DNA from: Escherichia phage BEU35 | Direction: 5' to 3' (one strand) | DNA length: 44,569 nt | Sequence record: OM632668.1 | Part shown: positions 1-44,569 of the stretch, one piece after another | Numbering within the stretch: the first letter of the stretch is position 1 | Layout of the letters: the number at the start of each line of letters is the position of its first letter | The notes under the pieces: model-generated | The model's database searches: none | The model's input: the letters and a program-made list of their open reading frames with translations, nothing else | What the model was told of the DNA's origin: nothing | Program-made: the position numbers and the translations under genes

Positions 1-27
1 ACGGAGCCGCAAGGCGCGTTTCTCGGT

Positions 28-1251
28 ATGCATTGCAAGTTTCCGGCATTCGTAGCTGGCTTCGGTACGGGTAAATCCGAAGTTATGTGCAACTCTGCAC
101 TACTCGACAGCATGGAAGGTGGTAGCGATTCTATCATCGCCATGTATGAGCCGACCTATGACCTGGTGCGCCTCATCCTTGCACCGCGTATGGAAGAAAA
201 GCTCACCGACTGGGGTATCCGGTACAAATACAACAAGTCTGACAACATAATCTATACGTCTTCCGGACAATTTGGGGATTTTGTTCTGCGTACACTTGAT
301 AATCCAGCAAGAATCGTTGGCTACGAATCGTTTCGTGCGAAAATCGACGAGTTGGACACCCTTAACATGGAGCACGCCGAGCACGCGTGGAACAAAGTCA
401 TCGCCCGTAACCGCCAGTTGCCGCGGACATATAAACCTATTACACCGAAACCTGCTAATACCGTTTCCGTGTTCACTACTCCGGAAGGATTCCGTTTCGT
501 ACATGACCGCTGGGTAGTCAAAAAGAATCCAGGCTACGAGATGATTCAGGCGTCCACCCTGTCTAACCCGTTCCTGCCAGAAGATTATGTGCAGTCGTTA
601 CGCGACACATACCCAGGTCAGTTGATTGACGCCTACATCGACGGCAAGTTCGTAAACCTCACGTCCGGAACGGTATACTATGCTTACGACCGCAGGAAAA
701 ACAGCAGTCGCGAAACAATCAATCCCGGCGAGACTCTGTATATTGGGCAGGACTTTAACGTAGGTCACATGGCGAGCACGGTTTACGTGCAACGCGGTAA
801 GGTCTGGCACGCTGTTGCCGAGTTGGTTGATATGTTCGATACGCCTGACGTAGTGCGGGCCATAACTGAGCGATGGAAAAGTAAGGGCCACTATATCGTT
901 ATGTACCCGGACGCCAGCGGCAAAAACCGTAAAAGCAACAACGCCAGTACCTCAGACATCGCTCAGTTACAGCAGGCCGGTTTCGAAGTACGCGCCAAAT
1001 CAACAAACCCGCCGGTTAAAGACCGCGTATCAGCAATGAACAAGGCGCTTGAATCTGGTATGGTCATGATTAATGAGCAGGCATGCCCGGTTACGGCGCG
1101 ATGCCTTGAGCAACAGGCTTACGACAAGAACGGCGAACCAGATAAATCGGGTGGTGTGGACCACCAGAACGACGGGACCACATATCCTATCGCGTATGAA
1201 ATGCCGATTCGCAAACCAGTTATTAATGTCCCGGTGACTTTCGCACTTTAA
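28..1251 (+). CDS. terL: terminase large subunit; frame is open to position 1, so the true 5' end may lie upstream of the window
   Basis: Walker A-like GFGTGKSE near N-terminus, Walker B-like IDELD, Asp-rich C-terminal nuclease-type region; followed 12 nt later by portal-like ORF. Confidence 0.8.
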   Translation: MHCKFPAFVAGFGTGKSEVMCNSALLDSMEGGSDSIIAMYEPTYDLVRLILAPRMEEKLTDWGIRYKYNKSDNIIYTSSGQFGDFVLRTLDNPARIVGYESFRAKIDELDTLNMEHAEHAWNKVIARNRQLPRTYKPITPKPANTVSVFTTPEGFRFVHDRWVVKKNPGYEMIQASTLSNPFLPEDYVQSLRDTYPGQLIDAYIDGKFVNLTSGTVYYAYDRRKNSSRETINPGETLYIGQDFNVGHMASTVYVQRGKVWHAVAELVDMFDTPDVVRAITERWKSKGHYIVMYPDASGKNRKSNNASTSDIAQLQQAGFEVRAKSTNPPVKDRVSAMNKALESGMVMINEQACPVTARCLEQQAYDKNGEPDKSGGVDHQNDGTTYPIAYEMPIRKPVINVPVTFAL

Positions 1252-1263
1252 GAGGATTATTCA

Positions 1264-1818
1264 ATGTTAACTATGAACGGTCAGAATCAGGGTGTTAAGA
1301 CAAAACACCGGGAATGGCTGCACCACTTCGATAAATGGCAGAAGGTGCGCCACGCGCTGGAAGGCGACCTTATCCGCTATCTGCGCAACGTTGGGAAGAA
1401 TGAGCCGGACCCGACCTACGCGGCACAGCGCCAGGAAGAATACGAGAACGGCGCTATCTGTTACAACTTCACCAAGAGAACGCTGGCGGGGATGGTCGGC
1501 AGTGTCATGCGCAAAGACCCCGAGCAGATTATACCGCCTGAACTGGAGTACCTGTTACGTAACGCGGACGGTTCTGGTGTCGGGCTGTGGCAGCACGCAC
1601 AGGATACGCTAATGGAGATTGATTCGGTGGGTCGTGGCGGGTTGCTGGTGGACGCCCCGGAGACAGCCGCGGCAACGGCAGCCGAACAGAACGCGGGGTT
1701 ACTAAACCCGGTCATTGCATTCTACACTGCTGAGAACATCATCAACTGGCGACTGACCCGCATCGGCTCAGTGAACCGTGTGACGATGGTCGTGTTTAAG
1801 CTCCACCTGAGCTTGTGA
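1264..1818 (+). CDS. portal-like protein, N-terminal segment only (184 codons then stop)
   Basis: Canonical position immediately after terL; recalled resemblance to N-terminal region of P22 gp1-type portals (e.g. DSVGRGGLLVDA); too short for a complete portal. Confidence 0.45.
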   Translation: MLTMNGQNQGVKTKHREWLHHFDKWQKVRHALEGDLIRYLRNVGKNEPDPTYAAQRQEEYENGAICYNFTKRTLAGMVGSVMRKDPEQIIPPELEYLLRNADGSGVGLWQHAQDTLMEIDSVGRGGLLVDAPETAAATAAEQNAGLLNPVIAFYTAENIINWRLTRIGSVNRVTMVVFKLHLSL

Positions 1819-1982
1819 AGTATGAACAAGCGACCGCGGCGCGGGCAGGTAACGGAGCGGGACGTAAGTCCTGAGTGTAGTTACGCTGACGCGTTCGGAA
1901 GGGCCATACTCTATTGCTTGTGTAAAAAGTAACTGGTTTACTGAGATTACGCCGTTTCTATGTTTAAATTATAAGGACTAGC

Positions 1983-2010
1983 GCCCCGCTTTAAGGCGGG
2001 GCTTTACTTA
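1983..2010 (+). terminator. GC-rich hairpin (GCCCCGC-tttaag-GCGGGGC) followed by TTTACTT; putative intrinsic terminator
   Basis: Inverted repeat read directly from sequence in the 208-nt non-coding gap after the portal-like ORF. Confidence 0.4.
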
Positions 2011-2026
2011 TCGAGAAAGGGGAAAC

Positions 2027-2413
2027 ATGAATCTTAAAGCAACTGTCGTGGCAGGAGCATGTTTCATCATCCTGGCTTACACACACGGCATTTATCAGTA
2101 CCGCAGCGGCTGGCACGAAGGCCGCGCTAATCTCGTTTCGCAGCAACAGCAGAAAGCACAGGCCGAGTTAGCGAAGAAAACACAACGGCAGCAGCAAGAT
2201 GAATCAAAGGCCGCCGCCGCTGACAACGAAGGCAAGACGAAATCAGAGGTGATTACCCGTGAAGTCGTTAAGTACATTAAAACGCCTGGTCGCAGCGTGT
2301 GCACTTTTGACGATGCTCGCGTCCTGCTCAAGTCCCGCGCCGTCGCCAACGCCAATTCCATCTCCGGATACGACGATGATGCAGCCGCCGTGCAAGCTGG
2401 CGCCACCAAGTAG
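2027..2413 (+). CDS. Rz: Rz-like i-spanin
   Basis: N-terminal hydrophobic segment, Q/A/K-rich coiled-coil-like middle, contains embedded +1-frame lipoprotein ORF. Confidence 0.65.
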   Translation: MNLKATVVAGACFIILAYTHGIYQYRSGWHEGRANLVSQQQQKAQAELAKKTQRQQQDESKAAAADNEGKTKSEVITREVVKYIKTPGRSVCTFDDARVLLKSRAVANANSISGYDDDAAAVQAGATK

Positions 2414-2522
2414 TGACGCGGACGAGGATTTAGCTATCGACGTTCAGAACGCCGAATGCGTACGGCAACTGAGACTGAAAGTGTTCATGTTGCAGGATTA
2501 CGTGAGGAATATTCTGGAATAG
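2259..2522 (+). CDS. Rz1: Rz1-like o-spanin lipoprotein (embedded in Rz in +1 frame, extends past the Rz stop)
   Basis: Signal peptide with lipobox LASC, proline-rich mature region (SPAPSPTPIPSP). Confidence 0.65.
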   Translation: MKSLSTLKRLVAACALLTMLASCSSPAPSPTPIPSPDTTMMQPPCKLAPPSSDADEDLAIDVQNAECVRQLRLKVFMLQDYVRNILE

Positions 2523-2604
2523 TTGCCTTGCATGTTGGAATAATTTATTCTTGACATGTAAATCCGGGTGGCCCGGATTCCAACGTCCAGGGGACATACT
2601 GACT

Positions 2605-3306
2605 ATGAATCGTTTTTTACGTTATCCGTTCCAGGAAGAAGCTGGAGCAGAAGATAAAGCTGGTGGCGGTGACGCTCCTAAAATGTTCACCGCTGAAGAA
2701 GTTCAGGCGCTGATTGAGAAAGAAGTTGCCGGGCTTAAGGCCAATCAGGAAGCATTGCTGGCGGAGAAGAAAGAAGCCGCCCGTAAAGCAAAAGAGGCCG
2801 AAGAAGAACGGCAGCGTGCGCACCAGGAGGCGTTAAAGGCCGCCGGTAAGATGGACGAGTTTGAAAAGACGATTCGTAGCCAGTATGACCCGGTGTTAGC
2901 CGAGAAAGATGGCCGCATCTCCAAAATGGCAGAGCGCATCCTCGGCAGCGAACGTAAAGCGGTGCTAGGCTCTTTCGCGGGTGACTTTATTACCCCGGAA
3001 GCAGTGGACATCCTTGCGCCGTTCGTTAAGACTGAGTTCGAAGGTGATGATGTGGTTACTAAGTTTGTCGGCGCAGACGGTAACGTAATCACGACTGACC
3101 CGGAACAGTTCCGCAAATACCTGCGCGAACACAAAGCGTTTTCGCATTTGATTAAAGCAAATGCAGCTTCCGGCGGCGGGGCTTCCGGTGGCAAAGGCGG
3201 CGGGGCCGCACCAGCGTTTAAAGACATGAGTGAAGCAGAGCGTTTAGCCCTGTATAAATCGAACCCTGCCGAATTTGAACGGCAACTTAAAGCCCTGAGG
3301 AAATAA
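2605..3306 (+). CDS. capsid scaffolding protein (start taken at internal ATG 2605; ORF track opens at TTG 2551)
   Basis: Directly upstream of major capsid gene; charged A/E/K-rich helical composition. Confidence 0.55.
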   Translation: MNRFLRYPFQEEAGAEDKAGGGDAPKMFTAEEVQALIEKEVAGLKANQEALLAEKKEAARKAKEAEEERQRAHQEALKAAGKMDEFEKTIRSQYDPVLAEKDGRISKMAERILGSERKAVLGSFAGDFITPEAVDILAPFVKTEFEGDDVVTKFVGADGNVITTDPEQFRKYLREHKAFSHLIKANAASGGGASGGKGGGAAPAFKDMSEAERLALYKSNPAEFERQLKALRK

Positions 3307-3308
3307 TA

Positions 3309-4358
3309 ATGGCAATTACCACTATCGGCGATATCGTAACTGGCAACATCCCGGTCCTGGCGTCTTATATGACCGAGGACCCGGTAGAAAAAACCGCGTT
3401 CTTCCAGTCTGGTATTCTCACCCCGACCCCATACGCCGCCGAGATTGCCCGCGGCCCGTCCAACGTCGCTAATATTCCTTTCTGGAAAGCGATTGATACC
3501 TCTATCGAGCCGAACTACTCGAACGACGTATACCAGGACATCGCCACCCCGCGTAACGTGCAGACCGGCGAGATGATGGCGCGCGTTGCGTACCTGAACG
3601 AAGGTTTCGGTCAGGCGGATTTGACCGTTGAACTGACCAGCCAGAACCCGCTGCAATCCGTAGCGTCACGTCTGGATAACTTCTGGCAGCGTCAGGCACA
3701 ACGCCGTCTGATTGCTACCGCGCTCGGGCTGTACAATGACAACGTAGCCGCTACCGACGCATACCACGAGCAGAATGACATGGTAATCGACGTGTCTGCT
3801 ACTCTGGGCTTCGATGCGGGCGCGTTCATCGACGCTACCCAGACTATGGGCGATGCTCTGATGGGCAACGGCGGTGAAGTGCTGGGGGCTATCGCGATGC
3901 ATAGCTTCGTTTATGCGCAGGCACGTAAGCAGCAGCTTATCGACTTCATCCGTGACGCGGACAACAACACCATGTTCGCCACCTACCAGGGCTACCGCGT
4001 GATTGTTGACGACAGCATGACCGTAGTCGGCACTGGCCCGACCCGTAAGTTCATCTCCATCATCTTCGGCAACGGCGCTATCGGTTACGGTGAAGGTTCT
4101 CCGTCCAACCCGCTGGAATACGAGCGCGAAGCGTCCCGCGGCAACGGCGGCGGCGTTGAAACCCTGTGGACCCGTAAGACCTGGTTGCTACATCCGTTTG
4201 GTTACAGCTTCACCAGCGCGGTAATCACTGGCAACGGTACCGAGACTATCGCCCGCTCTGCTTCATGGCAGGACCTGGCGAACGCCTCCAACTGGAACCG
4301 TGTGGTTGACCGTAAGCATGTACCGATTGCCTTCCTGGTAACTGGTGTCAGGGCTTAA
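3309..4358 (+). CDS. major capsid protein
   Basis: 349 aa, position after scaffold, followed by strong terminator hairpin; HK97-fold-like MCP size and composition. Confidence 0.8.
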   Translation: MAITTIGDIVTGNIPVLASYMTEDPVEKTAFFQSGILTPTPYAAEIARGPSNVANIPFWKAIDTSIEPNYSNDVYQDIATPRNVQTGEMMARVAYLNEGFGQADLTVELTSQNPLQSVASRLDNFWQRQAQRRLIATALGLYNDNVAATDAYHEQNDMVIDVSATLGFDAGAFIDATQTMGDALMGNGGEVLGAIAMHSFVYAQARKQQLIDFIRDADNNTMFATYQGYRVIVDDSMTVVGTGPTRKFISIIFGNGAIGYGEGSPSNPLEYEREASRGNGGGVETLWTRKTWLLHPFGYSFTSAVITGNGTETIARSASWQDLANASNWNRVVDRKHVPIAFLVTGVRA

Positions 4359-4373
4359 GGTTAAGCTATAATC

Positions 4374-4400
4374 GAGAGGGACTTCGGTCCCTCTTTTCAT
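4374..4400 (+). terminator. intrinsic terminator after major capsid gene
   Basis: AGAGGGA-cttcgg-TCCCTCT stem-loop followed by TTTT. Confidence 0.6.
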
Positions 4401-4419
4401 TTACTAAGAGGATTCCTCA

Positions 4420-4761
4420 ATGGCAGACGTATTGAAACGACGCATCACCGGCGTCTCCGCTGACGCCCCGGGCGCTAAGATTGACATGGCGACTATTTCT
4501 CCTGCGTCTTTCTCTCCCGCGCTGGCGGCTACTACCGCAGTGACCACAGGTGAAACTATGACGCTGACCGTAACCGTAGCTGGCGGTCTGGAGCCGTATT
4601 CTTACCAGTGGTATAAGAATAACAACGCTATCGCCGGGGCTAACGCGGCTACCTACGCTAAAGCGTCAACCACTACCGCTGATTCTGGTACGTATAAAGT
4701 GGTTGTTCACGATGTGTATGGTAATATTATCTCCAGCAGCACTGTAGCAACTGTGTCTTAA
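4420..4761 (+). CDS. Ig-like domain protein, possible head decoration protein
   Basis: Ig-like beta-strand pattern (LTVTVAGG...YQWYKNN...SGTYKVVVHDVYGN); location after capsid gene. Confidence 0.5.
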   Translation: MADVLKRRITGVSADAPGAKIDMATISPASFSPALAATTAVTTGETMTLTVTVAGGLEPYSYQWYKNNNAIAGANAATYAKASTTTADSGTYKVVVHDVYGNIISSSTVATVS

Positions 4762-4797
4762 TACAACGGCCCTTCGGGGCCGTAATAAGGAAAGGTC

Positions 4798-4977
4798 ATG
4801 GCAGATAATTATGTAATCCGCGAAAAGTACACCCACGTTGATATTGTAGACGGTCAGGTGATGCCTGTTCGCGGTGTGGTAGAAGCGGATGAACTGGTTG
4901 CGACTCAACCGGACAACGAAGAAGCGCACAACAACGGCGGTGGTGCTAAGCGTCGTCGCCGTAAATCAGAGGAATAA
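4798..4977 (+). CDS. small hypothetical protein (59 aa, below the ORF-track cutoff)
   Basis: ATG preceded by AAGGAAAGG at 7 nt; fills the gap between flanking genes; basic C-terminus KRRRRK. Confidence 0.4.
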   Translation: MADNYVIREKYTHVDIVDGQVMPVRGVVEADELVATQPDNEEAHNNGGGAKRRRRKSEE

Positions 4978-4980
4978 TTT

Positions 4981-5493
4981 ATGCCGCTAATCGTGGAAGA
5001 CGGGTCGATAGTACCTAACGCCGACAGTTACATTAGTCTGGCTGACGCCCGCGCGTTAGCGGCTAATTACGGTCTTGAGTTACCCGCAGACGATACTGCC
5101 ACCGAAGTAGCCTTGCGCAACGGCGCTACTTATGTCGGGCTTGCAGAACCGCAGATGTGCGGCCGCCGTGTGTCCGCCGAGCAGTCCCTGGCGTACCCCC
5201 GCACCGGCGTTACGTTAAACGGGTTCCCGGTGGTCAACAACGCCATTCCGAAACAGGTGATTCTTGCGCAGGTAATCGCTGCCGCTACATATGGCGAGGG
5301 CACCGAAGTCCGGGCTAACTCAGACGGTCGCGCCGTGCAGACCGAGCGTGTCGAGGGTGCGGTAACAGTGACCTACTTCAACAATGGCAACAGTGGCGCT
5401 ACGACCGCGATTACCGCTGCTGACGACGCTTTACGCCCGTTATTGTGTGGCGGTCTTAACAATGGTTTCTCGTTTAACGTGTACCGGGGTTAA
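4981..5493 (+). CDS. putative head-tail connector/adaptor protein
   Basis: Gene order between capsid and tail genes; ATG 3 nt after the stop of the small ORF. Confidence 0.4.
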   Translation: MPLIVEDGSIVPNADSYISLADARALAANYGLELPADDTATEVALRNGATYVGLAEPQMCGRRVSAEQSLAYPRTGVTLNGFPVVNNAIPKQVILAQVIAAATYGEGTEVRANSDGRAVQTERVEGAVTVTYFNNGNSGATTAITAADDALRPLLCGGLNNGFSFNVYRG

Positions 5494-5495
5494 AA

Positions 5496-6110
5496 ATGGC
5501 GAAGACTAAATCAGAGATATTCACGCTAATCGGTTCCGAGCTACCGGACAACACGACCGGACTTATTACGCCTGCGAAGTTGCGCGGGGTATTAACCCAG
5601 ATGGCTGACTCACCTATTTACGCCACTCCGGGTGTTAAAGAGGTTGAAGTTCTCCGCGCTGCGTCGACAGTAGCGCAAGCGCCTACCGCAGTAGATACGG
5701 CGTTGCAGGTATCGTTCGGCTCTGCTCAGGGTAGTGCATCTGACCCGGTAATGATTAATGCTGCGGGGCTGGTTACATTCAACACCGCGGGTAACTATGC
5801 CGTTCGCATCAAGTTACAGGCCGGTCGCTCCGGCGCTAGCGGAACGTCTATCCTGTTGTCGCGTATCCTCATTAACGGCGCTCAGTACGGCTCACCAGCA
5901 GCTACGAAACTTGTTAGCTTGGAAACCACCATCCCTATTGAATCCCGTGTAGTGATTAACCCAACCGCCGGGCAAACATTCGCCGTTCAGATTATGCGAG
6001 ATAGCGCCGGGACTAACTTCGGAGGCGTATACCCGCAGGTGGCTACTGTAACTGCATGGGGCACGGCACCGTCCGCGCTACTGGTTATTTCGAGACTGGA
6101 GGCTGCCTGA
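5496..6110 (+). CDS. hypothetical structural protein
   Basis: Tightly packed within head-tail joining block. Confidence 0.4.
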   Translation: MAKTKSEIFTLIGSELPDNTTGLITPAKLRGVLTQMADSPIYATPGVKEVEVLRAASTVAQAPTAVDTALQVSFGSAQGSASDPVMINAAGLVTFNTAGNYAVRIKLQAGRSGASGTSILLSRILINGAQYGSPAATKLVSLETTIPIESRVVINPTAGQTFAVQIMRDSAGTNFGGVYPQVATVTAWGTAPSALLVISRLEAA

Positions 6111-6469
6111 TGAGCACTGCTTTCAGTAAACGTATGCAAGGCGTGGGTACACGCCTGCTAACCAAATTCGGCAGCACGGTATCTTTGGTTCGCGCTGGCT
6201 CGAAAGTGTGGGACGAAGTTCTCGGTGAGTACGTCTGGTCTGCGGACGAAGTGTTGCCGTTGAAGGCCGTTCCGGTTCCTGTTAATGCGGGTCTGGTGAA
6301 CGGTACGACGATTCAGGCTGGTGACATGATTGTTAAAGCCGATTACAGCGTCGTTCCTAAGATGGAAGACAAAGTGCAATTCGGCGGCGAGCAATGGTCC
6401 GTCGTAGCCATTGAGAAGAAGGTGGTTAACGATGATGTTGTGGCCTACTTTATTCAGGTGAGAAAATGA
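6110..6469 (+). CDS. putative head-tail joining / head closure protein
   Basis: ATGA start-stop overlap with upstream gene; gene order. Confidence 0.4.
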   Translation: MSTAFSKRMQGVGTRLLTKFGSTVSLVRAGSKVWDEVLGEYVWSADEVLPLKAVPVPVNAGLVNGTTIQAGDMIVKADYSVVPKMEDKVQFGGEQWSVVAIEKKVVNDDVVAYFIQVRK

Positions 6470-6861
6470 GTTTCGCGCTGGACGTCTCTAAGTTCGTGGA
6501 AAAGGCGAAGAAGAACCCTGAGAAGGTGATGCGTCAGGTGTCTATCAAGCTGTTTTCCGCTATTATAAAGGCGAGTCCGGTAGATACTGGTCGGTTTCGC
6601 ATGAACTGGATGGCATCTGGCGGTACTCCTGCTTCCGGGATTACGGATGCTACGGATAAATTAGGAAACACAGCAACCGGAAACGCTACAAGTTTCGTGC
6701 TGAAAGCCACCGACTGGCATGAGTTCACGCTGACAAATAACCTGCCGTATGCACAACGGCTGGAGTATGGCTGGTCGCAACAGGCCCCGCAAGGATTCGT
6801 CAGGACTAACGTGTCCCGCTTCCAGCAACTCATTAACGAAGAAGCTAGCAAGGTGAGATGA
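6466..6861 (+). CDS. HK97 gp10-like neck/tail component
   Basis: Recalled family pattern (DTGRFRMNW ... LEYGWS); 4-nt overlap coupling. Confidence 0.5.
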   Translation: MSFALDVSKFVEKAKKNPEKVMRQVSIKLFSAIIKASPVDTGRFRMNWMASGGTPASGITDATDKLGNTATGNATSFVLKATDWHEFTLTNNLPYAQRLEYGWSQQAPQGFVRTNVSRFQQLINEEASKVR

Positions 6862-7274
6862 TGGGCTACTTTGAGGACTTAACAAAAGCGTTTGATGTGC
6901 CGCTGGTAGCCTTCGGAACCACCAACGGCATCAAGGTAGCGCTTGAAAACATCGACGCGCCGACGTCAACAGATACGCCGTATCTGGCAAGTTACATGTT
7001 GCTGGCGGATACCGAGCAGGCTGACTTATTCTTCACGGAACAACGCGCCGGTGTCTATCAGATAGACATTAACTACGCATCGGTGAAAGGTAGCGCGCCA
7101 ATCAATAAAATGGCAGACTTACTTAACACGGCGTTTAAATCAGGTAAGGCATTTTCGCGTAACGACATCTGCGCCGAGGTTCAATCGGTTAGCCTGGGGC
7201 CGCTGATTGTAGAAAACGGATGGGCCAAACGACCATTGTCAATTAACTTTATTGCATTCACCAAGAGGCTGTGA
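6858..7274 (+). CDS. putative tail completion / tail terminator protein
   Basis: Gene order immediately before the tail tube gene. Confidence 0.4.
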   Translation: MMGYFEDLTKAFDVPLVAFGTTNGIKVALENIDAPTSTDTPYLASYMLLADTEQADLFFTEQRAGVYQIDINYASVKGSAPINKMADLLNTAFKSGKAFSRNDICAEVQSVSLGPLIVENGWAKRPLSINFIAFTKRL

Positions 7275-7276
7275 AT

Positions 7277-8443
7277 ATGGCTACAACTCCTTTTAAGGGC
7301 GCGAATACCGCGCAATTCTATGTGGCGGAAACTACCCCGGGCGTAACACCGGCTAACCCTGTCTGGTCGCCGTTGCGTAACACTGGCGGTGTTCCTGCCG
7401 TAACCCGCGATGCGCTGACTTCCAACGAACTAGACGGCAGCCGTGAAACTACATCCATCCGAACCGGTAACAAACAGGTTAGCGGGGAGTACGCCATCGA
7501 ACTTAGCTCTCGTAGCCAGGATGATTTCCTTGCGGGAGCGATGACTTCTACGTGGCAAGCTGGGGTAGAGATTACTGGCGCCGAAATTACGGTCGCCCCA
7601 GCAGGTAAAACATTCACCCGCGCTGCCGGTAGCTTCATTACTGACAGTGTAGAAGTTGGCGACCTTATTGCGTTCACCGACTTAACCGGCGACAACGCAA
7701 AACCGTTTATCGTGACCGCGGTTTCCGCTCTGGTAGTTACGGGCGCAGGTATTCAGCACACGCTGACAGCAGAGACAGTAACTACTGACGCAAAAACTGG
7801 CGACAAGCTGGAAACCGGTAACGCGTGTAAGACGTTCTCCATCCTGACGTGGTTCAAGGGCCAGTGTGGTAACCTGGACGCGTACATGCTGACCAAAGGT
7901 GTGGAAATCTCTGGCTTTACCGTAGAGCAGGCGGTTAACGCCATGGTCACCGGCAGCTTCCCGTTCATCGGCCTGAGTCAGGAGATTCTTACCGCGCCGC
8001 CGTCTGGCTCTGATTTCTCTCAGGTTACGTTCACCGATGAGCCGTTCTCGTCGGTAGATGTGTCGGTGTTCGATGGCTCCACGCCGTTGCGTTGCGATAC
8101 TCTCACCATCACCAACGACAACGGAGCTTCCGCGCAGTTCGAACTCGGTAACAGTAGCGTGGCGTTCGTCGAACGTGGACGCGCAGCTAACACATTCTCT
8201 ATCTCTGGCAAGCTGTACGACATGGCGATGATTCAGAAGTTTATCAACGAGCAGCAGGTAGAGATTAACTCTATTCTGGCAGGGGTAAACGGGGCTATGT
8301 CTTTCAGTTTGAAACGTGCAGAGCTTACGGCGGTTACACCTGAGATTGGTGGGCCTGAGTCAATCACTCAGTCCATTGAAGGCCAGGCTACCGGCAATCA
8401 GTACCAGTCGTCTATCGTAATTCAACGTATCACCTACGCATAA
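7277..8443 (+). CDS. major tail (tube) protein
   Basis: AAGAGG RBS 7 nt upstream of ATG; 389 aa; followed by strong terminator; position upstream of chaperone/tape measure. Confidence 0.65.
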   Translation: MATTPFKGANTAQFYVAETTPGVTPANPVWSPLRNTGGVPAVTRDALTSNELDGSRETTSIRTGNKQVSGEYAIELSSRSQDDFLAGAMTSTWQAGVEITGAEITVAPAGKTFTRAAGSFITDSVEVGDLIAFTDLTGDNAKPFIVTAVSALVVTGAGIQHTLTAETVTTDAKTGDKLETGNACKTFSILTWFKGQCGNLDAYMLTKGVEISGFTVEQAVNAMVTGSFPFIGLSQEILTAPPSGSDFSQVTFTDEPFSSVDVSVFDGSTPLRCDTLTITNDNGASAQFELGNSSVAFVERGRAANTFSISGKLYDMAMIQKFINEQQVEINSILAGVNGAMSFSLKRAELTAVTPEIGGPESITQSIEGQATGNQYQSSIVIQRITYA

Positions 8444-8448
8444 AACTA

Positions 8449-8471
8449 AGGCCCCTTTCGGGGCCTTTTTC
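8449..8471. terminator. bidirectional-looking intrinsic terminator between convergent genes
   Basis: AGGCCCC-tttc-GGGGCCT stem-loop followed by TTTTT. Confidence 0.6.
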
Positions 8472-9026
8472 TTACAAACCTAATTTTAAAGCAATGTCTA
8501 TAACGTTCGATTTAACGTCACCCGGTATGATGTAGGTGTCGTAATCTTTTACACCACTAACATCGTACAGATAGCCACGGCTATCGCCGATGAACGTATA
8601 GCCGTCACGATGGAGGCGGACGATTCGCACGTCATGCCCCGCGGCGACGATAGGGGCAACTTCACTGGCGAATCCACCGTCGGACACTACAAAAACTTCG
8701 TCGCCGTCAGGCAAGTTTTCAGCAAGATACTTACCGAAATAATCATCGCCGAATACCGGTTTAATGAATTGCTCAGAAATGGCAATCATTAACTGGCGGC
8801 GGGACAACCCATTAAGAAAACCCTCGGGTTTTTCTTTCCGCGCCCGGTCGTCGTAGCCGTCGAGAAATTCGTGGTAAGCATCCTGGCCTAACGCTGCCAA
8901 AGCAATATTGAACATTGGATTCTTGAAACTGGTAGTTCCTTTCGCAAAGCCCATTTCTACCAGCGCCATAGCAAGCGTGTCTTTCCCGCAACCCGCAGGG
9001 CCATTAAGAATAATTACCTTAGCCAT
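8472..9026 (-). CDS. P-loop nucleotide/nucleoside kinase (dNMP-kinase-like)
   Basis: N-terminal MAKVIILNGPAGCGKDT Walker A resembling T4-type dNMP kinase P-loop (SGKDT). Confidence 0.65.
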   Translation of the reverse strand: MAKVIILNGPAGCGKDTLAMALVEMGFAKGTTSFKNPMFNIALAALGQDAYHEFLDGYDDRARKEKPEGFLNGLSRRQLMIAISEQFIKPVFGDDYFGKYLAENLPDGDEVFVVSDGGFASEVAPIVAAGHDVRIVRLHRDGYTFIGDSRGYLYDVSGVKDYDTYIIPGDVKSNVIDIALKLGL

Positions 9027-9514
9027 TATTTATCGCTCCCGTGGGGTTTTAAGTGTGTAGAGTTCCCGTTACAGTCGTATTCGGTAACTGCGTGTGCGGT
9101 TATGCCGAGGTCACGGAAATGCTTTATTACCGCTGGAGAGTCGTCGAACGCACACAAGATTCTTTCCAGTCCGAAAGCACGCAACACCTCTTCTTTAATT
9201 ACGATGTCTTTTCTGTTGTCGTGTTTGCTGCGCATGATTAGCGTGTCAAACCTAACGTTATTCTCTCGTAACCATTCGCGAGTCTCCTCCTCAGCGTCAT
9301 CACTTCGCCCGGTAAGGATAATTATAGTAAGTCCGGAATGCCACAGTACGCTACACAAATGGATATTGTCGTATATCGGAGCGTCATCTTTGCAGGCCAT
9401 GTTAAATGGCTTCCACGCCCACGTTTCTCCGTAGTTATCTTTTGGTAACAGGTGTAAGCGATGGGTACCGTCGGCCAATGTCCCGTCTAAATCGAAAATT
9501 ACAATATCTTTCAT
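9026..9514 (-). CDS. HAD-superfamily phosphatase
   Basis: N-terminal FDLDGTLAD (DxDGT) motif. Confidence 0.65.
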   Translation of the reverse strand: MKDIVIFDLDGTLADGTHRLHLLPKDNYGETWAWKPFNMACKDDAPIYDNIHLCSVLWHSGLTIIILTGRSDDAEEETREWLRENNVRFDTLIMRSKHDNRKDIVIKEEVLRAFGLERILCAFDDSPAVIKHFRDLGITAHAVTEYDCNGNSTHLKPHGSDK

Positions 9515-10641
9515 CCCAGCATCTCCGGTGAAATAGTTAAACGTGCGACCTCGCCATATTCGGCGCTATAAGTAATTACATTTGCACTGCGGCCCGACAT
9601 CCATCCGCCGCGAGAGGCGTAGGCGTCTTTAGCCGCTAAGGTGCGGTGTTGCTCAACAATCATGTTACGGCTTTCTACAATCTTCTGGTGGTGCAGATGG
9701 CCTACGTGGGCGTAGCTGTAAACACTCTCGCCGAACGCTTTACGGAACTTGGCAATCATAACCGGTTCGATAGCGTCGAATCGTGCTTTATGCCCGTGAT
9801 GGAAGAACAGCGTCGTTTTGCCGTGTTGCACCATCTTGTAAACATCCGGCGACGTATCGACGAACACGCGCGGCTCATTGTCGTACAGCGTACTGAACAT
9901 CTCAGCCAACCAAATCATACCCGATTCGTCGTGATTCCCTTGCACGATAAGCAAGCGAACATTTTTATGCTTAACCAACGCCATATCAACGACACGGCGG
10001 ACCATACGAATCATGTAACGGACCAGTTTCTGATAGCGCGTGTCAGCGTCAAGGACATGACCGCTTGCGGGCGTAACGGCATCAAGACTATCGAAGTGCG
10101 CTAAGTCACCAAGAAGATTGATAACCCCAGTACCGGCATCCGGTGCTTTCTGGAATGCTGCATCGAACCAACGAGAGAACAGGTCTTCCGCAATCTTCAT
10201 GTCCCAGTCGTCGCCGCTCTCGTCGGCCCAGGCCAGCATACCGAGATGGAAATCGGATACAGTGTAAAGATTGAGCAGCTTATCGTCCCGTTTGGCACGA
10301 ACGGCTTTAACAGGTGCAACGGGCGTAATCTCCGATTTCATGCCTTCGATCACGGCTTTCATCAATTCAACCTGACGTTCGGCGTCAGTGTCGGTCTTAA
10401 CCCATTGCAACTTAGTGTTGCCGAACTCATCCACCAGTGACGACGTTCCTTTAATCTTATAGCCGTCCGGGACAAGGTGGCTAACATCACGTCCGTGACC
10501 TACACCTTTCTTAGCCAGCTTCGCTTTACGGATACGAATTACGCGGTCTGAGATGCCGTATTTACGGGCGATGTCTACATTCTTCATTCCGGCGTTCAAT
10601 TCTTCCTGTAACTGTTCGTCGGTTATTTTCTTCCGGGCCAT
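9511..10641 (-). CDS. metallophosphoesterase (calcineurin-like) with N-terminal helix-turn-helix
   Basis: Motifs SDFHLG, GDLAHFD, GNHDE, HVGHLHH in canonical order; N-terminal HTH-like segment. Confidence 0.7.
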   Translation of the reverse strand: MARKKITDEQLQEELNAGMKNVDIARKYGISDRVIRIRKAKLAKKGVGHGRDVSHLVPDGYKIKGTSSLVDEFGNTKLQWVKTDTDAERQVELMKAVIEGMKSEITPVAPVKAVRAKRDDKLLNLYTVSDFHLGMLAWADESGDDWDMKIAEDLFSRWFDAAFQKAPDAGTGVINLLGDLAHFDSLDAVTPASGHVLDADTRYQKLVRYMIRMVRRVVDMALVKHKNVRLLIVQGNHDESGMIWLAEMFSTLYDNEPRVFVDTSPDVYKMVQHGKTTLFFHHGHKARFDAIEPVMIAKFRKAFGESVYSYAHVGHLHHQKIVESRNMIVEQHRTLAAKDAYASRGGWMSGRSANVITYSAEYGEVARLTISPEMLG

Positions 10642-10679
10642 GCTTACTTCCTCGTGTTTAGGATTTGTCTTATAGTAGC

Positions 10680-10871
10680 CTACTTCTCTTTCACGTTCGA
10701 GTTACAAGCCCAGATTAAAATGAATACCCACGGCAACAGAACCCACCCGAGAAATAAGTTAGCCATGAATATCGCTAGCTTTGCTTTATGGTTTCGCATA
10801 TGGGCCACAAAAAACGGGATAAAATAAACGCCTACAACAATAATTAAAAAGAACATAGCGATACCGGTCAT
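10680..10871 (-). CDS. small membrane protein (two predicted TM helices); start taken at internal ATG with AGGAG RBS
   Basis: Hydrophobic segments FFLIIVVGVYFIPFFVA and LFLGWVLLPWVFILIWA. Confidence 0.45.
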   Translation of the reverse strand: MTGIAMFFLIIVVGVYFIPFFVAHMRNHKAKLAIFMANLFLGWVLLPWVFILIWACNSNVKEK

Positions 10872-11049
10872 AACATAACTCCTGATTTGAGATAACATCG
10901 TTGGTGTAAGTGAATAGTACGCTATTATATTGGGGAGTGCAAGTAGTGTGCTAGAATAATTTTGCGCCTAGTGTCGCACACGAAAAGCGGGTGGTTCCCG
11001 TCTGGCGCATTTCCTTTAACCAGTAACCTCTTAACCAAAGGATTAAAGA

Positions 11050-11466
11050 ATGAAACTTTCTGATTTTTATTACGAAGCGGAAGCCGAAAAGGGCGCACGT
11101 ATGCCGATACCGCTAAAAGACGGTACTGATTCCGGGGAATGGCTTAATGTTGTTTCTCCTGAGGCGGACGTTGCCGTTAAGGCTATGCGCGCGTTCACCC
11201 TTGCATACCGGGCAGTATTAGGGAAATTAAAACCGCTTCGTGATAAGTGCGAAGAGATGAAAGATTTCTCTGAATACAACCTGAAGATGGAAGACGCGGC
11301 GACGGACCTTAACCGTCAGTTAGCGATTGAATTGGTTAACGGGTGGAGCCTTGACGACGAATTCAATAAAGAGAATCTGAACACACTCCTGACGCAATAT
11401 AAACGACTCGCGGAACTTGTTGTTGTGTTTCATAACGAACAACTGCACCAGCTACAGGAAAAGTAG
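11050..11466 (+). CDS. tail assembly chaperone (G-like)
   Basis: Immediately upstream of tape measure gene; downstream ORF open in the -1 frame. Confidence 0.55.
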   Translation: MKLSDFYYEAEAEKGARMPIPLKDGTDSGEWLNVVSPEADVAVKAMRAFTLAYRAVLGKLKPLRDKCEEMKDFSEYNLKMEDAATDLNRQLAIELVNGWSLDDEFNKENLNTLLTQYKRLAELVVVFHNEQLHQLQEK

Positions 11467-11471
11467 ACGCG

Positions 11472-11831
11472 TTGCTCCAGTTCGCCCGTTGGAACTTCAT
11501 AACCCGCCACAAACGGCGGGAATTTGACAGTATCGCCGATGGGCATAAAGCCGCGCTAATTGCTATGGGGGTTATGCAAGACGCGCCGGATGCAACGCAG
11601 GCCGCTGGGCCGGAATGCCCCCCTGAGCTATTAACCACATTTGAGAAGTACAGGGAAATTAAATTCACCCGCCGAGTGGACGACGACGGCATCAAGATGT
11701 ACCCGCGCGAGCAATTACGATGGTCAGATTTAGTGGCGTACAGCACCGTTTCAGGCCAGAATATAGGGATGTTCGAATCCGACATCATCATGAGCTTAGA
11801 CGCTATTTTCGAGGGTAGAAACGATGGCTGA
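11472..11831 (+). CDS. tail assembly chaperone extension (T-like), probably made as a G-T fusion by -1 frameshift
   Basis: Open in -1 frame from 11436, overlaps the G stop and the tape measure start. Confidence 0.45.
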   Translation: MLQFARWNFITRHKRREFDSIADGHKAALIAMGVMQDAPDATQAAGPECPPELLTTFEKYREIKFTRRVDDDGIKMYPREQLRWSDLVAYSTVSGQNIGMFESDIIMSLDAIFEGRNDG

Positions 11832-14163
11832 TGTAGCTAGTTTAGTAGTAAAAGTAACAGAGCAAGGCGCGAAAGCCACATCAGACCGTCTTGACAACCT
11901 TTCAAAGTCCGCAAAAGTAGCGGGGGCCGCCGTAGCAGGCCTTGCTTCTATCGTAGCGGCTACCGCGTATAAAGCTGCCCAAGAACTGGTTGACTCACAG
12001 CGGCAACTGGACAAGATGTCCGCCAGTTTGAAGACCTTAACAGGAAGTACCCAAGGTGCTAAACAGGCGCTAAGTATCCTGCAAGATTTTGCCCGCGATA
12101 CCCCATACGGACTGGAGCAGGCGGTGGAAGGCTTCCGTAAGCTGGTGGCCCTTGGCCTTACCCCATCCGAGGAGGCGTTGCGGTCCTACGGCAATACCGC
12201 ATCGGCTATGGGCAAGGACCTTAATCAGATGATTGAGGCGGTAGCCGACGCCAGTACGTTTGAGTTCGAACGCCTAAAAGAATTCGGCATCAAAGCCAAG
12301 CAGAACAAAAACGACGTAGAGTTTACATTCCAGGGGACAACAACCGTAGTTAAGAAAAGCGCTGCCGATATTGAGCAGTATTTACTTAATATTGGTAACG
12401 TAAATTTTGCCGGTGCCATGGCGGACCAGGCCAACACCCTTAATGGCGCTATCGCGAGCGCCAGTGACTCATGGTCGCAGCTAAAAATGACGCTTGCCAC
12501 CAGTCTTGATGTTGGCGCACTTGCGGAACCTATCAGGTATATCGATGACTTGATCCAGGAATTAAACGCGTCTGTTGCTTCCGGTGAATTAGCCGCTGAA
12601 ATGCAGATGTGGGGCGACATAGCGTCGGAAGTAGGAAGCGCTATCGAGATGTCATTCGACGCTGCGTTTGGCTTTGTTGGTGATGCCATCAACGGGCTTA
12701 ATGAACTGTGGGATTTCAGCAGCAAGAGTATTACCGATAGCGGAGAACAAACGGCCACCACCATCGCTGAATCCGCCGCCGATGCTCTTGACTTCATCGC
12801 GGAAGAGTTCACCGCGATGGAGAGATTCTTTGAAGATATGGTTAAAGGTGCTCAGGACGCTGGCCGTCTTGTACGCGCCGCTTTTACCCCCGGGGAATCA
12901 GTAGACGTAGCTAAAAATATCAACTTCCAGCTTGGCATGGCTTTGGATACCCAGCGCGATGTCGCCGACGTTACGCGTAAAAGTTTCCGCGAACAGGTAG
13001 AAGCTCAACAGGATATTGTAGCGTTAAAACGCGCGGCGTATGACATCGATAAGGAGTCCGCAAAAGCTGAGGGGTTAAACAAATTTAAGGTAACCGGAAC
13101 CGGCGGCGGTTCTGACGATGACGGGTCAGCCGCAAAAGCCGCTAAGAAAGCAGCGGACGCGTTCGAGCGCCAGAAAAAGGCGGCGGAAGACTTCTACTAT
13201 CAGTCAATCCATCTTAATGATGACGTATTTCAGAAAATAGAAGCTAACCAGGAAGAGCAACTGTCTAAGTTGCAGGATTTTTATAGCAATAAGCTTCTTA
13301 GCGACCAACAGTACGAAAACGCCAAGACGCAGATTATGCTCTCTGCCGAACAGGCCCGCCAGGAAGAACTGGACAAGAAAAGGAAAGAAGCCCAGGAGAA
13401 GCAGCAGAAAGGTGATGATTTCATGGCTCAGATTATGGGCCAGAACGCCGCTGAGCTTGAGCTTCTCGACATCCAGGAACAGCAGAAACTGGCGGTCGCA
13501 GATAAGTACCGTGAGCAAGGGCTTATTAGTGAGAAGCAGTATCAGGCTGCGCTTAATGCCATCAACGAGCAGTACGCCACGAAGCGTGCCGACGCAACGG
13601 CAACGGCCTTCGGTAACATGGCCTCAAACATCGGGTCTGCGTTGGGCGAAGCCTCTGGTGCGTATAAGGCATTCGCTATCGTACAGGCCACCATAGCCAC
13701 TTACACCGCGGCTATCGAGGCGTACAAGTCCACGGCGGCTATCCCTGTAGTTGGCCCATTCCTGGCTCCTGTAGCTGCCGCCGCTGCCGTTGGGGCGGGT
13801 ATGGCGCAGATTTCCGCTATCAGGTCCGCACGTGAACAGGGCGGACAGTTATCCGCGGGGCAGGCTTCAACCATCGCCGAACGCGGTAAACCAGAAGTTA
13901 TCATGCCCGCTGGTGCGTCACGTGTACGCACCGCACAGCAGATGAAAGAAATTATGGGGCAAAACGGGTCTTCTTCCGGACCGTCTAATGTTACTATCGT
14001 AAACAACACGAGTTCTCAAATCGGCAACGTATCCACTGAGCAAGATGATGAAGGCCGTTTGCGTATCATCATCGAGGAGCAAGTGGCTGCCTCTTTGCAG
14101 AACAGTAACAGTAAGATTAGCAAGGCCCGCAAGGCCACAAGAAATGCGCCGGGGTTTAAATAA
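11824..14163 (+). CDS. tail tape measure protein
   Basis: 779 aa, long alpha-helical/coiled-coil composition, Gly/Ala-rich segment, position after G/T. Confidence 0.8.
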   Translation: MADVASLVVKVTEQGAKATSDRLDNLSKSAKVAGAAVAGLASIVAATAYKAAQELVDSQRQLDKMSASLKTLTGSTQGAKQALSILQDFARDTPYGLEQAVEGFRKLVALGLTPSEEALRSYGNTASAMGKDLNQMIEAVADASTFEFERLKEFGIKAKQNKNDVEFTFQGTTTVVKKSAADIEQYLLNIGNVNFAGAMADQANTLNGAIASASDSWSQLKMTLATSLDVGALAEPIRYIDDLIQELNASVASGELAAEMQMWGDIASEVGSAIEMSFDAAFGFVGDAINGLNELWDFSSKSITDSGEQTATTIAESAADALDFIAEEFTAMERFFEDMVKGAQDAGRLVRAAFTPGESVDVAKNINFQLGMALDTQRDVADVTRKSFREQVEAQQDIVALKRAAYDIDKESAKAEGLNKFKVTGTGGGSDDDGSAAKAAKKAADAFERQKKAAEDFYYQSIHLNDDVFQKIEANQEEQLSKLQDFYSNKLLSDQQYENAKTQIMLSAEQARQEELDKKRKEAQEKQQKGDDFMAQIMGQNAAELELLDIQEQQKLAVADKYREQGLISEKQYQAALNAINEQYATKRADATATAFGNMASNIGSALGEASGAYKAFAIVQATIATYTAAIEAYKSTAAIPVVGPFLAPVAAAAAVGAGMAQISAIRSAREQGGQLSAGQASTIAERGKPEVIMPAGASRVRTAQQMKEIMGQNGSSSGPSNVTIVNNTSSQIGNVSTEQDDEGRLRIIIEEQVAASLQNSNSKISKARKATRNAPGFK

Positions 14164-15581
14164 TGAGCGACTTATACTTTCCACGTAGCCTTAAGCCGGT
14201 GGTATCAAAAGGCTACTCAATGACCAGACGTAACAACGTCTGGAGTGTAGATTTAGCCGGTGGCGGAGTGCGTCAAGGCCGTGACACGTATTATGATGTG
14301 TTCCCAATAAGCGTAACCCTGATTACATCCGCAATGGGGCGGCAGGCGTTTCTGTCGTTCCTCGAGAAAGTCGATGGTGGCGCGTCAAGTTTCTGGATGG
14401 CGCACGACTTCGGCATGGGTATTGAGGATTATCAAGTCACCATTACATCCACCGTCGCCGAGTCCACTGAAGACGGGATTAACTGGACAATTACTTTCAC
14501 GGCAACCGCTGAGAAATCACCGTTCCAGGACCTCGAGAACCAGTGTCTGATTAACAATCTGCCAGATTTGTATGGCTGTTATGGTGATTGCCTGGGCAGT
14601 TTCCTGAAAATATACGCGAACTACGAGACTACGTTCCCACGCATCTGGAGTAATGAAGGGCCTGCGGGATACCCGCCAATTAACCTTCTGGCGTCCGCGC
14701 TGGATAGCCGCATTGTTTATGAGGGGCCACAGGTATACCACATCAACCGAAACGGCAATCTTGTGCCATCAGCCGCAAATGAATGGCCCCTTACGTTTAT
14801 TGACGGGGTTGCTGTTGGGCGTGTGCCACCAGAAGGCGGTTCTATTAACTACCAGATAGGCGGGTTAGGTATTGGGTGGGTACATACTTTCAACCGTATA
14901 CCACTAACATCAACAGAGGACAGTGTATATCAAGGCAACCTGGCGGGCACAGTCACCCCAACAGCAGAAAATAACAGCCATTTCTTGTATGCCGAATCGC
15001 TGGGGGATTCAGTAATAGATGTTGGGGAAACATATACTGCTACGGTAATTCTTAAGGCGAATGGTGTCCAGTTTATTCAGGTTTATTGGAACGCAGGTAG
15101 CACAGGGATTTCATCGCACTACTCTAACTTCGACCTTATTAATAAAGCTGTATCAGGCACGGCGACATCGGCTTTCGTAACTGAAATATCTGATGGGTGG
15201 GTTCTATGCTCAACTACCACAACCGCGACAGGAGACGGTTCTGCACTATCCTCCATCGCGGTGGCAAGCGTACCGTCTATGACGTCTACCAGACTCCCGT
15301 CTTACGCATCGGATGGAGCATCTTCTTTTTCAGTTGCGTCCGCTCAGGTTGAAAAAAAACCATTTGCCACGTCGCCGATAGTAACTGACGCATCACCATC
15401 CGCCCGCCCGGCGGCATCGGCAAAAGTAGCAATGAACGGCGCAACAAGCATCGACATTACCTATTCTGACGGCACTGTGGTAAACATTCCAGCGATTGGA
15501 GATTACGCCGCCATCCCACAGGCTGATTCTGCGTGGGGCAGTAAATACATCACTCGTATTGATTTTAATGTGGGCGGTTAA
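14163..15581 (+). CDS. distal tail protein (lambda M-like N-terminus with C-terminal extension)
   Basis: ATGA overlap with tape measure stop; gene order. Confidence 0.5.
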   Translation: MSDLYFPRSLKPVVSKGYSMTRRNNVWSVDLAGGGVRQGRDTYYDVFPISVTLITSAMGRQAFLSFLEKVDGGASSFWMAHDFGMGIEDYQVTITSTVAESTEDGINWTITFTATAEKSPFQDLENQCLINNLPDLYGCYGDCLGSFLKIYANYETTFPRIWSNEGPAGYPPINLLASALDSRIVYEGPQVYHINRNGNLVPSAANEWPLTFIDGVAVGRVPPEGGSINYQIGGLGIGWVHTFNRIPLTSTEDSVYQGNLAGTVTPTAENNSHFLYAESLGDSVIDVGETYTATVILKANGVQFIQVYWNAGSTGISSHYSNFDLINKAVSGTATSAFVTEISDGWVLCSTTTTATGDGSALSSIAVASVPSMTSTRLPSYASDGASSFSVASAQVEKKPFATSPIVTDASPSARPAASAKVAMNGATSIDITYSDGTVVNIPAIGDYAAIPQADSAWGSKYITRIDFNVGG

Positions 15582-15584
15582 CTT

Positions 15585-16100
15585 ATGAGTCAGGAATCAG
15601 TAGAAGCAGCCTACCGCCGTAAGCTGGCCTCAAACCCCGACGGCGAGATTGACTACACGACGCTGGAGATAGTGCATCCGCTTCTTTCGAAGCGGTATTT
15701 ACTTGTGCGCGGGCTACAGGAACTTACGGCAACACTGGAGACAGGCGAAACTATCACATTCGAACCTACCCCGATGGAGGCGTCGGGGGCGGCTAACAAC
15801 AGTGATATGGACCAGACGACAACATTCACTCTGCCGGATATTCTCAATCAACTGGATGATGAGATGGATAAAATCCCGATGAGTAATACCGAGTTACCGA
15901 AGTTCATATTCCGCCGTTACGTCAGCACTGACCTGTCTTACCCGGCTGACGGCCCTGTCGTGTACGAGTTACAGGCCATTAATCAGGAGAAGGGCGAGTT
16001 CTCCGCAGATGTCGGTACACCTATGCTGAACCAACGAAGCACTGGTATACTGATGACACCTAAAGAGATACCGTTATTACGCGGCCTGTTGACCACATGA
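15585..16100 (+). CDS. minor tail protein
   Basis: Gene order in tail tip block. Confidence 0.4.
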   Translation: MSQESVEAAYRRKLASNPDGEIDYTTLEIVHPLLSKRYLLVRGLQELTATLETGETITFEPTPMEASGAANNSDMDQTTTFTLPDILNQLDDEMDKIPMSNTELPKFIFRRYVSTDLSYPADGPVVYELQAINQEKGEFSADVGTPMLNQRSTGILMTPKEIPLLRGLLTT

Positions 16101-16462
16101 ATATTAACGACTACACGGGAATACCTTACGACTTTCGCAAACGCAATTGCTGGCATCACGTTCGCATTGTACGGGCCGATGCCGGGTTAGAAACCCCGGC
16201 GTTCGACGTTACAAGCCCAACGGCGATTAACGAAGCGTTCGACGAAGGCCATCGTGACACGAAGGGGCTTACGAAGATTGATAAGCCTGAAAACTTCTGT
16301 GCGGTGCTTATGGGGTATCGCCGTGGCGGTCGTATCGTGTGGCACGCGGGAGTTTACTTCGACGGGATGGTGAGTCATTGCGAGCTTGCGTCCCGTCAGG
16401 TACGACTTGACCGGCTGGCGGACCTCAGAGACACGTACACGGAGATTGAATTTTGGCGATAA
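16097..16462 (+). CDS. tail assembly protein with NlpC/P60-like Cys-His peptidase motif (lambda K-like)
   Basis: NCWHHVRIV catalytic-Cys-like motif and downstream His; gene order. Confidence 0.5.
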   Translation: MNINDYTGIPYDFRKRNCWHHVRIVRADAGLETPAFDVTSPTAINEAFDEGHRDTKGLTKIDKPENFCAVLMGYRRGGRIVWHAGVYFDGMVSHCELASRQVRLDRLADLRDTYTEIEFWR

Positions 16463-19020
16463 TCCTGCACTACACGCGAAATGCCGACGGGGCTTTCGAC
16501 CGTACAAAACACGTCGGGATGCCGATGGAGTTTGTCGTTAACCGTATCCCGGACGGCGTTCCGGTACGCGTCTATCTTGGCGAGATTGGTGATGATACTG
16601 ATGTTACAGACGACTTCGACGCGCTCAAAGACGAGGACGCCGTGTACCACATTATTGAGGGCGCTGGCGGCGGCATTGGCGACGCCATCGGGAGTGTATT
16701 CAGTTTCATCCTTAAGCCAATCGCCAAATTGTTCGGGCTAAACACAGCGGCTAACGCTAATTATTCCGCTACCAACAATCAGGCTACGTCGCCTAACAAC
16801 AGTCTCACCGACCGCTCAAACAAGCCACGACCTTATGAGCGTTCTTATGATATCTGCGGGACAGTGCAGACCATCCCCAATGACCTGATGCAGACATATA
16901 AGGTGTTTAATGCCGCGGGTGCGCTTATTGAATATGCGTACTATGACGCCGGTCGAGGGTATCTGCATATTGAGGAAGACGGTGTAACGGAGGCGGATAC
17001 CCGAATCAGCGAGATAACTGGCTCGTCGGTGGCGGTGTATTCCCCTTACACTTCGCCGAATAACACCAACGCCCCACAATTGCATATTGGCGACCCGATA
17101 GACCAGAAATTGTACGTTACATTTAAAAACGCCGATGTCGATGGCGCTGTTCTTCCCGCCCCTAATGATATCGCTATAGACGTGCAGGACTACACTGTCC
17201 AGCGGCAGGGAACAACCGGCGTTGTAATAGGCGATGACGCTGGTTTCGATGAGTTTTTGGCTGTCGGAGACCTGGCATATTTCGATAACGTATATGCGGA
17301 CACAACTCCTGGGTCTTTAGGTAATGAGGTTAACTTAGACGGGAGGTACACTGTTCTTTCGGTTAGTGAAACCACCCTTATTGTGGACGTCAGTACAAAT
17401 CAATCAGTATGGAACCAGCTAGGGGCGTCTGTGTGGTTTATAGGTGAAGAGGGTAACCATCTTATAGGCCCGGCGGACACTTACGCGGCTTCTCTCTCTG
17501 AATGGGCGTACATCACCCGCGGTACTGTCGACCGTGTTGTAGCCAATGTCGCCGCCAGCAACGGCATGTATAAATACAACGGCGACTATAACCGCGCTTC
17601 AGTGACAGTGGAACTGCAATACCAGATGGTTGATGAGCTGAAACAGCCTGTAGGTGATATGTTCACCGTGCAAGGCACTGTTACAGGGAGAAACACCGAT
17701 TACACTGGTATTACCCTATACGGAAGCTTGCCTACCGCTTCCAGATTCCGCGCCCGTATGCGCCGTGTTTCCGATACTGATAAAGATTTTGAGGGTACTG
17801 TTAGCGACGAGGTTACTTTCACTAATCTGTACGGGCAGTCACTGGATACAACCCCGCACTACGGCAACCGCACTACTATACACTGCGCTCGTAAACAAAC
17901 CCCACGTGCCGCCGAGGTGTCAGAACCGGAACTGCGCATGATTGCTACCGAGATGTGCTACAAATACTTAGGTAACGGCGTATTCGATACGGTAATGACA
18001 CCGAACACTCAGGCCGTGCAGTCGCTAATCAGGCTGGCGCGTGACCCTGTGGTGGGTAATCTGGAACTGACAACGGCAAATATGGACAAGTTACTTGCCG
18101 TGCAGGAAGAAATTGAGTCGTATTTTGGCAGTGAATTAGCCGGGCAGTTCTGCTACACGTTCGACGACTACGACACCACGATGCAGGACATCGTTCATAC
18201 CATCGCGGAAGCCGTTTTCTGTACTGCGTACCGTAAAGGTGCGGATATTATGCTGCGATTTGATCGTCCGGTTGCGGGGCCCGAAATGGTGTTCACCCAC
18301 CGCAGCAAAACTACTGGTACAGAGAAATGGACGCGCACGTTCAACGATTCGACAACCTATGATAGCCTGTCGTTCTCATACATCGACCCGGATACTAACG
18401 TACAGGAAACGATTTATATCCCGGAAGAACTCGGCGCGAACACCGAGGAATATGAATCGAAGGGCGTACGTAACTATCAGCAGGCATATTGGCTGGCGTG
18501 GCGTCGCTACCAGCGCAACGCGTTAAGTAAAGTTGTCGTAGAGTTCGAAGCTACCGAAGAGGGTGCACTCGCTACACCGGGTGGTGTAATCAGCGTGGTT
18601 AAAGGTTCACGTATCGCGCCTCAGGATGGTTATGTTGTTGCCGTTAATGGGCTTACGCTGACACTGTCGCAACCTGTTACGTTTACCCCCGGCGATGACC
18701 ACTCCATCATCCTCAAGAAGCGCGATGGCTCCGTGCAGAGTATTTCTGTTATCAAAGGAAGCCACGACCGCGAGGTGATTATGCTCTCCGCGCCGGAGGA
18801 GGCAATCTACACGGGGAATAGCGCACTAAAAACTGAGTTTTCATTCGGCAACGAAGCAAGGCATAATGCTCAGAAGATAGTTGTTTCTTCAATCGACCCC
18901 GGCGACGACCGCACGGTCAAGATTACTGGTTACAACTATGACGACGGATTCTATAAATACGACGGCGTCGCGCCATACGGCAGCAGCTTCTCCGACGGAT
19001 TCAGCAATGGTTTTAATTAA
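16453..19020 (+). CDS. tail tip / central fiber protein (lambda J-like, host specificity)
   Basis: 855 aa, follows K-like gene. Confidence 0.55.
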   Translation: MAIILHYTRNADGAFDRTKHVGMPMEFVVNRIPDGVPVRVYLGEIGDDTDVTDDFDALKDEDAVYHIIEGAGGGIGDAIGSVFSFILKPIAKLFGLNTAANANYSATNNQATSPNNSLTDRSNKPRPYERSYDICGTVQTIPNDLMQTYKVFNAAGALIEYAYYDAGRGYLHIEEDGVTEADTRISEITGSSVAVYSPYTSPNNTNAPQLHIGDPIDQKLYVTFKNADVDGAVLPAPNDIAIDVQDYTVQRQGTTGVVIGDDAGFDEFLAVGDLAYFDNVYADTTPGSLGNEVNLDGRYTVLSVSETTLIVDVSTNQSVWNQLGASVWFIGEEGNHLIGPADTYAASLSEWAYITRGTVDRVVANVAASNGMYKYNGDYNRASVTVELQYQMVDELKQPVGDMFTVQGTVTGRNTDYTGITLYGSLPTASRFRARMRRVSDTDKDFEGTVSDEVTFTNLYGQSLDTTPHYGNRTTIHCARKQTPRAAEVSEPELRMIATEMCYKYLGNGVFDTVMTPNTQAVQSLIRLARDPVVGNLELTTANMDKLLAVQEEIESYFGSELAGQFCYTFDDYDTTMQDIVHTIAEAVFCTAYRKGADIMLRFDRPVAGPEMVFTHRSKTTGTEKWTRTFNDSTTYDSLSFSYIDPDTNVQETIYIPEELGANTEEYESKGVRNYQQAYWLAWRRYQRNALSKVVVEFEATEEGALATPGGVISVVKGSRIAPQDGYVVAVNGLTLTLSQPVTFTPGDDHSIILKKRDGSVQSISVIKGSHDREVIMLSAPEEAIYTGNSALKTEFSFGNEARHNAQKIVVSSIDPGDDRTVKITGYNYDDGFYKYDGVAPYGSSFSDGFSNGFN

Positions 19021-19032
19021 AGAGGACTCTAT

Positions 19033-21018
19033 ATGTCAAGCGGATGCGGTGACGTTTTAAGCCTGGCGGATTTACAAACCGCCAAGAAGCACCAGATTTT
19101 CGAGGCCGAGGTTATCACTGGCAAATCCGGCGGTGTAGCTACGGGTGCAGACATTGATTACGCAACAAATCAGGTTACCGGGCAGACGCAGAAGACGCTT
19201 CCTGCCGTGTTGCGCGACGCGTGTTTTTCTCCGGTGTCATGGGATTTCTCCACAGGCGGCACGTTAACCGTTAACGACCGGGACAAGGTGGTGTATGACC
19301 CTGTTAGCAAAACATGGTACTCGTACGCAGGTACGTTACCAGTTGTTGTCCCTGCATCGTTTAATCCAGTCGGTAACGCTAACTGGAAGCCGCAGACAGA
19401 CCCAAATTTGCGTAATGATTTGGCGTCAAGTACCGCCGGTTTGGGGGCTTCACTGGTGTCTTTTTCCAACGGTAACACCGTTGAAACATTATCTGACGCG
19501 GACGGTGCCAAGAACATAGGCAGCGGCGAAAGGAGTTTGCTTGCACGTAACAATGATATTAAGCATTCAGGAGACTTCTCTACCCTGCAAGCTGCAGTAG
19601 ATGCATCGTTACCGAAAAATGACTTACTTATTTCCCCTGGTGAATATACTGAAAAAGTTACTATTGGTAGCGCACAGTTAAAAGGCGTTGGTGGGGCTGT
19701 AGTACTAAAAACACCAGCAGACTTTACAAACACTGTTCAGGTTAATTTATCGACGCCTCATTGGCAATTCCGCCATAGTGGCGGTTTTGCTATAGATGGT
19801 TCTGGTACAACCGGGGCCGTAGGTATTAGTTTTGACCCGTCAGACCAATATTCCGGACGTCATAATTTTAGTGATTTATACATACACAACATCAACAAGG
19901 CAATTCAGAAGCCTTCCGGGAACATCGGTAATACATGGAGAAATATTGGGGTATCTACGTGTGATTGGGGGTATTACGCGATTAGTGGCTCAGAGATGCA
20001 TTGCGGGGCCGATACCCTCTACAATATCCACTTCGACGACATCTCCACCTATGCCGTCTACCTAAACGGCACTGTCGATAACGGCGGGATAGGCGGATGG
20101 TGGCTTAAAGACTCCATTATTGAGGCTTCCGGAGGCGGCGGGATATATTTAAAAAGCAAATCAGGTGACTGCCCTACATCTCCATGCGGGGTATCCAATG
20201 TATGGACGGAAGCGATTGCAACATCATCGGCTGTTCAGGTAGACGGCGTGGCGCAAAAACCGCGAGTTCTCAAGTTGGTAGACACCGCGATATTCTTTGC
20301 TGAGTATTCTTATCTCAATAACATCGAGCTATCCAACTCCAACTTAGTAACTTATGGTTGCCGTTTTGACAACGCCGATGGTAATCAGGATATTGTAGTG
20401 GATGCACAAAGCACCATTGTAGCCCACGATGTGTATTTAAACGGCAGTTCTGGAAAGGACGTTATTGTAGAGTCTGTCGCGTCGCAATCCGCAACGGTAG
20501 CCACTACAAACTTGTCTCTGCGAGGAAATTTAACAAGGGGACGAGTGTTTAATACGCCGACGGGGAATAAGTTAAAAGCTATCACATTTGACTCAGGTCG
20601 CCATAATTTTTCTGGTAGCGGTACCGTTAACGGTTCGACTGTATCTGACGGACTTCACGCCGCTACATGTACCGAATTTTCATTCCCTGGGTCCGGTTTA
20701 TATGAAATGGTAGCGTCAAGAACGACACTTACATCCGGTAGATGGTACGTGTGGGGCGTCAACTCTCGCCTCCAATCAGGAACAGCAGATGTGAGTATAA
20801 CGTCAGGTATTACTATGGGTAGCGTTTATACTAAGTCTGGTGAGTGGATTAGCACATTTGGGGTGGGTAAAGCTTCCGCTAACGGTACTGTAAGTCTGTA
20901 CGTCTCTACTGCGGGAGGTTCAGGTGCTGTTATCAGATTTAGCGACTTCTTCATCGCTGAGTTTACGACGCAGGCTCAGGCTTTAGCTTTCGCTAACTCC
21001 AGAATGTCGTTGGCTTAA
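19033..21018 (+). CDS. tailspike / receptor-binding protein, possible beta-helix depolymerase
   Basis: 661 aa, last structural gene, Gly/Asn/Ser/Thr-rich repetitive central region typical of beta-helix spikes. Confidence 0.55.
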   Translation: MSSGCGDVLSLADLQTAKKHQIFEAEVITGKSGGVATGADIDYATNQVTGQTQKTLPAVLRDACFSPVSWDFSTGGTLTVNDRDKVVYDPVSKTWYSYAGTLPVVVPASFNPVGNANWKPQTDPNLRNDLASSTAGLGASLVSFSNGNTVETLSDADGAKNIGSGERSLLARNNDIKHSGDFSTLQAAVDASLPKNDLLISPGEYTEKVTIGSAQLKGVGGAVVLKTPADFTNTVQVNLSTPHWQFRHSGGFAIDGSGTTGAVGISFDPSDQYSGRHNFSDLYIHNINKAIQKPSGNIGNTWRNIGVSTCDWGYYAISGSEMHCGADTLYNIHFDDISTYAVYLNGTVDNGGIGGWWLKDSIIEASGGGGIYLKSKSGDCPTSPCGVSNVWTEAIATSSAVQVDGVAQKPRVLKLVDTAIFFAEYSYLNNIELSNSNLVTYGCRFDNADGNQDIVVDAQSTIVAHDVYLNGSSGKDVIVESVASQSATVATTNLSLRGNLTRGRVFNTPTGNKLKAITFDSGRHNFSGSGTVNGSTVSDGLHAATCTEFSFPGSGLYEMVASRTTLTSGRWYVWGVNSRLQSGTADVSITSGITMGSVYTKSGEWISTFGVGKASANGTVSLYVSTAGGSGAVIRFSDFFIAEFTTQAQALAFANSRMSLA

Positions 21019-21023
21019 AACTA

Positions 21024-21046
21024 AGGCCCCGAAAGGGGCCTTTTCT
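21024..21046 (+). terminator. intrinsic terminator after tailspike gene
   Basis: AGGCCCC-gaaa-GGGGCCT stem-loop followed by TTTTCT. Confidence 0.6.
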
Positions 21047-21184
21047 CTACTCTTCTGATAGCTTCTCCAGTACAAACGCCAGTTGCGCATTAGCGGCGTC
21101 TCTTTGCTGGCGTAATCGTAGAACCTCTTCTTCAAGTTCCTTGATACGTTTTTGCAACGCCGGAATCGGGGCTGTGATGTTCAT
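21047..21184 (-). CDS. small coiled-coil protein (45 aa, below ORF-track cutoff)
   Basis: ATGA overlap with upstream Toprim gene stop; translation MNITAPIPALQKRIKELEEEVLRLRQQRDAANAQLAFVLEKLSEE. Confidence 0.35.
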   Translation of the reverse strand: MNITAPIPALQKRIKELEEEVLRLRQQRDAANAQLAFVLEKLSEE

Positions 21185-21696
21185 TTGACAAATTTCCTCG
21201 CAAGATACGTTATTTCTTCTTCACAAAGTTCATCAAGGTCGTTAGATACAAATCCTCTGGAGAATGTTCTGCTAAATTTTAAACCAGCTTTATCATTGTC
21301 ACCGGCGCACACCCATTCATACGGCAAAAGTGACATTTGCTGCCGTAAGTCAGCTGGTATGTTCGACCCCAATGCGCTAACTGCATTAAACCCGCAATTC
21401 ATCAAAGCAACAGCTTTAAATATGCTTTCGGTAACAAATACCACCCCGCTACTTGGCAAATACTCAAGTCCCCATAAACACGGCCTTGTTGTTCGGGTAA
21501 AGTACCGCGCGTCTTTAGGGTTTTTACAGTTCTTTTCAGCATGTGGCTTGTAATGCTGGTATCCTCGTAGCCTACCGTCAAAACCCCACAAGTAGAATGT
21601 AGCAACGCCAGGGGCTAAGACTACCTGGAGACGGTCTGCGTCAAAACCTCGTGACAGCAGATGCGCCTTAAGTAGTAACTCCTCGCCATCCATCAT
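21181..21696 (-). CDS. Toprim-domain protein (primase-like catalytic core)
   Basis: VFVTES (conserved Glu) and AGDNDKAG (DxD) motifs. Confidence 0.5.
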   Translation of the reverse strand: MMDGEELLLKAHLLSRGFDADRLQVVLAPGVATFYLWGFDGRLRGYQHYKPHAEKNCKNPKDARYFTRTTRPCLWGLEYLPSSGVVFVTESIFKAVALMNCGFNAVSALGSNIPADLRQQMSLLPYEWVCAGDNDKAGLKFSRTFSRGFVSNDLDELCEEEITYLARKFVK

Positions 21697-23117
21697 TTCT
21701 TACCTCGTCTCTTCATGTAATTAAGCAACTCTTCCTGTACCGATTTCTTCTCGTCAGTACGTGTGGCAACAACCTCGTCCAGCGTGTCTTTAGCGACGAT
21801 GTGATAGAGGAACACCGGTCGCTCGTGCCCCGCTTGTTTCTGGCGGACCGGGCCTATACGCTCAACAACCTGCAAATAGTGCTCAAGGTTCCAGCCTTGC
21901 GAGATGAACGCCAGATGATGACCCCCGTCCTGTAAATTCAAACCATGCCCGGCTGACGCAGGATGCACGCATAAAATCTCGATTTCCCCACGGTTCCACG
22001 CTTCCATCTGCTTATTACCCTTCGCACCTTTGGCAAATGCCTGGGCCTGCGGGAATCGCTTAAGGATGCGCTCCAGTTCGTGCTTGAACTGATAGGCCAC
22101 CAGTAACGGCGCGCCCTGTAACTCTTCCACAATGGACTCCAGTGCGTCCAGTTTCGTGTCGTGCACTTTCTCCCAGTCTTTGGTTGCTTCGCCGTCAGGG
22201 CCCGAAACATACACGGCACCGGAGGCAATCTGCAGACACTTCGACGTCTTCGCCGCAGCGTTAGCCGCTTCAACTTCTCCGCTTTCCAGTTCCGCGAATA
22301 GCTTCTCCTCCATATCGATGTACGCCTGACGTGCTTTCTTCGGCAGGTCGATTTCAACCGGCACGATAACAGGCGCTTCACAACCGAACCACTCGGCGGC
22401 GTCAATCGTCAGACTGATGTCCTTCATCTTCTGGTGAATCTCGTTATCTGCACCAGGGCGGGCGTGATATTCACGTGCCATCGCAGATTTTCCTTTCTGT
22501 ACCGAATTAAACCAGCGGTCGGTGAATGCTGTATACGACGAACCTAGGCGCTCGCCAGCGTCGATAAACCAGTTCTGGCCCCACAAATCCTTGAGGCCGT
22601 TTGGTGACGGTGTACCAGTCAGGTTAATAAAACGCTTAACCCTTCCGAAAGCCACTTTACTAAGCGCCTTTGCACGCTTGCTACCACCTGAACGGCTGCG
22701 GAATGATTTAAGCTTCGTGCTTTCATCGGCAACGATAACAGTAAAAGGCCAGTCATCTTTGCCATAGTAGTCAATCAGCCACTCAATAACTTCGTAGTTC
22801 GTGCAAACCACGTTAGCATCTGACTCCAGCGCCGCGATGCGGCGCTTCTCTGAACCAGTCGCATCTACAACACGCAGACATGGGAATTGCCATTTCTCTT
22901 GCTCTGCAGGCCACGTACCAGACGCAACCCGCAGCGGGGCGAGGATTAACACGCGGTCGTCATCATTAAGTTGGCCGTTTCGGAACAGTCGGTTTAATGC
23001 CCACAGTACGCTGCCAGTCTTCCCAGCGCCCATGCTTGCCCATATGTTGCAGCGATGGTGCCGCAGCATGAACGAAGTCATGAGCTTTTGGTACTCACGC
23101 CTTTGAAACTTACTCAT
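21693..23117 (-). CDS. SNF2/DEAD-like superfamily-2 helicase
   Basis: Walker A GAGKTG, DEXH-like IVADESTK, LTGTPSPN, C-terminal helicase motifs. Confidence 0.8.
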   Translation of the reverse strand: MSKFQRREYQKLMTSFMLRHHRCNIWASMGAGKTGSVLWALNRLFRNGQLNDDDRVLILAPLRVASGTWPAEQEKWQFPCLRVVDATGSEKRRIAALESDANVVCTNYEVIEWLIDYYGKDDWPFTVIVADESTKLKSFRSRSGGSKRAKALSKVAFGRVKRFINLTGTPSPNGLKDLWGQNWFIDAGERLGSSYTAFTDRWFNSVQKGKSAMAREYHARPGADNEIHQKMKDISLTIDAAEWFGCEAPVIVPVEIDLPKKARQAYIDMEEKLFAELESGEVEAANAAAKTSKCLQIASGAVYVSGPDGEATKDWEKVHDTKLDALESIVEELQGAPLLVAYQFKHELERILKRFPQAQAFAKGAKGNKQMEAWNRGEIEILCVHPASAGHGLNLQDGGHHLAFISQGWNLEHYLQVVERIGPVRQKQAGHERPVFLYHIVAKDTLDEVVATRTDEKKSVQEELLNYMKRRGKK

Positions 23118-24039
23118 TTACCGCCCCCATGAATGCCTTTATAAATTCAGCAGCTACTTGCGGGACGATGGCATTGCCGTAACCGCGCAATCGTCCCACT
23201 CTGGCGGGTATCCCATCAGCCAGCGGGAATGTGCCGGGTTCAACTGGCCTGAATTTTCCATCCCGGCATCCGAGCCAGTCTGCCTCTGACCAGAAGCCGT
23301 GATGCGGATTGGTCGCGATATTTTCAGTCCCTGCTCCGTTGAGTAGTCCAGCCTGTCGAAAGTCCGGTCCTTTCCGTCCTTGCGAATCACTGTCTCTCCG
23401 CTCCCTCTGTAATCGTTCGCGGTCGGCGTCGCCCATGCCGTCATCGCGGCGGCCCACCCCAGTTTGTTCGGTTTCGTCCTGCCGTCTGTGCTGCGCATGT
23501 TCACGTCGTTTGTTATCAGTGATACTGCTGGCGTGGGCCAATCTATGCGCGCCGAAGAAAAGTCGGTCGCGTTTGTGCGGTGCGCCGACGCTACAAGCTG
23601 GGAGTACGGCAAACCCGACGGCGTAGTTTTCTCCTTCCAGGTGAGTTTGTAAATCGCACATCCACGATTTTGCAATTGCTGGCGCAACCTGCTCCCCAAA
23701 GAGGACTGGAGGGCGGCACTCGCTGATGAGGTCGAGGAACACAGGTGCGAGGTGTCTCGGGTCGAACTGTCCGAGTTGCTTTCCCGCTGCGCTAAACGGT
23801 TGGCAAGGCGGGCTTCCCGTCCAGAGAGGCGCATCTTCCGGAACTCCCGCAAGTCTGAGCGCGAGAGGCCAGCCGCCGATACCAGCGAAAAAATGACACT
23901 GGGTGAATCCGTCGAGGTCTTCTGGCTTAACTTCAGTAATGCTTCTTTCATCTACAACTCCAAAAGGTATGTGACCCTGTTTTATTAATTCACGCAGCCA
24001 CGCGGCTGCGCCTTTATCCCATTCGTTGTAATAGTTCAT
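23110..24039 (-). CDS. DNA (cytosine-5)-methyltransferase; central target-recognition part appears to be encoded in another frame (overlapping ORF 23154..23951)
   Basis: Motif I FAGIGG, motif IV PCQPFS, motif VIII-like PHKRDRLFFG, motif X GNAIVP in this frame; GYPPEW (GFPD-like) in the overlapping frame. Confidence 0.75.
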   Translation of the reverse strand: MNYYNEWDKGAAAWLRELIKQGHIPFGVVDERSITEVKPEDLDGFTQCHFFAGIGGWPLALRLAGVPEDAPLWTGSPPCQPFSAAGKQLGQFDPRHLAPVFLDLISECRPPVLFGEQVAPAIAKSWMCDLQTHLEGENYAVGFAVLPACSVGAPHKRDRLFFGAHRLAHASSITDNKRREHAQHRRQDETEQTGVGRRDDGMGDADRERLQRERRDSDSQGRKGPDFRQAGLLNGAGTENIATNPHHGFWSEADWLGCRDGKFRPVEPGTFPLADGIPARVGRLRGYGNAIVPQVAAEFIKAFMGAVNE

Positions 24040-24227
24040 TTTGCCACCAGAACTAACTCTTTACGCCCGAACGCCGTAACGTTACCGGTTACATCTTCGA
24101 TAACCAGTTTACCGTTCGACTCGACGTACACCGTATCAACGGCAACAGGCCGACGGGTCTTAACGTTGAAAATCATGTCGCCAGGTACGATGTCACGTGC
24201 TGGTTTGCGGTCATATTCGTGTTTCAT
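24036..24227 (-). CDS. small hypothetical protein
   Basis: First gene downstream of a strong sigma70-like promoter. Confidence 0.45.
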   Translation of the reverse strand: MKHEYDRKPARDIVPGDMIFNVKTRRPVAVDTVYVESNGKLVIEDVTGNVTAFGRKELVLVAK

Positions 24228-24257
24228 TTCTCAATTCCTTATATTGTTGGTGTAGGA

Positions 24258-24545
24258 CTAACTATAATAGTTCGCTATTAGGGCGTCAACCTGTTTAAAC
24301 GAACCAACGACAAAAACATTAGCACCACGCTTACGCATCCGCTCGTGCTCCCGTAACTGGTGTGGATCCGGCTTCGTGCTTTCGTCTTTCTTTATCTCGA
24401 CGAACCAGATGACGCCGCCGGGGAGAATTACCAGCAGGTCAGGGGCGCCGGAACGTCCTTCGTAGGAAAGTTTACGAACGAGGCCACCAATGGCCTCGAA
24501 TCGGTCTTTTGCGTATTTCTGTATTTTGCCCTCAGGCGTACTCAT
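24258..24545 (-). CDS. VRR-NUC domain nuclease-like protein (start at internal ATG)
   Basis: PDLLV ... VEIKK pattern of PD-(D/E)xK VRR-NUC proteins. Confidence 0.5.
   Translation of the reverse strand: MSTPEGKIQKYAKDRFEAIGGLVRKLSYEGRSGAPDLLVILPGGVIWFVEIKKDESTKPDPHQLREHERMRKRGANVFVVGSFKQVDALIANYYS
24261..24289 (-). promoter_or_regulatory. sigma70-like promoter (TTGACG-N17-TATAGT) for the leftward operon
   Basis: Read on minus strand: ttgacg ccctaatagcgaactat tatagt. Confidence 0.5.
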
Positions 24546-24626
24546 CCACACACCCCTCACGTTTCGTATGCGCAATACCACAGCGCGGACAGATCCGGCG
24601 GTCTTCTTCGTAGAACCAGTAAATTT

Positions 24627-24758
24627 TCATTCCAGCACCCACAGATAAATTGTTACTAACATACCTAATACGGCAACCATCATGCCGTATTGACCCTCGT
24701 GACAGTAGACACCGGCGGCGAATCCCGCCAGTACCGCAATAATCAGTTTACTTGGCAT
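24627..24758 (-). CDS. small hydrophobic membrane peptide (43 aa, below ORF-track cutoff)
   Basis: Translation MPSKLIIAVLAGFAAGVYCHEGQYGMMVAVLGMLVTIYLWVLE; overlaps the 3' end of the polymerase gene. Confidence 0.3.
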   Translation of the reverse strand: MPSKLIIAVLAGFAAGVYCHEGQYGMMVAVLGMLVTIYLWVLE

Positions 24759-27000
24759 ATCGCTTCATCTCCGCACCTTCAGCTACAAGAGGGAACCCCT
24801 CCGCCCATTCCGGCAATTCGCACATCAACCGCTCAAGCTCTGCTACATTGTATTCCGGTGAATCTGGTGTCTCGCAGATAATCTCATCGTGTACGTGAAG
24901 TACAATCGGGTAGCCGTTTGCTTCTACGTTCAGCAGGGCATTAGCCAGCAAATCACGGCACAATGCCTGAGTGCAGTTTTCCACCAGTTTACCCGAGTAG
25001 GTGTACTGGAACCCCCACTGACGGGTTAGCTGATTTTCGCCCTGGTACTTAATGCGCACGTTAGTAGACACCTTCCCGTCTCCATCTGTTTCTTTCGACA
25101 CGCTCAACCCGACGCCCGGATAAGACATAACGCGACCCGACGGCAACGTCATGCGCAACCACCAACCAGCGACTTTGTTGCCGTTGTTGTCCGTTTCTAC
25201 GTTACGCGAAAACTTAACACCCCGCGGTCCCGCAGTGAACTCTTTACCTGGATTGCGGATAGCCGCCATAGCCGCGTCTTCAATATCACGCCAGAAAGCT
25301 ACTGTTTCCGGGTGTGACTCACGCCACATGCGCTTGATAGCGTCGCAGGTACGCCACACTTTCTTATCAAGAATATACGATGGTCGGTCATCCTTTTCAC
25401 CTGGCCGCGGAGGTCGCTTGGCTTCCTGAATACGTGCCCATTCATAGCCGCGTGCAGTAGCGGCCCATATATGGTTGGGGAATGTCCCGTCCATTGTTTT
25501 TGCCATATCAACCAGGTTTAAGCCGAGGTTCTTAGCAAACTGAACGAAAGCACCGACACCACCAGCATAGCCAAGGCCCAATTCACATGCTTTACCTATC
25601 TGGCGTAGGTCACTACGGCTTTCGAGAATGTAATCAGGGTCCATGCCGAACATCTTACCCGCGGTTACACAGTAAATATCCAATCCCGCACGGAAGGTAT
25701 CGAGAGCGGTTTCTTCTCCCGCCAGCCATGCCAACCCGCGACCTTCAACGTTAGAGTAATCAGCTACGACAAACTTACGCCCGGCTTCCGGTATGATGCA
25801 GCTACGCACCGTCGATGCCGTTAGCTTGGCTACATCGAAACGGCGATGCGCGCGGCCTTTAAACAACAGGTCGATTCCGTAGGACAATGGGTGTGTTACT
25901 CTCCACCAGTCCTTCTCTGACATCCAGTCATAACGTACTTTCTTCTTTTTATTCTTCGGGTCGTCATGATAGTACCCGCGCGCCAGGTTCTGTGGCTGGA
26001 AGCCTTTACCCGCGAACCGTAACGTACGCTTTGCCCCACCGTACTGGATACAACCGCGGCGTCGGTCGTCCGACGAGCGGCCTAACAGCAGCGGGTTATA
26101 TTTCGTGGACGCTGTTGACGCGGCCCCGAGGCGCATTTCGATAATCGTGCGGGCGTCGTCAGGTAAATCATCATCGGCCAGCAGGTCATTCAGCGTCGAC
26201 TTCTGTGCGTTGTGTATGCGGTGTGCGGGGGCCAGTTCACGTAGAATAGGCAGAAAGTCCTTACCGGTAAGCGAGCCGCCGTATTTACGTTGAGCTTCTT
26301 CCTGTAACTGTGCCTTGTGCTTCTCTACGGCTTCAATCGCGGCTTCCGCCAGTGCGACGTCAACCTTAAATCCGCGGTCGTTGATTAACTGGTCAAGTTC
26401 CAGTACACGGTCTTCGAACTCGGAGTTACCCCAACGCGGCAGCTTATGGAAGACTTCACGCATCGCAGTGATGTCGCTCACGGCGTACCTGATGAACATC
26501 GCCCACTCGTCAGGGTGAGTTTCTGCGGTGTAGCGGCGGATTTTGTAGTTCTTCGGCGTCGGTTTAGAGAAACGCTTAATCAGAGCCTTGCCGCGTTTAT
26601 CTTTCGCGTTGTCTGCAGACACGCCCAGCACTTCGCACAGCGCATCAAGAGAACCCGGCAGCGCGTGACGGAACGCCCAAATCATAGTATCAATGGTGTT
26701 ACTTACCGGAATATCAAAGCCCCAGCAGTGTTTCATGATTAGGCGATCGAAAAGTCCACCGTTGTGCCATACCATCTTAATGCGACTGTTTGGCTTAACC
26801 AGACGGCGTAGAGCGCGGTGTAAATCCACGGGCATATCACTGCCGTCGGTGCAATCCCATACCTGTACAGGCTCGTCGTCAAAAGCGTAGGTACAGATAA
26901 GCACTTCGGTAGTTGGATGCTCGGCGTAAGCATAGGAGCCGACTTTCTTCAAATCGGCTTCGGAGAATGTTTCAAAGTCTAAGTAAAGCAATGTGTTCAT
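24748..27000 (-). CDS. family-A DNA polymerase with N-terminal 3'-5' exonuclease domain
   Basis: Exo I LDFETFS, motif A-like DYSNVEGR, motif B-like RQIGKACELGLGYAGG, motif C HVHDEI; ATGA coupling to upstream gene. Confidence 0.85.
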   Translation of the reverse strand: MNTLLYLDFETFSEADLKKVGSYAYAEHPTTEVLICTYAFDDEPVQVWDCTDGSDMPVDLHRALRRLVKPNSRIKMVWHNGGLFDRLIMKHCWGFDIPVSNTIDTMIWAFRHALPGSLDALCEVLGVSADNAKDKRGKALIKRFSKPTPKNYKIRRYTAETHPDEWAMFIRYAVSDITAMREVFHKLPRWGNSEFEDRVLELDQLINDRGFKVDVALAEAAIEAVEKHKAQLQEEAQRKYGGSLTGKDFLPILRELAPAHRIHNAQKSTLNDLLADDDLPDDARTIIEMRLGAASTASTKYNPLLLGRSSDDRRRGCIQYGGAKRTLRFAGKGFQPQNLARGYYHDDPKNKKKKVRYDWMSEKDWWRVTHPLSYGIDLLFKGRAHRRFDVAKLTASTVRSCIIPEAGRKFVVADYSNVEGRGLAWLAGEETALDTFRAGLDIYCVTAGKMFGMDPDYILESRSDLRQIGKACELGLGYAGGVGAFVQFAKNLGLNLVDMAKTMDGTFPNHIWAATARGYEWARIQEAKRPPRPGEKDDRPSYILDKKVWRTCDAIKRMWRESHPETVAFWRDIEDAAMAAIRNPGKEFTAGPRGVKFSRNVETDNNGNKVAGWWLRMTLPSGRVMSYPGVGLSVSKETDGDGKVSTNVRIKYQGENQLTRQWGFQYTYSGKLVENCTQALCRDLLANALLNVEANGYPIVLHVHDEIICETPDSPEYNVAELERLMCELPEWAEGFPLVAEGAEMKRYAK

Positions 27001-27275
27001 AGTCTGTACCACGTCTGATAGTCTGCTTCTGTGAGATGGTCGTCGCGATCTTGTTTCTTGTTTTTACCGCGTTCTATGATTTCTGCCCAAGTCCGGTCTG
27101 GGTCTGTGTCTTCTATTAAATGTTTATGCTCCTCGCATGCATAGTGTTTATACCAGTCTCGTACACCGTAAGCTGGAGGGTATTTAGTCATCCAAATTGC
27201 TCTAACTTTTTTACCTTCTGCCTTACAAAATTTGCAGTATGTGATGCGTCTGTATCTCTTAAGTTCCGCTGCCAT
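26997..27275 (-). CDS. small Cys/His-containing hypothetical protein (possible zinc binding)
   Basis: CKFCK ... CEEHKH pattern. Confidence 0.45.
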   Translation of the reverse strand: MAAELKRYRRITYCKFCKAEGKKVRAIWMTKYPPAYGVRDWYKHYACEEHKHLIEDTDPDRTWAEIIERGKNKKQDRDDHLTEADYQTWYRL

Positions 27276-27292
27276 TATTTTCGACCCTTAGT

Positions 27293-27314
27293 AAAAAGGC
27301 CCAATGAAGGGCCT
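27293..27314 (-). terminator. intrinsic terminator on minus strand
   Basis: AGGCCC-loop-GGGCCT hairpin followed on the minus strand by TTTTT. Confidence 0.5.
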
Positions 27315-27334
27315 TAGTTAAATTGATTCAGAAA

Positions 27335-27958
27335 TTAACGGCGGCGACGTTCGCGACGCGGTGCGTCTTCTTCGTCGTCTTCCAGGTCATCGACGCTTGC
27401 AGCTACTTTAGAACCACCGAACGCTTTACCTTCGCCTACGTATTTAATCGCCAGCAGGTTAACGCCGAGGACTTTATATTTCTGGCTGAACCAGATTTCT
27501 ACGCTTACGTTAGCAACGCAGCCGCTGTAAACCTGTTCACCTTCAATCTGTTCACCGTCTACATTGAAGTCCTGCTCTACCTGAGTCTCGCCTTTTTTAG
27601 AGGTTACAATCAGCGGTTGTTTCTGTGCCTTCGCTTTGAAGTAGAAGCCTTCCGGGAAGTCTTCAAACGGATTGTCGCGCTCGGCAATGTCTTTAATCGC
27701 GCATTTATCCATGTGCTTACCTTCACCGTAGTTGGACTTCATCCATTTCTCGGCAGCGGCTGCGCCTAACGCTTCTTCAACTACAGCGTAAACGGTGTCG
27801 TAGAGTGCATCGATTTGAGCATGGTCAGACGGCAGGATGATAGTCGCGCTGTACTGGCCTTTAGTGATTGAGCCATCATCGTTTTCACGGTCTTTTTCAC
27901 GTTCAAATACGTTAACCCATGCAGTGTTTACTTTACGCAGATTCAGTTTAATACCCAT
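27335..27958 (-). CDS. putative ssDNA-binding protein (DUF2815-like), acidic stretch then basic RRERRRR tail
   Basis: Location between Cas4-like exonuclease and polymerase; DDLEDDEEDA followed by RRERRRR. Confidence 0.45.
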   Translation of the reverse strand: MGIKLNLRKVNTAWVNVFEREKDRENDDGSITKGQYSATIILPSDHAQIDALYDTVYAVVEEALGAAAAEKWMKSNYGEGKHMDKCAIKDIAERDNPFEDFPEGFYFKAKAQKQPLIVTSKKGETQVEQDFNVDGEQIEGEQVYSGCVANVSVEIWFSQKYKVLGVNLLAIKYVGEGKAFGGSKVAASVDDLEDDEEDAPRRERRRR

Positions 27959-28026
27959 CGTGATTTCTCGCTTTTCAGTTTATATTTCAAAGTTTACTCC
28001 GGGAAGCTGCCCGGCCAGTGATTAGA

Positions 28027-28055
28027 ACTATAATAGCTAACTATTCAGGTGTCAA
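28027..28055 (-). promoter_or_regulatory. sigma70-like promoter (TTGACA-N17-TATAGT)
   Basis: Read on minus strand: ttgaca cctgaatagttagctat tatagt. Confidence 0.5.
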
Positions 28056-28244
28056 ATAAAATTTTGCAATAGGGATTATGTTCTCGAAATTAAGCATATT
28101 GGCCGGTTCGAACTCATCCTCTACAGGGTAGTATCGCATCATGGTACCGTTCAAGAACGTGAACGATTCCGAGTGTAGATACCCATCCCAGTGCCATACC
28201 ATCAAAAAATCTTTATCAGTCGGCATTTCATTTACTTGAATCAT
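28041..28244 (-). CDS. small hypothetical protein
   Basis: GGAGGA RBS 6 nt upstream; ATGA overlap with the exonuclease stop. Confidence 0.4.
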   Translation of the reverse strand: MIQVNEMPTDKDFLMVWHWDGYLHSESFTFLNGTMMRYYPVEDEFEPANMLNFENIIPIAKFYLTPE

Positions 28245-29482
28245 TCTAAATCCTCCTCTGTAACTTGATTCCACTCAGGACGTTTGTCATCCGCCGTTGC
28301 GACGCATGGCGCACCGGGCTTACGGGTAATGAAGTCTTTCAGTTCTTCTTCCGGTACAATTTTAACCGCTTCGGTCGGTGTCATAAGAACTACCTTTTGC
28401 AGCATAGTACCGTACTTCTCGAATACTGCATCGGTATCTTTCCACGCACGATTACCCGGGCGTCCTTCAACCAGTTTATACCCCGGCACTTTCTTACCGG
28501 AATGTAACGCAGCAGCCATAGCTTTCTCAACCTTGTCGATGTGCTGGCGCAACAACGGCAACTTCTCATACTCAGCTACGAGTTGCTCTGGCGTAAGCTC
28601 AAGTGCAAAGTCGTCCTCCAGTTCTTCCGCCAGCCCCGCGTTAACGGTTTTTGTACGCGCTGCGCATTGTTCAGAGAACCGACACCACTGACAACCATCT
28701 ACCGACGGCTTGAAGTCCGACGCTTTCAGGTTCTTTTTACCCCGGAAATAGGCATCAAGAGCCAACAGCGCCCGTTTCTGTGCAAACTTAGCGAACAGTT
28801 CCAGACCTTCAACCGAGATGTCCCACTCCGATGCACCGCCAGCGTACGGCTGGAAGATGACCAGTCGAACGGTTGTTATGCTATAACGTCTCTTGAGTCG
28901 GCGATAAACGCCGAGAGCATAAAGCATAAGCTGCTTGTTTTCTTTCGCTTCGACACGATGCCGCCCGGTTTTCAGGTCGCAGATGATAAGCATGTGTTCG
29001 TCGGTGTTAGCCAGTTCCTGTATGGCAACAAGGTCAGCAGTTCCGAACGTCTCAACGCCTTCATACCCCGGATGCAATACCTCAGTAAGATTAACACGCA
29101 TTTCCAGCTTGGCGTAAGTCGCTATATCGATAATCGCCTTGCAGTAGTCGGTGTACTTGCGCACCTGCTCAATCATGTCCGCCGTAATCAGTACCGCGCC
29201 TTTCATCGGGCTGATTAGTGCCTTAATCTGGCCTTTGCCTTCATCCAGCACGTAAGCACCGACTTCACGCTCTAACGGCAGCGCAGTTCCGCGAATATAA
29301 GCGTTGAGATGGACCTCAGCTATGGTGTGCATTGCCGTGCCTAATACAGCGGCTTTACCTGACGTGTTAGGGATATCTTTTTCACAGGCCAGTGATGCCG
29401 CGCAACTTAGCCACTTTTTAGCCCCTGACGGCGACAGTAAGGCATGTACATCGTTATTGCCGCCGCGTTCTTTAAGAATCAT
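28241..29482 (-). CDS. PD-(D/E)xK exonuclease, Cas4/DUF2800-like, with C-terminal Cys cluster
   Basis: RecB-nuclease-like core with CQWCRFSEQC; ends in TEEDLE. Confidence 0.65.
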   Translation of the reverse strand: MILKERGGNNDVHALLSPSGAKKWLSCAASLACEKDIPNTSGKAAVLGTAMHTIAEVHLNAYIRGTALPLEREVGAYVLDEGKGQIKALISPMKGAVLITADMIEQVRKYTDYCKAIIDIATYAKLEMRVNLTEVLHPGYEGVETFGTADLVAIQELANTDEHMLIICDLKTGRHRVEAKENKQLMLYALGVYRRLKRRYSITTVRLVIFQPYAGGASEWDISVEGLELFAKFAQKRALLALDAYFRGKKNLKASDFKPSVDGCQWCRFSEQCAARTKTVNAGLAEELEDDFALELTPEQLVAEYEKLPLLRQHIDKVEKAMAAALHSGKKVPGYKLVEGRPGNRAWKDTDAVFEKYGTMLQKVVLMTPTEAVKIVPEEELKDFITRKPGAPCVATADDKRPEWNQVTEEDLE

Positions 29483-29841
29483 CGTAAACTCTCCAAATAC
29501 AAGTTTAATGCCTGTAACTGTTCTTCTGTAGGAATGAAAGAATCATCGCGATGTAAGTCGCTTAACTGTTGCAACATTCCTGCGAACTGACGTCTTGCGT
29601 CAACAGCGTCCATGTGATGCTTTTCACTTTTATATATTAATGTTTTCGGGTAATCCTCAAGCCTGCCAGACGATTTATTCACGCGGAGCGCACGAGCTTC
29701 ATGCACAATGTGAATGTACTTTTTGCCGTTTTGTAACACAGTAGCTACGCCGCTGCTCTTTCTGCGGTCGCCGACTGTGTAAACCTTGTCGCCACTACGC
29801 AGATTAAGCCACCATTTATCGGTCATACCCTGTTCTCCCAC
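29479..29841 (-). CDS. hypothetical protein
   Basis: Operon context. Confidence 0.4.
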   Translation of the reverse strand: MGEQGMTDKWWLNLRSGDKVYTVGDRRKSSGVATVLQNGKKYIHIVHEARALRVNKSSGRLEDYPKTLIYKSEKHHMDAVDARRQFAGMLQQLSDLHRDDSFIPTEEQLQALNLYLESLR

Positions 29842-30095
29842 TGGTCAATTAAATGTCGTGTCTGGTGCTGGCAGTGCATGGCCCAGCTATACATCGACTC
29901 GAAGACATAAAAGTCAGGCTTGGCAAAAGTCGTGCGCTTAATCTGCGACACGTGACGGCCTATATCTTTGGGCCTGGGTACTTTGCCTAAGTACGCCATC
30001 TCTTCCATCTGGTGCGCACCGGAAGGAGCGCGCAATAGCCATAGAGCCTCCGTGTTATCCCGTCGGTCAATACCTCGGTAGAGTTGGTAAATCAT
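29823..30095 (-). CDS. hypothetical protein
   Basis: Operon context. Confidence 0.35.
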   Translation of the reverse strand: MIYQLYRGIDRRDNTEALWLLRAPSGAHQMEEMAYLGKVPRPKDIGRHVSQIKRTTFAKPDFYVFESMYSWAMHCQHQTRHLIDQWENRV

Positions 30096-30137
30096 ATTAC
30101 GACCCTCTGTTAAAGCGGCCAGAAGGCCGCGGGATAG

Positions 30138-30641
30138 TTATTCTTCTTCGAAATACTTGTTCTTAATCGCCGTCAGGCGTTTCAGGTATTCAGCCAGGTC
30201 TTCGTCTTTAATCGCGGCAATCTTCATTTTCTTACCGGTGAACTCCTCCAGCAGTTCATCGGAATCGTCGCACGCAGCATCGCTAGGACCTTCGTTAATT
30301 GCATCGTCGATAGCCTGAATCTGGTCACGAAGAGACTGGTAATCGACCTCTTCTTTCTCTTCTTCTGGTTCTGGAGTCGGCTCCTCTACTTTAGCTTTAC
30401 GCGGCTTGCGTTTCGGCTTCTCTTCTTCTTCTGCTGGTTTAGCGTCAACGATGTCTTCACCTTCAACAGGGATTTCTTTTGTTGCTTCTTTTTCGCACTC
30501 AGCTACCGCTTCTTTGGTATACACTACCGTCTCTACTTCTAACGGCGCTGCAACTTGTGCTGACTGTTTCGCACTGTTCGCAGCAATCAGTTCATGTGCA
30601 ACTACGAAACGTTCCAGTAATTTTAAGAATTGTTCTAACAT
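30138..30641 (-). CDS. highly acidic hypothetical protein
   Basis: E/D-rich with internal KPKRKPRKAK; second gene of leftward early operon. Confidence 0.5.
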   Translation of the reverse strand: MLEQFLKLLERFVVAHELIAANSAKQSAQVAAPLEVETVVYTKEAVAECEKEATKEIPVEGEDIVDAKPAEEEEKPKRKPRKAKVEEPTPEPEEEKEEVDYQSLRDQIQAIDDAINEGPSDAACDDSDELLEEFTGKKMKIAAIKDEDLAEYLKRLTAIKNKYFEEE

Positions 30642-30663
30642 TTGTTTCTCCTGTTTATTTAGG

Positions 30664-30891
30664 TTACTCGCCGTCGCCTTCTGTAAGGCTATCGTCTATT
30701 AATTCAAATTTACCGTTTGAGTGTTGGATAGCTTCTTGCCCGCAATGGTCGCAAACCACCAGTTTATCGAATCCGTCAAACTCGTCCCCGACTACGCAAG
30801 AAAGTACAAATTTATGTTTTGTACATACTTCTTGATGTTCACCGAAAATTACCCGGAAACATTTAGTTATAGCTCCAGTGATTATGTTCAT
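30664..30891 (-). CDS. small Cys/His-rich protein, paralog A
   Basis: Near-identical core to ORF 35878..36090 (QEVCT-HKFVLSCVVGDEFDGFDKL-VCDHCGQEAIQHSNGKFELI). Confidence 0.55.
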   Translation of the reverse strand: MNIITGAITKCFRVIFGEHQEVCTKHKFVLSCVVGDEFDGFDKLVVCDHCGQEAIQHSNGKFELIDDSLTEGDGE

Positions 30892-30919
30892 ATCTTCACC
30901 TCTCGTTTGGTATGGGCTA

Positions 30920-30949
30920 ACTATAATAGCGAACTATTCATGATGTCAA
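30920..30949 (-). promoter_or_regulatory. sigma70-like promoter (TTGACA-N18-TATAGT) for leftward early operon
   Basis: Read on minus strand: ttgaca tcatgaatagttcgctat tatagt. Confidence 0.5.
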
Positions 30950-31013
30950 TGGGCTTTTCTAAAATAATTAATATGGTACTATTCACACATCAACTGACTA
31001 AGGAGTAATTGAC

Positions 31014-31229
31014 ATGCAACCATCCGAACTAGGCATCCGTGTAGAGCAACGCCGTAAAGAACTCGGCATCTCCCAGCGCCGTCTGGCGGTCCTGACCGGC
31101 GTTTCCCAGGGCGCAATTAACCAGCTGGCTCTCGGTGTAACTCAGGACGTCCGCCCGGCAACGTTGTTTAAACTGGCGGAAGTGCTGGAAGTAGACGCTA
31201 AGTGGCTGGCGTTCGGTGAAGGGGCTTGA
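31014..31229 (+). CDS. XRE-family helix-turn-helix transcriptional regulator (Cro/CI-like)
   Basis: ISQRRLAVLTGVSQGAINQL HTH signature. Confidence 0.65.
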   Translation: MQPSELGIRVEQRRKELGISQRRLAVLTGVSQGAINQLALGVTQDVRPATLFKLAEVLEVDAKWLAFGEGA

Positions 31230-31247
31230 CGCCCCTTTCTTTTTATT
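31219..31247 (+). terminator. intrinsic terminator overlapping the regulator stop codon
   Basis: GGGGC-ttgac-GCCCC followed by TTTCTTTTTA. Confidence 0.55.
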
Positions 31248-31440
31248 GCACCTTTATCGGGTATCTTTTGCGAAACTTACCTAACCCGCAGTACACGCTG
31301 TAAGCCTCTGTGTAACTGAACACAACATGATACCCGCGCCCATAAGGAACTACGTTAAGAACTTCTACTACTTCGCCTCTGTGGTTGGTGTATTTATTAC
31401 CTTTCAGTTCGTCGCTTACTTCTTTAAATTTACCGCTCAT
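31243..31440 (-). CDS. small hypothetical protein
   Basis: GGAGGA RBS; ATGA overlap with primase stop. Confidence 0.4.
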   Translation of the reverse strand: MSGKFKEVSDELKGNKYTNHRGEVVEVLNVVPYGRGYHVVFSYTEAYSVYCGLGKFRKRYPIKVQ

Positions 31441-33704
31441 TCCAAATCCTCCTCTGTCACTGTCAACATTTCATTCGGTTCGTATATTGTCTTTGGAATC
31501 TTGTTATCAGTTATTCTGGTGTTCAGCCTGTAACGACCTGGGATTATCTGATTGTTTTCGTCAGTACCCGGAACAAGATACCCGGCCTCAACCATTTTCT
31601 TAATCTTCCCGCGTTCTATGGCTTCTTTGGAGTTAAACGCCTTTGCGTTGGGGTCTGACTGTGCGAGCTTATTCGCCGCGGCGACTGTGATGCCTTCGTT
31701 GCCGTTGTAGGTTCCTTCCGCCAGTTCAAACGCCGCGAGTATCGTGGCCTCCGAACTGTTGACGGCGTTCTCTACGGTTTTACGTACATTTTCTTTACCT
31801 TCTTTCGTCAACCCTTCTTCCCGCTCTTTCTCCTCGTCAGTTTTGAACGGCTCGAAACCCCACGGCATCAACACAAGCGCCTTGTGTGGTTCAGGCAGGT
31901 CCAGGTTTACGATTGTGCCGTATTCCTCTGTGCTACCCAGGAACTCAACCGCTCGGTATTCTTTAGGTGGCGGCGCTTCACGGAACTGTACCGACTCCAG
32001 CACCATGCCAACCGTCTTCTGCTGAGGCCCGTGCTTGAATTTCGAGTGATATACGTTTATCTGACGGTCGGTTGCACGTTCGATTGTCAGTTCCACATCA
32101 ACACCCGCATACAGCGCCCCACTGCCGCGTGCTTTCTTTCCACCCTTCGGCGTATGGTGGACAACGCCTACTGCGGCTTTAGTTGCATCGCGTACTTCTT
32201 TCAGAATGGCGATAACTTTACCCATGCCGATTGCTGTTGATGAACTGTTCTCGTCGAACTTATCAATCGTCAGTGCCAGGGTCTGGTTAAGGGTGTCGAA
32301 CGCAACCATGCCAATTGGCTCGTCGCCAGCAGTTTCGCGCATTAACTTAATCAGGCTTTTAAGTTTGCCGACTTCGCCCATATCGATGACATGTACATAA
32401 TCTTTACCTTCCTCGCCGTATTTAGCCGCGAGCGCATCAATACGTGTACGTGTGGCTGCCCCACCCTCGCCGTCGATATAGAAATGGTGACAACGCTGGG
32501 TGTCAGCCCCTGCAAACCGGTATCCGGCGGCGCTCAGGTACATCATCCCCAGCGTATAGAATGATTTGTACGTGCCCGATTCTCCGACGATACCCCAGAT
32601 ACAATCCGACGGCATGTACCCCTCAACGACGAAATCAGCCTTTACCGGCTCCGGTAACTCGTCCTCCTCTGAGTCCTCGTCGTCTTCCAGGTCGTCGAGG
32701 CTGCATGAGACAGATTCACGCGCCCCCCAACCGATGGCCTCTGCGACTTCACTGAACGGCAGCCCGGTCGCATCGCACGCGTACTTCCACACCTCTTTCG
32801 GTGACAGGCCTTCTGTCGCCGTAATGTCTGTGTCGTGAATCATGGTTACGTTTGGCGCTTCATACCCCTCGCGCGGGAAGCACAGCAGGAAGTCGTCCGG
32901 GCGCGGTGTCGGGTCGCTGTAGTTTTCAGCATGTTCCGGTGTGGCTGGCATCTTAAGGCCGCGCGGCGTCATGACGCCGCCGTACTCAAACGCCAGTGCT
33001 TCAAACGCGTCTGTAAACGCGGTGCGCAGTTCTTCCGGTATCTGGTAATCCGATGCGCTGCTAACGTCAACGGCTGGGATGCCTTCCAGTAACTCGTTCG
33101 GGTCGATCAGGTCGTTGCGGCGCGACCAGATAACGGTAGCGCCGACCGGCGGCAGGTACATCGGCTGCGACAGAGTGAACCCGCTGCGGTCCGCACCCAT
33201 GCCTTTGAAGAAGTGCTCCAGCAACCCATGACGAACACGGATGATATCACCACCCTCAACTGGGCGGGCCAGCGGCATGACGACGCGAAAGCGAGGCGAC
33301 TCATCGGTATGTGATGCCGTGGTGTAGAGACACATCGCCCGGCGGCTGCGATTAACCAGGCGCACCGCTTCCTGGTACTCTTCCGGTGTTGCACTGTCGA
33401 AGTCCAGATACGCCAGCGACGATTTGCTCACAGACGCGTCACAGCGATAGAAGAAGCCTTTACGCGCTTGTTTAAAGCCACCGGTTTCCGGGTCTTTTAC
33501 GGTGCTGTGTGTAGAATCGCACGCGGCCGTGATATAACCGGGCGCAGTCTTGGGGTTAATCCCGTCACGAACGGCATCGAGCGGCTGGATTAACTCTTTC
33601 AGGTCGTCCAGTGTTGCCGTGTGTGCGGTTCTGACATTTATATCCTTTTTCCCCGCCCGCGCGTTGCGGCGTGACCACGAGTAGGATAAAATTACATCGG
33701 ACAT
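31437..33704 (-). CDS. DNA primase/helicase-like replication protein (central P-loop ATPase)
   Basis: Walker A GESGTYKS, acidic linker DDLEDDEDSEEDE, 755 aa, ends in TEEDLE. Confidence 0.65.
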   Translation of the reverse strand: MSDVILSYSWSRRNARAGKKDINVRTAHTATLDDLKELIQPLDAVRDGINPKTAPGYITAACDSTHSTVKDPETGGFKQARKGFFYRCDASVSKSSLAYLDFDSATPEEYQEAVRLVNRSRRAMCLYTTASHTDESPRFRVVMPLARPVEGGDIIRVRHGLLEHFFKGMGADRSGFTLSQPMYLPPVGATVIWSRRNDLIDPNELLEGIPAVDVSSASDYQIPEELRTAFTDAFEALAFEYGGVMTPRGLKMPATPEHAENYSDPTPRPDDFLLCFPREGYEAPNVTMIHDTDITATEGLSPKEVWKYACDATGLPFSEVAEAIGWGARESVSCSLDDLEDDEDSEEDELPEPVKADFVVEGYMPSDCIWGIVGESGTYKSFYTLGMMYLSAAGYRFAGADTQRCHHFYIDGEGGAATRTRIDALAAKYGEEGKDYVHVIDMGEVGKLKSLIKLMRETAGDEPIGMVAFDTLNQTLALTIDKFDENSSSTAIGMGKVIAILKEVRDATKAAVGVVHHTPKGGKKARGSGALYAGVDVELTIERATDRQINVYHSKFKHGPQQKTVGMVLESVQFREAPPPKEYRAVEFLGSTEEYGTIVNLDLPEPHKALVLMPWGFEPFKTDEEKEREEGLTKEGKENVRKTVENAVNSSEATILAAFELAEGTYNGNEGITVAAANKLAQSDPNAKAFNSKEAIERGKIKKMVEAGYLVPGTDENNQIIPGRYRLNTRITDNKIPKTIYEPNEMLTVTEEDLE

Positions 33705-33762
33705 GTTGTATTTCCTTCAGCAAGTAATTTGGCCTCGGCGTTCACCGCGTCGGGGCTTTCTT

Positions 33763-33996
33763 TTATTCCAGGTCTTCTAAAGTAGCGGTCATTCCGCGAA
33801 CTTCAGCAAAGGCACTATATTTCCCGCCAACATTTTTCACGACGCCAGATTTAACCAGCACTTTTAACGACCCTTCAATAATGACGGAACTATAGTACTT
33901 AAAATAACTGCGGCGCAAGTCGATAACGCTGCACGACCCTTTTTTACGTGTCAACGAAACGACCGCCGTAAATACGCGTGACTGAAACTCGGTCAT
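33763..33996 (-). CDS. small hypothetical protein ending in TLEDLE
   Basis: Operon context; C-terminal motif shared with exonuclease and primase. Confidence 0.4.
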   Translation of the reverse strand: MTEFQSRVFTAVVSLTRKKGSCSVIDLRRSYFKYYSSVIIEGSLKVLVKSGVVKNVGGKYSAFAEVRGMTATLEDLE

Positions 33997-34196
33997 TTCA
34001 CGTTCTCCTTAATCCACGCTTCCACTTTCTCCGGGTCGAACGTACCGGGCTGCCGGCGACCCATAATGCGGATACAACAATCAGGGAACCTCCCACTCTT
34101 TAACCAGTTATTAAGCGTGCGGCGAGTAACCCCGATACGCTCAGCTACTTCATTCTGTGTCATTCTCAAACCCTCATTATCAGTTAACGAAACCAA
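33993..34196 (-). CDS. AlpA/MerR-like helix-turn-helix DNA-binding protein
   Basis: MTQNEVAERIGVTRRTLNNW HTH signature. Confidence 0.55.
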   Translation of the reverse strand: MVSLTDNEGLRMTQNEVAERIGVTRRTLNNWLKSGRFPDCCIRIMGRRQPGTFDPEKVEAWIKENVK

Positions 34197-34599
34197 GTAT
34201 ACATTGCGAATAATGGGAAATCAAACATAATCGCACCTATTGACATTATGAAAATCTTCGTTTAAGGTGCTTCTATATCTTAGTTACTTTGATTCCTGTT
34301 CACCTTGTAATACCTGCTTGAAACGCAGCGGCGCCAAAGCGCCAGCGAAGTGTTAAGCAGCAGATTACTGAACATAAGAATTACCGTAACTTTCCTTCCG
34401 TAGTATCTCTGGTTGCCCTGGGCAAGCTCTATTCTCATCGGCAGCATATCTCTTAAGTATCTGATAATTAAAAGTTTCTATAGTTGCCGTGAGCAAGGTA
34501 GAGAGTACTTCACTCCGCTGGGGTGGGCTAACGCCCACCCACTGCGTTGCGTACTCTTTTAAGAAACGAAAGAATCACAACGGCAACGTAACTATTCTC

Positions 34600-34628
34600 T
34601 TGCACACCCCAACATAATAGGATACTAT
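34600..34628 (+). promoter_or_regulatory. sigma70-like promoter (TTGCAC-N17-TACTAT)
   Basis: Hexamer spacing read from sequence; shares aataggNtactattca with promoters near 30977 and 35841. Confidence 0.4.
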
Positions 34629-34662
34629 TCACTTATCGAAACGAGACAGAGGAGTGAGGGTT

Positions 34663-34854
34663 ATGTTTAAGAAGGGTCAGTTGGTTAAAACTAAACGCGG
34701 AGGGCAATATGTATTAGTGTTGCAGGACGAGAGCGAGTATGACGAGGATAATCTGGTTGACGTATGGGGTCTGGTAAGAAAGAAAACTGGGTTCGCCTCA
34801 CGCGATAATTTAGAACTCATCGGCAACAATTTTAAATTCAAAGGGGTGAAGTGA
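34663..34854 (+). CDS. hypothetical protein
   Basis: GAGGAG RBS; first gene of rightward operon. Confidence 0.4.
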   Translation: MFKKGQLVKTKRGGQYVLVLQDESEYDEDNLVDVWGLVRKKTGFASRDNLELIGNNFKFKGVK

Positions 34855-35060
34855 TGGAAGAATTAATTTGTATTGAATCCCGCCAGGATTGGTTTGTGAA
34901 AGGTAACAAATATTCGTCAGGAGTATATTACGACGGCCGTCGATACGTTTTAGATGAAGACGGTGATGAATGGGATTTAGAGGACACTGTGGGCGAGACT
35001 TTAACCGTTAGTTTTCTTCAATGTTGTTTCCGCATCATTCACAACGGCATCGAATCATGA
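34851..35060 (+). CDS. hypothetical protein
   Basis: 4-nt overlap coupling. Confidence 0.4.
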   Translation: MMEELICIESRQDWFVKGNKYSSGVYYDGRRYVLDEDGDEWDLEDTVGETLTVSFLQCCFRIIHNGIES

Positions 35061-35142
35061 GGCTCGTGCCGACGACTCTGAGGGAGGTTGCCGTGGATAA
35101 TATTTTAATTGTCAGCGCTGTTTATGTGGGGTGGAGGTTGAT

Positions 35143-35337
35143 ATGAGTCCATATAATGAATTCCGCTTACGCCGTCTTGTTGGTGGGCTGCGCGCCGCCG
35201 AGTTTGGCGTTGAATGTTGGGAAAAGGCGAAGTACACCCCATGGAAGTCGTGGAATTTGGCCCACGCTAAGGCGGTAGCGCAGTACCGGGAGTACAAGTT
35301 AAATAGTTTCCTAAAGCACCACGGGGTAGAGCTATGA
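35143..35337 (+). CDS. hypothetical protein
   Basis: GGTGGAGG RBS upstream of ATG. Confidence 0.4.
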   Translation: MSPYNEFRLRRLVGGLRAAEFGVECWEKAKYTPWKSWNLAHAKAVAQYREYKLNSFLKHHGVEL

Positions 35338-35477
35338 GAGAAGCATTCGAACGGTGGGCCGTCGTCGAGGGTCTGCCGGTTAACAAGGGTTCAAAGAAAG
35401 AGTACCTGAACGTTAAGACGCGTCTTGCGTGGCGGGCGTGGAAAGCTGGTGTGCAGTATGTGATGAATACGAGGTGA
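35334..35477 (+). CDS. small hypothetical protein (47 aa, below ORF-track cutoff)
   Basis: ATGA overlap upstream, next gene 3 nt downstream. Confidence 0.35.
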   Translation: MREAFERWAVVEGLPVNKGSKKEYLNVKTRLAWRAWKAGVQYVMNTR

Positions 35478-35480
35478 TTT

Positions 35481-35669
35481 ATGGGTGAGTGGATTAAGTG
35501 TAGTGAGCGGATGCCGGAGCCTTATGAATACGTTCTTGTAACTGATTGTTTTGTTGGCTGTGAGGTTATGCGTGTTAATTCGGATGGCTACTGGGGACCA
35601 GCGAAGAGTTTATACCACGGCGATATCTCCCACTGGATGCCCTTACCTGAGCCACCGGCGCCGGTGTAA
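35481..35669 (+). CDS. DUF551-like small protein
   Basis: C-terminal WMPLPEPP pattern. Confidence 0.45.
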   Translation: MGEWIKCSERMPEPYEYVLVTDCFVGCEVMRVNSDGYWGPAKSLYHGDISHWMPLPEPPAPV

Positions 35670-35703
35670 CAGGTCAATAGTTTACTATTTGGCTTTGTGA
35701 CTT

Positions 35704-35740
35704 ACGCTGCTACACAGCAGCGTATCATTTTTCTCATTTT
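35704..35740 (+). terminator. intrinsic terminator
   Basis: ACGCTGCT-acac-AGCAGCGT followed by T-rich run. Confidence 0.55.
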
Positions 35741-35817
35741 TGTTCTATTTCACCAAACGCAACAATCGAAGCGACTATTGCGGGAGATGCAACAATACAA
35801 ACACCAATAAAATTTAC

Positions 35818-35846
35818 TTGCACGCTAAGATAGAATAGGCTACTAT
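35818..35846 (+). promoter_or_regulatory. sigma70-like promoter (TTGCAC-N17-TACTAT) for rightward early operon
   Basis: Hexamer spacing read from sequence; GAGAGGAG RBS precedes first gene. Confidence 0.45.
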
Positions 35847-35877
35847 TCATTTACACAAACGAGAGGAGAGACAGAAG

Positions 35878-36090
35878 ATGAATGTAGTGGCGAGATGTTT
35901 TCACGCAATTTTCGGCGCACCGCAAGAAGTATGCACTAACCATAAATTTGTACTTTCTTGCGTGGTGGGGGATGAGTTTGATGGGTTCGATAAACTTATT
36001 GTCTGTGACCATTGCGGGCAAGAAGCTATACAACACTCAAACGGTAAATTCGAACTAATTAACGAGGAAGGGGATGGGGATGGTGAGTAG
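35878..36090 (+). CDS. small Cys/His-rich protein, paralog B
   Basis: Paralog of 30664..30891 in inverted orientation. Confidence 0.55.
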   Translation: MNVVARCFHAIFGAPQEVCTNHKFVLSCVVGDEFDGFDKLIVCDHCGQEAIQHSNGKFELINEEGDGDGE

Positions 36091-36562
36091 CAAAAACGAA
36101 GTATTCGAGTACCTGATTGACCAGTTACGGCAGCACGTAAATAGCCACCCGCACAAGCAGCAGTGCGAAGACCTGGCGCATGAGGTGCAGTCACTCAAGA
36201 ATCAGTTACGTGATGCGTCAGCACTGGTGGCGGAGTTACATGAAACAATAAAACTAATGAACGAGGACTTTAACCGTGCAACCGGGCGAGGTGGCTCACT
36301 GCCGAAAGGGGAGAGCTACGTAGTAGGTGAACATGGGCCCGAGCAACCCGGTTGCCGTAAGGAAGATACTCAGGAATGCGAGCACTCTTGGATTATTATG
36401 CTTGGGTTGTTTCTCAGCGAAGGCAATACGAACAACGTTCCTGGTAGTGAGCTTTGCTCTAAATGTGGTAAACGTGAGTGGGACGACAAGGTATATAAAC
36501 CGAAAAACGATACTCAGGAATGTGAGCATGAGTGGAGATGTAAGACGGTTTTTTGGCAATAG
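36074..36562 (+). CDS. hypothetical protein with internal DTQECEH(S/E)W repeat
   Basis: Two copies of a ~20-nt direct repeat giving KEDTQECEHSW and NDTQECEHEW. Confidence 0.45.
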   Translation: MGMVSSKNEVFEYLIDQLRQHVNSHPHKQQCEDLAHEVQSLKNQLRDASALVAELHETIKLMNEDFNRATGRGGSLPKGESYVVGEHGPEQPGCRKEDTQECEHSWIIMLGLFLSEGNTNNVPGSELCSKCGKREWDDKVYKPKNDTQECEHEWRCKTVFWQ

Positions 36563-36607
36563 ACCTGGTGTTCCGTATTGCCGTAAATGTGGTGTGGAGG
36601 CGAAGCA

Positions 36608-36811
36608 ATGACCAGCATCTTATTTATCTGGGTACTATCCGCGGGCCAGATGCAACTAGCGGCATCAGAAACGTTTTATTCGATGGAGGCGTGCCAGTCA
36701 GCGGCGCGTGCCGCAGAGAACGCGCACTTCCTGTTTCAGGGCGACAAGCCCATCGATTCAGAGGTACGCGCTATCTGCTCACCTAAGCGACTTGGTAAAC
36801 AGGAGAAGTGA
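36608..36811 (+). CDS. small secreted/membrane-anchored protein
   Basis: GGAGG RBS; N-terminal hydrophobic signal-like segment. Confidence 0.4.
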   Translation: MTSILFIWVLSAGQMQLAASETFYSMEACQSAARAAENAHFLFQGDKPIDSEVRAICSPKRLGKQEK

Positions 36812-36996
36812 TTATGGTGCGGAGATATACCTACGACCAGATATTCGGGTTTACTCCTGATGTTGAGGGCGTGTTAGTGCTTTACGAAGATTACGCGAAA
36901 CTTGAAGCTGAGTTACAGAAATACAAAGACCAGTACCCTGATTATGTCGAGTGCGCGAACTGTGGGTCGGTTACACATGTGGAGGGAGTGGAGTGA
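36808..36996 (+). CDS. hypothetical protein
   Basis: Overlap coupling. Confidence 0.4.
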   Translation: MIMVRRYTYDQIFGFTPDVEGVLVLYEDYAKLEAELQKYKDQYPDYVECANCGSVTHVEGVE

Positions 36997-37289
36997 TGTC
37001 GTTAGCAACTGACATCCTGAAACGAAGCGGCCTTGCGCCGCTGTCACCGAGAGCGAAGACACGTATACACAAGCGTCGCCGTAACGTGCTGTACCCAGAG
37101 ATTCAGGACAGACGTAAAGCTATCCGCGCCTGTGGATTCCAGAACGGGAAGGCTGTGAATCTCGGTGAGTTTAAAACGCAGGAGCGCGCTGCAATCGCTA
37201 ATCGGTTATTTAATTACTGGAAATCGCTGGGATACGATGATATTCCGACGAAACCACAGAGACGACAATACATCTGGCGTCATAAATAA
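36996..37289 (+). CDS. putative AP2-like DNA-binding protein
   Basis: NGKAVNLGEFKTQERAAIANRL resembles AP2 core; GGAGGG RBS. Confidence 0.3.
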   Translation: MSLATDILKRSGLAPLSPRAKTRIHKRRRNVLYPEIQDRRKAIRACGFQNGKAVNLGEFKTQERAAIANRLFNYWKSLGYDDIPTKPQRRQYIWRHK

Positions 37290-37364
37290 ACCGTTATTAA
37301 GATAATTCCTAACCGTGCTATCCTCCAGTTACTGCATACTTAATACGCACCTGGAGGATTCATC

Positions 37365-37673
37365 TTGGATAAATTTACTGAAACAGTGACAGGCTGGCTT
37401 CTCGCTGCCGCGCTAGCCGGAGGGGTAATCGGACTACGACAACATAAGTCTGTTATTTCTGGCCCCATCGACGGATTCTGCTTTATCGCAACCGGCTTCA
37501 CTTGCGCTGTATTCGGCGCGCCTCTTGCCGCTCAATGGTTCGGTATTACCGGAGAGCGCGAGATAGCTGGCCTCGGATTCATCATCGCAATTCTCTGGAT
37601 GCCCATCTATTCCCGTCTCTCCGGTATCGTCTCTGGAGAATACATCGCTCGTCGAGGAGGCACAGATGAATGA
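37365..37673 (+). CDS. holin (TTG start)
   Basis: Hydrophobic TM segments, charged C-terminus, GGAGGA RBS, first gene of lysis cassette. Confidence 0.55.
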   Translation: MDKFTETVTGWLLAAALAGGVIGLRQHKSVISGPIDGFCFIATGFTCAVFGAPLAAQWFGITGEREIAGLGFIIAILWMPIYSRLSGIVSGEYIARRGGTDE

Positions 37674-37938
37674 GTTATTCTGGTTCGGTGGTATGCTGGC
37701 AATCGGGGGCACATCGCTGTTTAATGTGTATCATCCCAGCGTGGACGACGGATTATTTGGCCGGGTGCTCTATATCCTGACTGCCATCGTCTGTGCTGCC
37801 GGATGTATCCACCTGTTACAGGGCAGCATGTCACCAACGCTGCCTGAGACGTTAATCACATTAGTTGCGCTGCGTCAGATTCGCCAGGTGTGGCTGTCAT
37901 ACGGAGGACATAAGCGTGTCTCGAAATATTTCAGATAA
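37666..37938 (+). CDS. second small membrane protein of lysis cassette (holin/antiholin-like)
   Basis: Two predicted TM helices; overlaps holin stop. Confidence 0.45.
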   Translation: MNELFWFGGMLAIGGTSLFNVYHPSVDDGLFGRVLYILTAIVCAAGCIHLLQGSMSPTLPETLITLVALRQIRQVWLSYGGHKRVSKYFR

Positions 37939-38404
37939 TGGATTGCATTTTACCGCCGCGTTCGAGGGATTCCGAGGAACTGCGTATCGCGCTACACCGA
38001 ATGAGAAGTACCTGACTATTGGGTATGGAAGCTATGGCCCGCATGTTAAGGCGGGGCAGACCATCACTCCAGGACAAGGCCTCCTGTTACTTAATCGCGA
38101 TATGGCTAAAGCCGTAGCTGCGGTTGATGCGGCAGCGCACCATTCACTGACACAGGCACAGTTCGACGCTGTGTGTGACCTGGTCTACAACGCAGGCGCT
38201 GGCGTGATTGCCGCTACCACGGGCACAGGTAAGGCGCTGCGTTCTGGTGACATCGAGACGCTGCGGGCTAAGCTGACACTGTTCATCAACCAGAACGGCA
38301 GACCACTACTCGGCCTGCGTCGCCGTACAGCAGGTCGTCTGGCGCTGTTTGACGGTAAACCGTGGCAAGAGGCGGAGGCAATTGGGCGCGCGGTGAAAGG
38401 TTGA
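37916..38404 (+). CDS. endolysin, GH24 lysozyme-like (GTG start)
   Basis: FEGFRGTAYRATPNEKYLTIGYG catalytic Glu-Asp-Thr-type signature; GGAGGA RBS. Confidence 0.7.
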   Translation: MSRNISDNGLHFTAAFEGFRGTAYRATPNEKYLTIGYGSYGPHVKAGQTITPGQGLLLLNRDMAKAVAAVDAAAHHSLTQAQFDAVCDLVYNAGAGVIAATTGTGKALRSGDIETLRAKLTLFINQNGRPLLGLRRRTAGRLALFDGKPWQEAEAIGRAVKG

Positions 38405-38468
38405 CACCTAAGACTAATCCGACGATACTTAAATCACCTCCTGTTCCATCCCTCTGCTCTCCAGTTTT

Positions 38469-38501
38469 ATCCCGGCCCTGACCCAGCCGGGATTTTTTTT
38501 T
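38469..38501 (+). terminator. strong intrinsic terminator after lysis cassette
   Basis: ATCCCGGC-loop-GCCGGGAT followed by T9. Confidence 0.7.
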
Positions 38502-38523
38502 ATCTATTTTCGGTAATGACTAG

Positions 38524-38552
38524 TTGACTATTACCCTCGACCCTATTATATT
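38524..38552 (+). promoter_or_regulatory. sigma70-like promoter (TTGACT-N17-TATATT)
   Basis: Hexamers and spacing read from sequence. Confidence 0.45.
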
Positions 38553-38585
38553 TACTCCATCGACAACGAGAACGGAGTAGAGAAG

Positions 38586-38783
38586 ATGAGTAACGTACCG
38601 ACAATCGCAATAACCGAGGAACTTGAAGCCAAATGTATCGCATCAGTTATAGGGAATGGTTCGGTGGAAAAACTACAGATGAGGGCCGCTGCGGGCTACA
38701 TACGCAGGGCTAATAGCGCGCAGACTGATGTTTTACGTAAACGTTACCTCGTGAAAGCGTTAGAAATACTGGAGAATAACTAA
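38586..38783 (+). CDS. hypothetical protein
   Basis: GGAG RBS; first of a string of coupled small genes. Confidence 0.4.
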   Translation: MSNVPTIAITEELEAKCIASVIGNGSVEKLQMRAAAGYIRRANSAQTDVLRKRYLVKALEILENN

Positions 38784-38932
38784 TGAAAATCACAGATATC
38801 GAAGCATTCAAAGACGCGCAACTGATGGCACGTATCGCCGTTAGTAACCTTAGCAACAGCATCCCGGCAGACGCGTTCTGGTTCGCTGCGATGCAGACAC
38901 TTAAAGCAGCATATGCAGGAGAGAAGAAATGA
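38783..38932 (+). CDS. small hypothetical protein (49 aa)
   Basis: TAATG overlap upstream, ATGA overlap downstream. Confidence 0.35.
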   Translation: MKITDIEAFKDAQLMARIAVSNLSNSIPADAFWFAAMQTLKAAYAGEKK

Positions 38933-39126
38933 AAGTTAAAGCAGCTAAAATTCTCTGGTTACCCGCCCTTGACTATGTGACAGAGGGTAAAGTGTATGAC
39001 GTATACAACCCGAAAACTACTGGTTTTGGTTATATAGTTGCCGATGACGGCTGTGATATTTACATAGACTTTGGTAGCGATGAAGGTGATGGTTTCCACG
39101 GCGTTAAATGGGAGATTGTCGAATGA
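38929..39126 (+). CDS. hypothetical protein
   Basis: Overlap coupling. Confidence 0.4.
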   Translation: MKVKAAKILWLPALDYVTEGKVYDVYNPKTTGFGYIVADDGCDIYIDFGSDEGDGFHGVKWEIVE

Positions 39127-39281
39127 GCGAACAAACACCAATCAGCCAACCGTTACGAGTAGGCCGTAAAGTCAGTCACACCCCGTTCCCGACACGCGAG
39201 GAACTGATGAAACGTAACAGTTTCCCGGGGCCGGACAAGAACAAGTATCTCAATCGCATGTGGGGAGAGCGTAAAGAATGA
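39123..39281 (+). CDS. small hypothetical protein (52 aa)
   Basis: ATGA overlaps at both ends. Confidence 0.35.
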   Translation: MSEQTPISQPLRVGRKVSHTPFPTREELMKRNSFPGPDKNKYLNRMWGERKE

Positions 39282-39463
39282 CTGACCGCGAATATGAAAA
39301 GATGATGGTTGAGGCCGTTAACAGCGGCGTAGACATCGGACACGTGATGTGCGTCCTGAATACTAAAATCGCGGTAGCCGAGCAAATGGTCGAGTCGCTT
39401 TACGAGACGCGCCGTGAACTGATTAACCGCTTCAACCTGAACAAAGGTGACACCAATGCCTAA
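39278..39463 (+). CDS. hypothetical protein
   Basis: Overlap coupling. Confidence 0.4.
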   Translation: MTDREYEKMMVEAVNSGVDIGHVMCVLNTKIAVAEQMVESLYETRRELINRFNLNKGDTNA

Positions 39464-39743
39464 AATCACAATCGCATCTCTCGAGCGCCGTATTCTGGTG
39501 CTTGAGTCGGAGAAACAGACGTTAGGCGGGCAACTGTCGATTAACGGTGAGTTTCAGCTGGAGGCGTTCCGTATACTCCTCGGCGTTATGAAGCAGGAAC
39601 CCAGCGCATACGCGGGAGTGTTCCTTGACGAGGAAGGTTCGCAGACACTAAGTTACTACGCTACCGAAGAAGAATTAGCGTTCGACGGCCCCGCGGTATC
39701 TATCCCGCTGTTCGATAACTGGATGGTGTACGACTATGACTAA
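39456..39743 (+). CDS. hypothetical protein
   Basis: Overlap coupling. Confidence 0.4.
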   Translation: MPKITIASLERRILVLESEKQTLGGQLSINGEFQLEAFRILLGVMKQEPSAYAGVFLDEEGSQTLSYYATEEELAFDGPAVSIPLFDNWMVYDYD

Positions 39744-39921
39744 AGCGCCTGAACCAGTAGTTATCGATGGCGTCCTGTGGAAGCCATACTCGGTTTACCA
39801 CATCGACGCCGACGGGAAGAAGTTTAGCTTCTACATTTTTGCAATTAGCCGTGAGCACGCCGCTTGTGTGGTTGACGATATTCGAGAAACGGCGTGGCTT
39901 GGTGATGAGATAGCGGGGTGA
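39736..39921 (+). CDS. hypothetical protein
   Basis: Overlap coupling. Confidence 0.4.
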   Translation: MTKAPEPVVIDGVLWKPYSVYHIDADGKKFSFYIFAISREHAACVVDDIRETAWLGDEIAG

Positions 39922-39925
39922 GAGT

Positions 39926-40009
39926 ATGAGTCTCGAGGTGGTTATCGGTCTGGTGGGTCTTAGTTACTTCATTGGGCTGTTGGTTGGGTTTCTGTGGGGT
40001 AAATACTAA
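39926..40009 (+). CDS. very small hydrophobic peptide (27 aa)
   Basis: Translation MSLEVVIGLVGLSYFIGLLVGFLWGKY; stop overlaps next ATG. Confidence 0.25.
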   Translation: MSLEVVIGLVGLSYFIGLLVGFLWGKY

Positions 40010-40179
40010 TGTTCAGTGACATTAACGCGGCAATCGAAGAAGCAATCTGGCGTCGCTACAACGGCGAGCAACAACGGCATTTCTGCCTGGTGCAACGCGG
40101 TAACATGATTGCCGTAGTGCAGGACCGCGATAACAAATATCCGAATGCGATGTGGACAACGAGGAATTTTTTAGGATGA
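40009..40179 (+). CDS. small hypothetical protein (56 aa)
   Basis: TAATG and ATGA overlaps with neighbours. Confidence 0.3.
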   Translation: MFSDINAAIEEAIWRRYNGEQQRHFCLVQRGNMIAVVQDRDNKYPNAMWTTRNFLG

Positions 40180-40412
40180 TTACCAGCATTCCGAACCTGA
40201 TTAAAGAATTCGGCACGATGGCCGAGACATGCCGGCAAACCGGCATCAACGAAATGACGATTGCGAAGTACAGCAAAGACGTTGATTGCGAGCGCCACGT
40301 AATTTATAACAATCGTCTGATGACACATGTTAAGACAAGCCCGGTGTTATTCACGCGCCGAGGTATCACTAAAACTGAGCAACGCATTGCTAAAGGGGAG
40401 AGTGGGGAATGA
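40176..40412 (+). CDS. hypothetical protein
   Basis: Overlap coupling. Confidence 0.4.
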   Translation: MITSIPNLIKEFGTMAETCRQTGINEMTIAKYSKDVDCERHVIYNNRLMTHVKTSPVLFTRRGITKTEQRIAKGESGE

Positions 40413-40591
40413 TTGAGATTTTGAGGGCTACGAATGTTGCTGGTGACCTGGTGTTTTGGCTGGCCTTTCTCGGTGTGCTGATAAAACAACCGACTCTGTT
40501 TAACAGTCTCCCTCGTTACCTGTGGTGGCCTATGTTTTTAGGCATGGGTGTATCAGGCGTGGCAGGCATCCTTTTGTGGTTTTTCAAATGA
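40409..40591 (+). CDS. small membrane protein
   Basis: Two hydrophobic helices. Confidence 0.4.
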   Translation: MIEILRATNVAGDLVFWLAFLGVLIKQPTLFNSLPRYLWWPMFLGMGVSGVAGILLWFFK

Positions 40592-40693
40592 GACTACTAA
40601 TCATCCCTAACGCCTGGGCCATTCCCGTAGCCAACGACCATTACGGCGGCGACGGTAAAAGAGCGCAACGACACGGCCTATACAACTGATACA

Positions 40694-40718
40694 AGCCCTC
40701 TACGGAGGGCTTTTCTGT
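40694..40718 (+). terminator. intrinsic terminator before packaging genes
   Basis: GCCCTC-tacg-GAGGGC followed by TTTTCTGT. Confidence 0.55.
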
Positions 40719-40810
40719 ACATCCCGCCCAATCCCCTTATATAATCTATTTAGACGCGTAGGGCGCGTCTGGTGCGCTCTGATGGTCAGACGCATATGCA
40801 AGGGGATTCT

Positions 40811-41320
40811 ATGAAGCTGAAACTTAAGCAGCCATCGCCAGAGGTGGTGCAAGCTGCACATGAAGAAGCTGTTAGCGCAAACCGTCGCCGTAAACAACCG
40901 CGCGGTAAACAGAGCCTTTATCAATCATCCCGTAATTCCGCTGCGCTGTGGGACCCGGACTATTGCGACGAATTGATTCGTTTCTTTGACCGCACGTCGT
41001 GGGAGCTTGTGCCAACGTCTAAGGGTGATGAACGCCCACTGATTCAGGATAAGCCGCCGTCACTGGCCCGCTTCGCCTTACACATCGGCGTAACTATCCC
41101 GATAATTAAGCTGTGGCTGCGCGAGATTCCCGCATTTGCAGAAGCATACGAAACCGCCCAGGCTCTGGAAGAGGCATACTTCACTGAGACAGGGGCTGCG
41201 GGCATCTCGGCTACGTTTGCTGCCGCGAAACTGGGCCTGAATAAAACAGTTGTCGCCGAAGAAGTACGCGACGAGCCAATCAGCGAAGTAACAATTAAGG
41301 TGGTGTCCGGTGAACGTTAA
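40811..41320 (+). CDS. terS: terminase small subunit
   Basis: HTH-like PSLARFALHIGVTIPIIKLWLRE; AAGGGG RBS. Confidence 0.6.
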   Translation: MKLKLKQPSPEVVQAAHEEAVSANRRRKQPRGKQSLYQSSRNSAALWDPDYCDELIRFFDRTSWELVPTSKGDERPLIQDKPPSLARFALHIGVTIPIIKLWLREIPAFAEAYETAQALEEAYFTETGAAGISATFAAAKLGLNKTVVAEEVRDEPISEVTIKVVSGER

Positions 41321-41337
41321 TATCACGGCAACGTGAG

Positions 41338-42279
41338 GTGTGGGAATACTCAGAACCAAGTGCAGAGTTCGAAACAAAGTTCGGTGAACAATACCGCGTT
41401 CTCGATTTGATTGACGGGCGCTACCGCCAGCGAATCTATCGCTTCGATGCCGAAGGTGGCGCTCAGGATGATGTAATCGAAATATTCCCGGAACTTGGCG
41501 AACAGTTACGGGGCAAAATCCCGTTCACGTTCATTGGGGCAAGCAACAACGATGCGACCATTGATGATGCACCTTTGCTGCCGCTTGCTGAACTAAACAT
41601 AGGACATTTCCGCAACAGCGCAGACAATGAGGAGTCCAGTTTCGTTGTAGGTCAGCCAACTCTGTTCATCGCCCCGGGTGAGAACATGAGCATGGAACAG
41701 TGGAAAGAAGCCAACCCACACGGCGTGCGTATGGGGTCACGTTCTGGCCATAACATCGGTTACGGCGGCAATGCGTTTCTGGTCCAGGCCGGTGAGAACA
41801 ACCTAGCCAAGCAGAACATGCTGGATAAAGAGAATCAGGCCATCCAGATTGGTGCGCAGCTTATCACCCCTACCCAGCAAATCACCGCTGAATCAGCCCG
41901 CCTGCAACGTGGTGCCGACACGTCCGTTATGGCGACAATTGCACGTAACGTAAGCATGGCGTATACCGATGCGCTAAAGTGGGTTGCGGGTATGCTTGGG
42001 CTTAGTGACGGCACTGAAATTGAGTTCAAACTGAACATGGAGTTCTTCCTGCAACCAATGACCGCCCAGGACCGCGCTCAGTGGATGGCGGATATTAACG
42101 CGGGCCTGTTACCGGCTACCGCTTACTATGCCGCGTTGCGTAAGGCGGGGGTAACTGACTGGACAGACGAGGACATTCAGAACGCTATCGAGGATGCGCC
42201 GCTGCCGTTAGGTGCTGTTACTCAGGTGGCGGGGGAGATTCCGCAGTCGGCGCAGCAACAGGACACCACTCAGCCGTAA
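41338..42279 (+). CDS. portal-like protein, C-terminal segment (GTG start in ORF track)
   Basis: Recalled resemblance to P22 gp1-type portal core (TLFIAPGENMSMEQW vs PFFWPEQIAGFEHMY); immediately upstream of Mu-F-type gene. Confidence 0.45.
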   Translation: MWEYSEPSAEFETKFGEQYRVLDLIDGRYRQRIYRFDAEGGAQDDVIEIFPELGEQLRGKIPFTFIGASNNDATIDDAPLLPLAELNIGHFRNSADNEESSFVVGQPTLFIAPGENMSMEQWKEANPHGVRMGSRSGHNIGYGGNAFLVQAGENNLAKQNMLDKENQAIQIGAQLITPTQQITAESARLQRGADTSVMATIARNVSMAYTDALKWVAGMLGLSDGTEIEFKLNMEFFLQPMTAQDRAQWMADINAGLLPATAYYAALRKAGVTDWTDEDIQNAIEDAPLPLGAVTQVAGEIPQSAQQQDTTQP

Positions 42280-42289
42280 GTTCACATAT

Positions 42290-42310
42290 AGCCCCGAAAG
42301 GGGCTTTCTT
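42290..42310 (+). terminator. terminator-like hairpin between portal-like ORF and head morphogenesis gene
   Basis: AGCCCC-gaaa-GGGGCT followed by TTCTT. Confidence 0.4.
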
Positions 42311-42315
42311 ATAGT

Positions 42316-44286
42316 ATGCTATTAACTTTAGTACCACAGGGTTTAACTATGAGCTTACTTACATCCCTCATCAGCCATCAGATATGGCTGCAACGCACCG
42401 CATCCGGTGAGGTGAAAGACCTCACACCGTTCATTCAGGAGATGCGGGATGAAATTAAACGGCAGGTGCTGTTATTCGGTGACGACGGTCGTAGCACTGC
42501 GCGACTGAATAAATTGTTACGCGACCTTGAGGAAGCACTAACCGGACTTACGGGCGACTGGCAGACAAAGCTGACAGAAGACCTTAAGGAACTGGCGGCG
42601 TATGAGGCCGAGTGGAACGTAAAGACTCTGACCGCCAACGTTAACGCGGAATTTGTTACCCCTACCGCGGAACAGGTGTGGGCCGCTGCCGAGTTTCAGC
42701 CATTATCGTTGAGTGACAAGCCCGTTGATTTCACTAAGCTGATGGACGGCTGGGGTGAAACAGAAGTCGCGCGCCTGGTAACCGGCGTTAAGATGGGCTT
42801 TGTACAAGGCCAAACCACACGGCAGATTGTTAAGAACGTCGTAGGCGCTGGCGGACTGGCGGACATCTCTGAGCGTAACGCGGCCACCGTAATCCGTACT
42901 GCACTGTCTCACGTATCCAACGAAGCACGTAACGAGACGTACCGCCAGAACGACGACATCATCGAGAAATATGAGTGGGTGTCTACGCTGGACAGCCGTA
43001 CCAGTACAACGTGTTTCACGGCTGAAACAGAATTAGCGCCCATCGCGGGGATGGACGCGGTAATGCGCGGACTCTATTCAGGAAAAATCTTTACCATCGA
43101 ACTTTCCAACGGCGAGAAGTTCAGTGGCACCCCGAAACACCCTGTACTCACGCAATACGGATGGACTCCGCTTGATGAACTCGATCCAACTAAGCATGTC
43201 TTGTATACCACTGTTGACAAAGTGACTGTGCTCGAAACAGTGAAGAACATAAACATGCCAGCCAGAGCGGATTATATTTTTAATACGCTCGCTGATTTCC
43301 CCATCAGGAAAATGGTAAGCACGAGTCCCGCGGCAACAGATTTCTATGGCGATGGAGTGGGACTCAATGGCAAAATCGACATTGTACGGGCCGATTGCAA
43401 ACTGCGGAACTACGTCCACGCCAGCGGAATTAAACAATTCAAAAGCGAGGGTTTCAGTCTTATTCATAGCGCCGCTTTGCTGTCGGACGATAGCTCTGGC
43501 GATTTTCTCCTCCGGGGTGAATGTCCTGTGAGTGTGCCCGCGCTTAGCGAGGCCAAGTGTTTTGACCATAGAATAGAAAACTGTTTTGCTTACTTGGGTC
43601 CTTCTTATGCACTCAATAGGCGGGACGCCGGACTCGAACAATTCTATAGCCCTTTTTTGATTCAAAATGGTGTCGTTAGAAACCCAACCACGGGGTCGAT
43701 CATGCATGAGTCCGAGCTTCTTGAGAAATGTTGTTACCGTGGTGGTAGTGACGCCGTAATTCTTGGCTATGATGCTGGCGGGAGTGCCATCTCGGTACAA
43801 AGAGCAAATATCATCCGCATAAGCGTCGAGTTTAGAACGTGCCATGTTTATACCCTCTCTAGTAGTCAAGGATATTATACAGCAGGTAGTGCGATAGTCA
43901 AGAATTGCAGGGCCAGAGACGGAATGACGTGGGAAATCGGTAAAGGTCCGATGCCACCAGCCCATCCTAATTGCCGAAGTACCACTGCACCGGTAATCAG
44001 TTCAGAGTTCGACTTCCTTGATAAAGGCGCAAAACGTGCGGCTAAGGGTGCGGACGGCGGTACTCAGGTAAGCGCAGACACCACTTACTACGAGTTCCTT
44101 AAACAACAACCGGCGTGGTTTCAGGACCAGGCCCTCGGCCCGGTGCGAGGTAAGATTTTCCGTAACAGCGGTATATCGCCGGAAGAGTTTCGCGTAATAT
44201 CTGTAGATGGTTTCGGGAATCCGCTCACGCTTAAGCAGATGGCGGAACTCGATAAACGTGTTGCTGATTATCTGAAAGGGGAATAA
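42316..44286 (+). CDS. Mu F / SPP1 gp7-type head morphogenesis protein precursor with in-frame intein (alternative start ATG 42349)
   Basis: Extein DSRTSTT...CRARDGMTWEIGKGPMPPAHPNCRS matches Mu-F-type conserved core; interrupted by 298 codons with intein blocks. Confidence 0.7.
   Translation: MLLTLVPQGLTMSLLTSLISHQIWLQRTASGEVKDLTPFIQEMRDEIKRQVLLFGDDGRSTARLNKLLRDLEEALTGLTGDWQTKLTEDLKELAAYEAEWNVKTLTANVNAEFVTPTAEQVWAAAEFQPLSLSDKPVDFTKLMDGWGETEVARLVTGVKMGFVQGQTTRQIVKNVVGAGGLADISERNAATVIRTALSHVSNEARNETYRQNDDIIEKYEWVSTLDSRTSTTCFTAETELAPIAGMDAVMRGLYSGKIFTIELSNGEKFSGTPKHPVLTQYGWTPLDELDPTKHVLYTTVDKVTVLETVKNINMPARADYIFNTLADFPIRKMVSTSPAATDFYGDGVGLNGKIDIVRADCKLRNYVHASGIKQFKSEGFSLIHSAALLSDDSSGDFLLRGECPVSVPALSEAKCFDHRIENCFAYLGPSYALNRRDAGLEQFYSPFLIQNGVVRNPTTGSIMHESELLEKCCYRGGSDAVILGYDAGGSAISVQRANIIRISVEFRTCHVYTLSSSQGYYTAGSAIVKNCRARDGMTWEIGKGPMPPAHPNCRSTTAPVISSEFDFLDKGAKRAAKGADGGTQVSADTTYYEFLKQQPAWFQDQALGPVRGKIFRNSGISPEEFRVISVDGFGNPLTLKQMAELDKRVADYLKGE
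43012..43905 (+). other. intein (298 codons, Cys1 to Asn298, +1 Cys) within the head morphogenesis gene
   Basis: Starts CFTAETEL; block B-like TPKHPVLTQYGWTPLDEL; ends VYTLSSSQGYYTAGSAIVKN followed by Cys. Confidence 0.65.
43078..43845 (-). CDS. opposite-strand ORF nested in the intein: tandem HTH plus Vsr/DUF559-like nuclease-like region; candidate homing endonuclease (ORF track extends to 43965)
   Basis: AGAGAGG RBS before ATG 43845; HTH-like TPASIIAKNYGVTTTTVTTFLKKLGL and VPPIECIRRTQVSKTVFYSMVKTLGL; PYNVDFAIESHSIAIEI ... RSGWHVYVL. Confidence 0.45.
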   Translation of the reverse strand: MARSKLDAYADDICSLYRDGTPASIIAKNYGVTTTTVTTFLKKLGLMHDRPRGWVSNDTILNQKRAIELFESGVPPIECIRRTQVSKTVFYSMVKTLGLAKRGHTHRTFTPEEKIARAIVRQQSGAMNKTETLAFELFNSAGVDVVPQFAIGPYNVDFAIESHSIAIEICCRGTRAYHFPDGEISERIKNIIRSGWHVYVLHCFEHSHFVNSGIQDMLSWIEFIKRSPSVLREYRVFRGATELLAVGKFDGKDFS

Positions 44287-44569
44287 TGATGGGCTTTTTC
44301 AAAGTAACTGATGTACCGTCGCGTCGCGTAGTCCAGTACGCCCGCGTGTCTGGCTCTGGCGAGAACGTGGTGTTTATTGAAGATGAAAGTGTACTCGGTA
44401 CACCAGTAGACGATATGCCGTTTGCAGACAAGACAGGTATCGCACTCTCTGCCGCTGGTATGCTTTATGAAATTCCGTATCTGGCGGACGCTGGTGACGT
44501 GTATTTCTCTGTGCAACCGAAAGACACTGAACTTACAGATGGCAGCGCAACTATCACTGTCGAAGTTAA
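44286..44569 (+). CDS. hypothetical protein, 3'-truncated by window end
   Basis: ATG overlaps stop of head morphogenesis gene (TAATG); frame open to window end. Confidence 0.4.
   Translation, partial: MMGFFKVTDVPSRRVVQYARVSGSGENVVFIEDESVLGTPVDDMPFADKTGIALSAAGMLYEIPYLADAGDVYFSVQPKDTELTDGSATITVEV

Follow-up and report, generated by a model that had tools for sequence, protein, structure and literature searches.

Diverged inverted genes in the early region of an Escherichia Kagunavirus phage point to an optional, exchangeable single-gene cassette

The gyrase inhibitor YacG of E. coli is a small zinc-ribbon/zinc-knuckle protein with an acidic tail. Inverted repeats that lie inside coding sequence and bracket a multi-kilobase block are known from the G segment of Mu (Gin) and the C segment of P1 (Cin), and the T7 class I early genes around 0.3 (ocr) are small, promoter-proximal genes that vary in presence and absence, alternate with other ORFs in each slot and are exchanged between unrelated phages. 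Variable accessory regions are, as a general concept, enriched in anti-defence genes (bioRxiv 10.1101/2023.04.06.535777). Here we describe a pair of genes in Escherichia phage BEU35 (OM632668.1; the window is the whole 44,569-nt stretch analysed, and the phage is treated as BEU33 lineage, Kagunavirus) that shares features with each of these systems. The best explanation, which we favour with reasonable confidence, is that the two genes are alleles of a mobile single-gene cassette of ~0.25 kb with a conditional, host-directed role.

Copy A (30664–30891, minus strand) encodes a 75-aa acidic Cys/His protein and copy B (35878–36090, plus strand) its 70-aa paralogue, with 53 of 68 residues identical by BLASTP (78%, E = 1e-38). 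This inverted pair had been reported in the initial annotation, which placed both ORFs correctly and quoted a core, QEVCT.HKFVLSCVVGDEFDGFDKL.VCDHCGQEAIQHSNGKFELI, that is indeed present in both proteins. At the DNA level there is a single inverted pair, in which the left arm (30692–30862, coding core of A) and the right arm (35895–36065, coding core of B) are 171 nt long, 85% complementary and spaced by 5,032 nt. Identity comes in blocks amid clear divergence, as had also been noted, with a 23-mer (cataaatttgtactttcttgcgt) identical between the copies. The similarity is that of the coding core and not of promoter and RBS alone; upstream, the copies have in common only a leader (AAACGAGAGG) and a 14-bp palindrome, and the genes downstream of A and of B bear no relation to each other. 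Within the core, 14.5 synonymous differences stand against 2.5 non-synonymous ones (dN/dS 0.025, dS 0.92; estimates of dS between A and B span 0.9–1.1), and the differences between the copies are concentrated in the head (MNIITGAITK in A, MNVVARCFHAIFGAP in B) and the tail (DDSLTEGDGE in A, NEEGDGDGE in B). The low core dN/dS together with a dS of about 0.9 means that A and B are old protein genes under selection. With dS near 1 and no homology in the flanks, a recent segmental duplication is ruled out; identity is limited to the 171 nt and the 10-nt leader. The exact A protein is present in about 23 index blocks of public assemblies and the exact B protein in 55. The 3′ end of copy B overlaps the beginning of the next gene downstream, which belongs to phrog_6094 and has its ATG at 36074 or 36080.

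Both proteins are full matches to the profile HMM of phrog_32657 (A, E = 1.6e-52, 1–75 of 75; B, E = 6.6e-41, 8–75 of 75). This PHROGs v4 family is the A/B family itself, and its members carry the GenBank label 'hypothetical protein' (for example, LM33_P1 gp4 and Golestan gp47). The family is an ORFan. A word-indexed search of 5.8 billion proteins returned 7 clusters only, and an exhaustive profile search of 1.84 billion representatives gave nothing beyond the family's own cluster. Pfam and PDB sequence searches with the family yielded no match, nor did the anti-phage defence models of PADLOC-DB at E ≤ 0.1; literature searches for the peptide motifs, the PHROG identifier and LM33_P1 returned no functional statement on the family, and neither the papers on accessory-gene screens nor their supplements contain its sequence. 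None of the sources searched records the A and B types, the arrangement in two slots or the transfers between phage families described below. The family protein is ~8 kDa (pI 4.5–4.7). Its N-terminal head varies; the acidic Gly/Asp/Glu tail, the CxxH...CxxC pattern and a GDEFDGFDKL motif are invariant family-wide. Five ligand-type residues (C23, H26, C32, C47 and C50) are invariant across eight family sequences down to 61% identity, which upholds the Cys/His arrangement noticed earlier and suggests that the protein probably binds zinc. In more distant members the protein motif persists at 61–68% identity as DNA identity drops to 68–72%, and a structure model of the core is β-rich (pLDDT 71). 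By analogy, the family would resemble small zinc-ribbon/zinc-knuckle inhibitors such as YacG in its length (~65–75 aa), its acidic C-terminal tail and two putative Cys/His knuckles flanking short β-strands, but it has no detectable homology to them, and its ligands are CxxH...CxxC whereas theirs are four Cys.

Among the family carriers—24 Kagunavirus-size and 32 Kayfunavirus-size records—the gene occupies two places only in BEU33. Of the ~108 E. coli Kagunavirus records, some 84 lack the gene, ~21 carry it at A alone, K1ind1 at B alone and only BEU33 at both; the family is absent from all of the 287 Salmonella phages among the 402 records that have the backbone gene. Further B-only cases occur among contigs (L016–L018 and L020), both slots are filled in the window and in contig L019, and a metagenomic relative (L012) has A and a decayed B, the remnant having been left by a microhomology deletion. 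The BEU33 lineage excepted, contigs that encode the exact A protein and span locus B are without B, and those with the exact B protein are without A. At locus A, the cassette behaves as an indel (30651–30895, minus strand) that is precisely missing in K1ind1 and in contig L011, where the empty site reads AAACGAGAGG directly followed by AGAGAAACAAATG. In relatives, locus A is empty or holds the family gene or an ORF of 85 or 49 aa; locus B is empty or holds the family gene, a 55-aa ORF or a pair of ORFs of 42 and 62 aa (other ORFs or nothing in Golestan, phiEc4, K-02 and contig L030). The family gene thus shows the presence/absence and the replacement between conserved flanks that characterize an accessory region (hotspot), and is probably an optional, horizontally traded single-gene cassette rather than a built-in duplicated design.

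The two types have exchanged sequence. Locus A alleles of fEg-Eco06, Golestan and L012 carry B-type tracts, which are conversion patches with parental flanks on either side and not reciprocal hybrids; these patches indicate gene conversion, and the recombination footprint that had been offered as one reading of the pair is therefore real. A-type and B-type cassettes have also each moved separately into T7-like Kayfunavirus phages, beside ocr, in two transfers that retain locus-specific relic Kagunavirus flanks, and the family gene is a stand-alone ORF in three phage backbones. The neighbour in LM33_P1 (gp3) matches phrog_2568, and an Ocr-tail fusion protein (P0007) was found. In its small size and promoter-proximal early position, its presence/absence polymorphism, the alternative ORFs in each slot, its exchange between unrelated phages and, in Kayfunavirus, its place next to an ocr-like gene, the family is comparable to the T7 class I early genes. 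It is unlike Ocr in having no sequence or fold relation to it (neither A nor B matches the Ocr models PF08684 and phrog_2568) and in that its carriers are fully RM-sensitive. The carriers Bas70 and Bas73 have EOPs of 1e-5 to 8e-4 on the type I RM system EcoKI, like the gene-free Bas71 and Bas72 (BASEL S1 Data), and these published plating data argue against a general anti-restriction role.

The leftward promoter of the replication operon, P_A (30920–30949, minus strand), precedes locus A; it is a class I promoter of near-consensus sigma70 type (TTGACA-18-TATAGT, 11/12 consensus) with a palindrome (AATAGCGAACTATT, 30925–30938) inside its spacer. Copy B stands behind a second, internal rightward promoter, P_B (35818–35846, plus strand), of class II (TTGCAC-17-TACTAT), the −10 of which is overlapped by a further instance of this palindrome (AATAGGCTACTATT, 35834–35847). 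P_B is weaker than P_A by consensus and was missed by a consensus scan, yet it is conserved in relatives and has a twin at about 34600–34628. Of the strong promoter and similar RBS region previously assigned to each copy, the leader/RBS is common to both (AAACGAGAGG at 30899–30908, minus strand, upstream of A, where the B-type conversion tract of fEg-Eco06 has its junction, and at 35857–35866, plus strand, upstream of B) and P_A is near consensus. A terminator-like hairpin and T-run (35703–35734, plus strand; hairpin at 35703–35724) ends the upstream rightward unit just before P_B. Both palindromes are candidate operators: the AATAGN4CTATT palindrome occurs at 11 sites against 1.09 expected, and a version with one mismatch at 30970 lies in the promoter region of the gene for a Cro-like HTH_3 protein (31014–31229, plus strand; PF01381, E = 2.3e-12), which may be the regulator that acts at these sites. 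Each copy is promoter-proximal in an outward-reading unit, but the picture of two divergent early operons led by A and B is too simple, as at least three more transcription units lie within the 5.2 kb: the cro-like gene (plus strand), the primase operon (minus strand) and a five-gene unit read rightward from the twin promoter (about 34600). With their candidate operators, the two promoter classes sketch the early regulatory circuit of Kagunavirus, a genus employed in phage therapy and synthetic biology for which our search found no transcription study.

A duplicated leading gene had been taken to suggest a dosage-critical early function, that is, that the phage needs a double dose of the protein as infection begins, so that each outward early unit is headed by a copy. 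In keeping with such a need, A and B are both intact, promoter-proximal genes under purifying selection, but most E. coli Kagunavirus have no copy, most carriers have one, none of ~290 Salmonella relatives has any, each exact copy occurs without the other outside the BEU33 lineage, B was lost in L012, and A and B differ mainly in head and tail, unlike what duplication for dose predicts; we consider this explanation highly unlikely. Even less probable is a switch in which recombination at the inverted repeats flips the 5-kb regulator/primase block. The copies are oppositely oriented, share identical 23-nt blocks and do recombine, and the bracketing of a multi-kilobase block by repeats within coding sequence recalls Mu G and P1 C. 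However, all 11 relatives compared are collinear across 30.9–35.8 kb, so that the inversion envisaged in the initial annotation is seen in none of them, two independent assemblies agree on the orientation, and the recombinant alleles are patches rather than reciprocal products. No recombinase was detected in a scan of the eight main ORFs at and between A and B: none of them matched a serine invertase or resolvase model, and the only models hit were HTH_3, AAA_25 helicase-primase and HTH_17 (the last by the protein encoded at 33993–34196). Unlike the Mu and P1 segments, the bracket has no serine invertase among these ORFs, no enhancer, arms of 85% identity and no inverted isoform among relatives.

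If the conserved 171 nt acted in cis as DNA or RNA, for example in replication or packaging, and the ORFs were incidental, the high block-wise nucleotide identity would be accounted for, but the overwhelmingly synonymous changes in the core, the persistence of the protein motif in distant members as their DNA diverges and the occurrence of the gene as a lone ORF in three backbones leave this reading with scarcely any credence. A further concern is in silico joining of two Kagunavirus strains grown together, one with only A and the other with only B. The BEU33 GenBank record (OM632667.1) is flagged UNVERIFIED_ORG, and its rearrangements coincide exactly with mosaic breakpoints; the portal gene is split in the window, one block of which is only 97.9% identical to that record, and no other complete genome carries both copies. 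Against this, Logan contig L019 (run SRR15082293) reproduces window positions 28878–41337 as one 12,460-nt block at 99.992% identity with both copies intact, and this contiguous match means that the window's arrangement stands, although L019 may derive from the same isolate as the window. In addition, L012, from an unrelated metagenome, has A and the decayed B on one 45-kb contig, and B-type patches within locus A alleles require contact between the types. We therefore regard a chimera as very improbable. In OM632667.1 itself, the 171-nt core of copy B, exactly the right-arm segment, is displaced into the helicase-primase gene, and this record is mis-assembled exactly at the copy B gene. The displaced core was also considered as a real mobile mini-element and rejected, given that it truncates the helicase-primase (732–736 versus 755 aa) and is contradicted by the Logan contig.

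In the cassette model, the gene can fill either of two promoter-proximal 'leader slots' of Kagunavirus (loci A and B), each slot being independently full, empty or occupied by another small ORF, and BEU33 is rare in filling both. The types swap sequence by conversion across the conserved core and the common leader, and each has passed separately to the early accessory region of T7-like Kayfunavirus beside ocr. The protein would be made from host-RNA-polymerase promoters right after DNA entry and shut off with the other early genes by a phage HTH repressor at the palindrome. Its action would be stoichiometric, through binding to a host protein, and conditionally useful for counter-defence or host takeover, and carrying both types would plausibly widen the range of target variants rather than raise the dose. 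The gene is small, strongly constrained and repeatedly moved among virulent coliphages that are unrelated but have ExPEC/K1 and O-antigen-bearing hosts in common; repeated movement combined with constraint is a pattern typical of a conditionally valuable anti-host weapon. A bolder and rather doubtful proposal is that the protein is the founder of a new class of factors that depend on zinc and serve counter-defence or host takeover. Such factors would work in phages that transcribe their genes in wholly different ways, siphoviruses using the host polymerase as well as T7-like podoviruses; a conserved host machine would be bound by the invariant core, with the swappable head and acidic tail setting specificity, BEU33 would retain both alleles for two host-target variants, and the common promoter–leader module would be a landing pad for cassette hopping between slots. 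At ~70 aa, the protein is a compact candidate for finding a new host target or defence system, and the natural range of genomes carrying A alone, B alone, both copies or no copy, BASEL Bas70–76 among them, is a near-isogenic test set.

Two ORFs of the window, copy A (30664–30891, minus strand, 75 aa) and copy B (35878–36090, plus strand, 70 aa), encode proteins with 78% identity across 68 residues (E = 1e-38), which confirms the near-identical core reported in the initial annotation. At the DNA level they form a single inverted pair (arms 30692–30862 and 35895–36065; 171 nt, 85% complementary, 5,032 nt apart), and flank-inclusive alignment showed that the similarity begins a few codons inside the ORFs and ends a few codons before the stops. 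Upstream similarity is limited to the leader AAACGAGAGG and a palindrome of 14 bp, and the genes 3′ of A and B are unrelated (phrog_3127 and phrog_6094). Synonymous differences in the core number 14.5 and non-synonymous ones 2.5 (dS 0.92, dN/dS 0.025; whole-gene dN/dS 0.14), which shows the pair to be two old protein-coding genes, each kept separately, rather than a recent duplication or a non-coding repeat. The reading of the pair as diverged paralogs is borne out, and the initial interpretation as a whole is supported in part.

The window matches Escherichia phage BEU33 (Kagunavirus, Guernseyvirinae) at 100% identity; the GenBank record of this phage (OM632667.1, 'UNVERIFIED_ORG', unannotated) departs from the window in a structured way. 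In the record, exactly the 171-nt core of copy B (window 35895–36065) is gone from its locus, leaving an in-frame stub (38785/38786), and lies instead at 34180–34350 (equivalent to window 31514), in the 3′ end of the helicase-primase gene, the ORF of which is shortened to 732–736 aa. The record also contains an extra 52-nt insert (37402–37453) that duplicates window 1797–1848. Because both anomalies coincide with mosaic breakpoints relative to phage Golestan, they are probably assembly artefacts. A Logan contig (L019; run SRR15082293) contains window 28878–41337 as one 12,460-nt block (99.992%) in which both copies are present and the primase (755 aa) is intact, and the related phage K1ind1 aligns contiguously with the window across the promoter, gene B and the next gene; the window arrangement is correct for the A/B region. 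The window is also misordered at its ends. The portal gene is split (1264–1818 and 41338–42279), and the proper place of block 41332–44569, which holds the C-terminal part of the portal and a Mu-F-like head protein, is between 1796 and 1797; in L019, window 41337 is joined directly to window 1 and runs on through 1–1760. Identity to the GenBank record falls to 97.9% in this block (at least 99.96% in the rest).

Two further features of these regions were observed. Similarity to Golestan (98.6% up to there) stops abruptly at window 31514, 26 codons before the helicase-primase gene ends, and blastn finds no match to Golestan in the remainder of the gene, marking a sharp mosaic junction in an essential replication gene. 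The Mu-F-like head-morphogenesis protein (42316–44286, plus strand) has 656 aa (347 aa in Golestan) owing to an in-frame insert of approximately 299 aa (window 43008–43904) that is not in OM632667.1 and is overlapped by a 295-aa antisense ORF (43078–43965). Given a weak Intein_splicing match (PF14890, E = 4.4e-4, under the Pfam cut-off), the insert may be an intein.

Both copies belong to phrog_32657, a family with no assigned function. Pfam, PADLOC and PDB sequence searches gave no match; the family comprises seven clusters among the 5.8 billion proteins searched, and searching 1.84 billion representatives exhaustively with a profile returned nothing beyond its own cluster. Family proteins are acidic (pI 4.5–4.7) and have invariant E21-V-C23-T, H26-K-F-V, C32, GDEFDGFDKL, C47-D-x-C50-G-Q-E and terminal G-D-x-E motifs. 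The Cys/His arrangement suspected of metal binding is therefore conserved across the family (C23, H26, C32, C47 and C50), and the ligand pattern CxxH-x20-CxxC would fit one zinc site. The first 20 residues and the C-terminal tail are variable and distinguish an A type (head MNIITGAITK..., tail ...DDSLTEGDGE) from a B type (head MNVVARCFHAIFGAP..., tail ...NEEGDGDGE). The most divergent member (78 aa, 61% identical) lies at 2406–2642 of an 8,110-nt Logan contig (L027; ERR8981353), where it is the first gene after a tailspike gene of pectate-lyase type and 560 nt of intergenic sequence, and heads a gene cluster on a third phage backbone, with HNH and pRha/ANT genes.

A tblastn search of 50,697 phage records found the family in 56 (24 of Kagunavirus size and 32 of the size of T7-like Kayfunavirus), among which BEU33 alone has it at two places. 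Of the 402 records with the adjacent backbone gene, 287 are of Salmonella phages and about 108 of E. coli phages, so that approximately 78% of E. coli Kagunavirus records are without the family, and none of the 287 Salmonella relatives has it. This distribution speaks against the proposal that a duplicated leading gene reflects a dosage-critical design. At locus A, K1ind1 and an IMG/VR contig (L011) are without exactly window 30651–30895, giving the empty site AAACGAGAGG|AGAGAAACAAATG; other B-carrying contigs have an 85-aa ORF, a 49-aa ORF or nothing there. At locus B, the same 5′ promoter and the same 3′ gene are separated by unrelated short ORFs in Golestan, phiEc4 and K-02, and another relative (L030) has nothing there. 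Public assemblies contain the exact B protein in 55 index blocks, and 23 contigs have the exact A protein; where both slots are covered, the contigs are A-only or B-only, save the BEU33 lineage. A 45-kb metagenomic contig (L012) retains a full A and the last 84 nt of B, with the B promoter and the 5′ half of B deleted between GCGACyATTGCGGG microhomologies; this is one further lineage that formerly carried both copies. The arrangement in the window is best described as a rare case in which two alternative leader slots are both filled, by two alleles of a mobile ORFan early-gene cassette. The gene is an uncharacterised phage accessory early gene in a hotspot, with the genomic behaviour expected from phage mosaicism.

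For exchange between the copies, diagnostic sites were scored against references of each type, two for A and two for B. The locus A gene of fEg-Eco06 has the A promoter, becomes B-type from exactly the shared leader AAACGAGAGG, is mostly B-type in head and core, and is A-type again in the tail; those of Golestan and L012 each match window copy B exactly over a short stretch, and the B remnant of L012 has an A-like core and a B tail. The suspected recombination footprint is thus real. Since the recombinant alleles have parental flanks on both sides and the 5-kb interval is collinear in all relatives compared, the exchange is gene conversion, within one genome or between co-infecting phages, rather than inversion, and the reading of the repeat as an inversion bracket is not supported.

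The cassette has also reached podoviruses. The gene of LM33_P1 (Kayfunavirus) has 90% DNA identity to copy A; the shared segment extends from the RBS to 22 nt beyond the stop and retains the RBS AAACAGGAGA of the Kagunavirus gene 3′ of locus A, which serves no podovirus ORF. The gene of vB_Eco_1RS (Kayfunavirus; contig L026) is B-type, is followed by approximately 30 nt with homology to the beginning of the Kagunavirus gene 3′ of locus B, and lies between direct repeats of approximately 45 nt of podovirus sequence (L026 3452–3500 and 3745–3790; GCGAACGTCTGGGATATAGCAAC...AGCAAACTGTAATGA) that duplicate the stop/start junction of the flanking genes, a footprint of the insertion. The two transfers were independent, each from siphovirus to podovirus. 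In both phages the cassette is among the early genes, with an ocr-like anti-restriction gene (phrog_2568) on one side and the RNA polymerase gene on the other. A 1,867-nt contig of E. coli assembly GCA_022432785.1 (L024, 938–1327) and a further contig (L025) encode a 129-aa fusion of an Ocr domain (PF08684) with the C-terminal 22 residues of the A-type protein (AIQHSNGKFELIDDSLTEGDGE), apparently the product of a deletion in a T7-like phage in which ocr adjoined the cassette gene.

The palindrome AATAGN4CTATT has 11 sites in the window at ≤1 mismatch (1.09 expected; 10913, 24266, 28032, 30925, 30970, 34616, 35676, 35834, 38519, 42310 and 43572), is conserved in K1ind1, phiEc4 and Golestan, and marks two promoter classes with distinct sigma70-type architectures. 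Class I (TTGACA-17/18-TATAGT, palindrome in the spacer; 24266, 28032 and 30925, all leftward) includes the promoter of A (11/12 to consensus), and class II (TTGCAC-17-TACTAT, palindrome overlapping the −10; 10913, 34616 and 35834) includes that of B; the cro-like gene promoter (30970) is an extended −10 version without a −35. A terminator-like hairpin (35703–35724) precedes the B promoter, so copy B heads a transcription unit, and the description of both genes as promoter-proximal and outward-reading holds. The palindrome is a candidate operator of the phage early-gene repressor: the Cro-like HTH protein (31014–31229; PF01381) would bind it and shut both promoter classes together. The 5.2-kb interval itself contains the cro-like gene (plus strand), the primase operon (minus strand) and a five-gene rightward unit, and is not a single regulatory core.

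The gene is small and patchily distributed, has an early, promoter-proximal position in three backbones, combines a strongly constrained core with variable ends, adjoins ocr and has repeatedly been transferred horizontally between phages of the same hosts. These features would fit a conditionally beneficial, host-directed early protein, a class that includes counter-defence and host-takeover factors; variable accessory regions have been described as a concept (bioRxiv 10.1101/2023.04.06.535777). The need for the protein to work both in a phage dependent on host RNA polymerase throughout and in T7-like phages would argue against a role in host-transcription shut-off. Gene A is carried by BASEL phages Bas70, Bas73 and Bas75 and not by Bas71, 72, 74 and 76, a group reported to have uniformly high RM sensitivity (PMC11990801). 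In the raw EOPs compared (Bas70–72 in full and one Bas73 replicate), Old sensitivity was uncorrelated with gene A (Bas70, ~0.2–1.4; Bas73, no plaques); within these published plating data, neither a general anti-restriction nor an anti-Old role is supported. For discovering a new function, the gene offers a clean candidate.

The phrog_6094 gene 3′ of B (36074–36562, plus strand), the start of which overlaps the end of B, has an internal direct repeat (36365–36384 and 36509–36528) encoding a repeated DTQECEH motif, and more Cys pairs; its product may also be a small metal-binding protein.

Follow-up and report, generated by a model that had tools for sequence, protein, structure and literature searches.

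Untranslated RNAs in phage and plasmid control regions

The CI RNA of P4, the 6S RNA of the lambda PR' promoter and the put RNA of HK022 are short untranslated RNAs transcribed from early promoters, ahead of a terminator and genes, and put RNA is composed of two short stem-loops. The locus described here, in Escherichia phage BEU35, resembles them in that its candidate RNA lies in a mosaic control region ahead of a probable terminator and genes, but it has neither Rfam homology nor complementary internal repeats of the seqA/seqC type, a second promoter separates the RNA from the genes, and its rod-like hairpin far exceeds put or nut in length. The int-alpA RNA (RF02996) is a structured RNA tied to AlpA/excisionase-type helix-turn-helix (HTH) genes of enterobacterial mobile elements, and BEU35 has an Rfam match to it at 10961-11025, immediately before the first gene in its other plus-strand block. 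Membership of the locus in this family, prompted by its AlpA-like neighbour, was rejected, since the gap has no match to the model even at E <= 10; the candidate RNA is also on the opposite strand to the HTH gene.

The locus also recalls the RNA II of ColE1: it has a predicted constitutive promoter that would give a highly folded untranslated RNA, whose 5' stems vary while the 3' part is conserved and contains an unstructured segment that could hybridise with the template. It differs in that inspection of the minus strand revealed no convincing RNA I-like antisense promoter and no convincing minus-strand promoter inside the conserved block, and in that neither an Rfam match to RNAI or to other plasmid control RNAs nor signs of a start site for RNase H or Pol I were found.

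In the lactococcal Ceduovirus phages, the origin of replication is a stretch of non-coding DNA that separates divergent gene blocks and is flanked by the first two early promoters, PE1 and PE2, the former being followed by neither an ORF nor a ribosome-binding site, and a non-coding transcript is thought to start replication; three origin types are known, more than 90% conserved within each type and unrelated between types, and the length and structure of the transcript are important (PMC7150918). BEU35 shares with Ceduovirus c2 a non-coding region between divergent blocks, bounded by what are predicted to be the first two early promoters, the absence of an ORF or ribosome-binding site after the first of them, a predicted structured non-coding transcript, and mutually unrelated types that are each conserved within and apparently constrained in length. 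However, the host phylum differs, BEU35 encodes a primase-helicase and a polymerase, while no phage protein is needed for c2 origins to replicate plasmids, and there is no sequence similarity: no homology to the c2, bIL67 or 923 origins was found by blastn (50,697 phage records, no Lactococcus phage).

A non-coding early control region

The window, the whole 44,569-nt stretch of BEU35 DNA that was analysed (OM632668.1), is a Kagunavirus genome (Guernseyvirinae). The initial annotation had singled out 34197-34662 as the longest ORF-free gap, lying between a leftward AlpA-like/primase operon and a rightward one. Its true limits are slightly wider, 34164-34662 (499 nt), because the HTH gene begins at an ATG at 34163, as annotated in relatives; the TTG at 34196 sits within the -10 box of the leftward promoter PL. 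In the annotated, 98% identical genome of fEg-Eco06 no intergenic gap exceeds the corresponding one, which also measures 499 nt. The genes on either side are:

33993-34163, minus strand: gene for an HTH_17 (excisionase/AlpA-like) DNA-binding protein of 56 aa (Pfam HTH_17, E = 3e-7)
34650-34854, plus strand: first early gene, ATG at 34663, 63 aa, behind a GAGGAG ribosome-binding site (PHROG 12538, function unknown)

The HTH gene is the first of the leftward primase-helicase operon and is annotated as 171-nt genes in relatives, its product being 66-84% identical in amino acids across all the types of locus described below; the first early gene is annotated as a 192-nt gene in relatives.

No ORF of at least 35 aa is common to the homologues, and SETP3, SE-W112 and L024 do not have any such ORF, bearing out the ORF-free character of the gap. 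Hypothetical proteins are annotated within it in NTEC3, Kenya-K2 and AMO_3701M, minus-strand ORFs of 51-95 aa are annotated in some records and the minus strand of the window has ORFs of 55 and 57 aa, all of which could point to an overlooked small protein gene. However, the frame, start and length (36-116 aa) of these ORFs vary among close relatives, three of which have none, the indels of the rod hairpin described below are not multiples of three, and its variation is compensatory across helices, not codon-like. A hidden protein gene was rejected because of the inconsistency of the ORFs among relatives, and we regard it as extremely improbable. The region is present in 449 phage records (blastn against 50,697 phage records), and the names of the matched phages are enterobacterial only, plus one for Pseudomonas. 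No copy was found among 5,426 complete E. coli genomes, and the sole 'plasmid' with the region is 44 kb long and resembles a whole phage genome. The gap is, then, a genuinely non-coding early control region of a lytic Kagunavirus, of which a literature search found no description.

Divergent promoters and a covarying rod hairpin

The left half of the gap contains two predicted back-to-back promoters and a long hairpin:

34196-34224, minus strand: PL, sigma-70-like promoter, TTGATT-17-TATACT, from a promoter scan
34240-34268, plus strand: PR1, TTGACA-17-TAAGGT, back-to-back with PL, read from the sequence
34282-34390, plus strand: rod hairpin of 109 nt, from folding, homologues and covariation

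Both hexamers of PL are kept in Kagunavirus and Jerseyvirus, and PL is annotated as a promoter in PVP-SE2. PR1 has a predicted start at about 34275-34277; in a 10-locus alignment its hexamers are constant and its spacer is variable, the -10 being TAAGGT in Kagunavirus and TAAGTT in Jerseyvirus, and equivalent promoters (TTGACA-16-TAAAAT and TTGACT..TGnTAAGCT) occupy the same place in the other types of locus. PR1 falls below the threshold of the scan because its -10 matches the consensus at only 3/6 positions, and a weak, unlisted promoter speaks against an RNA gene. CATAAT-N13-ATTATG, around the PR1 -35, was discarded as an operator: it is single-copy and not conserved in Jerseyviruses.

The rod begins about 6 nt 3' of the predicted PR1 start. 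Its outer helix, AGUUAC/GUAAC, is followed inwards by GAUUC/GAAUU, UGUUCA/UGAACA, a conserved 4-nt bulge, CCUU, the helix GUAAU/AUUAC, a hypervariable stem and the apical GGCGC-CAAA-GCGCC (34330-34343); the bulge and its flanking helices are invariant. The tip corresponds to a GC-rich palindrome that had been noticed at 34327-34345, although the rod as a whole had been missed, as had PL, PR1 and the conserved block that follows. The plus strand of the rod folds at -41.9 kcal/mol (z = -7.3), with the MFE structure making up 39% of the ensemble, and the same architecture was obtained from 39 distinct homologues, each folded alone (mean z = -4.8). Aligning 41 sequences with MAFFT, blind to structure, gave pairing in 89.7% of rod cells, versus 27-40% with the partners slid, and 11/51 pairs are changed on both sides. 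The covariation score is 0.152 versus 0.106 in shuffles and was reached by 0/500 of them, in sequences that are related and for a structure derived from the window sequence itself. Pairing of the rod is thus maintained, in phages of both E. coli and Salmonella, through compensatory substitutions, as in a structured non-coding RNA.

A covariance model of this RNA (type 1) finds one match per type-1 genome, and no Rfam family matches the gap: among the Rfam 15 families the only match in the window at E <= 10 was ctRNA_p42d (E = 2.2; 16 bits versus a gathering threshold of 50), which is noise, and there was none at E <= 1 in five loci spanning all three RNA types. An RNA that is unique, present once per genome and outside any Rfam family supports an RNA gene, and this folded RNA is an undescribed, strongly conserved one, common to hundreds of Escherichia and Salmonella phages.

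The opposite strand of the rod also folds, more weakly in the window (z = -3.3, MFE frequency 2.8%) and often as well as or better than the plus strand in Jerseyviruses, so that the choice of strand rests on the direction of the promoter and on a few G-U columns. Folding of both strands would be expected if the locus acted only as DNA, as an iteron or unwinding origin, a cruciform or an operator array for the HTH or winged-helix proteins, with the RNA fold as a by-product of the palindrome. This reading is also favoured by two copies of AGTATCT, 54 bp apart, by the recurrence of AGTTAC/GTAACT, by the two small DNA-binding-type proteins encoded alongside and by a single occurrence of the P4 origin octamer, TGTTCACC, at 34297-34304. 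But no repeat family has at least three regularly spaced copies, only short two-copy families being found in the gap by a search for iterons, AGTATCT is not enriched genome-wide, and TGTTCACC occurs only once, falls within a helix and is TGTTTCACC in Jerseyviruses. The primase is of the AAA_25/RepA-like type, not P4 alpha-like, and an origin of the P4 type was rejected on these grounds. Moreover, at several conserved rod positions there are G-U pairs on the plus strand only, and every variant has a promoter placed right at the hairpin's foot, making a DNA-level element alone quite improbable.

An ultra-conserved block and a swappable module

The rest of the gap, from the foot of the rod to the first early gene, contains:

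34391-34464, plus strand: ultra-conserved pyrimidine-rich block of 74 nt, from cross-genus identity
34465-34563, plus strand: swappable module with a long hairpin (34500-34559) and then UUUU (34557-34560), from folding
34564-34599, plus strand: stretch kept ahead of PR2, AAACGAAAGAATCACAACGGCAACGTAACTATTCTC, seen in five sequences that represent the three Kagunavirus cassette types examined
34600-34628, plus strand: PR2, second rightward early promoter, TTGCAC-17-TACTAT, kept in Kagunavirus and Jerseyvirus

The block is composed, in order, of UUUCCUUCC, UAGUAUCU, a small hairpin P2 (34413-34425), GCUCUAUUCUCAUCGGCAGC and a weak hairpin P3 (34442-34463). Over about 80 nt it has some 86-88% nucleotide identity between E. 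coli phages and most of the listed Salmonella phages, compared with 67% for the whole neighbourhood and 58% for the primase protein, and 375 records match a 201-nt query (34270-34470) that spans it; judged by sequence identity, it is more conserved than the adjoining essential genes. Its own fold is not significant (z = +0.6), and the pairs of P2 and P3 are kept mostly via one-sided G-U changes. A search for targets of the block within the whole phage genome gave duplex energies no better than those of shuffled blocks, an observation that weighs against an RNA gene.

The long hairpin of the module folds at -32.6 kcal/mol (z = -5.4), and its core, GGGTGGGC (34521-34528), loop TAAC and GCCCACCC (34533-34540), is the strong GC stem-loop initially reported near 34518-34540. 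The 8-bp GC core has no U directly after it, and the extended hairpin, with only four U, was not flagged by the terminator scan, again at odds with an RNA gene. From 34461 rightward the sequence is 96.5% identical to that of K1ind2, while the sequence to the left differs. An alternative module is present in 37/48 related loci, with the hairpin GGGCAGGC-TTAA-GGCCTGCCC-TTT flagged as terminator-like on the plus strand, and a third module, in SCS44, is also flagged as terminator-like on this strand; from 34564 onward SCS44 and the window are 100% identical. A plus-strand terminator-like hairpin thus precedes PR2 in all three module types, and the hairpin of the window is probably a leaky terminator or the 3' end of the PR1 RNA.

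PR2 corresponds to the promoter initially placed at the right edge of the gap. It has a 46-nt near-copy on the minus strand at 10898-10943 and is overlapped by an operator-like palindrome, TAATAG-GATA-CTATT (34615-34629), which is found at about 10 genome sites, those examined being promoter-like (18 strand matches versus 0.5 expected). Another palindrome, TTGCC-N3-GGCAA, was rejected as a genome-wide operator, being found only locally.

Interchangeable RNA types and the role of the transcript

At least three unrelated RNA types occupy the slot in different phages: the rod type, the K1ind2 type and the fFiEco03/SCS44/Sciku type. The type-1 covariance model had no match in types 2 and 3, and remote homology between the types was rejected for this reason; the K1ind2-type sequences are too few and too similar for covariation analysis. 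Across the five Kagunavirus loci that were compared, the gap nevertheless spans 468-499 nt, the swap of type leaves the primase 89-92% identical, and natural chimeras between left and right modules exist. From these comparisons of sequence, the locus is modular: unrelated, predicted structured RNAs fill one slot in sister phages while the length of the gap is kept.

A gene outside the gap is co-inherited with the type-1 RNA:

33763-33996, minus strand: gene for a 77-aa winged-helix protein (PHROG 5169, function unknown)

This protein is 66% identical between type-1 Kagunavirus and Jerseyvirus; K1ind2 encodes a 34% relative, and type-3 phages have unrelated proteins in its slot. Its AF2 model (pLDDT 85) has a helix-helix-helix-wing fold, and its PDB matches are generic winged-helix domains (the N-terminal domains of MotA and LexA, and RPA32C), all with E > 1e-3; such a generic protein does not discriminate among the hypotheses.

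The explanation that we tentatively favour is that the main content of the gap is a gene for an immediate-early structured non-coding RNA acting as a riboregulator. PL would drive the operon for the HTH protein, the winged-helix protein and the primase-helicase leftward and PR1 would fire rightward, so that immediately after infection the host RNA polymerase would make an RNA of about 285 nt (approximately 34276-34560), consisting of the 109-nt rod, the 74-nt pyrimidine-rich block and a GC-rich hairpin followed by a short run of U, with some read-through past about 34560; PR2, with its operator-like palindrome, and the first protein gene come after this hairpin. The rod would supply stability and a surface for protein recognition, and the single-stranded block may be the working part, either through base pairing or as a binding site for a conserved factor of the host or the phage. 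The initial annotation had proposed an origin or a regulatory RNA, and its RNA half is supported by the succession of a position-conserved, predicted promoter, a covarying hairpin into which it would fire and a terminator-like hairpin. The single Kagunavirus transcriptome that has been published covers annotated genes alone, which runs against an RNA gene.

The same order of promoter, structured RNA, leaky terminator and genes is what would be expected of a cis-acting leader of the rightward early operon, in which the rod and block would modify the transcribing polymerase or the fate of the RNA (as a put-like or N/nut-like antitermination element, an RNase III processing site like the one in the early leader of T7 or an element stabilising the 5' end), PR1 transcripts thereby entering the early genes under control. 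The short U tracts on the hairpins make read-through likely, the int-alpA RNA is a second structured RNA preceding the first gene of the other plus-strand block, and the winged-helix gene that co-occurs with the type-1 RNA could form with it a protein-RNA pair like N and nut. On the other hand, PR2, between the element and the first gene, looks sufficient alone, the units downstream are equipped with promoters of their own, no counterpart of the element is present in the leftward operon, and the rod, with its 109 nt and about 40 bp, does not resemble put RNA. We therefore consider a leader distinctly unlikely.

The question of the replication origin

Classical marks of an origin were sought in the gap. 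Besides the lack of iterons, only one DnaA box, with one mismatch, and no GATC site were found, and no AT-rich unwinding element is marked; the AT-rich stretches noted initially are present but modest (maximum 72% A+T over 40 nt). A classical origin is not supported because iterons, DnaA boxes and an AT-rich unwinding region are absent. The GC-skew minimum at the locus was rejected as an origin marker, since the skew tracks the orientation of the genes (it is negative as well in the island of minus-strand genes at 8.4-10.6 kb) and is therefore uninformative on replication.

A transcript-dependent origin, as in lactococcal c2 or ColE1, needs neither iterons nor an initiator protein. In such an origin the PR1 transcript would act in cis on the template DNA: the rod would fold, the unstructured block would remain paired with the template, forming an R-loop or a primer, and the primase-helicase and the Pol I-type polymerase would thus get a single-stranded entry or a 3' end. 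The layout closely matches that of Ceduovirus c2, with PR1 and PR2 in place of PE1 and PE2 (PMC7150918): about 330 nt free of ORFs lie between these two predicted promoters, PR1 diverges from PL, and the locus adjoins the primase-helicase operon. The block, being unstructured, is free to hybridise, and a primase that stays so similar despite the swap of type is expected where no phage-specific protein binds the origin. At least three unrelated RNA types in a gap held at about 470-500 nt would be unexpected for a riboregulator with a fixed target, and fit an origin better.

Several observations point the other way. Pyrimidine-rich RNA is unfavourable for stable R-loops, and the RNA of the block is pyrimidine-rich; terminator-like hairpins recur after the block, before the second promoter, unlike in c2, suggesting a released RNA; the AT-rich unwinding element, DnaA boxes and GATC sites are absent and GC skew does not help. 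The sole 'plasmid' with the region, as noted, looks like a phage genome, and no Lactococcus phage, nor any sequence similarity to lactococcal phages, is found among the 449 records. In addition, natural left/right chimeras exist here, whereas chimeric c2 origins are reported to be non-functional (PMC7150918). On balance, we regard a transcript-dependent origin as the main rival of the RNA gene, a serious but rather unlikely possibility. A more speculative and still less likely proposal is that Guernseyvirinae, as lytic siphophages of enterobacteria, begin replication from a PR1 RNA made by the host polymerase, in the RNA-dependent manner of ColE1 and c2, and that interchangeable, non-homologous structured 'alleles' of this RNA recombine as modules, the hypervariable tip of the rod being the determinant of specificity or competition between co-infecting phages.

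Significance for Kagunaviruses and Jerseyviruses

Kagunaviruses and Jerseyviruses are among the most often isolated phages of E. coli and Salmonella and are used in therapy, biocontrol and synthetic biology, but neither their early regulation nor their replication origin has been mapped. The locus is the most conserved non-coding sequence beside their replication genes, and its RNA is missing from Rfam and lacks annotation in almost all of the records examined. Should it be a regulator, as we tentatively favour, it would be a new immediate-early phage RNA working in two host genera. If it is an origin, a poorly understood, transcript-dependent mechanism of the c2 type would extend to phages of Gram-negative bacteria, and the locus would mark a region that genome engineers must leave intact. 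The unrelated RNA types at one slot offer a tractable case of modular non-coding evolution.

Limits and coding content of the gap

The window is the genome, complete or nearly so, of a Kagunavirus (Guernseyvirinae) lytic siphophage. Left of the gap, on the minus strand, lie the genes of an HTH_17 protein, a 77-aa protein and a 755-aa AAA_25 primase-helicase; right of it, on the plus strand, small proteins without known function come first. Since the HTH gene is annotated as 171 nt in relatives, its start is placed at ATG 34163 (TTG 34196 overlaps a promoter -10 box), and GAGGAG precedes ATG 34663, the start of the first rightward gene, so the gap covers 34164-34662 (499 nt). The initial annotation had described it as non-coding and as the longest gap of the genome. 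The gap is real, its counterpart in Escherichia phage fEg-Eco06 (98% identity over the region) is the largest of that genome, and no ORF is conserved among the relatives compared: gap ORFs annotated by depositors do not agree in frame or in length (36-116 aa), and ORFs of at least 35 aa are missing from three relatives. GenBank records annotate nothing in the region but predicted promoters and the occasional hypothetical ORF. A hidden gene comes last among the explanations weighed here, as a very improbable one. In a sequence search of phage records the region was recognisable in 449, mainly Escherichia Kagunaviruses (~80% identity) and Salmonella Jerseyviruses (~70%). We consider it very probable that the gap is a non-coding early promoter hub encoding a structured RNA element under purifying selection.

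Promoters

Features of the gap
34224-34196 (-), PL, predicted leftward promoter, TTGATT-17-TATACT
34240-34268 (+), PR1, predicted first rightward promoter, TTGACA-17-TAAGGT, back-to-back with PL
34282-34390 (+), rod, a 109-nt hairpin starting ~6 nt past the predicted PR1 start
34391-34464, block, a pyrimidine-rich 74-nt stretch following the rod
34500-34559, then UUUU, long hairpin module (-32.6 kcal/mol, z = -5.4)
34600-34628 (+), PR2, predicted second rightward promoter, TTGCAC-17-TACTAT, preceded by a conserved stretch

The modular layout was derived from an alignment of ten annotated relatives and later extended to IMG/VR and metagenome loci, 48 loci of the extended set carrying the element. 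We infer PR1 from its sequence, its -10 being too weak for the scan tool to report; its hexamers are kept and its spacer is variable among the ten relatives, and the -10 in Jerseyviruses is TAAGTT. PR2, the right-edge promoter noticed at the outset, overlaps the palindrome TAATAG-N4-CTATT, a motif with about ten genome sites on both strands (18 strand matches vs 0.5 expected), namely 15-nt sites at 10912, 24265, 28031, 30924, 30969, 34615, 35675, 35833 and 42309 and a weaker tenth at 38519. Those examined overlap promoter-like sequences, and the palindrome is probably a shared operator of a phage regulator for early and middle promoters, PR2 included, which by this motif would belong to the same promoter class. 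PR2 and its downstream bases also have a 46-nt near-copy (83%) at 10898-10943 (-), heading the minus-strand operon 10641-8472 (metallophosphatase, PNK-type phosphatase and kinase-like protein). PL and PR1 are without the palindrome, which suggests ordinary promoters of the host polymerase that do not belong to this circuit.

The rod, the block and the terminator-like hairpin

The rod folds at -41.9 kcal/mol (z = -7.3, the MFE structure being 39% of the ensemble), against z = -3.3 and 2.8% for the complementary strand in the window. Each of 39 distinct homologues, folded singly, has the same architecture (mean z = -4.8): three outer helices, a 4-nt CCUU bulge, a helix GUAAN/NUUAC, a variable stem and an apical stem-loop. 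In a structure-blind MAFFT alignment of 41 sequences, which are related and were tested against the structure of the window sequence, 89.7% of the alignment cells are standard pairs vs 27-40% with the 3' partners slid by 1-3 columns. Pairing in the outer helices taken alone is 93.7%. Both sides change in 11 of the 51 pairs, for example C-G/U-A at columns 20/114 and 41/86 and G-C/A-U/U-A at 37/92, and none of 500 column shuffles reached the covariation score (0.152). Judged by its folding and by this alignment, the rod is a selected structure. Plus-strand G-U pairs at conserved columns 16/118, 35/94, 150/160, 179/198 and 185/193 agree with the direction of PR1, although in Jerseyviruses the minus strand often folds equally well or better, so the assignment of the RNA to the plus strand is well founded but not certain.

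Searched with a covariance model of our alignment, the window contains a single copy of the element. The scan suggested at the outset gave no Rfam 15 family at E <= 10 in the window region apart from a chance ctRNA, and none at E <= 1 in five relatives spanning all variants. The foot of the rod is formed by the heptamer AGTTACT, of which the whole window has 13 dispersed copies (4.3 expected).

Block identity is ~86-88% between most E. coli and Salmonella phages among the matches listed, compared with 67% for the surrounding DNA and only 58% for the primase protein, and its fold is not significant (z = +0.6). It looks like a recognition sequence held constant across two host genera; no target was found within the phage genome. 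Both palindromes pointed out initially are present, GGCGC/CAAA/GCGCC at 34330-34343 and the GC stem-loop GGGTGGGC/TAAC/GCCCACCC at 34521-34540, the latter being the core of the long hairpin.

Exchange of cassettes in the slot

Phage K1ind2 has a primase 92% identical to that of the window and a right half 96.5% identical from 34461 onward, and the whole stretch 33775-34460 is replaced. A third group (fFiEco03, SCS44 and Sciku) has yet another sequence in the slot. Each replacement brings its own strong predicted rightward promoter at the same place, followed by ~200 ORF-free nt that fold better than shuffles (z = -2.7 to -3.1). Gap length stays within 468-499 nt across types, and all rejoin at a common junction (AAGTnnCTGAT, TGCCGTAR). 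A plus-strand terminator-like hairpin precedes PR2 in all types, as three different modules, two of them flagged by a terminator scan in relatives; the GGGCAGGC-type module is found in 37/48 related loci and that of the window in 5/48. The HTH protein is kept across types (66-84%). The 77-aa protein, a generic winged helix according to its AF2 model and Foldseek, accompanies the rod type only, other types having a 34% relative or unrelated proteins in its slot. In the third type, (CTCA)n stands just before the terminator-like hairpin, with 7 copies in SCS44 (L054, ~1426-1453) and 3 in Sciku (L055, ~1438-1451).

Other features of the genome and occurrence outside phage records

An Rfam int-alpA RNA match (RF02996) at 10961-11025 (+) scores 36.6 bits (gathering 35.8), with a TGnTAGAAT promoter-like site directly upstream and a tail-assembly-chaperone gene (11050-11466) downstream, so that the second plus-strand block, too, has a structured RNA just ahead of its first gene. 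A 171-nt inverted repeat (85% complementary, 30692-30862 and 35895-36065), with arms 5 kb apart, flanks the replication/regulatory module; it appears to consist of paralogous small ORFs in opposite orientation and could mediate inversion. The GC-rich hairpin AAGGCCCC-(TTTC/GAAA)-GGGGCCTTTT occurs at 8444-8470, 21013-21049 and 27289-27319, near gene-block ends or orientation switches, and is apparently a bidirectional terminator used repeatedly.

None of 5,426 complete E. coli genomes has the region. One "plasmid" from an E. coli blood isolate (PLSDB CP088689.1, 44,086 bp, a length like that of a Kagunavirus genome) has its right half at 640-833 (94% identity); the record is probably a misfiled phage genome or represents a carrier state. 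The linear GenBank records of Salmonella phages pink, horsemountain, sidste and wast start or end inside or just after the region, most likely by deposit convention rather than at physical genome ends.

Replication origin or released RNA

The initial annotation had offered an origin or a regulatory RNA locus; the covarying rod speaks for a structured RNA, while classical origin marks were not found. The gap region has no repeat family of at least three copies, iteron-like or other, no DnaA-box cluster and no GATC, and its AT-rich stretches are modest, at most 72% A+T over 40 nt. The cumulative GC skew reaches its minimum at 34 kb, where gene orientation switches, and since the minus-strand gene island at 8.4-10.6 kb has the same negative skew, GC skew reflects the coding strand. 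A P4-type origin was rejected: TGTTCACC, which we take to be the P4 origin octamer, occurs once, within a helix, its sequence differs in Jerseyviruses, and the primase does not resemble P4 alpha.

In Ceduovirus, replication is believed to be started by PE1-T, a non-coding transcript of the origin. This origin lies between divergent gene blocks, is non-coding, lacks an ORF and a ribosome-binding site, and is bounded by the first two early promoters, PE1 and PE2. Three unrelated sequence types of it exist, and both the length and the structure of the transcript matter (PMC7150918). The gap has nearly the same architecture; the likeness is architectural only, with no sequence similarity. A transcript-dependent origin would better account for the occurrence of unrelated RNA types within a gap of preserved length, for its place next to the replication operon, and for the absence of iterons or a recognisable initiator, and comes a close second as a real if less probable reading. 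Against it, a terminator-like hairpin is found in all module types, as would be expected of an RNA that is released. We rank first, tentatively, a discrete immediate-early non-coding RNA, which from its sequence features would run from PR1 to the hairpin (~285 nt) and work through the conserved single-stranded block. A cis-acting leader ranks third and is unlikely, a DNA-only element following it as a very unlikely one.

No description of the RNA or of the function of the region was found in the searchable literature. The RNA is a new family of a known general kind, either a promoter-proximal phage non-coding RNA or a transcribed origin region, and a widespread one, a 201-nt query spanning rod and block having matches in 375 records.

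Follow-up and report, generated by a model that had tools for sequence, protein, structure and literature searches.

A probable accessory operon of twelve small genes between the lysis and packaging modules of a Kagunavirus coliphage

Gene map, coding status and transcription signals

The stretch of DNA analysed here (the window, 44.6 kb) is the genome of a Kagunavirus coliphage (Guernseyvirinae). A chain of small genes, designated p1 to p12, lies between its endolysin gene and terS, together with the following features:

38469..38501, + strand: intrinsic terminator T1 after the endolysin gene; stem ATCCCGGC/GCCGGGAT, 9-nt loop, T9
38524..38552, + strand: sigma-70-type promoter; -35 TTGACT (38524-38529), 17-nt spacer, -10 TATATT (38547-38552); 10 of 12 consensus matches
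38586..38783, + strand: p1, 65 aa, basic; first-slot ORF, variable among related loci
38783..38932, + strand: p2, 49 aa, core; phrog_2180 (E 2e-26), unknown function
38929..39126, + strand: p3, 65 aa, acidic, variable; SH3-like small beta-barrel in an AlphaFold model (pLDDT 90.9)
39123..39281, + strand: p4, 52 aa, basic, core; DUF2737 (Pfam PF10930), phrog_4684
39278..39463, + strand: p5, 61 aa, core; phrog_1402 (E 4e-22)
39456..39743, + strand: p6, 95 aa, acidic; phrog_9023 and phrog_10200, residues 1-52 only
39736..39921, + strand: p7, 61 aa, acidic; phrog_10509, pN/pS 0.10
39926..40009, + strand: p8, 27 aa, variable; one hydrophobic helix (KD19 2.46)
40009..40179, + strand: p9, 56 aa; phrog_5407, the strongest constraint in the operon (pN/pS 0.04)
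40176..40412, + strand: p10, 78 aa, basic, core; putative NinH-like (Fis-like) helix-turn-helix protein, pN/pS 0.15
40409..40591, + strand: p11, 60 aa, variable; two hydrophobic segments, phrog_10956
40588..40689, + strand: p12, 33 aa (MRLLIIPNAWAIPVANDHYGGDGKRAQRHGLYN), core; ATGA overlap with the p11 stop; phrog_32259 (E 3.5e-17)
40693..40718, + strand: intrinsic terminator T2; stem AAGCCCTC/GAGGGCTT, loop TACG, then TTTTCTGT
40716..40745, + strand: terS promoter of the next transcription unit; TGTACA-18-TATAAT, abutting T2
40811-41320, + strand: terS, context gene downstream of the operon

The initial annotation placed eleven ORFs at 38586-40591, and every one of them was recovered on the plus strand at the coordinates given there. 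Its end point did not hold: p12 had been overlooked, and the unit runs to 40689, with the p12 stop 3 nt upstream of the T2 stem. Similarly, the lower limit of the reported size range (27-98 codons) stands but the upper one does not. The longest ORF, p6, would have 98 codons if read from GTG 39447, but its start is most likely ATG 39456 (95 codons), which has the better Shine-Dalgarno sequence and is the codon chosen in the annotations of relatives. ORF4 (p4) starts at ATG 39123 and not at 39108. The corrected map thus comprises twelve genes with better start codons and a defined promoter and terminators. Successive junctions from p1 to p11 measure -1, -4, -4, -4, -8, -8, +4, -1, -4 and -4 nt, and GGAG-like Shine-Dalgarno motifs lie upstream of most ORFs in the cluster. 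Start-stop overlaps of 1, 4 or 8 nt would permit translational coupling. The chaining is therefore real, as first described, but it is a genome-wide habit and not a distinctive trait of the locus: in the related phage fEg-Eco06, overlapping same-strand junctions account for 8 of 9 in the cluster and 31 of 58 elsewhere (Fisher p = 0.07), so that chaining alone is no argument for a special coupling.

All twelve ORFs are under purifying selection and are real protein-coding genes. It could be argued that the short ORFs reflect conserved non-coding DNA with frames left open by chance, given that several are only 27-33 aa long and that the exact p8 sequence is absent from the protein collection, but the probability of this is negligible. 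Indeed, the same-strand chain spans 2002 of 2104 nt, more than in any of 500 dinucleotide shuffles (mean 1364 +/- 176, maximum 1819). Synonymous bias against relatives is observed in all twelve ORFs, with pN/pS of 0.04-0.41 (from small samples in the case of p1, p3 and p6), including the two shortest, p8 (0.17) and p12 (0.13). Moreover, the p12 frame is open, with no frameshift, in 27 of the 27 related sequences listed, Jerseyvirus-like ones included, and p12 is annotated in JSSK01, fTaEco03 and SZH-1. Finally, 11 of the 12 ORFs are counted as matching PHROG families, although the match of p3 is weak (E 0.0018); p1 has none, and the entry for p8 is likewise without a PHROG. The region is 100% identical to that of BEU33 and 99% identical to those of fEg-Eco06 and Golestan, in which the ORFs are annotated.

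The single promoter proposed initially was found, and conservation of its hexamers is directly observed. Among 41 distinct upstream sequences, the -35 element is invariant and the -10 element is altered in one only (TATATC), while the spacer varies in sequence and is constant in length. The leader and Shine-Dalgarno sequence are kept in relatives even where the first gene differs. We infer the use and timing of the promoter; only nine sites as good as this one occur in the whole window. The terminators claimed after the endolysin gene and before terS are both stable hairpins followed by a T run. The terminator scanner overlooked them; they were found as inverted repeats, for which folding energy and z were then computed (T1 hairpin, 38469-38493, dG -13.8 kcal/mol, z -3.7; T2 hairpin, 40693-40712, dG -15.6 kcal/mol, z -4.5). 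T1 is kept in the relatives that cover the site and T2 in 38 distinct sequences. In Jerseyvirus-like sequences the T1 stem changes from CCCGGC/GCCGGG to CCCGGTA/TACCGGG, with both partners of the pair altered, and the T2 stem from CCCTC/GAGGG to CCCGC/GCGGG, with both arms altered. The terS promoter in relatives has an invariant -35 element and either TATAAT or TACAAT as the -10 element. The assignment of the ORFs to one promoter-to-terminator unit is supported: host sigma-70 RNA polymerase would start at TTGACT-17-TATATT, carry the twelve small genes on one mRNA and terminate at T2, immediately ahead of the terS promoter.

The operon is flanked by the late modules for lysis and packaging, and read-through from upstream may contribute to its transcription. 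In the transcriptome of vB_Eco_K1B4, the sole one for a Kagunavirus, the NinH gene is classed as 'middle' together with lysozyme and capsid genes and is not among the four early genes (PMC12645636). These expression classes are coarse, and the placement of NinH counts against reading the locus as an accessory operon.

Core genes and swappable slots

The locus is mosaic. In 35 relatives it holds 57 ORF families, and the gene order is constant, p2-p4-p5-(p6)-(p7)-(p9)-p10, plus variable slots. A fixed core across the subfamily consists of p2, p4/DUF2737, p5, the N-terminal half of p6, the NinH-like p10 and p12, to which p7 and p9 are added in Kagunavirus. In this phage, the four slots hold p1 ahead of p2, p3 between p2 and p4, p8 between p7 and p9, and p11 after p10. 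None of the 35-40 relatives examined lacks the operon or its core; presence varies for individual slot genes alone, presumably by recombination that swaps them for unrelated small genes. Slot contents in relatives include an ASCH/DUF3850 RNA-binding-type domain and, in the first slot of two relatives, a phrog_14587 gene labelled 'anti-restriction protein' (E 2e-20), to whose family p1 is unrelated. This map of core and slots is of use for Kagunavirus engineering and for deciding which small genes to screen for toxicity or anti-defence activity; Kagunavirus phages serve as chassis in synthetic biology and therapy (PMC11990801). Conservation of the core everywhere may mean that it is essential for phage development, for instance through regulation or help in packaging, rather than 'accessory'.

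Among the core genes, p2 is found in every related locus (pN/pS 0.11) and also in Skatevirus-like and other siphoviruses. The membership of p4 (pN/pS 0.28) in DUF2737 is directly supported by a match of residues 20-46 to PF10930 (38.9 bits against a gathering cut-off of 25, E 8e-10), and tblastn identifies HK620 hkaI and ES18 gp44, the latter noted as similar to P22 orf56, as its relatives. The DUF2737 family is itself without assigned function. Like p2, p5 occurs in every locus (pN/pS 0.12); its ends are conserved (MTDREYEKMMVEA ... RRELINRFNLNK) and its middle is variable. Residues 1-41 of p5 match the N-terminal part of phrog_268, the C-terminal part of which matches p10. In p6 the N-terminal half is conserved and the C-terminal half variable, and relatives align over ~50% of the length at 79-95% identity. 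Almost every Kagunavirus-like locus carries p9, and the Jerseyvirus-like ones lack it. The p9 homologue in the Gamaleyavirus Bp4, orf93, lies among homologues of N4 gp2, gp6 and gp9, a region that we take to correspond to the N4 early region.

The slot genes are more restricted. Full-length p1 occurs in 3 of ~40 related loci and in 47 phage records, from Guernseyvirinae only; it has no match in Pfam or PHROG, and its pN/pS of 0.27 comes from 2 variants. p3 is present in 7 of ~40 loci and is predicted by its model to be an SH3-like barrel; the top PDB matches of the model are SH3 domains and the Pif1 SH3-like domain (TM 0.43-0.55), at a non-significant E of ~0.5. A cold-shock domain (CspA/CspE) was considered for p3 and rejected: the NCBIfam CspE match (E 0.004) scores 17 bits against a cut-off of 120, the family profile reaches CspLA in the PDB at E 0.63, the GFGYI motif is unconserved in the p3 family, and CspA ranks 36th by fold (TM 0.35), below SH3-like barrels. 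p8 is found in ~17 of 40 loci. p11 is mainly a gene of Salmonella Jerseyvirus (108 of 126 phage records are Salmonella phages; pN/pS 0.41), and its hydropathy windows with KD >= 1.6 start at residues 7 to 42. The statement that two products of the cluster are hydrophobic agrees with these data, the two being p8 and p11 (KD19 1.78), which may be small inner-membrane peptides.

The p7 and p10 proteins

The p7 family comprises at least 117 clusters (50% identity, E<=1e-3) across siphoviruses and Ackermannviridae and displays the conserved pattern G..W..Y....DG.FSF.IYAIS.EHA. The orthologue in fEg-Eco06 is labelled 'RNA polymerase inhibitor' ('similar to 2LMC_A'), which would make the operon a module for shut-off of host transcription, with p7 as an inhibitor of E. 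coli RNA polymerase like T7 Gp2. The resemblance goes as far as general character: Gp2 (PDB 2LMC) is, like p7, an acidic protein of ~60 aa with mixed beta/alpha structure, p7 is modelled as a sheet followed by a helix (beta-beta-beta-alpha order, pLDDT 84), and hhalign pairs p7 FSFYIFAISREHA with Gp2 SFEVPIYAETLDEA. However, similarity in sequence, profile and fold is undetectable. BLASTP of p7 against Gp2 gave no alignment and the hhalign probability was 2.5%, both with a Gp2 sequence entered by hand; neither phmmer of p7 nor a 68-sequence p7 profile retrieved anything from the PDB. Foldseek of the model against the PDB reached a best E of 0.49, with no Gp2 among the 50 best matches listed, and against a viral structure library it returned uncharacterised relatives only. 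Furthermore, the annotation of fEg-Eco06 lists no RNA polymerase gene, so that a full block of the host enzyme would be self-defeating. Thus, p7 fails all sequence, profile and fold tests for a Gp2-type inhibitor, the shut-off module is very improbable, and the label in the public fEg-Eco06 record is unsupported.

By sequence comparison, p10 appears to be a divergent NinH, a Fis-like helix-turn-helix protein. It aligns with lambda NinH over 51 aa at 33% identity (BLASTP, E 1e-9); its score against Pfam PF06322, 23.4 bits, is under the curated cut-off of 29.8, and homologues at 86-96% identity have precomputed PF06322 hits. A shallow p10 profile gave no significant Fis match in the PDB. As a dimer, lambda NinH binds and bends DNA; its overexpression is toxic, and H45 and H55 have a role in dimerisation (PMC7166090). 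The corresponding residues of p10, H41 and H51, are invariant in the family alignment, and T32 and K35 of NinH are kept as T28 and K31. Yet the full set of DNA contacts is not present, because N18, R30 and R34 are replaced by T, E and A, respectively; R56 is missing as well. In lambda NinH, substitution of R30 or R56 by alanine abolishes or strongly reduces DNA binding, and the R34A protein is insoluble, so that its binding could not be assayed (PMC7166090). Thus, p10 could be a dimeric DNA-binding and DNA-bending protein of the Fis/NinH type, although DNA binding is not assured given the lack of R30, R34 and R56.

Comparison with known regions and possible functions

Several phage regions resemble the locus in part. 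The lambda nin region (ninB-ninI, between P and Q) is likewise a same-strand run of small, mostly overlapping ORFs (NinD to NinH are 57-204 aa long and overlap) that includes a NinH-family gene, and it is dispensable in the laboratory. However, it forms part of the pR operon, flanked by the replication genes and Q, and has no dedicated promoter, whereas the operon here has its own promoter and lies between lysis genes and terS. The nin enzymes NinC, NinG/Rap and the NinI phosphatase are missing from the operon, leaving NinH, with p10 as its likely counterpart, as the sole common gene. In P22-like phages, the ea/hka genes of the PL early-left operon also place a DUF2737 gene within a chain of small overlapping genes, but in HK620 and ES18 this gene adjoins abc2 and erf, and the C-terminal ~30 residues alone align with p4 (58-70% identity). 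The gp2-gp13 end of N4-like phages is comparable in that Bp4 orf93, ~45% identical to the p9 family, lies between the gp2 and gp6 homologues; these are nevertheless an unrelated type of phage with one gene, p9, in common, and the transcription machinery of N4, with its virion RNA polymerase, differs. Three members, p4, p10 and p9, thus have kin in accessory or early regions elsewhere.

Lambdoid morons, a concept from the HK97/HK022 literature, are similar to the operon in having their own sigma-70 promoter and intrinsic terminator, in being wedged between late modules and in varying in content among relatives. Here, a conserved predicted promoter and two terminators delimit the unit between the late genes for endolysin and terS, but clean absence from some relatives is not seen, as the core is always present. 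Moreover, morons are typically single prophage-expressed genes benefiting the host, unlike twelve genes with a subfamily-wide core in a virulent phage. In kind, the operon would correspond in Guernseyvirinae to the nin and ea accessory regions of lambdoid phages.

We consider it probable that this virulent Kagunavirus carries, at 38524-40718, a self-contained accessory operon that is transcribed from its own sigma-70 promoter and encodes small non-enzymatic products. In agreement with the initial annotation, which saw no obvious catalytic motif, no enzyme family in Pfam, NCBIfam or PHROG was matched. The description of all products as being of unknown function applies to their PHROG matches, every one of which is so labelled, but not to p4 and p10; remote homology searches, advised at the outset, placed p4 in a family and, more tentatively, p10, and barely resolved the function of the cluster. 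The products are probably not virion parts. The functions that we infer for them most likely involve binding, with the soluble core proteins possibly acting on phage or host macromolecules. The operon is an ordinary accessory block, already catalogued, whose genes are present in near-identical published phage records, and nothing unusual was seen in it. Beyond housekeeping, the locus matters little, being a textbook-style block of small genes of phage 'dark matter'.

More specific roles are conceivable. The initial annotation regarded such chains as typical sites of anti-defence, superinfection-exclusion or host-takeover functions. The locus is indeed a mosaic accessory region, and the swappable slots, the anti-restriction label of a first-slot gene in relatives, the acidic character of p3, p5, p6 and p7 (pI 4.2-4.9), the two putative membrane peptides and the sigma-70 promoter are all in line with an island in which most small proteins inhibit host immunity or block secondary infection. 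We nevertheless find this unlikely, since no protein of the operon matches a family known for, or labelled as, anti-defence, exclusion or host takeover (PADLOC gave none with E < 0.04 and Pfam none), and the phrog_14587 label comes from annotation and not from a functional test. Kagunavirus isolates have in addition been reported to be highly RM-sensitive and variably Old-sensitive (PMC11990801). Furthermore, the core is universal in phages of E. coli and Salmonella and strongly constrained (pN/pS 0.04-0.15), unlike patchy arms-race genes, and conserved phage-intrinsic roles therefore fit better than arms-race cargo.

Another conceivable role is late-phase help, with p10, alone or with core partners, activating the terS promoter or aiding terminase, and p8 and p11 tuning the timing of lysis. 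The position between the holin/endolysin genes and terS suits this, as do p10 and p12 always being the last conserved genes ahead of the terS promoter, the poor -35 element of that promoter (TGTACA) with a conserved downstream hairpin, the retention of the core across the whole subfamily and the K1B4 transcriptome, in which the NinH gene groups with those for lysis and structure (PMC12645636). On the other hand, the binding site and partners of p10 are putative, key NinH/Fis DNA-contact residues are missing from p10, and lambda NinH has no known packaging role; many relatives do without p8 and p11, and spanins and holins are encoded elsewhere in the genome. Overall, the helper role seems rather improbable. 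It is also doubtful that the core (p2, p4, p5, p10 and p12, with p7 and p9 in Kagunavirus) represents an uncharacterised regulatory or host-takeover module. In such a module, p7, from a widespread family whose fold has no counterpart among solved structures, and the highly constrained p9 would each act against a particular host factor, and p10, which departs from the canonical arginine contacts, would reprogramme transcription or DNA topology before packaging. If a core member did target a host factor, this would be a modest addition to the catalogue of host-takeover proteins.

A twelve-gene unit between the endolysin gene and terS

Over 38400-40800 the window matches Escherichia phage BEU33 at 100% identity and fEg-Eco06 and VB_EcoS-Golestan at 99%, all three belonging to Kagunavirus in the subfamily Guernseyvirinae; 365 phage records match this region in total. 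The small ORFs of the region are already annotated in the matching records, mostly as 'hypothetical protein', with 'DUF2737 family protein', 'NinH protein' or 'transcriptional regulator' as other labels; in fEg-Eco06 one of them is called 'RNA polymerase inhibitor; similar to 2LMC_A'. The source names of the exact cluster proteins are all 'hypothetical protein', and the literature on the cluster genes of Kagunavirus and Jerseyvirus or on DUF2737 yields only generic annotation statements in place of functional work. Judged by sequence identity, the cluster is a known locus, carried in annotated form by identical or nearly identical deposited phages, and its architecture is of a kind well known from phage accessory genes, with nothing surprising to a specialist.

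The initial annotation described eleven ORFs (38586-40591, + strand; here p1 to p11, in order) chained by start-stop overlaps. All of them were found as described, with successive junctions of -1, -4, -4, -4, -8, -8, +4, -1, -4 and -4 nt, and the two hydrophobic products that it mentioned are those of p8 and p11. GGAG-type ribosome-binding motifs precede most cluster ORFs. The count and the end of the cluster required correction, as a twelfth ORF, p12, extends the unit to 40689. Its frame is open in all 27 related sequences listed, Jerseyvirus-like ones included, its pN/pS is 0.13, it matches phrog_32259, and a few records carry an annotation for it. The features that delimit or revise the unit are as follows.

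Boundaries and revised genes of the cluster
38469-38501, terminator T1 after the endolysin gene: hairpin 38469-38493, then nine T; dG -13.8 kcal/mol, z -3.7
38524-38552, promoter-like site TTGACT-17-TATATT
39123, + strand, ATG, best start of p4 (52 aa), in agreement with relatives
39456, + strand, ATG, best start of p6 (95 aa), in agreement with relatives
40588-40689, + strand, p12 (33 aa): ATGA overlap with the p11 stop, end 3 nt before the T2 stem
40693-40718, terminator T2 before terS: hairpin 40693-40712, then TTTTCTGT; dG -15.6 kcal/mol, z -4.5

Same-strand ORFs cover 2002 of the 2104 nt of the cluster, compared with 1364 +/- 176 on average and at most 1819 in 500 dinucleotide shuffles, and the tiling thus exceeds chance. 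Moreover, every cluster ORF displays an excess of synonymous change against related loci, with pN/pS ranging from 0.04 (p9) to 0.41 (p11), the samples for p1, p3 and p6 being small; 50 related loci extending through terS were taken from IMG/VR. We consider the probability that the cluster ORFs are chance reading frames to be negligible. By contrast, the chaining itself had to be discarded as a special signature: overlapping junctions account for 8 of 9 in the fEg-Eco06 cluster and for 31 of 58 among its other same-strand gene pairs, which is not a significant difference (Fisher p = 0.07), and overlap, being a genome-wide habit, is no distinguishing mark of the cluster. All-against-all BLASTP detected no paralogy inside the cluster. 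A 48-aa ORF in an alternative frame (39767-39913, + strand) overlaps p7 and was chosen over it by the ORF-chain heuristic in six relatives (ORF family 15); tblastn and pN/pS support the p7 frame and not the overlapping one.

The single promoter proposed for the cluster was recovered at 38524-38552, one of nine sites of this quality in the whole window. In the 41 distinct upstream sequences compared, no change affects the -35 hexamer, the -10 hexamer deviates in one, and the spacer keeps its length of 17 nt with a variable sequence, as a functional sigma-70 promoter would be expected to show. The leader and the Shine-Dalgarno motif are kept even where the first gene differs. Both flanking terminators, which had also been proposed, are clear as hairpins followed by a T run, although the pattern scanner missed them, and both hairpins are conserved in relatives. 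In Jerseyvirus-like loci the T1 stem changes from CCCGGC/GCCGGG to CCCGGTA/TACCGGG and the T2 stem from CCCTC/GAGGG to CCCGC/GCGGG, in each case matched on both arms. The T tract of T2 abuts the -35 hexamer of the terS promoter, TGTACA-18-TATAAT. The conserved promoter and terminators thus point to a unit comprising the promoter, twelve genes and the terminator at 40693-40718. Very probably the cluster is a real multi-gene transcription unit, for which we infer promoter use and timing.

The cluster also contains two weaker promoter-like sites (39438-39466 and 40153-40180, 9/12 matches each). An Rfam search of 38300-40900 returned only sub-threshold terminator-like matches, and ATGACTAGTTGACTATTAC, considered as a shared operator at the promoter, was rejected, since it occurs once in the genome. 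Four IMG/VR contigs (L019, L036, L047 and L048) open with the T run that follows the T1 hairpin (~38493); assembly may have broken off at the hairpin and poly-T, in which case these are not true genome ends. Beyond the terS promoter, 40746-40800 contains a conserved hairpin, AGACGCGTAGGGCGCGTCT (dG -13.1 kcal/mol), whose stem is changed in Jerseyvirus-like loci, and a motif, AGACGCGTA / AGACGCATA, repeated 36 nt apart, the second copy of which shares bases with the upstream ATG of the terS frame. This hairpin and repeat might serve regulation or packaging.

Core genes, exchangeable slots and protein families

We compared the loci by tblastn of the window proteins and by clustering the ORFs of 35 endolysin-to-terS intervals, which span 1.2-3.0 kb and contain 57 ORF families. 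The comparison shows a cluster built in two tiers, a core and swappable slots. Genes p2, p5 and p10 are present in 35/35 intervals and p4 in 34/35, p12 and the N-terminal half of p6 are each found in most loci, and nearly every Kagunavirus-like locus has p7 and p9, which are absent from six Jerseyvirus-like ones. The order of the core genes is constant. Unrelated small genes are exchanged at four positions: ahead of p2, in the p2-p4 and p7-p9 gaps, and downstream of p10. In the window these slots are occupied by p1 (complete in 3 loci), p3 (7), p8 (about 17) and p11 (about 14), the last being mainly a Salmonella Jerseyvirus gene (108/126 records). About 30 slot families from relatives were scanned: one is a DUF3850/ASCH family (RNA-binding-type domain; 7 genomes), another, at the position of p1, matches phrog_14587, labeled 'anti-restriction protein' (2 genomes), and no function could be attached to the rest. 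The phrog_14587-matching protein has no PDB relative, and p1 was rejected as its relative in the same slot, the two sharing no similarity. In some relatives (L006, L009 and L055), the first ~20-33 residues of p1 (MSNVxTIxITEELEAKCIA...; 38586-38690) run in frame into p2 as a single protein of 82 aa, which suggests that recombination takes place within the conserved leader and the initial codons.

PHROG matches were obtained for 11/12 ORFs, all of unknown function; that of p3 is weak (E 0.0018) and p1 has none. NCBIfam and PADLOC gave nothing significant for the cluster proteins. In Pfam, p4 is assigned to DUF2737 above threshold, and p10 matches NinH below threshold. Nevertheless, p10 aligns to lambda NinH with E 1e-9, and its close homologues carry PF06322. 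A Fis-like dimeric protein, NinH binds DNA and bends it, and its overproduction is toxic (PMC7166090). Equivalents of NinH T32, K35, H45 and H55 are retained in p10, but T, E, A and V stand at the positions of N18, R30, R34 and R56. In lambda NinH, R30A and R56A abolish or strongly reduce DNA binding, N18A reduces it to an intermediate degree, and the R34A protein is insoluble (PMC7166090). Thus, by its sequence p10 is probably a divergent member of the NinH family, for which DNA binding cannot be assumed. A profile search against PDB for a link between p10 and Fis gave no significant matches, the alignment being too shallow. The 119 positions of phrog_268 match residues 1-41 of p5 (39278-39400) with their N-terminal part and p10 (40176-40412) with their C-terminal part, and in some phages the NinH-like protein may be longer and start with a p5-like segment.

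Relatives of several cluster genes reside in different surroundings in other phages. The NinH gene of lambda lies in the nin region, and DUF2737 corresponds to HK620 hkaI and ES18 gp44 (noted as similar to P22 orf56), the gene adjoining abc2 in the PL early-left operon of HK620 and ES18. The p9 family member orf93 of the N4-like phage Bp4 is a small gene between the homologues of N4 gp2 and gp6, a neighborhood that we take to be the early region of N4. A C-terminal motif, NKYxNxMW, is common to p4 (39240-39269) and p9 (40129-40161) and is also present in hkaI. Distant homology of p4 and p9 was rejected (hhalign probability 3%), and we treat the motif as a short chance resemblance or at most a shared motif.

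The p7 family comprises 117 clusters at 50% identity, with members in Ackermannviridae and other phages, and displays the conserved pattern G..W..Y....DG.FSF.IYAIS.EHA. As to p3, weak matches to cold-shock proteins recur, and its model (pLDDT 91) is a small barrel closer to SH3-like domains than to CspA, with no significant match. Since the family does not conserve the RNP-like motif and the confidently predicted barrel is nearer to SH3-like ones, we rejected p3 as a cold-shock domain protein.

Possible role of the cluster

By analogy, we favor, with some reserve, the view that the cluster is the Guernseyvirinae counterpart of the lambdoid nin and ea accessory regions, a statement about its general class. 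The operon, bounded by terminators, would be transcribed by host RNA polymerase and encode small binding proteins; the conserved core is probably regulatory or engaged in DNA transactions and host interaction, and the few slots swapped by recombination may carry host-specific cargo. The NinH-like p10 is the sole member with a mechanistic precedent. Host takeover was among the functions put forward initially; as an early event it is weakened by the location of the operon between two late modules and by the sole Kagunavirus transcriptome, in which the NinH gene falls into a broad 'middle' class together with lysis and capsid genes (PMC12645636).

An island of anti-defence or exclusion genes, also suggested initially, would be in keeping with the mosaicism of the slots and with the single 'anti-restriction' PHROG label in two relatives. 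However, the core is universal and strongly constrained, and the restriction sensitivity of Kagunavirus is reported to be high (PMC11990801), and we regard this function as unlikely. Somewhat less probable still is a late helper of packaging or lysis, to which the position of the cluster points. Shut-off of host RNA polymerase by a Gp2-like protein, as the public label for p7 implies, is very improbable, as every sequence, profile and fold test of p7 against T7 Gp2 failed: BLASTP produced no alignment with Gp2, phmmer and a 68-sequence profile found nothing in PDB, and the hhalign probability was 2.5%. With the p7 model (pLDDT 84), the best Foldseek match in PDB had E 0.49, Gp2 being absent among the 50 best matches listed, and the viral structure library yielded only uncharacterized relatives. 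As far as sequence and model comparisons go, the label 'RNA polymerase inhibitor' of fEg-Eco06 g016 (PQ141284.1; 39736-39921 in the window) is unsupported. Besides this finding on a public label, the analysis yields a corrected twelve-gene map, a documented promoter with its terminators and a map of core versus slots.

Rearrangements elsewhere in the window

Compared with BEU33 and fEg-Eco06, the window has a rearranged gene order, the positions concerned being 1-1796, 1797 and 41332-44569. Instead of terL, the gene after terS (end 41320) is the portal gene, represented there by its 3' part (from 41332), and terL and the 5' part of the portal gene lie at 1-1796, so that the portal gene is split. 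Given the natural order in BEU33, this arrangement probably arose as an artefact when the source contig was assembled. The contig shows a second rearrangement, in which a 171-bp block (35895-36065) is displaced relative to BEU33 (34180-34350). Finally, ~900 bp of the minor head protein gene (43008-43904) have no counterpart in BEU33, and fEg-Eco06, which aligns across this segment, is annotated there as 'minor head protein with inserted intein'; the segment is probably an intein present in the window and absent from BEU33.

What the first reader, a model, noticed from the sequence alone, without database searches (positions are those of the whole stretch)
41321..42279. Portal C-terminal-like ORF starts 17 nt after terS with no terL in between
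The expected order terS-terL-portal-head morphogenesis is broken. terS (40811..41320) is followed directly by a 313-codon ORF with a GTG start and no good ribosome-binding site, whose sequence reads like the central and C-terminal part of a portal and which sits immediately upstream of the Mu-F-type gene. terL and the portal N-terminal-like ORF lie about 39.5 kb away at the other end of the window. A 313-aa protein is too short to be a complete portal.
Basis: partly seen in the sequence, partly recalled or inferred. Interest (0 to 1): 0.5.

Follow-up and report, generated by a model that had tools for sequence, protein, structure and literature searches.

The report
Portal gene split by misassembled record
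The "half portal gene" next to the small terminase gene is real in this sequence file, but it most likely exists only because a 3.2-kb block of an ordinary coliphage genome was placed at the wrong end of the record, so it is a data artefact rather than new biology.

Summary
terS (40811-41320) is followed after 17 nt by a 313-codon GTG ORF (41338-42279) that has no usable ribosome-binding site. That ORF matches positions 183-486 of the 493-position portal profile. The 184-codon ORF at 1264-1818 matches positions 2-180.

The window is a complete 44,569-bp NCBI contig of a Kagunavirus (Guernseyvirinae) E. coli phage. Its 3,239-bp block 41331-44569 (portal codons 179-493, MuF with intein, first 93 codons of the Hoc-like gene) belongs directly after position 1796. 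Joining 1264-1796 to 41331-42279 gives an exact 1,482-nt, 493-aa portal gene.

An independent assembly (GCA_019312125.1, 43,143-bp contig) carries these blocks at 100% nucleotide identity in the normal order terS-terL-portal-MuF. None of about 370 related phage records has either junction. All 10 contigs with an identical terS have an intact 489-494-aa portal.

The breakpoints show the cause. One lies exactly at the arbitrary base 1 / last base used by GenBank records of this genus, which is inside terL. The other lies at the first base that differs from the nearest record, BEU33. Both joins are blunt, and the contig ends inside a gene with 556 bp missing.

Verdict: an in-silico block misplacement, not a two-chain portal. 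Interest is low.

The parts
40811..41320 (+). terS (small terminase subunit), intact, 169 aa. It is the last complete gene of block A.
   Evidence: PHROG 3064 'terminase' at E 5.6e-76. Orthologous to annotated terS in fEg-Eco06 5560-6069 and Golestan 44295-44819. SD energy -7.6 kcal/mol.
41310..41336 (+). Orphaned 5' end of terL. GTG 41310 plus 6 further codons (VNVNITA) runs across the false junction into ACG TGA and stops. In intact genomes these 7 codons continue into window position 1.
   Evidence: Translation gives 'VNVNITAT*' in the window, against 'VNVNITATEPQGAFLGMHCKF...' when 41330 is joined to position 1. SD energy is -9.0 kcal/mol at GTG 41310 against -3.8 at ATG 28. terL is called as 423 aa, overlapping terS, in fEg-Eco06, SCS92 and 9 of 10 public contigs.
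41330..41331 (.). False junction A|C. Base 41330 corresponds to the last base of the conventional linear record of this genus (BEU33 44050, Golestan 44829). Base 41331 is portal nucleotide 534.
   Evidence: Block maps and sequence views. No shared k-mer of 12 nt or more between block ends. The junction 40-mer is absent from IMG/VR and from about 370 related phage records.
41331..42279 (+). 3' 949 nt of the portal gene (codons 179-493 plus stop). The listed ORF 41338-42279 is its in-frame remnant starting at a fortuitous GTG.
   Evidence: DUF4055 at E 2.9e-24. PHROG 145 positions 183-486 of 493. 100% nucleotide identity to L014 8317-9265.
1264..1796 (+). 5' 533 nt of the same portal gene (codons 1-178, with its own start codon and SD).
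   Evidence: PHROG 145 positions 2-180. SD energy -5.8 kcal/mol. Joined to 41331-42279 it gives a 1,482-nt, 493-aa portal that is nucleotide-identical to L014 7784-9265 and identical to protein MBW2864212.1.
1796..1818 (+). False junction B|D (1796|1797) and the 22-nt read-through tail (…FKLHLSL*) that ends the N-terminal ORF in unrelated intergenic DNA upstream of the spanin genes.
   Evidence: Window 1797 aligns to BEU33 4465, fEg-Eco06 11671, Golestan 5003, SCS92 4007 and L014 12112. The junction 40-mer is absent from IMG/VR and from 328 related records.
1..1251 (+). terL from codon 8 onward. The record begins 21 nt inside the gene.
   Evidence: Terminase_6N and Terminase_6C. 100% identical to BEU33 1-1796 and L014 6521-8316.
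41331..44569 (+). Misplaced block C. It holds the portal 3' part, MuF with intein (42346-44286) and the first 93 codons of the Hoc-like head-decoration gene (44289-44569), which is cut by the end of the contig.
   Evidence: 3239/3239 nt identical to L014 8317-11555, where it follows block B directly. The Hoc-like ORF is truncated at 93 of 152-153 codons. 556 bp (L014), or 333-861 bp in other relatives, that link C to D are absent from the window.
41331..41604 (+). 274-bp mosaic patch, the only part of the portal that differs from BEU33 (36 substitutions, 3 amino-acid changes). Its first base is the first base of block C.
   Evidence: mismatch positions; 3 aa differences. The best match in phage records is 93%. 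The patch is 100% present in L014.

Best explanation
The window is a deposited linear record of an ordinary Kagunavirus (Guernseyvirinae) coliphage in which one block is in the wrong place.

The true circular order is A (…terS), then B (terL plus portal codons 1-178), then C (portal codons 179-493, MuF with intein, Hoc-like gene), then about 0.5 kb (x), then D (spanins, scaffold, capsid…). The record reads B-D…A-C. The portal gene is therefore cut at codon 178/179. Its 3' part lands 10 nt after the terS stop codon. A chance in-frame GTG seven bases further on makes it look like a 313-codon ORF.

Nothing suggests that the two pieces are made as separate proteins. In the phage itself there is one 493-aa portal encoded between terL and MuF.

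How the error arose is inferred, not shown. There are two likely routes:
- A contig with ends at C|D was 're-started' at the genus-conventional base 1 by moving only the stretch that matched a BEU33-like reference exactly (1-1796).
- A 41.3-kb contig (D…A-B) was treated as circular and rotated, and a second 3.2-kb contig (C) was appended, possibly from a mixture of two closely related phages.
For: 1. Exact reconstitution. Window 1264-1796 plus 41331-42279 makes 1,482 nt and 493 aa with no base gained or lost. This product aligns over residues 15-492 with a solved single-chain portal, PDB 8xb5 (E 1.8e-68), and the alignment runs straight through the cut.

2. An independent genome has the same DNA in normal order. 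Contig JAHWEQ010000001.1 of GCA_019312125.1 (L014) carries window 34811-41330 (99.98%), then 1-1796 (100%), then 41331-44569 (3239/3239). After that come 556 bp missing from the window, and then 1797 onward. Its portal gene is nucleotide-identical to the join. The exact 493-aa protein is MBW2864212.1.

3. No relative shares the order. None of 370 and 328 related phage records covers either junction. All 10 contigs with an identical terS read terS-terL-portal(489-494 aa)-MuF. The junction 40-mers are absent from IMG/VR.

4. The breakpoints track bookkeeping, not biology.
- Window base 1 and base 41330 coincide with the first and last bases of BEU33 and Golestan, and base 1 is also the first base of the phiEc3 and SCS44 records.
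- That point lies 21 nt inside terL, whose real start is GTG 41310 with a -9.0 kcal/mol SD.
- A Kagunavirus paper reports no defined genome termini by PhageTerm (PMC9825357).
- Block B ends at the last base before the first mismatch to BEU33.

5. The joins are blunt, with no repeat of 12 nt or more at any block end.

6. There is no adaptation to a split state. The C fragment has no SD (-1.7 kcal/mol) and no promoter. The N fragment runs 22 nt into intergenic DNA. terL is separated from its first 7 codons.

7. The contig ends inside the Hoc-like gene, at 93 of 153 codons.

8. Of the 36 substitutions against BEU33 in the portal 3' part, only 3 change an amino acid. The fragment has therefore evolved as part of a working portal.
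Against: - No reads are available, so the absence of molecules spanning 1796|1797 and 41330|41331 is inferred, not observed.
- The record exists in NCBI as a single 44,569-bp contig, so whoever deposited it accepted this order.
- The exact procedure that produced the error cannot be reconstructed. A pure de Bruijn-graph break would be expected to leave k-mer overlaps, and none is present.
- Block C is 100% like L014. The first 400 nt of D are only 96.7% like L014 but 99.96% like BEU33. The record may therefore also be a chimera of two phages, or it may be a natural mosaic. This cannot be decided here.
Confidence: 0.93

Rival explanations
1. Genuine DNA rearrangement. The sequenced molecule really has block C transposed, for example in a defective or recombinant genome in the lysate, or a rearranged copy carried in a bacterial culture. 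On this reading the portal gene is truly broken and the genome is non-viable on its own.
For: The sequence is deposited as one contig. Phage genomes in this group are mosaic. The window shows local exchanges relative to BEU33: a 274-bp patch, presence or absence of the intein, and a 171-bp block in a different position.
Against: - One breakpoint falls exactly on the arbitrary first/last base shared by BEU33, Golestan and other records of the genus, inside terL. A biological event has no reason to do this.
- The other breakpoint falls on the first base that differs from BEU33.
- There is no microhomology at the joins.
- The contig ends in the middle of a gene and 556 bp are missing.
- Three essential genes (terL 5' end, portal, and the terS-terL overlap) would be damaged at once.
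Confidence: 0.04
2. A functional two-chain portal. The N-terminal 184-aa and C-terminal 313-aa products are made separately and assemble into the dodecameric portal. This would be a natural split of an essential virion protein.
For: Both fragments are open reading frames, and together they cover the whole portal profile.
Against: - The C fragment has a GTG start with no SD (-1.7 kcal/mol; 69% of random NTG triplets do as well or better) and no promoter.
- The N fragment ends in a read-through tail of 6-7 residues.
- The cut lies inside a continuous alignment to a solved single-chain portal.
- No relative has separate ORFs.
- The identical DNA is one uninterrupted gene in L014.
- Because the sequence is identical to an intact gene, there has been no time or selection for a split state.
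Confidence: 0.01
3. A variant of the artefact explanation: the record is an in-silico chimera of two co-sequenced Kagunaviruses. Contig D…A-B would come from a BEU33-type phage and contig C from an L014-type, intein-bearing phage, and the two were concatenated.
For: - D…A-B is 99.96-100% identical to BEU33.
- C is 100% identical to L014 and differs from BEU33 by the patch, the intein and a 7-bp indel.
- The first 400 nt of D are only 96.7% identical to L014.
- The block ends sit where the two genome types start to differ (1797) or at the edge of a length-variable region (x, 333-861 bp in relatives).
Against: - Natural mosaicism could give the same identity pattern.
- C crosses several points of difference (patch end, intein edges) without breaking, unlike a simple assembly-graph unitig.
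- There are no k-mer overlaps between block ends.
Confidence: 0.35

Closest known systems
Kagunavirus portal protein (e.g. Golestan gp02 YP_009620082.1, fEg-Eco06 XDT02076.1, MBW2864212.1; DUF4055-containing, PHROG 145)
   Same: The two window ORFs together are this protein. The join is 493 aa, is 100% identical to MBW2864212.1 and to the L014 portal, and is 491/493 identical to the BEU33 product and 481/493 to fEg-Eco06.
   Different: In the window the gene is cut after codon 178 and the halves lie 39.5 kb apart. In every relative it is one gene between terL and MuF.
Solved phage portal structures (PDB 8xb5/8xb6, 506 aa; 11cq; 10ec)
   Same: The joined protein aligns over residues 15-492 with 8xb5 (E 1.8e-68), as a single chain.
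   Different: The 313-aa ORF alone lacks the N-terminal ~180 residues of that fold.
Mis-ordered or mis-rotated assemblies of circularly permuted phage genomes (a known class of database artefact; this comparison rests on my own knowledge)
   Same: The record has an arbitrary linear start copied from a reference, blunt joins, a contig end inside a gene, and breakpoints at the reference's coordinate origin.
   Different: This is not a simple rotation. Two false joins and a missing ~0.5-kb stretch are involved.
Escherichia phage BEU33 (OM632667.1, 'UNVERIFIED_ORG')
   Same: It is the nearest deposited genome. It has the same base 1 and is 99.96-100% identical over blocks B and D…A.
   Different: BEU33 has the normal B-C-x-D order and an intact portal. 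It lacks the intein. It carries oddities of its own: a 171-bp block inside the helicase-primase gene and a 7-bp frameshift in the Hoc-like gene.

Membership tests
Phage portal protein (PHROG 145 / DUF4055 portals) | Sequence match to the portal profile | tested here: met
   The 313-aa ORF matches PHROG 145 at E 1.7e-87 and DUF4055 at E 2.9e-24.
Phage portal protein (PHROG 145 / DUF4055 portals) | Full-length single chain covering the whole fold (~490-500 aa) | tested here: not met
   The ORF covers only profile positions 183-486 of 493. This feature is met only after joining it to 1264-1796, which gives 493 aa and aligns 15-492 to PDB 8xb5.
Phage portal protein (PHROG 145 / DUF4055 portals) | Own translation start (start codon with Shine-Dalgarno) and position between terL and MuF | tested here: not met
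   GTG 41338 has an SD energy of -1.7 kcal/mol, against -5.8 at the true portal start 1264. The ORF is preceded by terS, not terL.
Naturally split (two-chain) portal, hypothetical | Both halves conserved as separate ORFs in related genomes | tested here: not met
   No relative or 73 has separate ORFs. The identical DNA is one gene in L014.
Naturally split (two-chain) portal, hypothetical | Both polypeptides present in virions | not testable with these tools
   This needs proteomics of purified particles.
In-silico block misplacement (assembly or record artefact) | Moved block is contiguous and in normal order in an independent, near-identical genome | tested here: met
   In L014 the order is A-B-C-x-D, with 100% identity over B (1796 nt) and C (3239 nt).
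In-silico block misplacement (assembly or record artefact) | Breakpoints coincide with arbitrary record coordinates or reference differences rather than biological sites | tested here: met
   The A|C join lies at the last base of the conventional record, inside terL. The B|C cut lies at the first mismatch to BEU33.
In-silico block misplacement (assembly or record artefact) | Blunt joins without homology, truncated gene at the contig end, sequence missing | tested here: met
   No shared k-mer of 12 nt or more. The Hoc-like gene is cut at codon 93. 556 bp are absent.
In-silico block misplacement (assembly or record artefact) | No sequencing reads span the false junctions | not testable with these tools
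   Raw reads are not available here.

The most novel reading that the evidence does not exclude
The rearranged order is physically real in a propagating phage, and the portal is assembled from two separately translated chains (184 aa and 313 aa). The C-terminal chain would be translated from a GTG without a Shine-Dalgarno sequence just downstream of terS.
Probability: 0.01. Interest if true: 0.7.

Novelty: not a real feature. Interest (0 to 1): 0.06.

Why it matters
The main consequence is for data hygiene. This public phage record has a mis-ordered 3.2-kb block, lacks about 0.5 kb, and is possibly chimeric. Automatic annotation has already put two truncated "portal" proteins (184 aa and 313 aa) into protein databases.

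Anyone using the record for synteny, pangenome, packaging-site or synthetic-biology work would be misled. If the split were real, it would be a first example of a two-chain portal, but the evidence is strongly against that.

Tried and rejected
- **Simple circular permutation.** Rejected, because B-D…A-C is not a rotation of A-B-C-x-D. Two false joins are needed.
- **Repeat-mediated recombination or assembly collapse at the joins.** Rejected, because no shared k-mer of 12 nt or more exists between any pair of block ends. There is only a 2-3-nt 'ACG/CG' coincidence.
- **Source record and junctions in public collections.** The exact 40-mers of both junctions are absent from IMG/VR. A block-C-specific 40-mer is absent from IMG/VR, from the GTDB genome representatives and from JGI metagenomes. 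Block C has no match in complete E. coli genomes.
- The route that worked was the look-up of terS.
- **Literature on BEU33.** Nothing relevant was found.
- **Intein homing as the cause of the rearrangement.** Rejected. The intein flanks are 100% BEU33-like, and the breakpoints are 1.7 kb upstream and 0.66 kb downstream of the intein.
- **Antisense ORF inside the MuF intein as a possible new finding.** It is real but already described for actinophage minor-capsid inteins.

Full report
**What is in the sequence.** The finding's description is accurate.
- terS runs from ATG 40811 to the stop at 41320 (169 aa; PHROG 3064 'terminase', E 5.6e-76).
- Seventeen nucleotides later a GTG at 41338 opens a 313-codon ORF that ends at 42279.
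- Its product matches Pfam DUF4055 (E 2.9e-24) and the portal family PHROG 145 at profile positions 183-486 of 493 (E 1.7e-87).
- The 184-codon ORF at 1264-1818, just after terL (28-1251), matches positions 2-180 of the same profile (E 2.3e-53).
- The GTG has no ribosome-binding site. Its anti-Shine-Dalgarno duplex energy is -1.7 kcal/mol, against -5.8 to -7.8 for real starts in the window, and 69% of all NTG triplets do as well or better.
- No promoter-like site lies at the junction.

**What the window is.** Megablast places it in the genus Kagunavirus (Guernseyvirinae), which are E. coli siphophages. The exact 184-aa and 313-aa products are each on record from one NCBI contig of 44,569 bp, so the window is a whole deposited contig. 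The nearest record is Escherichia phage BEU33 (OM632667.1, labelled UNVERIFIED_ORG).

**Block map against BEU33 and four other genomes.**

| Block | Window coordinates | Match |
|---|---|---|
| B | 1-1796 | BEU33 1-1796, 100% |
| D…A | 1797-41330 | BEU33 4465-44050, 99.96-100%, apart from two small differences |
| C | 41331-44569 | BEU33 1797-4131 |

- Block C carries an extra 897-bp insert, the MuF intein.
- BEU33 4132-4464 has no counterpart in the window. The equivalent stretch is 556 bp in fEg-Eco06, SCS92 and L014, and 861 bp in Golestan.
- The window therefore reads B-D…A-C, whereas every relative reads A-B-C-x-D.

**The two ORFs are one gene cut in two.** Joining 1264-1796 to 41331-42279 gives 1,482 nt and 493 aa with the frame preserved (TT|A = Leu). 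The product is 491/493 identical to the BEU33 portal. It aligns as one chain over residues 15-492 with the solved portal 8xb5 (E 1.8e-68), and the alignment runs through the cut. The exact 493-aa sequence exists as MBW2864212.1 on an independent 43,143-bp contig.

**Decisive comparison.** I looked up contigs that encode the identical terS. This returned that contig, GCA_019312125.1 JAHWEQ010000001.1 (locus L014). At nucleotide level it carries, in this order:
- window 34811-41330 (99.98%);
- window 1-1796 (1796/1796);
- window 41331-44569 (3239/3239);
- 556 bp absent from the window;
- window 1797 onward (96.7% over the 400 nt available).

Its portal gene is nucleotide-identical to the join. 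All ten contigs with the identical terS show terS-terL-portal(489-494 aa)-MuF. None of 370 and 328 related phage records holds either window junction in one place. Both junction 40-mers are absent from IMG/VR.

**Why this is an artefact and not a rearranged phage.**
1. Window base 1 and base 41330 are exactly the first and last bases of BEU33 and Golestan, and base 1 is also the first base of the phiEc3 and SCS44 records.
   - That linearisation point is arbitrary. It lies 21 nt inside terL.
   - The real terL start is the GTG at window 41310 (SD -9.0 kcal/mol, against -3.8 for ATG 28). terL is called as 423 aa overlapping terS in fEg-Eco06, SCS92 and nine public contigs.
   - A Kagunavirus study found no defined termini with PhageTerm (PMC9825357).
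   - In the window those first seven terL codons run into block C and stop ('VNVNITAT*').
2. Block B ends at the last base before the first difference from BEU33. All 36 portal differences lie in 41331-41604, and the first is base 41331 itself. A breakpoint defined by identity to a reference sequence points to sequence handling, not to recombination in a cell.
3. The joins are blunt, with no repeat of 12 nt or more between any block ends.
4. The contig ends at codon 93 of the 152-153-codon Hoc-like gene, and the linking ~0.5 kb is missing.
5. Neither fragment shows any adaptation to separate expression.
6. Only 3 of the 36 substitutions change the protein.

**How the error probably arose (inference).** There are two possibilities:
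- A contig linearised at C|D was re-started at the conventional base 1 by moving only the stretch that matched a BEU33-like reference exactly.
- A 41.3-kb contig (D…A-B) was treated as a closed circle and rotated, and a 3.2-kb contig (C) was appended.

C is 100% L014-like, while D is BEU33-like (99.96%) and only 96.7% L014-like at its start. The record may therefore also mix two co-sequenced phages, although natural mosaicism would look the same. BEU33 has oddities of its own, which suggests an error-prone pipeline in this group of records. It has a 171-bp block sitting inside its helicase-primase gene, a 7-bp frameshift in the Hoc-like gene, and a one-codon gap at the intein site.

**Rivals.**
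- A physically real rearrangement (about 0.04) cannot be excluded without reads. It would need a biological breakpoint to fall on a database convention.
- A functional two-chain portal (about 0.01) is contradicted by the lack of translation signals, the identity to an intact gene, and the absence of any relative with separate ORFs.

**Comparison with known things and novelty.** The ORF is the 3' two thirds of a standard Kagunavirus portal gene. The 'feature' (a split portal, terS next to portal) is not a biological feature. The practical value of the result is to flag the record and the two truncated portal proteins it has seeded in databases.

**Side observation that was followed up.** The adjacent MuF gene carries a 298-aa class-1-type intein (Cys1 … Asn, +1 Cys; window 43012-43905). 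Its antisense strand, in the same codon register, holds a 255-295-codon ORF (43078-43845/43965).
- Homologous antisense ORFs of 291-340 codons lie inside the MuF genes of Gordonia phage Vivi2, Aaphi23 and Idiomarinaceae phage 1N2-2.
- Given the sense protein and local codon usage, the chance of an open antisense frame is 1e-4, 0.015, 7e-11 and 5e-12 respectively.
- Synonymous-codon permutation shows that each frame is more conserved than the other frame alone would explain (z 7.9-21 and 4.8-12.8).
- The product has tandem HTH domains, above Pfam cut-offs in the distant homologues, and a Vsr-like PD-(D/E)XK core.
- An AlphaFold model (pLDDT 73.7) matches the I-Bth0305I homing-endonuclease catalytic domain, NGO0050 and Vsr (Foldseek probabilities 0.87-0.99).
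- Antisense VSR-like homing endonucleases in minor-capsid inteins have already been reported for actinophages (bioRxiv 10.1101/2025.01.02.630785). This is a further member in enterobacterial and other proteobacterial phages, not a new kind.
- The 897-bp insert is 99.6-99.9% identical in only 3 of about 394 related records, whose flanks are 92-97% identical. This is consistent with active homing.

Noticed in passing
window 43012-43905 (+) intein in MuF; antisense ORF 43078-43965 (-), likely start ATG 43845: The MuF intein is dual-coding. In the same codon register, its antisense strand encodes a 255-295-aa protein with two HTH domains and a Vsr-like PD-(D/E)XK nuclease.
- Homologous open antisense ORFs sit inside the MuF genes of Gordonia phage Vivi2, Aaphi23, Idiomarinaceae phage 1N2-2 and many Jerseyviruses.
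- Both frames are under protein-level selection. The chance of an open antisense frame ranges from 0.015 (Vivi2) down to 5e-12, and permutation z-scores are 5-21.
- The AlphaFold model matches the I-Bth0305I, NGO0050 and Vsr folds.
- Antisense VSR-like endonucleases in minor-capsid inteins are already reported for actinophages (bioRxiv 10.1101/2025.01.02.630785). Here the architecture extends to coliphages and other proteobacterial phages.
- Supporting calls: 12, 40, 43, 46-49, 53, 54, 56, 57, 63-66, 69.
   Followed up: yes
window 43008-43904: The 897-bp intein insert is 99.6-99.9% identical in only 3 of about 394 related phage records (fEg-Eco06, KMB36, Ec1-ASingh). Their flanking DNA is only 92-97% identical, which is the signature of a recently homing element. 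BEU33 lacks the insert and also lacks one extra codon at the insertion site (…SRTST|CRARDG, against …SRTSTI|C in Golestan).
   Followed up: partly
window 35895-36065; BEU33 (L001) 34180-34350: A 171-bp block lies inside an intact 70-aa ORF in the window (35878-36090). In the otherwise identical BEU33 record the block is missing from that ORF and sits instead inside the 3' end of the helicase-primase gene. This looks like a second cut-and-paste type error, this time in BEU33.
   Followed up: partly
window 30664-30891 (-) and 35878-36090 (+): There are two inverted paralogous small Cys-rich genes (75 aa and 70 aa, about 85% nucleotide identity, CxxC-type motif 'VCDHCGQE'), about 5 kb apart. One lies next to the cro-like region. 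Their function is unknown.
   Followed up: no
window 41331-41604: A 274-bp mosaic patch in the portal gene has 36 substitutions against BEU33 (13%), of which only 3 change an amino acid. The sequence is then 100% identical for the next 1.4 kb. The best match in phage records is 93% (Bas74), and L014 is identical. The patch is a short recombination tract whose left edge coincides with the false junction.
   Followed up: partly
window 41310-41330 and 1-30: The start coordinate shared by several GenBank records of this genus (BEU33, Golestan, phiEc3, SCS44 and others) lies 21 nt inside terL. The likely true start is a GTG with a strong SD (AAGGTGG, -9.0 kcal/mol) that overlaps the end of terS by 11 nt. 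Those records annotate a 407-aa terL from an internal ATG with a weak SD.
   Followed up: partly
window 44289-44569 and the contig end: The Hoc-like head-decoration gene is cut at codon 93 of 152-153 by the end of the contig. The 556 bp that follow in L014 are absent from the window; the equivalent stretch is 333-861 bp in other relatives and length-variable. BEU33 carries a 7-bp deletion that frameshifts this gene.
   Followed up: partly
window 1797-2194 versus 41331-44569: Block C is 100% identical to L014. The start of block D is only 96.7% identical to L014 but 99.96% identical to BEU33. The record is therefore either a natural mosaic or a chimera of two co-sequenced phages.
   Followed up: partly
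window 42290-42305: A GC-rich hairpin with a GAAA loop followed by a T-rich tail (AGCCCCGAAAGGGGCT TTCTTAT) lies between the portal stop codon and MuF. It is terminator-like and lies immediately upstream of the upstream ATG at 42316; the MuF start used in relatives is at 42346.
   Followed up: no

Follow-up and report, generated by a model that had tools for sequence, protein, structure and literature searches.

The window analysed here, a stretch of 44,569 nucleotides from Escherichia phage BEU35 (OM632668.1), a Kagunavirus infecting E. coli, contains on its plus strand an ORF of 656 codons (42316..44286) encoding a MuF-like minor head (head morphogenesis) protein, which matches the Pfam Phage_Mu_F profile above its cutoff (7.9e-09, 36.7 bits). 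In the records of phages fEg-Eco06 and vB-Eco-KMB36 this gene is labelled 'minor head protein with inserted intein'. The intein accounts for 298 of the BEU35 codons (43012..43905, plus strand), running from Cys1 (TGT) to Asn298 (AAT, 43903-43905), both boundary codons having been checked, and is directly followed on its 3' side by Cys+1 (TGC, 43906-43908). Phage BEU33 lacks it while having exteins 100% identical to those of BEU35; the 897-nt alignment gap between the two corresponds to the 298 intein codons plus a one-codon polymorphism in extein length. An additional Thr codon at the N-extein junction was considered as an anomaly and dismissed, since the empty alleles themselves vary in length (ST in BEU33, STI in KMB35).

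Alignment with 52 related inteins placed block A (CFTAETELAP, 43012..43041), block B with its TxxH motif (GTPKHPVLT, 43126..43152), block F (CHVYTLSS, 43840..43863) and block G (AGSAIVKN, 43882..43905), all on the plus strand. The penultimate position of block G is Lys instead of His: the BEU35 group carries Lys-Asn, most relatives His-Asn and some Ser-Asn or Arg-Asn, and the penultimate His is in any case common in inteins but not universal. The Pfam Intein_splicing profile matches the BEU35 intein at E=1.9e-4 with 21.7 bits, under its 35.8-bit cutoff; among 53 relatives, 48 host ORFs match it at E <= 1e-3 (best 1.8e-12) and 25 match Phage_Mu_F. The in-frame insertion, the Cys1, Asn298 and Cys+1 residues and blocks A, B, F and G place the insert among the class-1 HINT inteins. 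It presumably splices out of the MuF precursor, given that these plaque-forming phages possess a single MuF gene.

For the sense frame of the intein centre (43255-43800) a Pfam search returned nothing at E <= 1, and in the sense frames of four relatives Intein_splicing was the only Pfam match. Used as a query, the sense intein retrieved only two database relatives, and its AF2 model, which constitutes weak evidence on account of the shallow alignment, has a pLDDT of 30 overall and of about 21-23, with no secondary structure, across residues 60-210. An in-frame LAGLIDADG or HNH endonuclease between blocks B and F was rejected, as the profile-HMM searches identified no conventional endonuclease domain there. 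The weak LAGLIDADG-like traces reported in this frame by a first-pass annotation did not survive scrutiny either: they have no Pfam match, and DFYGDGVGLNGKIDIV is the codon-by-codon mirror of YNVDFAIESHSIAIEI, the active-site motif of a nuclease encoded on the opposite strand.

The minus-strand ORF on which the first-pass annotation centred was found as claimed. The frame is open over 43078..43965, with 295 codons from an ATG at 43965 and 255 from an ATG at 43845; the latter defines a gene of 255 codons plus a TGA stop (43078..43845, minus strand, stop at 43080-43078) that lies wholly within the intein, and 768 of the 894 intein bases belong to both reading frames. The ORF is codon-aligned with the plus-strand ORF 42316..44286, antisense position 2 facing sense position 2, and this register is the one likeliest to give long spurious ORFs. 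The codons TTA, CTA and TCA, which are stops in the antisense frame, constitute 2.96% of codons elsewhere in the window, and a codon-frequency model expects about 0.04 chance runs of at least 295 codons per 44,569-nt stretch; the next longest antisense open runs, located in other genes, reach 236 and 225 codons. On its own, the open frame is only modestly improbable. The AT-richness of the intein middle, which had been invoked as making a chance frame still less likely, is in the direction claimed but slight (GC 0.49 in the intein centre versus 0.53 in the exteins). The ORF is counted as real because the comparative conservation is decisive, which the open frame alone is not.

A tblastn search with the antisense translation recovered matches of about 25% identity on the antisense strand of MuF genes, in phages including those of Gordonia, Aggregatibacter, Idiomarinaceae, Vibrio and Salmonella and in three metagenome contigs. 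A single peptide pattern alone found 234 relatives in IMG/VR, and 303 cluster representatives were obtained at E <= 1e-30. In each of the 82 IMG/VR loci fetched, all viral, the gene is embedded, with orientation and register unchanged, in the intein of a MuF-family host gene, and the codon-aligned frame opposite the nuclease is open (277-1155 aa); TTA, CTA and TCA are altogether missing from the 14,128 codons of the embedded nuclease copies. Across the intein centre, BEU35 and the related locus L010 share 48% identity in the antisense frame versus 26% in the sense frame, with BLOSUM62 sums of 443 and 150, respectively. Separate local alignments of the two frames favoured antisense in 36 of 36 pairs, and the subgroup formed by BEU35, L010 and L011 displays antisense-biased conservation at 45-53% identity.

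The codon-position analysis across homologues, a check that had been proposed for this ORF, shows variation concentrated at antisense position 3: in 21 closer pairs, which are not phylogenetically independent, single-nucleotide codon differences at antisense positions 1, 2 and 3 number 324, 104 and 917, and 818 changes are synonymous in antisense alone as against 228 in sense alone. Among the Kagunavirus copies there are four polymorphisms, of which three alter the sense amino acid while leaving the antisense one unchanged, and a search for stops in these close homologues found the nuclease ORF uninterrupted in all four; the related locus L096 has a stop within the nuclease frame. In the intein centre, both conservation and wobble thus track the antisense frame. 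In the tail region at block B, where the other strand encodes nuclease residues 232-240 (REYRVFRGA), both frames appear to be constrained.

The first-pass annotation had read in the product two helix-turn-helix (HTH) segments followed by a Vsr/DUF559-like nuclease, an interpretation confirmed by AF2, Foldseek, a family profile and Pfam. The AF2 model (pLDDT 74, from a four-sequence alignment) contains a first HTH module at residues 7-43 (43717..43827, minus strand; helices 7-18, 23-29 and 34-43), which also matches Pfam HTH_7 at 1.6e-4, and a second at residues 57-96 (43558..43677, minus strand; helices 57-71, 76-83 and 87-96), supported by the family profile and Pfam. Residues 129-250 (43096..43461, minus strand) form a Vsr/DUF559/MTES_1575-like nuclease domain on the basis of Foldseek, profile and Pfam matches. 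Foldseek relates the model to I-Bth0305I (3r3p; probability 1.00, TM-score on target 0.64), Vsr (1cw0; probability 0.99, TM-score on target 0.52) and DUF559 (3hrl; probability 0.95), with E-values that are weak (about 1e-2) despite these high match probabilities. The family profile matches the tandem-HTH structure 2lvs at 2.6e-7, 3hrl at 0.0023 and 3r3p at 0.0046.

Profile-HMM searches of the antisense frame give HTH_7 and MTES_1575 matches, which for the BEU35 protein fall under the curated Pfam cutoffs (22.2 versus 23.8 bits and 20.1 versus 38.2 bits, respectively). Among 50 homologues, 36 match MTES_1575 at E <= 0.01 (best 1.7e-7) and 4 match DUF559, while HTH_7 matches are as strong as 7e-14. 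The BEU35 antisense protein is a distant relative of the REase_MTES_1575/DUF559 families of the PD-(D/E)xK clan and not a curated member of them; no PHROG family covers it. The family-invariant alignment columns correspond to E131 (43453-43455), D157 (43375-43377) and E168 (43342-43344), all on the minus strand, in addition to which most members keep a GGxWH motif. D157 stands opposite an Ala in 3r3p in what is a marginal alignment (E = 0.0046). In the BEU35 subgroup 'IEICCRGT...' replaces the family's 'VEVFGGxWH', and the probable catalytic His is therefore not obviously retained.

The ribosome-binding site that had been proposed before ATG 43845 is present as ACTAGAGAGGGTATAAAC-ATG, and the N-termini of the homologues align at this position. 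The predicted Shine-Dalgarno sequence (GAGAGGG, 43853..43859, minus strand), 7 nt upstream of the ATG, lies opposite the Thr-Leu-Ser codons of block F. A comparable motif is seen in 42 of 50 homologues, and in most homologues, as here (CAT, 43843-43845), the nuclease ATG lies base for base opposite the block F His codon. Within the coding sequence of blocks F to G lies a candidate sigma-70-like promoter (TTGACT-16 nt-TATAAT, 43874..43901, minus strand), a consensus match at 11 of 12 positions whose -10 element ends 28 nt from the ATG. The 44.6 kb contain just three sites with 11/12 or more matches, this one included, and it recurs at the same position, 28 nt from the ATG, in L010, L011, L006 and L008. 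The predicted promoter, Shine-Dalgarno sequence and ATG all lie inside the C-terminal splicing blocks. ATG 43965 was rejected as the start, since the homologue N-termini, the Shine-Dalgarno sequence and the promoter all indicate ATG 43845; the JGI gene call P0001 begins at an upstream ATG. Terminator-like hairpins after the antisense stop, such as a weak consensus match with a T-poor tail inside the intein (43036..43058, minus strand, 20 nt past the stop), were too weak to be given any weight. With the MuF and antisense genes in this orientation, transcription of the nuclease would run head-on against the late structural operon.

Between phages, the intein diverges by 0.1-0.45% and the exteins by about 10%, a contrast with Fisher p = 8e-27, and intein divergence below 0.5% within flanks this divergent indicates recent homing. 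The closest extein differences are 28 nt upstream and 42 nt downstream of the intein, and the tract nearly unchanged in KMB36 and Ec1-ASingh (42985..43946) comprises the intein with 27 nt upstream and 41 nt downstream, holding only the intein and the antisense gene. This shared tract is likely the unit moved by homing with short co-conversion tracts. The central proposal of the first-pass annotation, an antisense-encoded intein nuclease, is supported by homology, frame-specific selection, the fold and profile matches and this homing signature. The locus is very probably a mobile class-1 MuF intein that has its homing endonuclease encoded apart from the splicing frame, by a gene running antisense to it codon for codon.

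There is next to no likelihood that the antisense ORF stays open by chance alone, or that it passively 'shadows' a conserved sense domain. An expectation of about 0.04 such runs, together with those of 236 and 225 codons in other genes, makes openness only modestly surprising, and conserved sense motifs do have mirrors, e.g., TPxHPVLT of block B, which corresponds to EYRVxRG in antisense. However, in the intein centre conservation, BLOSUM scores and wobble pattern track the antisense frame, while the sense centre has no domain match; further, the predicted antisense protein has counterparts among independent HTH and nuclease families and among solved structures, and a free-standing homologue exists without an open opposite frame. 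Judged by these comparisons, the antisense ORF is a real gene, neither a chance frame nor a shadow of the sense frame.

A genuine gene could nevertheless be inactive in the BEU35 lineage, with the intein inherited vertically or moved by general recombination. The divergent motif after E168 in the BEU35 subgroup, without GGxWH, and the stop in L096 are compatible with such decay, and some VSR-like intein groups look vertically inherited according to a recent preprint (bioRxiv 10.1101/2025.01.02.630785). Yet this is an unlikely account of BEU35: the ORF is intact in four Kagunavirus copies whose polymorphisms are mostly (3/4) antisense-silent, the BEU35/L010/L011 subgroup keeps its antisense-biased conservation at 45-53% identity, a near-identical intein sits in exteins about 10% divergent with sharp edges 28 and 42 nt from the junctions, and BEU33 provides an empty allele with identical exteins. 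It is very unlikely, too, that the protein serves mainly as an HTH regulator or as a phage-competition nuclease (marker exclusion), the intein being mobilised in trans by another phage nuclease. Introns without a nuclease of their own can depend on free-standing homing enzymes for mobility ('collaborative homing'), the two HTH modules resemble those of regulators, resolvases and transposases, and the free-standing homologue adjoins an intein-less MuF gene; against this, host gene, orientation and register do not vary across the 82 fetched viral loci, every one of which has the gene embedded in an intein, its architecture is that of I-Bth0305I, a proven homing enzyme, and the transferred tract includes nothing beyond the intein and the antisense gene.

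Under the preferred reading, that of a mobile intein carrying its homing endonuclease in antisense, the whole insert would be read through in the sense direction and excised by HINT blocks A, B, F and G, the central ~190 sense residues being a mere linker that is stop-free and poorly conserved. The promoter, Shine-Dalgarno sequence and ATG in the codons of blocks G and F would drive production of a 255-residue protein in which two N-terminal HTH modules bind DNA and the C-terminal Vsr/DUF559-like domain acts as the nuclease. By analogy with I-Bth0305I, and consistent with the population pattern, in a mixed infection the enzyme would cleave a MuF allele that lacks the intein, close to the ...DSRTSTT^CRARDG... 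codons; the cut allele, repaired off the intein-bearing genome, would then acquire the intein and the antisense gene with very short co-conversion tracts, and the insertion itself would abolish the target site. Since in this register any stop codon reads as TTA, CTA or TCA on the opposite strand, upkeep of the dual coding would demand only that each gene avoid these codons, i.e., two for Leu and one for Ser.

On balance, we lean slightly towards viewing the MuF intein with its antisense Vsr-like nuclease as an old, co-adapted dual-coding module and the dominant MuF intein type in phages of Proteobacteria and Actinobacteria. The composition of the nuclease promoter, Shine-Dalgarno sequence and start codon from conserved splicing-block codons points that way, as do the ~55 codons in the vicinity of block B, where selection appears to act on both frames simultaneously. 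A free-standing nuclease convergent to the MuF 3' end may be the ancestor of this module or a descendant of it. The start-signal reuse, the two-way selection at block B and the link to a free-standing gene do not feature in the accessible portion of bioRxiv 10.1101/2025.01.02.630785. As an intein must keep its own frame open, a full-length antisense gene within it makes a clean case of dual coding, and the 768 bases of the BEU35 locus are among the cleanest bacterial or phage examples of long antisense dual coding found in nature. The division of splicing and homing between two proteins supports an origin of inteins in which splicing came first and the nuclease invaded later. It also offers a simple experimental handle, in that changing a sense Leu or Ser codon to TTA, CTA or TCA is silent for the intein and nonsense for the nuclease. 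In the records of fEg-Eco06, KMB36, Snoke, vB_StyS-sam, Aaphi23 and Fosterous the gene is uncalled or called only in fragments; hence, phage protein catalogues may lack most of a nuclease family that numbers hundreds of members. Additionally, as Kagunavirus and Jerseyvirus phages are used in phage-therapy work, an active homing element recombining head genes in mixed infections would be of relevance there.

The arrangement had initially been taken to be undescribed, which is incorrect: a preprint by Gosselin, Arsenault & Gogarten (bioRxiv 10.1101/2025.01.02.630785) reports, for Gordonia phages, MuF-like minor capsid inteins with anti-sense 'VSR -1 ORF' nucleases, its supplementary table naming Vivi2, Fosterous, Affeca and Angelicage. 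These loci are homologous to that of BEU35 by tblastn (Vivi2 7e-12, Fosterous and Affeca 4e-10; 24-27% identity over 91% of the length), and by this measure the BEU35 intein is a further member of an arrangement described in 2025. The Gordonia elements share with BEU35 the MuF host, the class 1 intein, the opposite strand and the -1 register, nucleases matching Vsr (1CW0) and I-Bth0305I (3R3P), and inteins near-identical within divergent exteins. In contrast, BEU35 is an enterobacterial phage (Kagunavirus), and its insertion site, DSRTSTT^CRARDG, precedes the HPN^CRC site of Gordonia and most other copies by ~20 codons. Further, relative to the Gordonia type as presented there, the BEU35 ORF overlaps blocks B and F and has its start signals inside F and G. 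The antisense VSR type is treated as rare in the preprint, whereas the single peptide pattern used here finds 234 IMG/VR relatives.

Closer to BEU35, inteins have been annotated in the head-morphogenesis gene of Guernseyvirinae, namely Escherichia phage Snoke, Salmonella Jerseyviruses and vB-Eco-KMB36 (PMC11162368; PMC8425127). They are of one family with the BEU35 intein and share its host gene, the KMB36 copy differing at 3 of 894 nt. No antisense gene is described in what these two papers say on their inteins or in the records of fEg-Eco06, KMB36, Snoke and vB_StyS-sam, the last of which annotates just part of the gene, under the label hypothetical protein. Antisense LAGLIDADG inteins, as in Synechocystis DnaX, are attributed to Gorbalenya 1998 and Gogarten 2002 in bioRxiv 10.1101/2025.01.02.630785. 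As presented there, the DnaX intein likewise places a homing nuclease opposite a continuous intein frame, but its nuclease is of the LAGLIDADG type as opposed to the Vsr/PD-(D/E)xK-like type of BEU35, and the two have different hosts and no homology.

I-Bth0305I and the other 'EDxHD' Vsr-like enzymes combine two N-terminal HTH/NUMOD motifs with a C-terminal Vsr-like domain (Dassa et al. 2009, PMC2677866; Taylor et al. 2011, PMC3239194). The phage-borne I-Bth0305I thus resembles the BEU35 nuclease in domain order and in the fold and profile match to 3r3p; however, the sequence similarity is marginal (E = 0.0046), and the conserved residues of the antisense family are nearer the DUF559 pattern (E...YNxD...VEV.GG.WH) than that of I-Bth0305I. 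Moreover, unlike the BEU35 gene, I-Bth0305I/EDxHD genes are on the sense strand, in a group I intron or free-standing between split-intein halves ('fractured genes'). Canonical inteins such as PI-SceI are comparable to BEU35 in that a nuclease insert splits the HINT domain, homing is into empty alleles and near-identical copies occur in divergent exteins. While the canonical LAGLIDADG/HNH inteins unite both activities in one polypeptide, in BEU35 the nuclease would be a separate opposite-strand protein and the in-frame insert shows no Pfam-recognisable domain.

Finally, the free-standing homologue mentioned above, AYP68850.1 of Acinetobacter phage vB_AbaM_IME285 (MH853786.1 455..1348), aligns over its full length, including the C-terminal tail, with the intein-embedded nucleases. 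It differs from them in lying outside any intein: its opposite strand has 12 stops, it contains 12 TTA/CTA/TCA codons, and the adjoining MuF-like gene is intein-less. It is nonetheless convergent to that gene, the same relative orientation as that found in the inteins.

The insert lies in a gene for a 656-aa MuF-like head-morphogenesis protein (42316-44286, plus strand; Pfam Phage_Mu_F, 7.9e-09), which megablast places with those of the Kagunavirus (Guernseyvirinae) coliphages. The full-length intein-bearing gene recurs in three records, namely fEg-Eco06 and vB-Eco-KMB36, where it is annotated as a "minor head protein with inserted intein", and Ec1-ASingh, where it has no annotation. About 250 further records align with just the two flanks of the insert, and BEU33 is 100% identical across both flanks, with 897 nt absent relative to the window. 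The 298-codon intein itself (43012-43905, plus strand) contains Cys1, Asn298 and Cys+1, together with blocks A (CFTAETELAP), B (GTPKHPVLT), F (CHVYTLSS) and G (AGSAIVKN). A one-codon difference at the N-extein junction (ST, STI or STT ahead of the Cys) is an ordinary length polymorphism. It falls exactly at the insertion point (43003-43011 in the window; fetched loci L004 and L097), reading DSRTST-C in BEU33, DSRTSTI-C in KMB35 and DSRTSTT-[intein]-C in the window, and may bear on the target tolerance of the nuclease. In P0154, an NCBI-sourced protein of 238 aa, the C-terminal 100 residues of the window intein and the CRARDG extein follow an N-terminal part of unrelated sequence; a chimera of assembly or gene calling is the probable explanation.

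The minus-strand ORF at 43078-43965 reported in the first-pass annotation does exist, and its codons align exactly with those of the intein, such that a stop in one frame reads TTA, CTA or TCA in the other. These three codons constitute 2.96% of codons in the other long ORFs of the window, and a codon-frequency model predicts about 0.04 runs of 295 codons free of them per window. The codon-aligned opposite frames of the genes at 28244-29482 (minus strand) and 7277-8440 (plus strand) stay open for 236 and 225 codons, respectively, lengths consistent with chance at the codon usage of the window. In light of this expectation and these runs elsewhere, the open frame is by itself suggestive and not decisive. 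The ribosome-binding site proposed ahead of ATG 43845 is present as GAGAGGG-N7-ATG; the intein centre is more AT-rich than its flanks, as had been noted by eye, though the difference is small (GC 0.49 vs 0.53).

Comparison of both frames over identical codon columns helps to establish which of them is under selection. Between the window and L010, which belongs to the same subgroup, identity across the intein centre is 48% in the antisense frame and 26% in the sense frame, with BLOSUM62 sums of 443 and 150, respectively. When each frame is aligned separately, the antisense frame scores higher in 36 of 36 pairs and the sense frame in none. The synonymous-site comparison suggested earlier, run on relatives, likewise favours the antisense frame in the centre: in 21 pairs sharing 55-97% identity, changes that are silent in one frame alone number 818 for antisense and 228 for sense, an effect that is large and consistent among phylogenetically non-independent pairs. 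Single-nucleotide codon differences in the centre distribute over antisense positions 1/2/3 as 324/104/917. The last ~55 nuclease codons, which face the N-terminal HINT region including block B, give 125 such changes for antisense and 130 for sense, with position counts of 149/18/140, indicating constraint in both directions. Among four Kagunavirus copies, 3/4 of the variable intein sites are silent in antisense and amino-acid-changing in sense.

The same arrangement is widespread, and the antisense frame is a conserved gene. A tblastn search with the 255-aa translation detects ~25% identity within MuF/head genes of Gordonia, Aggregatibacter/Haemophilus, Idiomarinaceae, Vibrio and Salmonella phages; every match inspected lies on the strand opposite to the annotated gene, with an open antisense frame of 250-340 codons at each locus. 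A second tblastn search recovered 119 cultured-phage records, including Pseudomonas, Klebsiella, Pantoea, Cronobacter and Mycobacterium phages, and of 1.84 billion representative proteins searched with a profile, 303 matched at E <= 1e-30. Three metagenomic proteins are related to the nuclease at 53%, 45% and 26% identity, and the 1-kb contigs behind them carry a continuous MuF-intein frame on the other strand. A peptide-pattern scan of IMG/VR yielded 234 relatives, 80 of which were fetched and combined with two from an earlier scan. The codon-aligned opposite frame lacks a stop in all 82 of these loci, forming part of an ORF of 277-1155 aa; Intein_splicing is matched in 48/53 of these ORFs and Phage_Mu_F in 25/53, and most end ...GHVYNL(E/Q)T...THN^CRC.

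Several individual loci deserve comment. L014 (IMGVR_UViG_3300045988_006100, 45,080 nt, metagenome-derived) encodes a nuclease 100% identical to that of the window, and probably comes from the same phage or one almost identical to it. In the IMG/VR relative L096 (2195-3898), a stop falls inside the nuclease-frame match while the intein frame remains open; this nuclease may be decaying. The Salmonella phage vB_StyS-sam (L009, NC_073177.1) has two short "hypothetical proteins" annotated in its MuF gene (1509-1757, minus strand, and 1685-2086, plus strand), and its ORF43 is a piece of the antisense nuclease frame. Some members of alignment A4 (e.g., L052-L054, L016, L027, L038, L039) possess very long intein-bearing host ORFs of ~1000-1155 aa, and the set as a whole also has Pfam matches to portal, ADP-ribosyltransferase, NUDIX, metallopeptidase and VG15 domains, so MuF fusion proteins have been invaded too.

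The earlier reading of the product as an HTH-HTH-nuclease is borne out by structural and profile comparisons. An AF2 model built from just four sequences (pLDDT 74) contains two three-helix HTH modules (residues 7-43 and 57-96) followed by an alpha/beta domain (residues 129-250), whose specific Foldseek matches are the catalytic domain of I-Bth0305I (3r3p, prob 1.00), Vsr (1cw0, 0.99) and a DUF559 protein (3hrl, 0.95). A family profile of 50 sequences retrieves the tandem-HTH structure 2lvs (2.6e-7), 3hrl (0.0023) and 3r3p (0.0046). Pfam matches REase_MTES_1575 in 36/50 members and HTH_7, HTH_58 or HTH_23 in many, with the window protein scoring under the curated cutoffs. E131, D157 (YNxD) and E168 (AxEx) are invariant in the family; most members carry a GGxWH motif after E168, which is missing from the window subgroup. 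I-Bth0305I is arranged in the same way, with two HTH/NUMOD motifs at the N terminus and a Vsr-like domain at the C terminus. The LAGLIDADG-like traces formerly seen in the sense frame do not survive: "DFYGDG" mirrors the nuclease motif YNVDFAIESHSIAIEI, and the sense centre (43255-43800) has no Pfam match at E <= 1.

The predicted expression signals, whose function is inferred from consensus matches, are embedded in the splicing blocks. In most homologues the ATG is the complement of the block F His codon (xHVY[N/T]L[E/Q/S]). The SD (GAGG) is complementary to the next Leu and Glu/Ser codons, an SD-like motif being present in 42/50 homologues. A putative sigma-70 promoter (TTGACT-16-TATAAT, 43901..43874, minus strand) lies within the block F-G codons; across the 44.6 kb of the window, just three sites, this one included, match at 11 or more of 12 positions. 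The other two, TTGACA-18-TATAGT (30949..30920) and TTGACA-17-TATAGT (28055..28027), each match at 11 of 12 positions and lie on the minus strand, where they probably serve the gene block of that strand as early promoters. Promoter-like sites occur at an equal 28-nt distance in L010, L011, Aaphi23 and a Vibrio phage. From candidate promoter to stop and weak hairpin, the entire unit is inside the intein.

Acinetobacter phage vB_AbaM_IME285 carries a full-length homologue as an ordinary annotated gene (MH853786.1, 455-1348, plus strand), indicating that the nuclease family exists outside inteins. This homologue has 12 stops in the opposite frame and 12 TTA/CTA/TCA codons in 297, whereas 50 distinct embedded copies have none in 14,128 codons, of which 1000 are Leu and 970 Ser; hence, the avoidance of these codons is specific to embedded copies. 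The gene converges on an intein-less MuF gene (1342-2118, minus strand), overlapping it by 7 nt at its 3' end, and the usual intein site is the PMCKCR motif of that MuF gene. The antisense orientation thus matches the free-standing arrangement beside the same target gene, and the IME285 copy may represent either the ancestral state or an escaped copy.

Relative to KMB36 and Ec1-ASingh, the window exteins differ by 9.5-10.8% and the intein by 0.34-0.45% (Fisher p = 8e-27 and 6e-25), and the extein differences nearest the junctions lie 28 nt upstream and 42 nt downstream. Together with the empty, otherwise identical BEU33 allele, this is the pattern classically left by recent homing with short co-conversion tracts. 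From sequence, the element is very probably a homing intein that has its nuclease encoded separately, as an antisense gene. Across the window, L009, L099 (Snoke), L005-L008 and L013, among other loci, one intein/antisense-nuclease family occupies two MuF sites ~20 codons apart: site a, DSRTSxx^C(R/S)xxDG (window 43009-43011/43906, L010, L011), and site b, HPN^CR(C/S), in Jerseyviruses, Gordonia phages, Aaphi23 and most IMG/VR loci. Related Guernseyvirinae use either site; the Kagunavirus Snoke, judging from annotated intein coordinates, is probably at site b.

The antisense-nuclease interpretation is supported, and the claim that it is an undescribed arrangement is not. A preprint by Gosselin, Arsenault & Gogarten (bioRxiv 10.1101/2025.01.02.630785) describes actinophage inteins with "anti-sense VSR-like" nucleases, including those of MuF genes, matched to 1CW0 and 3R3P, with an in-frame region devoid of recognisable structure; for inteins bearing antisense LAGLIDADG nucleases it refers to Gorbalenya 1998. 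Four loci in its supplementary table, Vivi2 gp14, Fosterous gp12, Affeca gp15 and Angelicage gp15, bear the label "minor capsid, MuF-like ... VSR -1 ORF"; they are the same loci recovered here as homologues of the window nuclease. Of the two Guernseyvirinae intein papers (PMC11162368; PMC8425127), the KMB36 paper notes a 900-bp intein, with no mention of an antisense gene in its intein passages. The arrangement is accordingly of a known kind, to which the present analysis adds an enterobacterial member, a second MuF insertion site, the breadth of the family, a frame-specific selection test, start signals embedded in splicing blocks and a free-standing relative.
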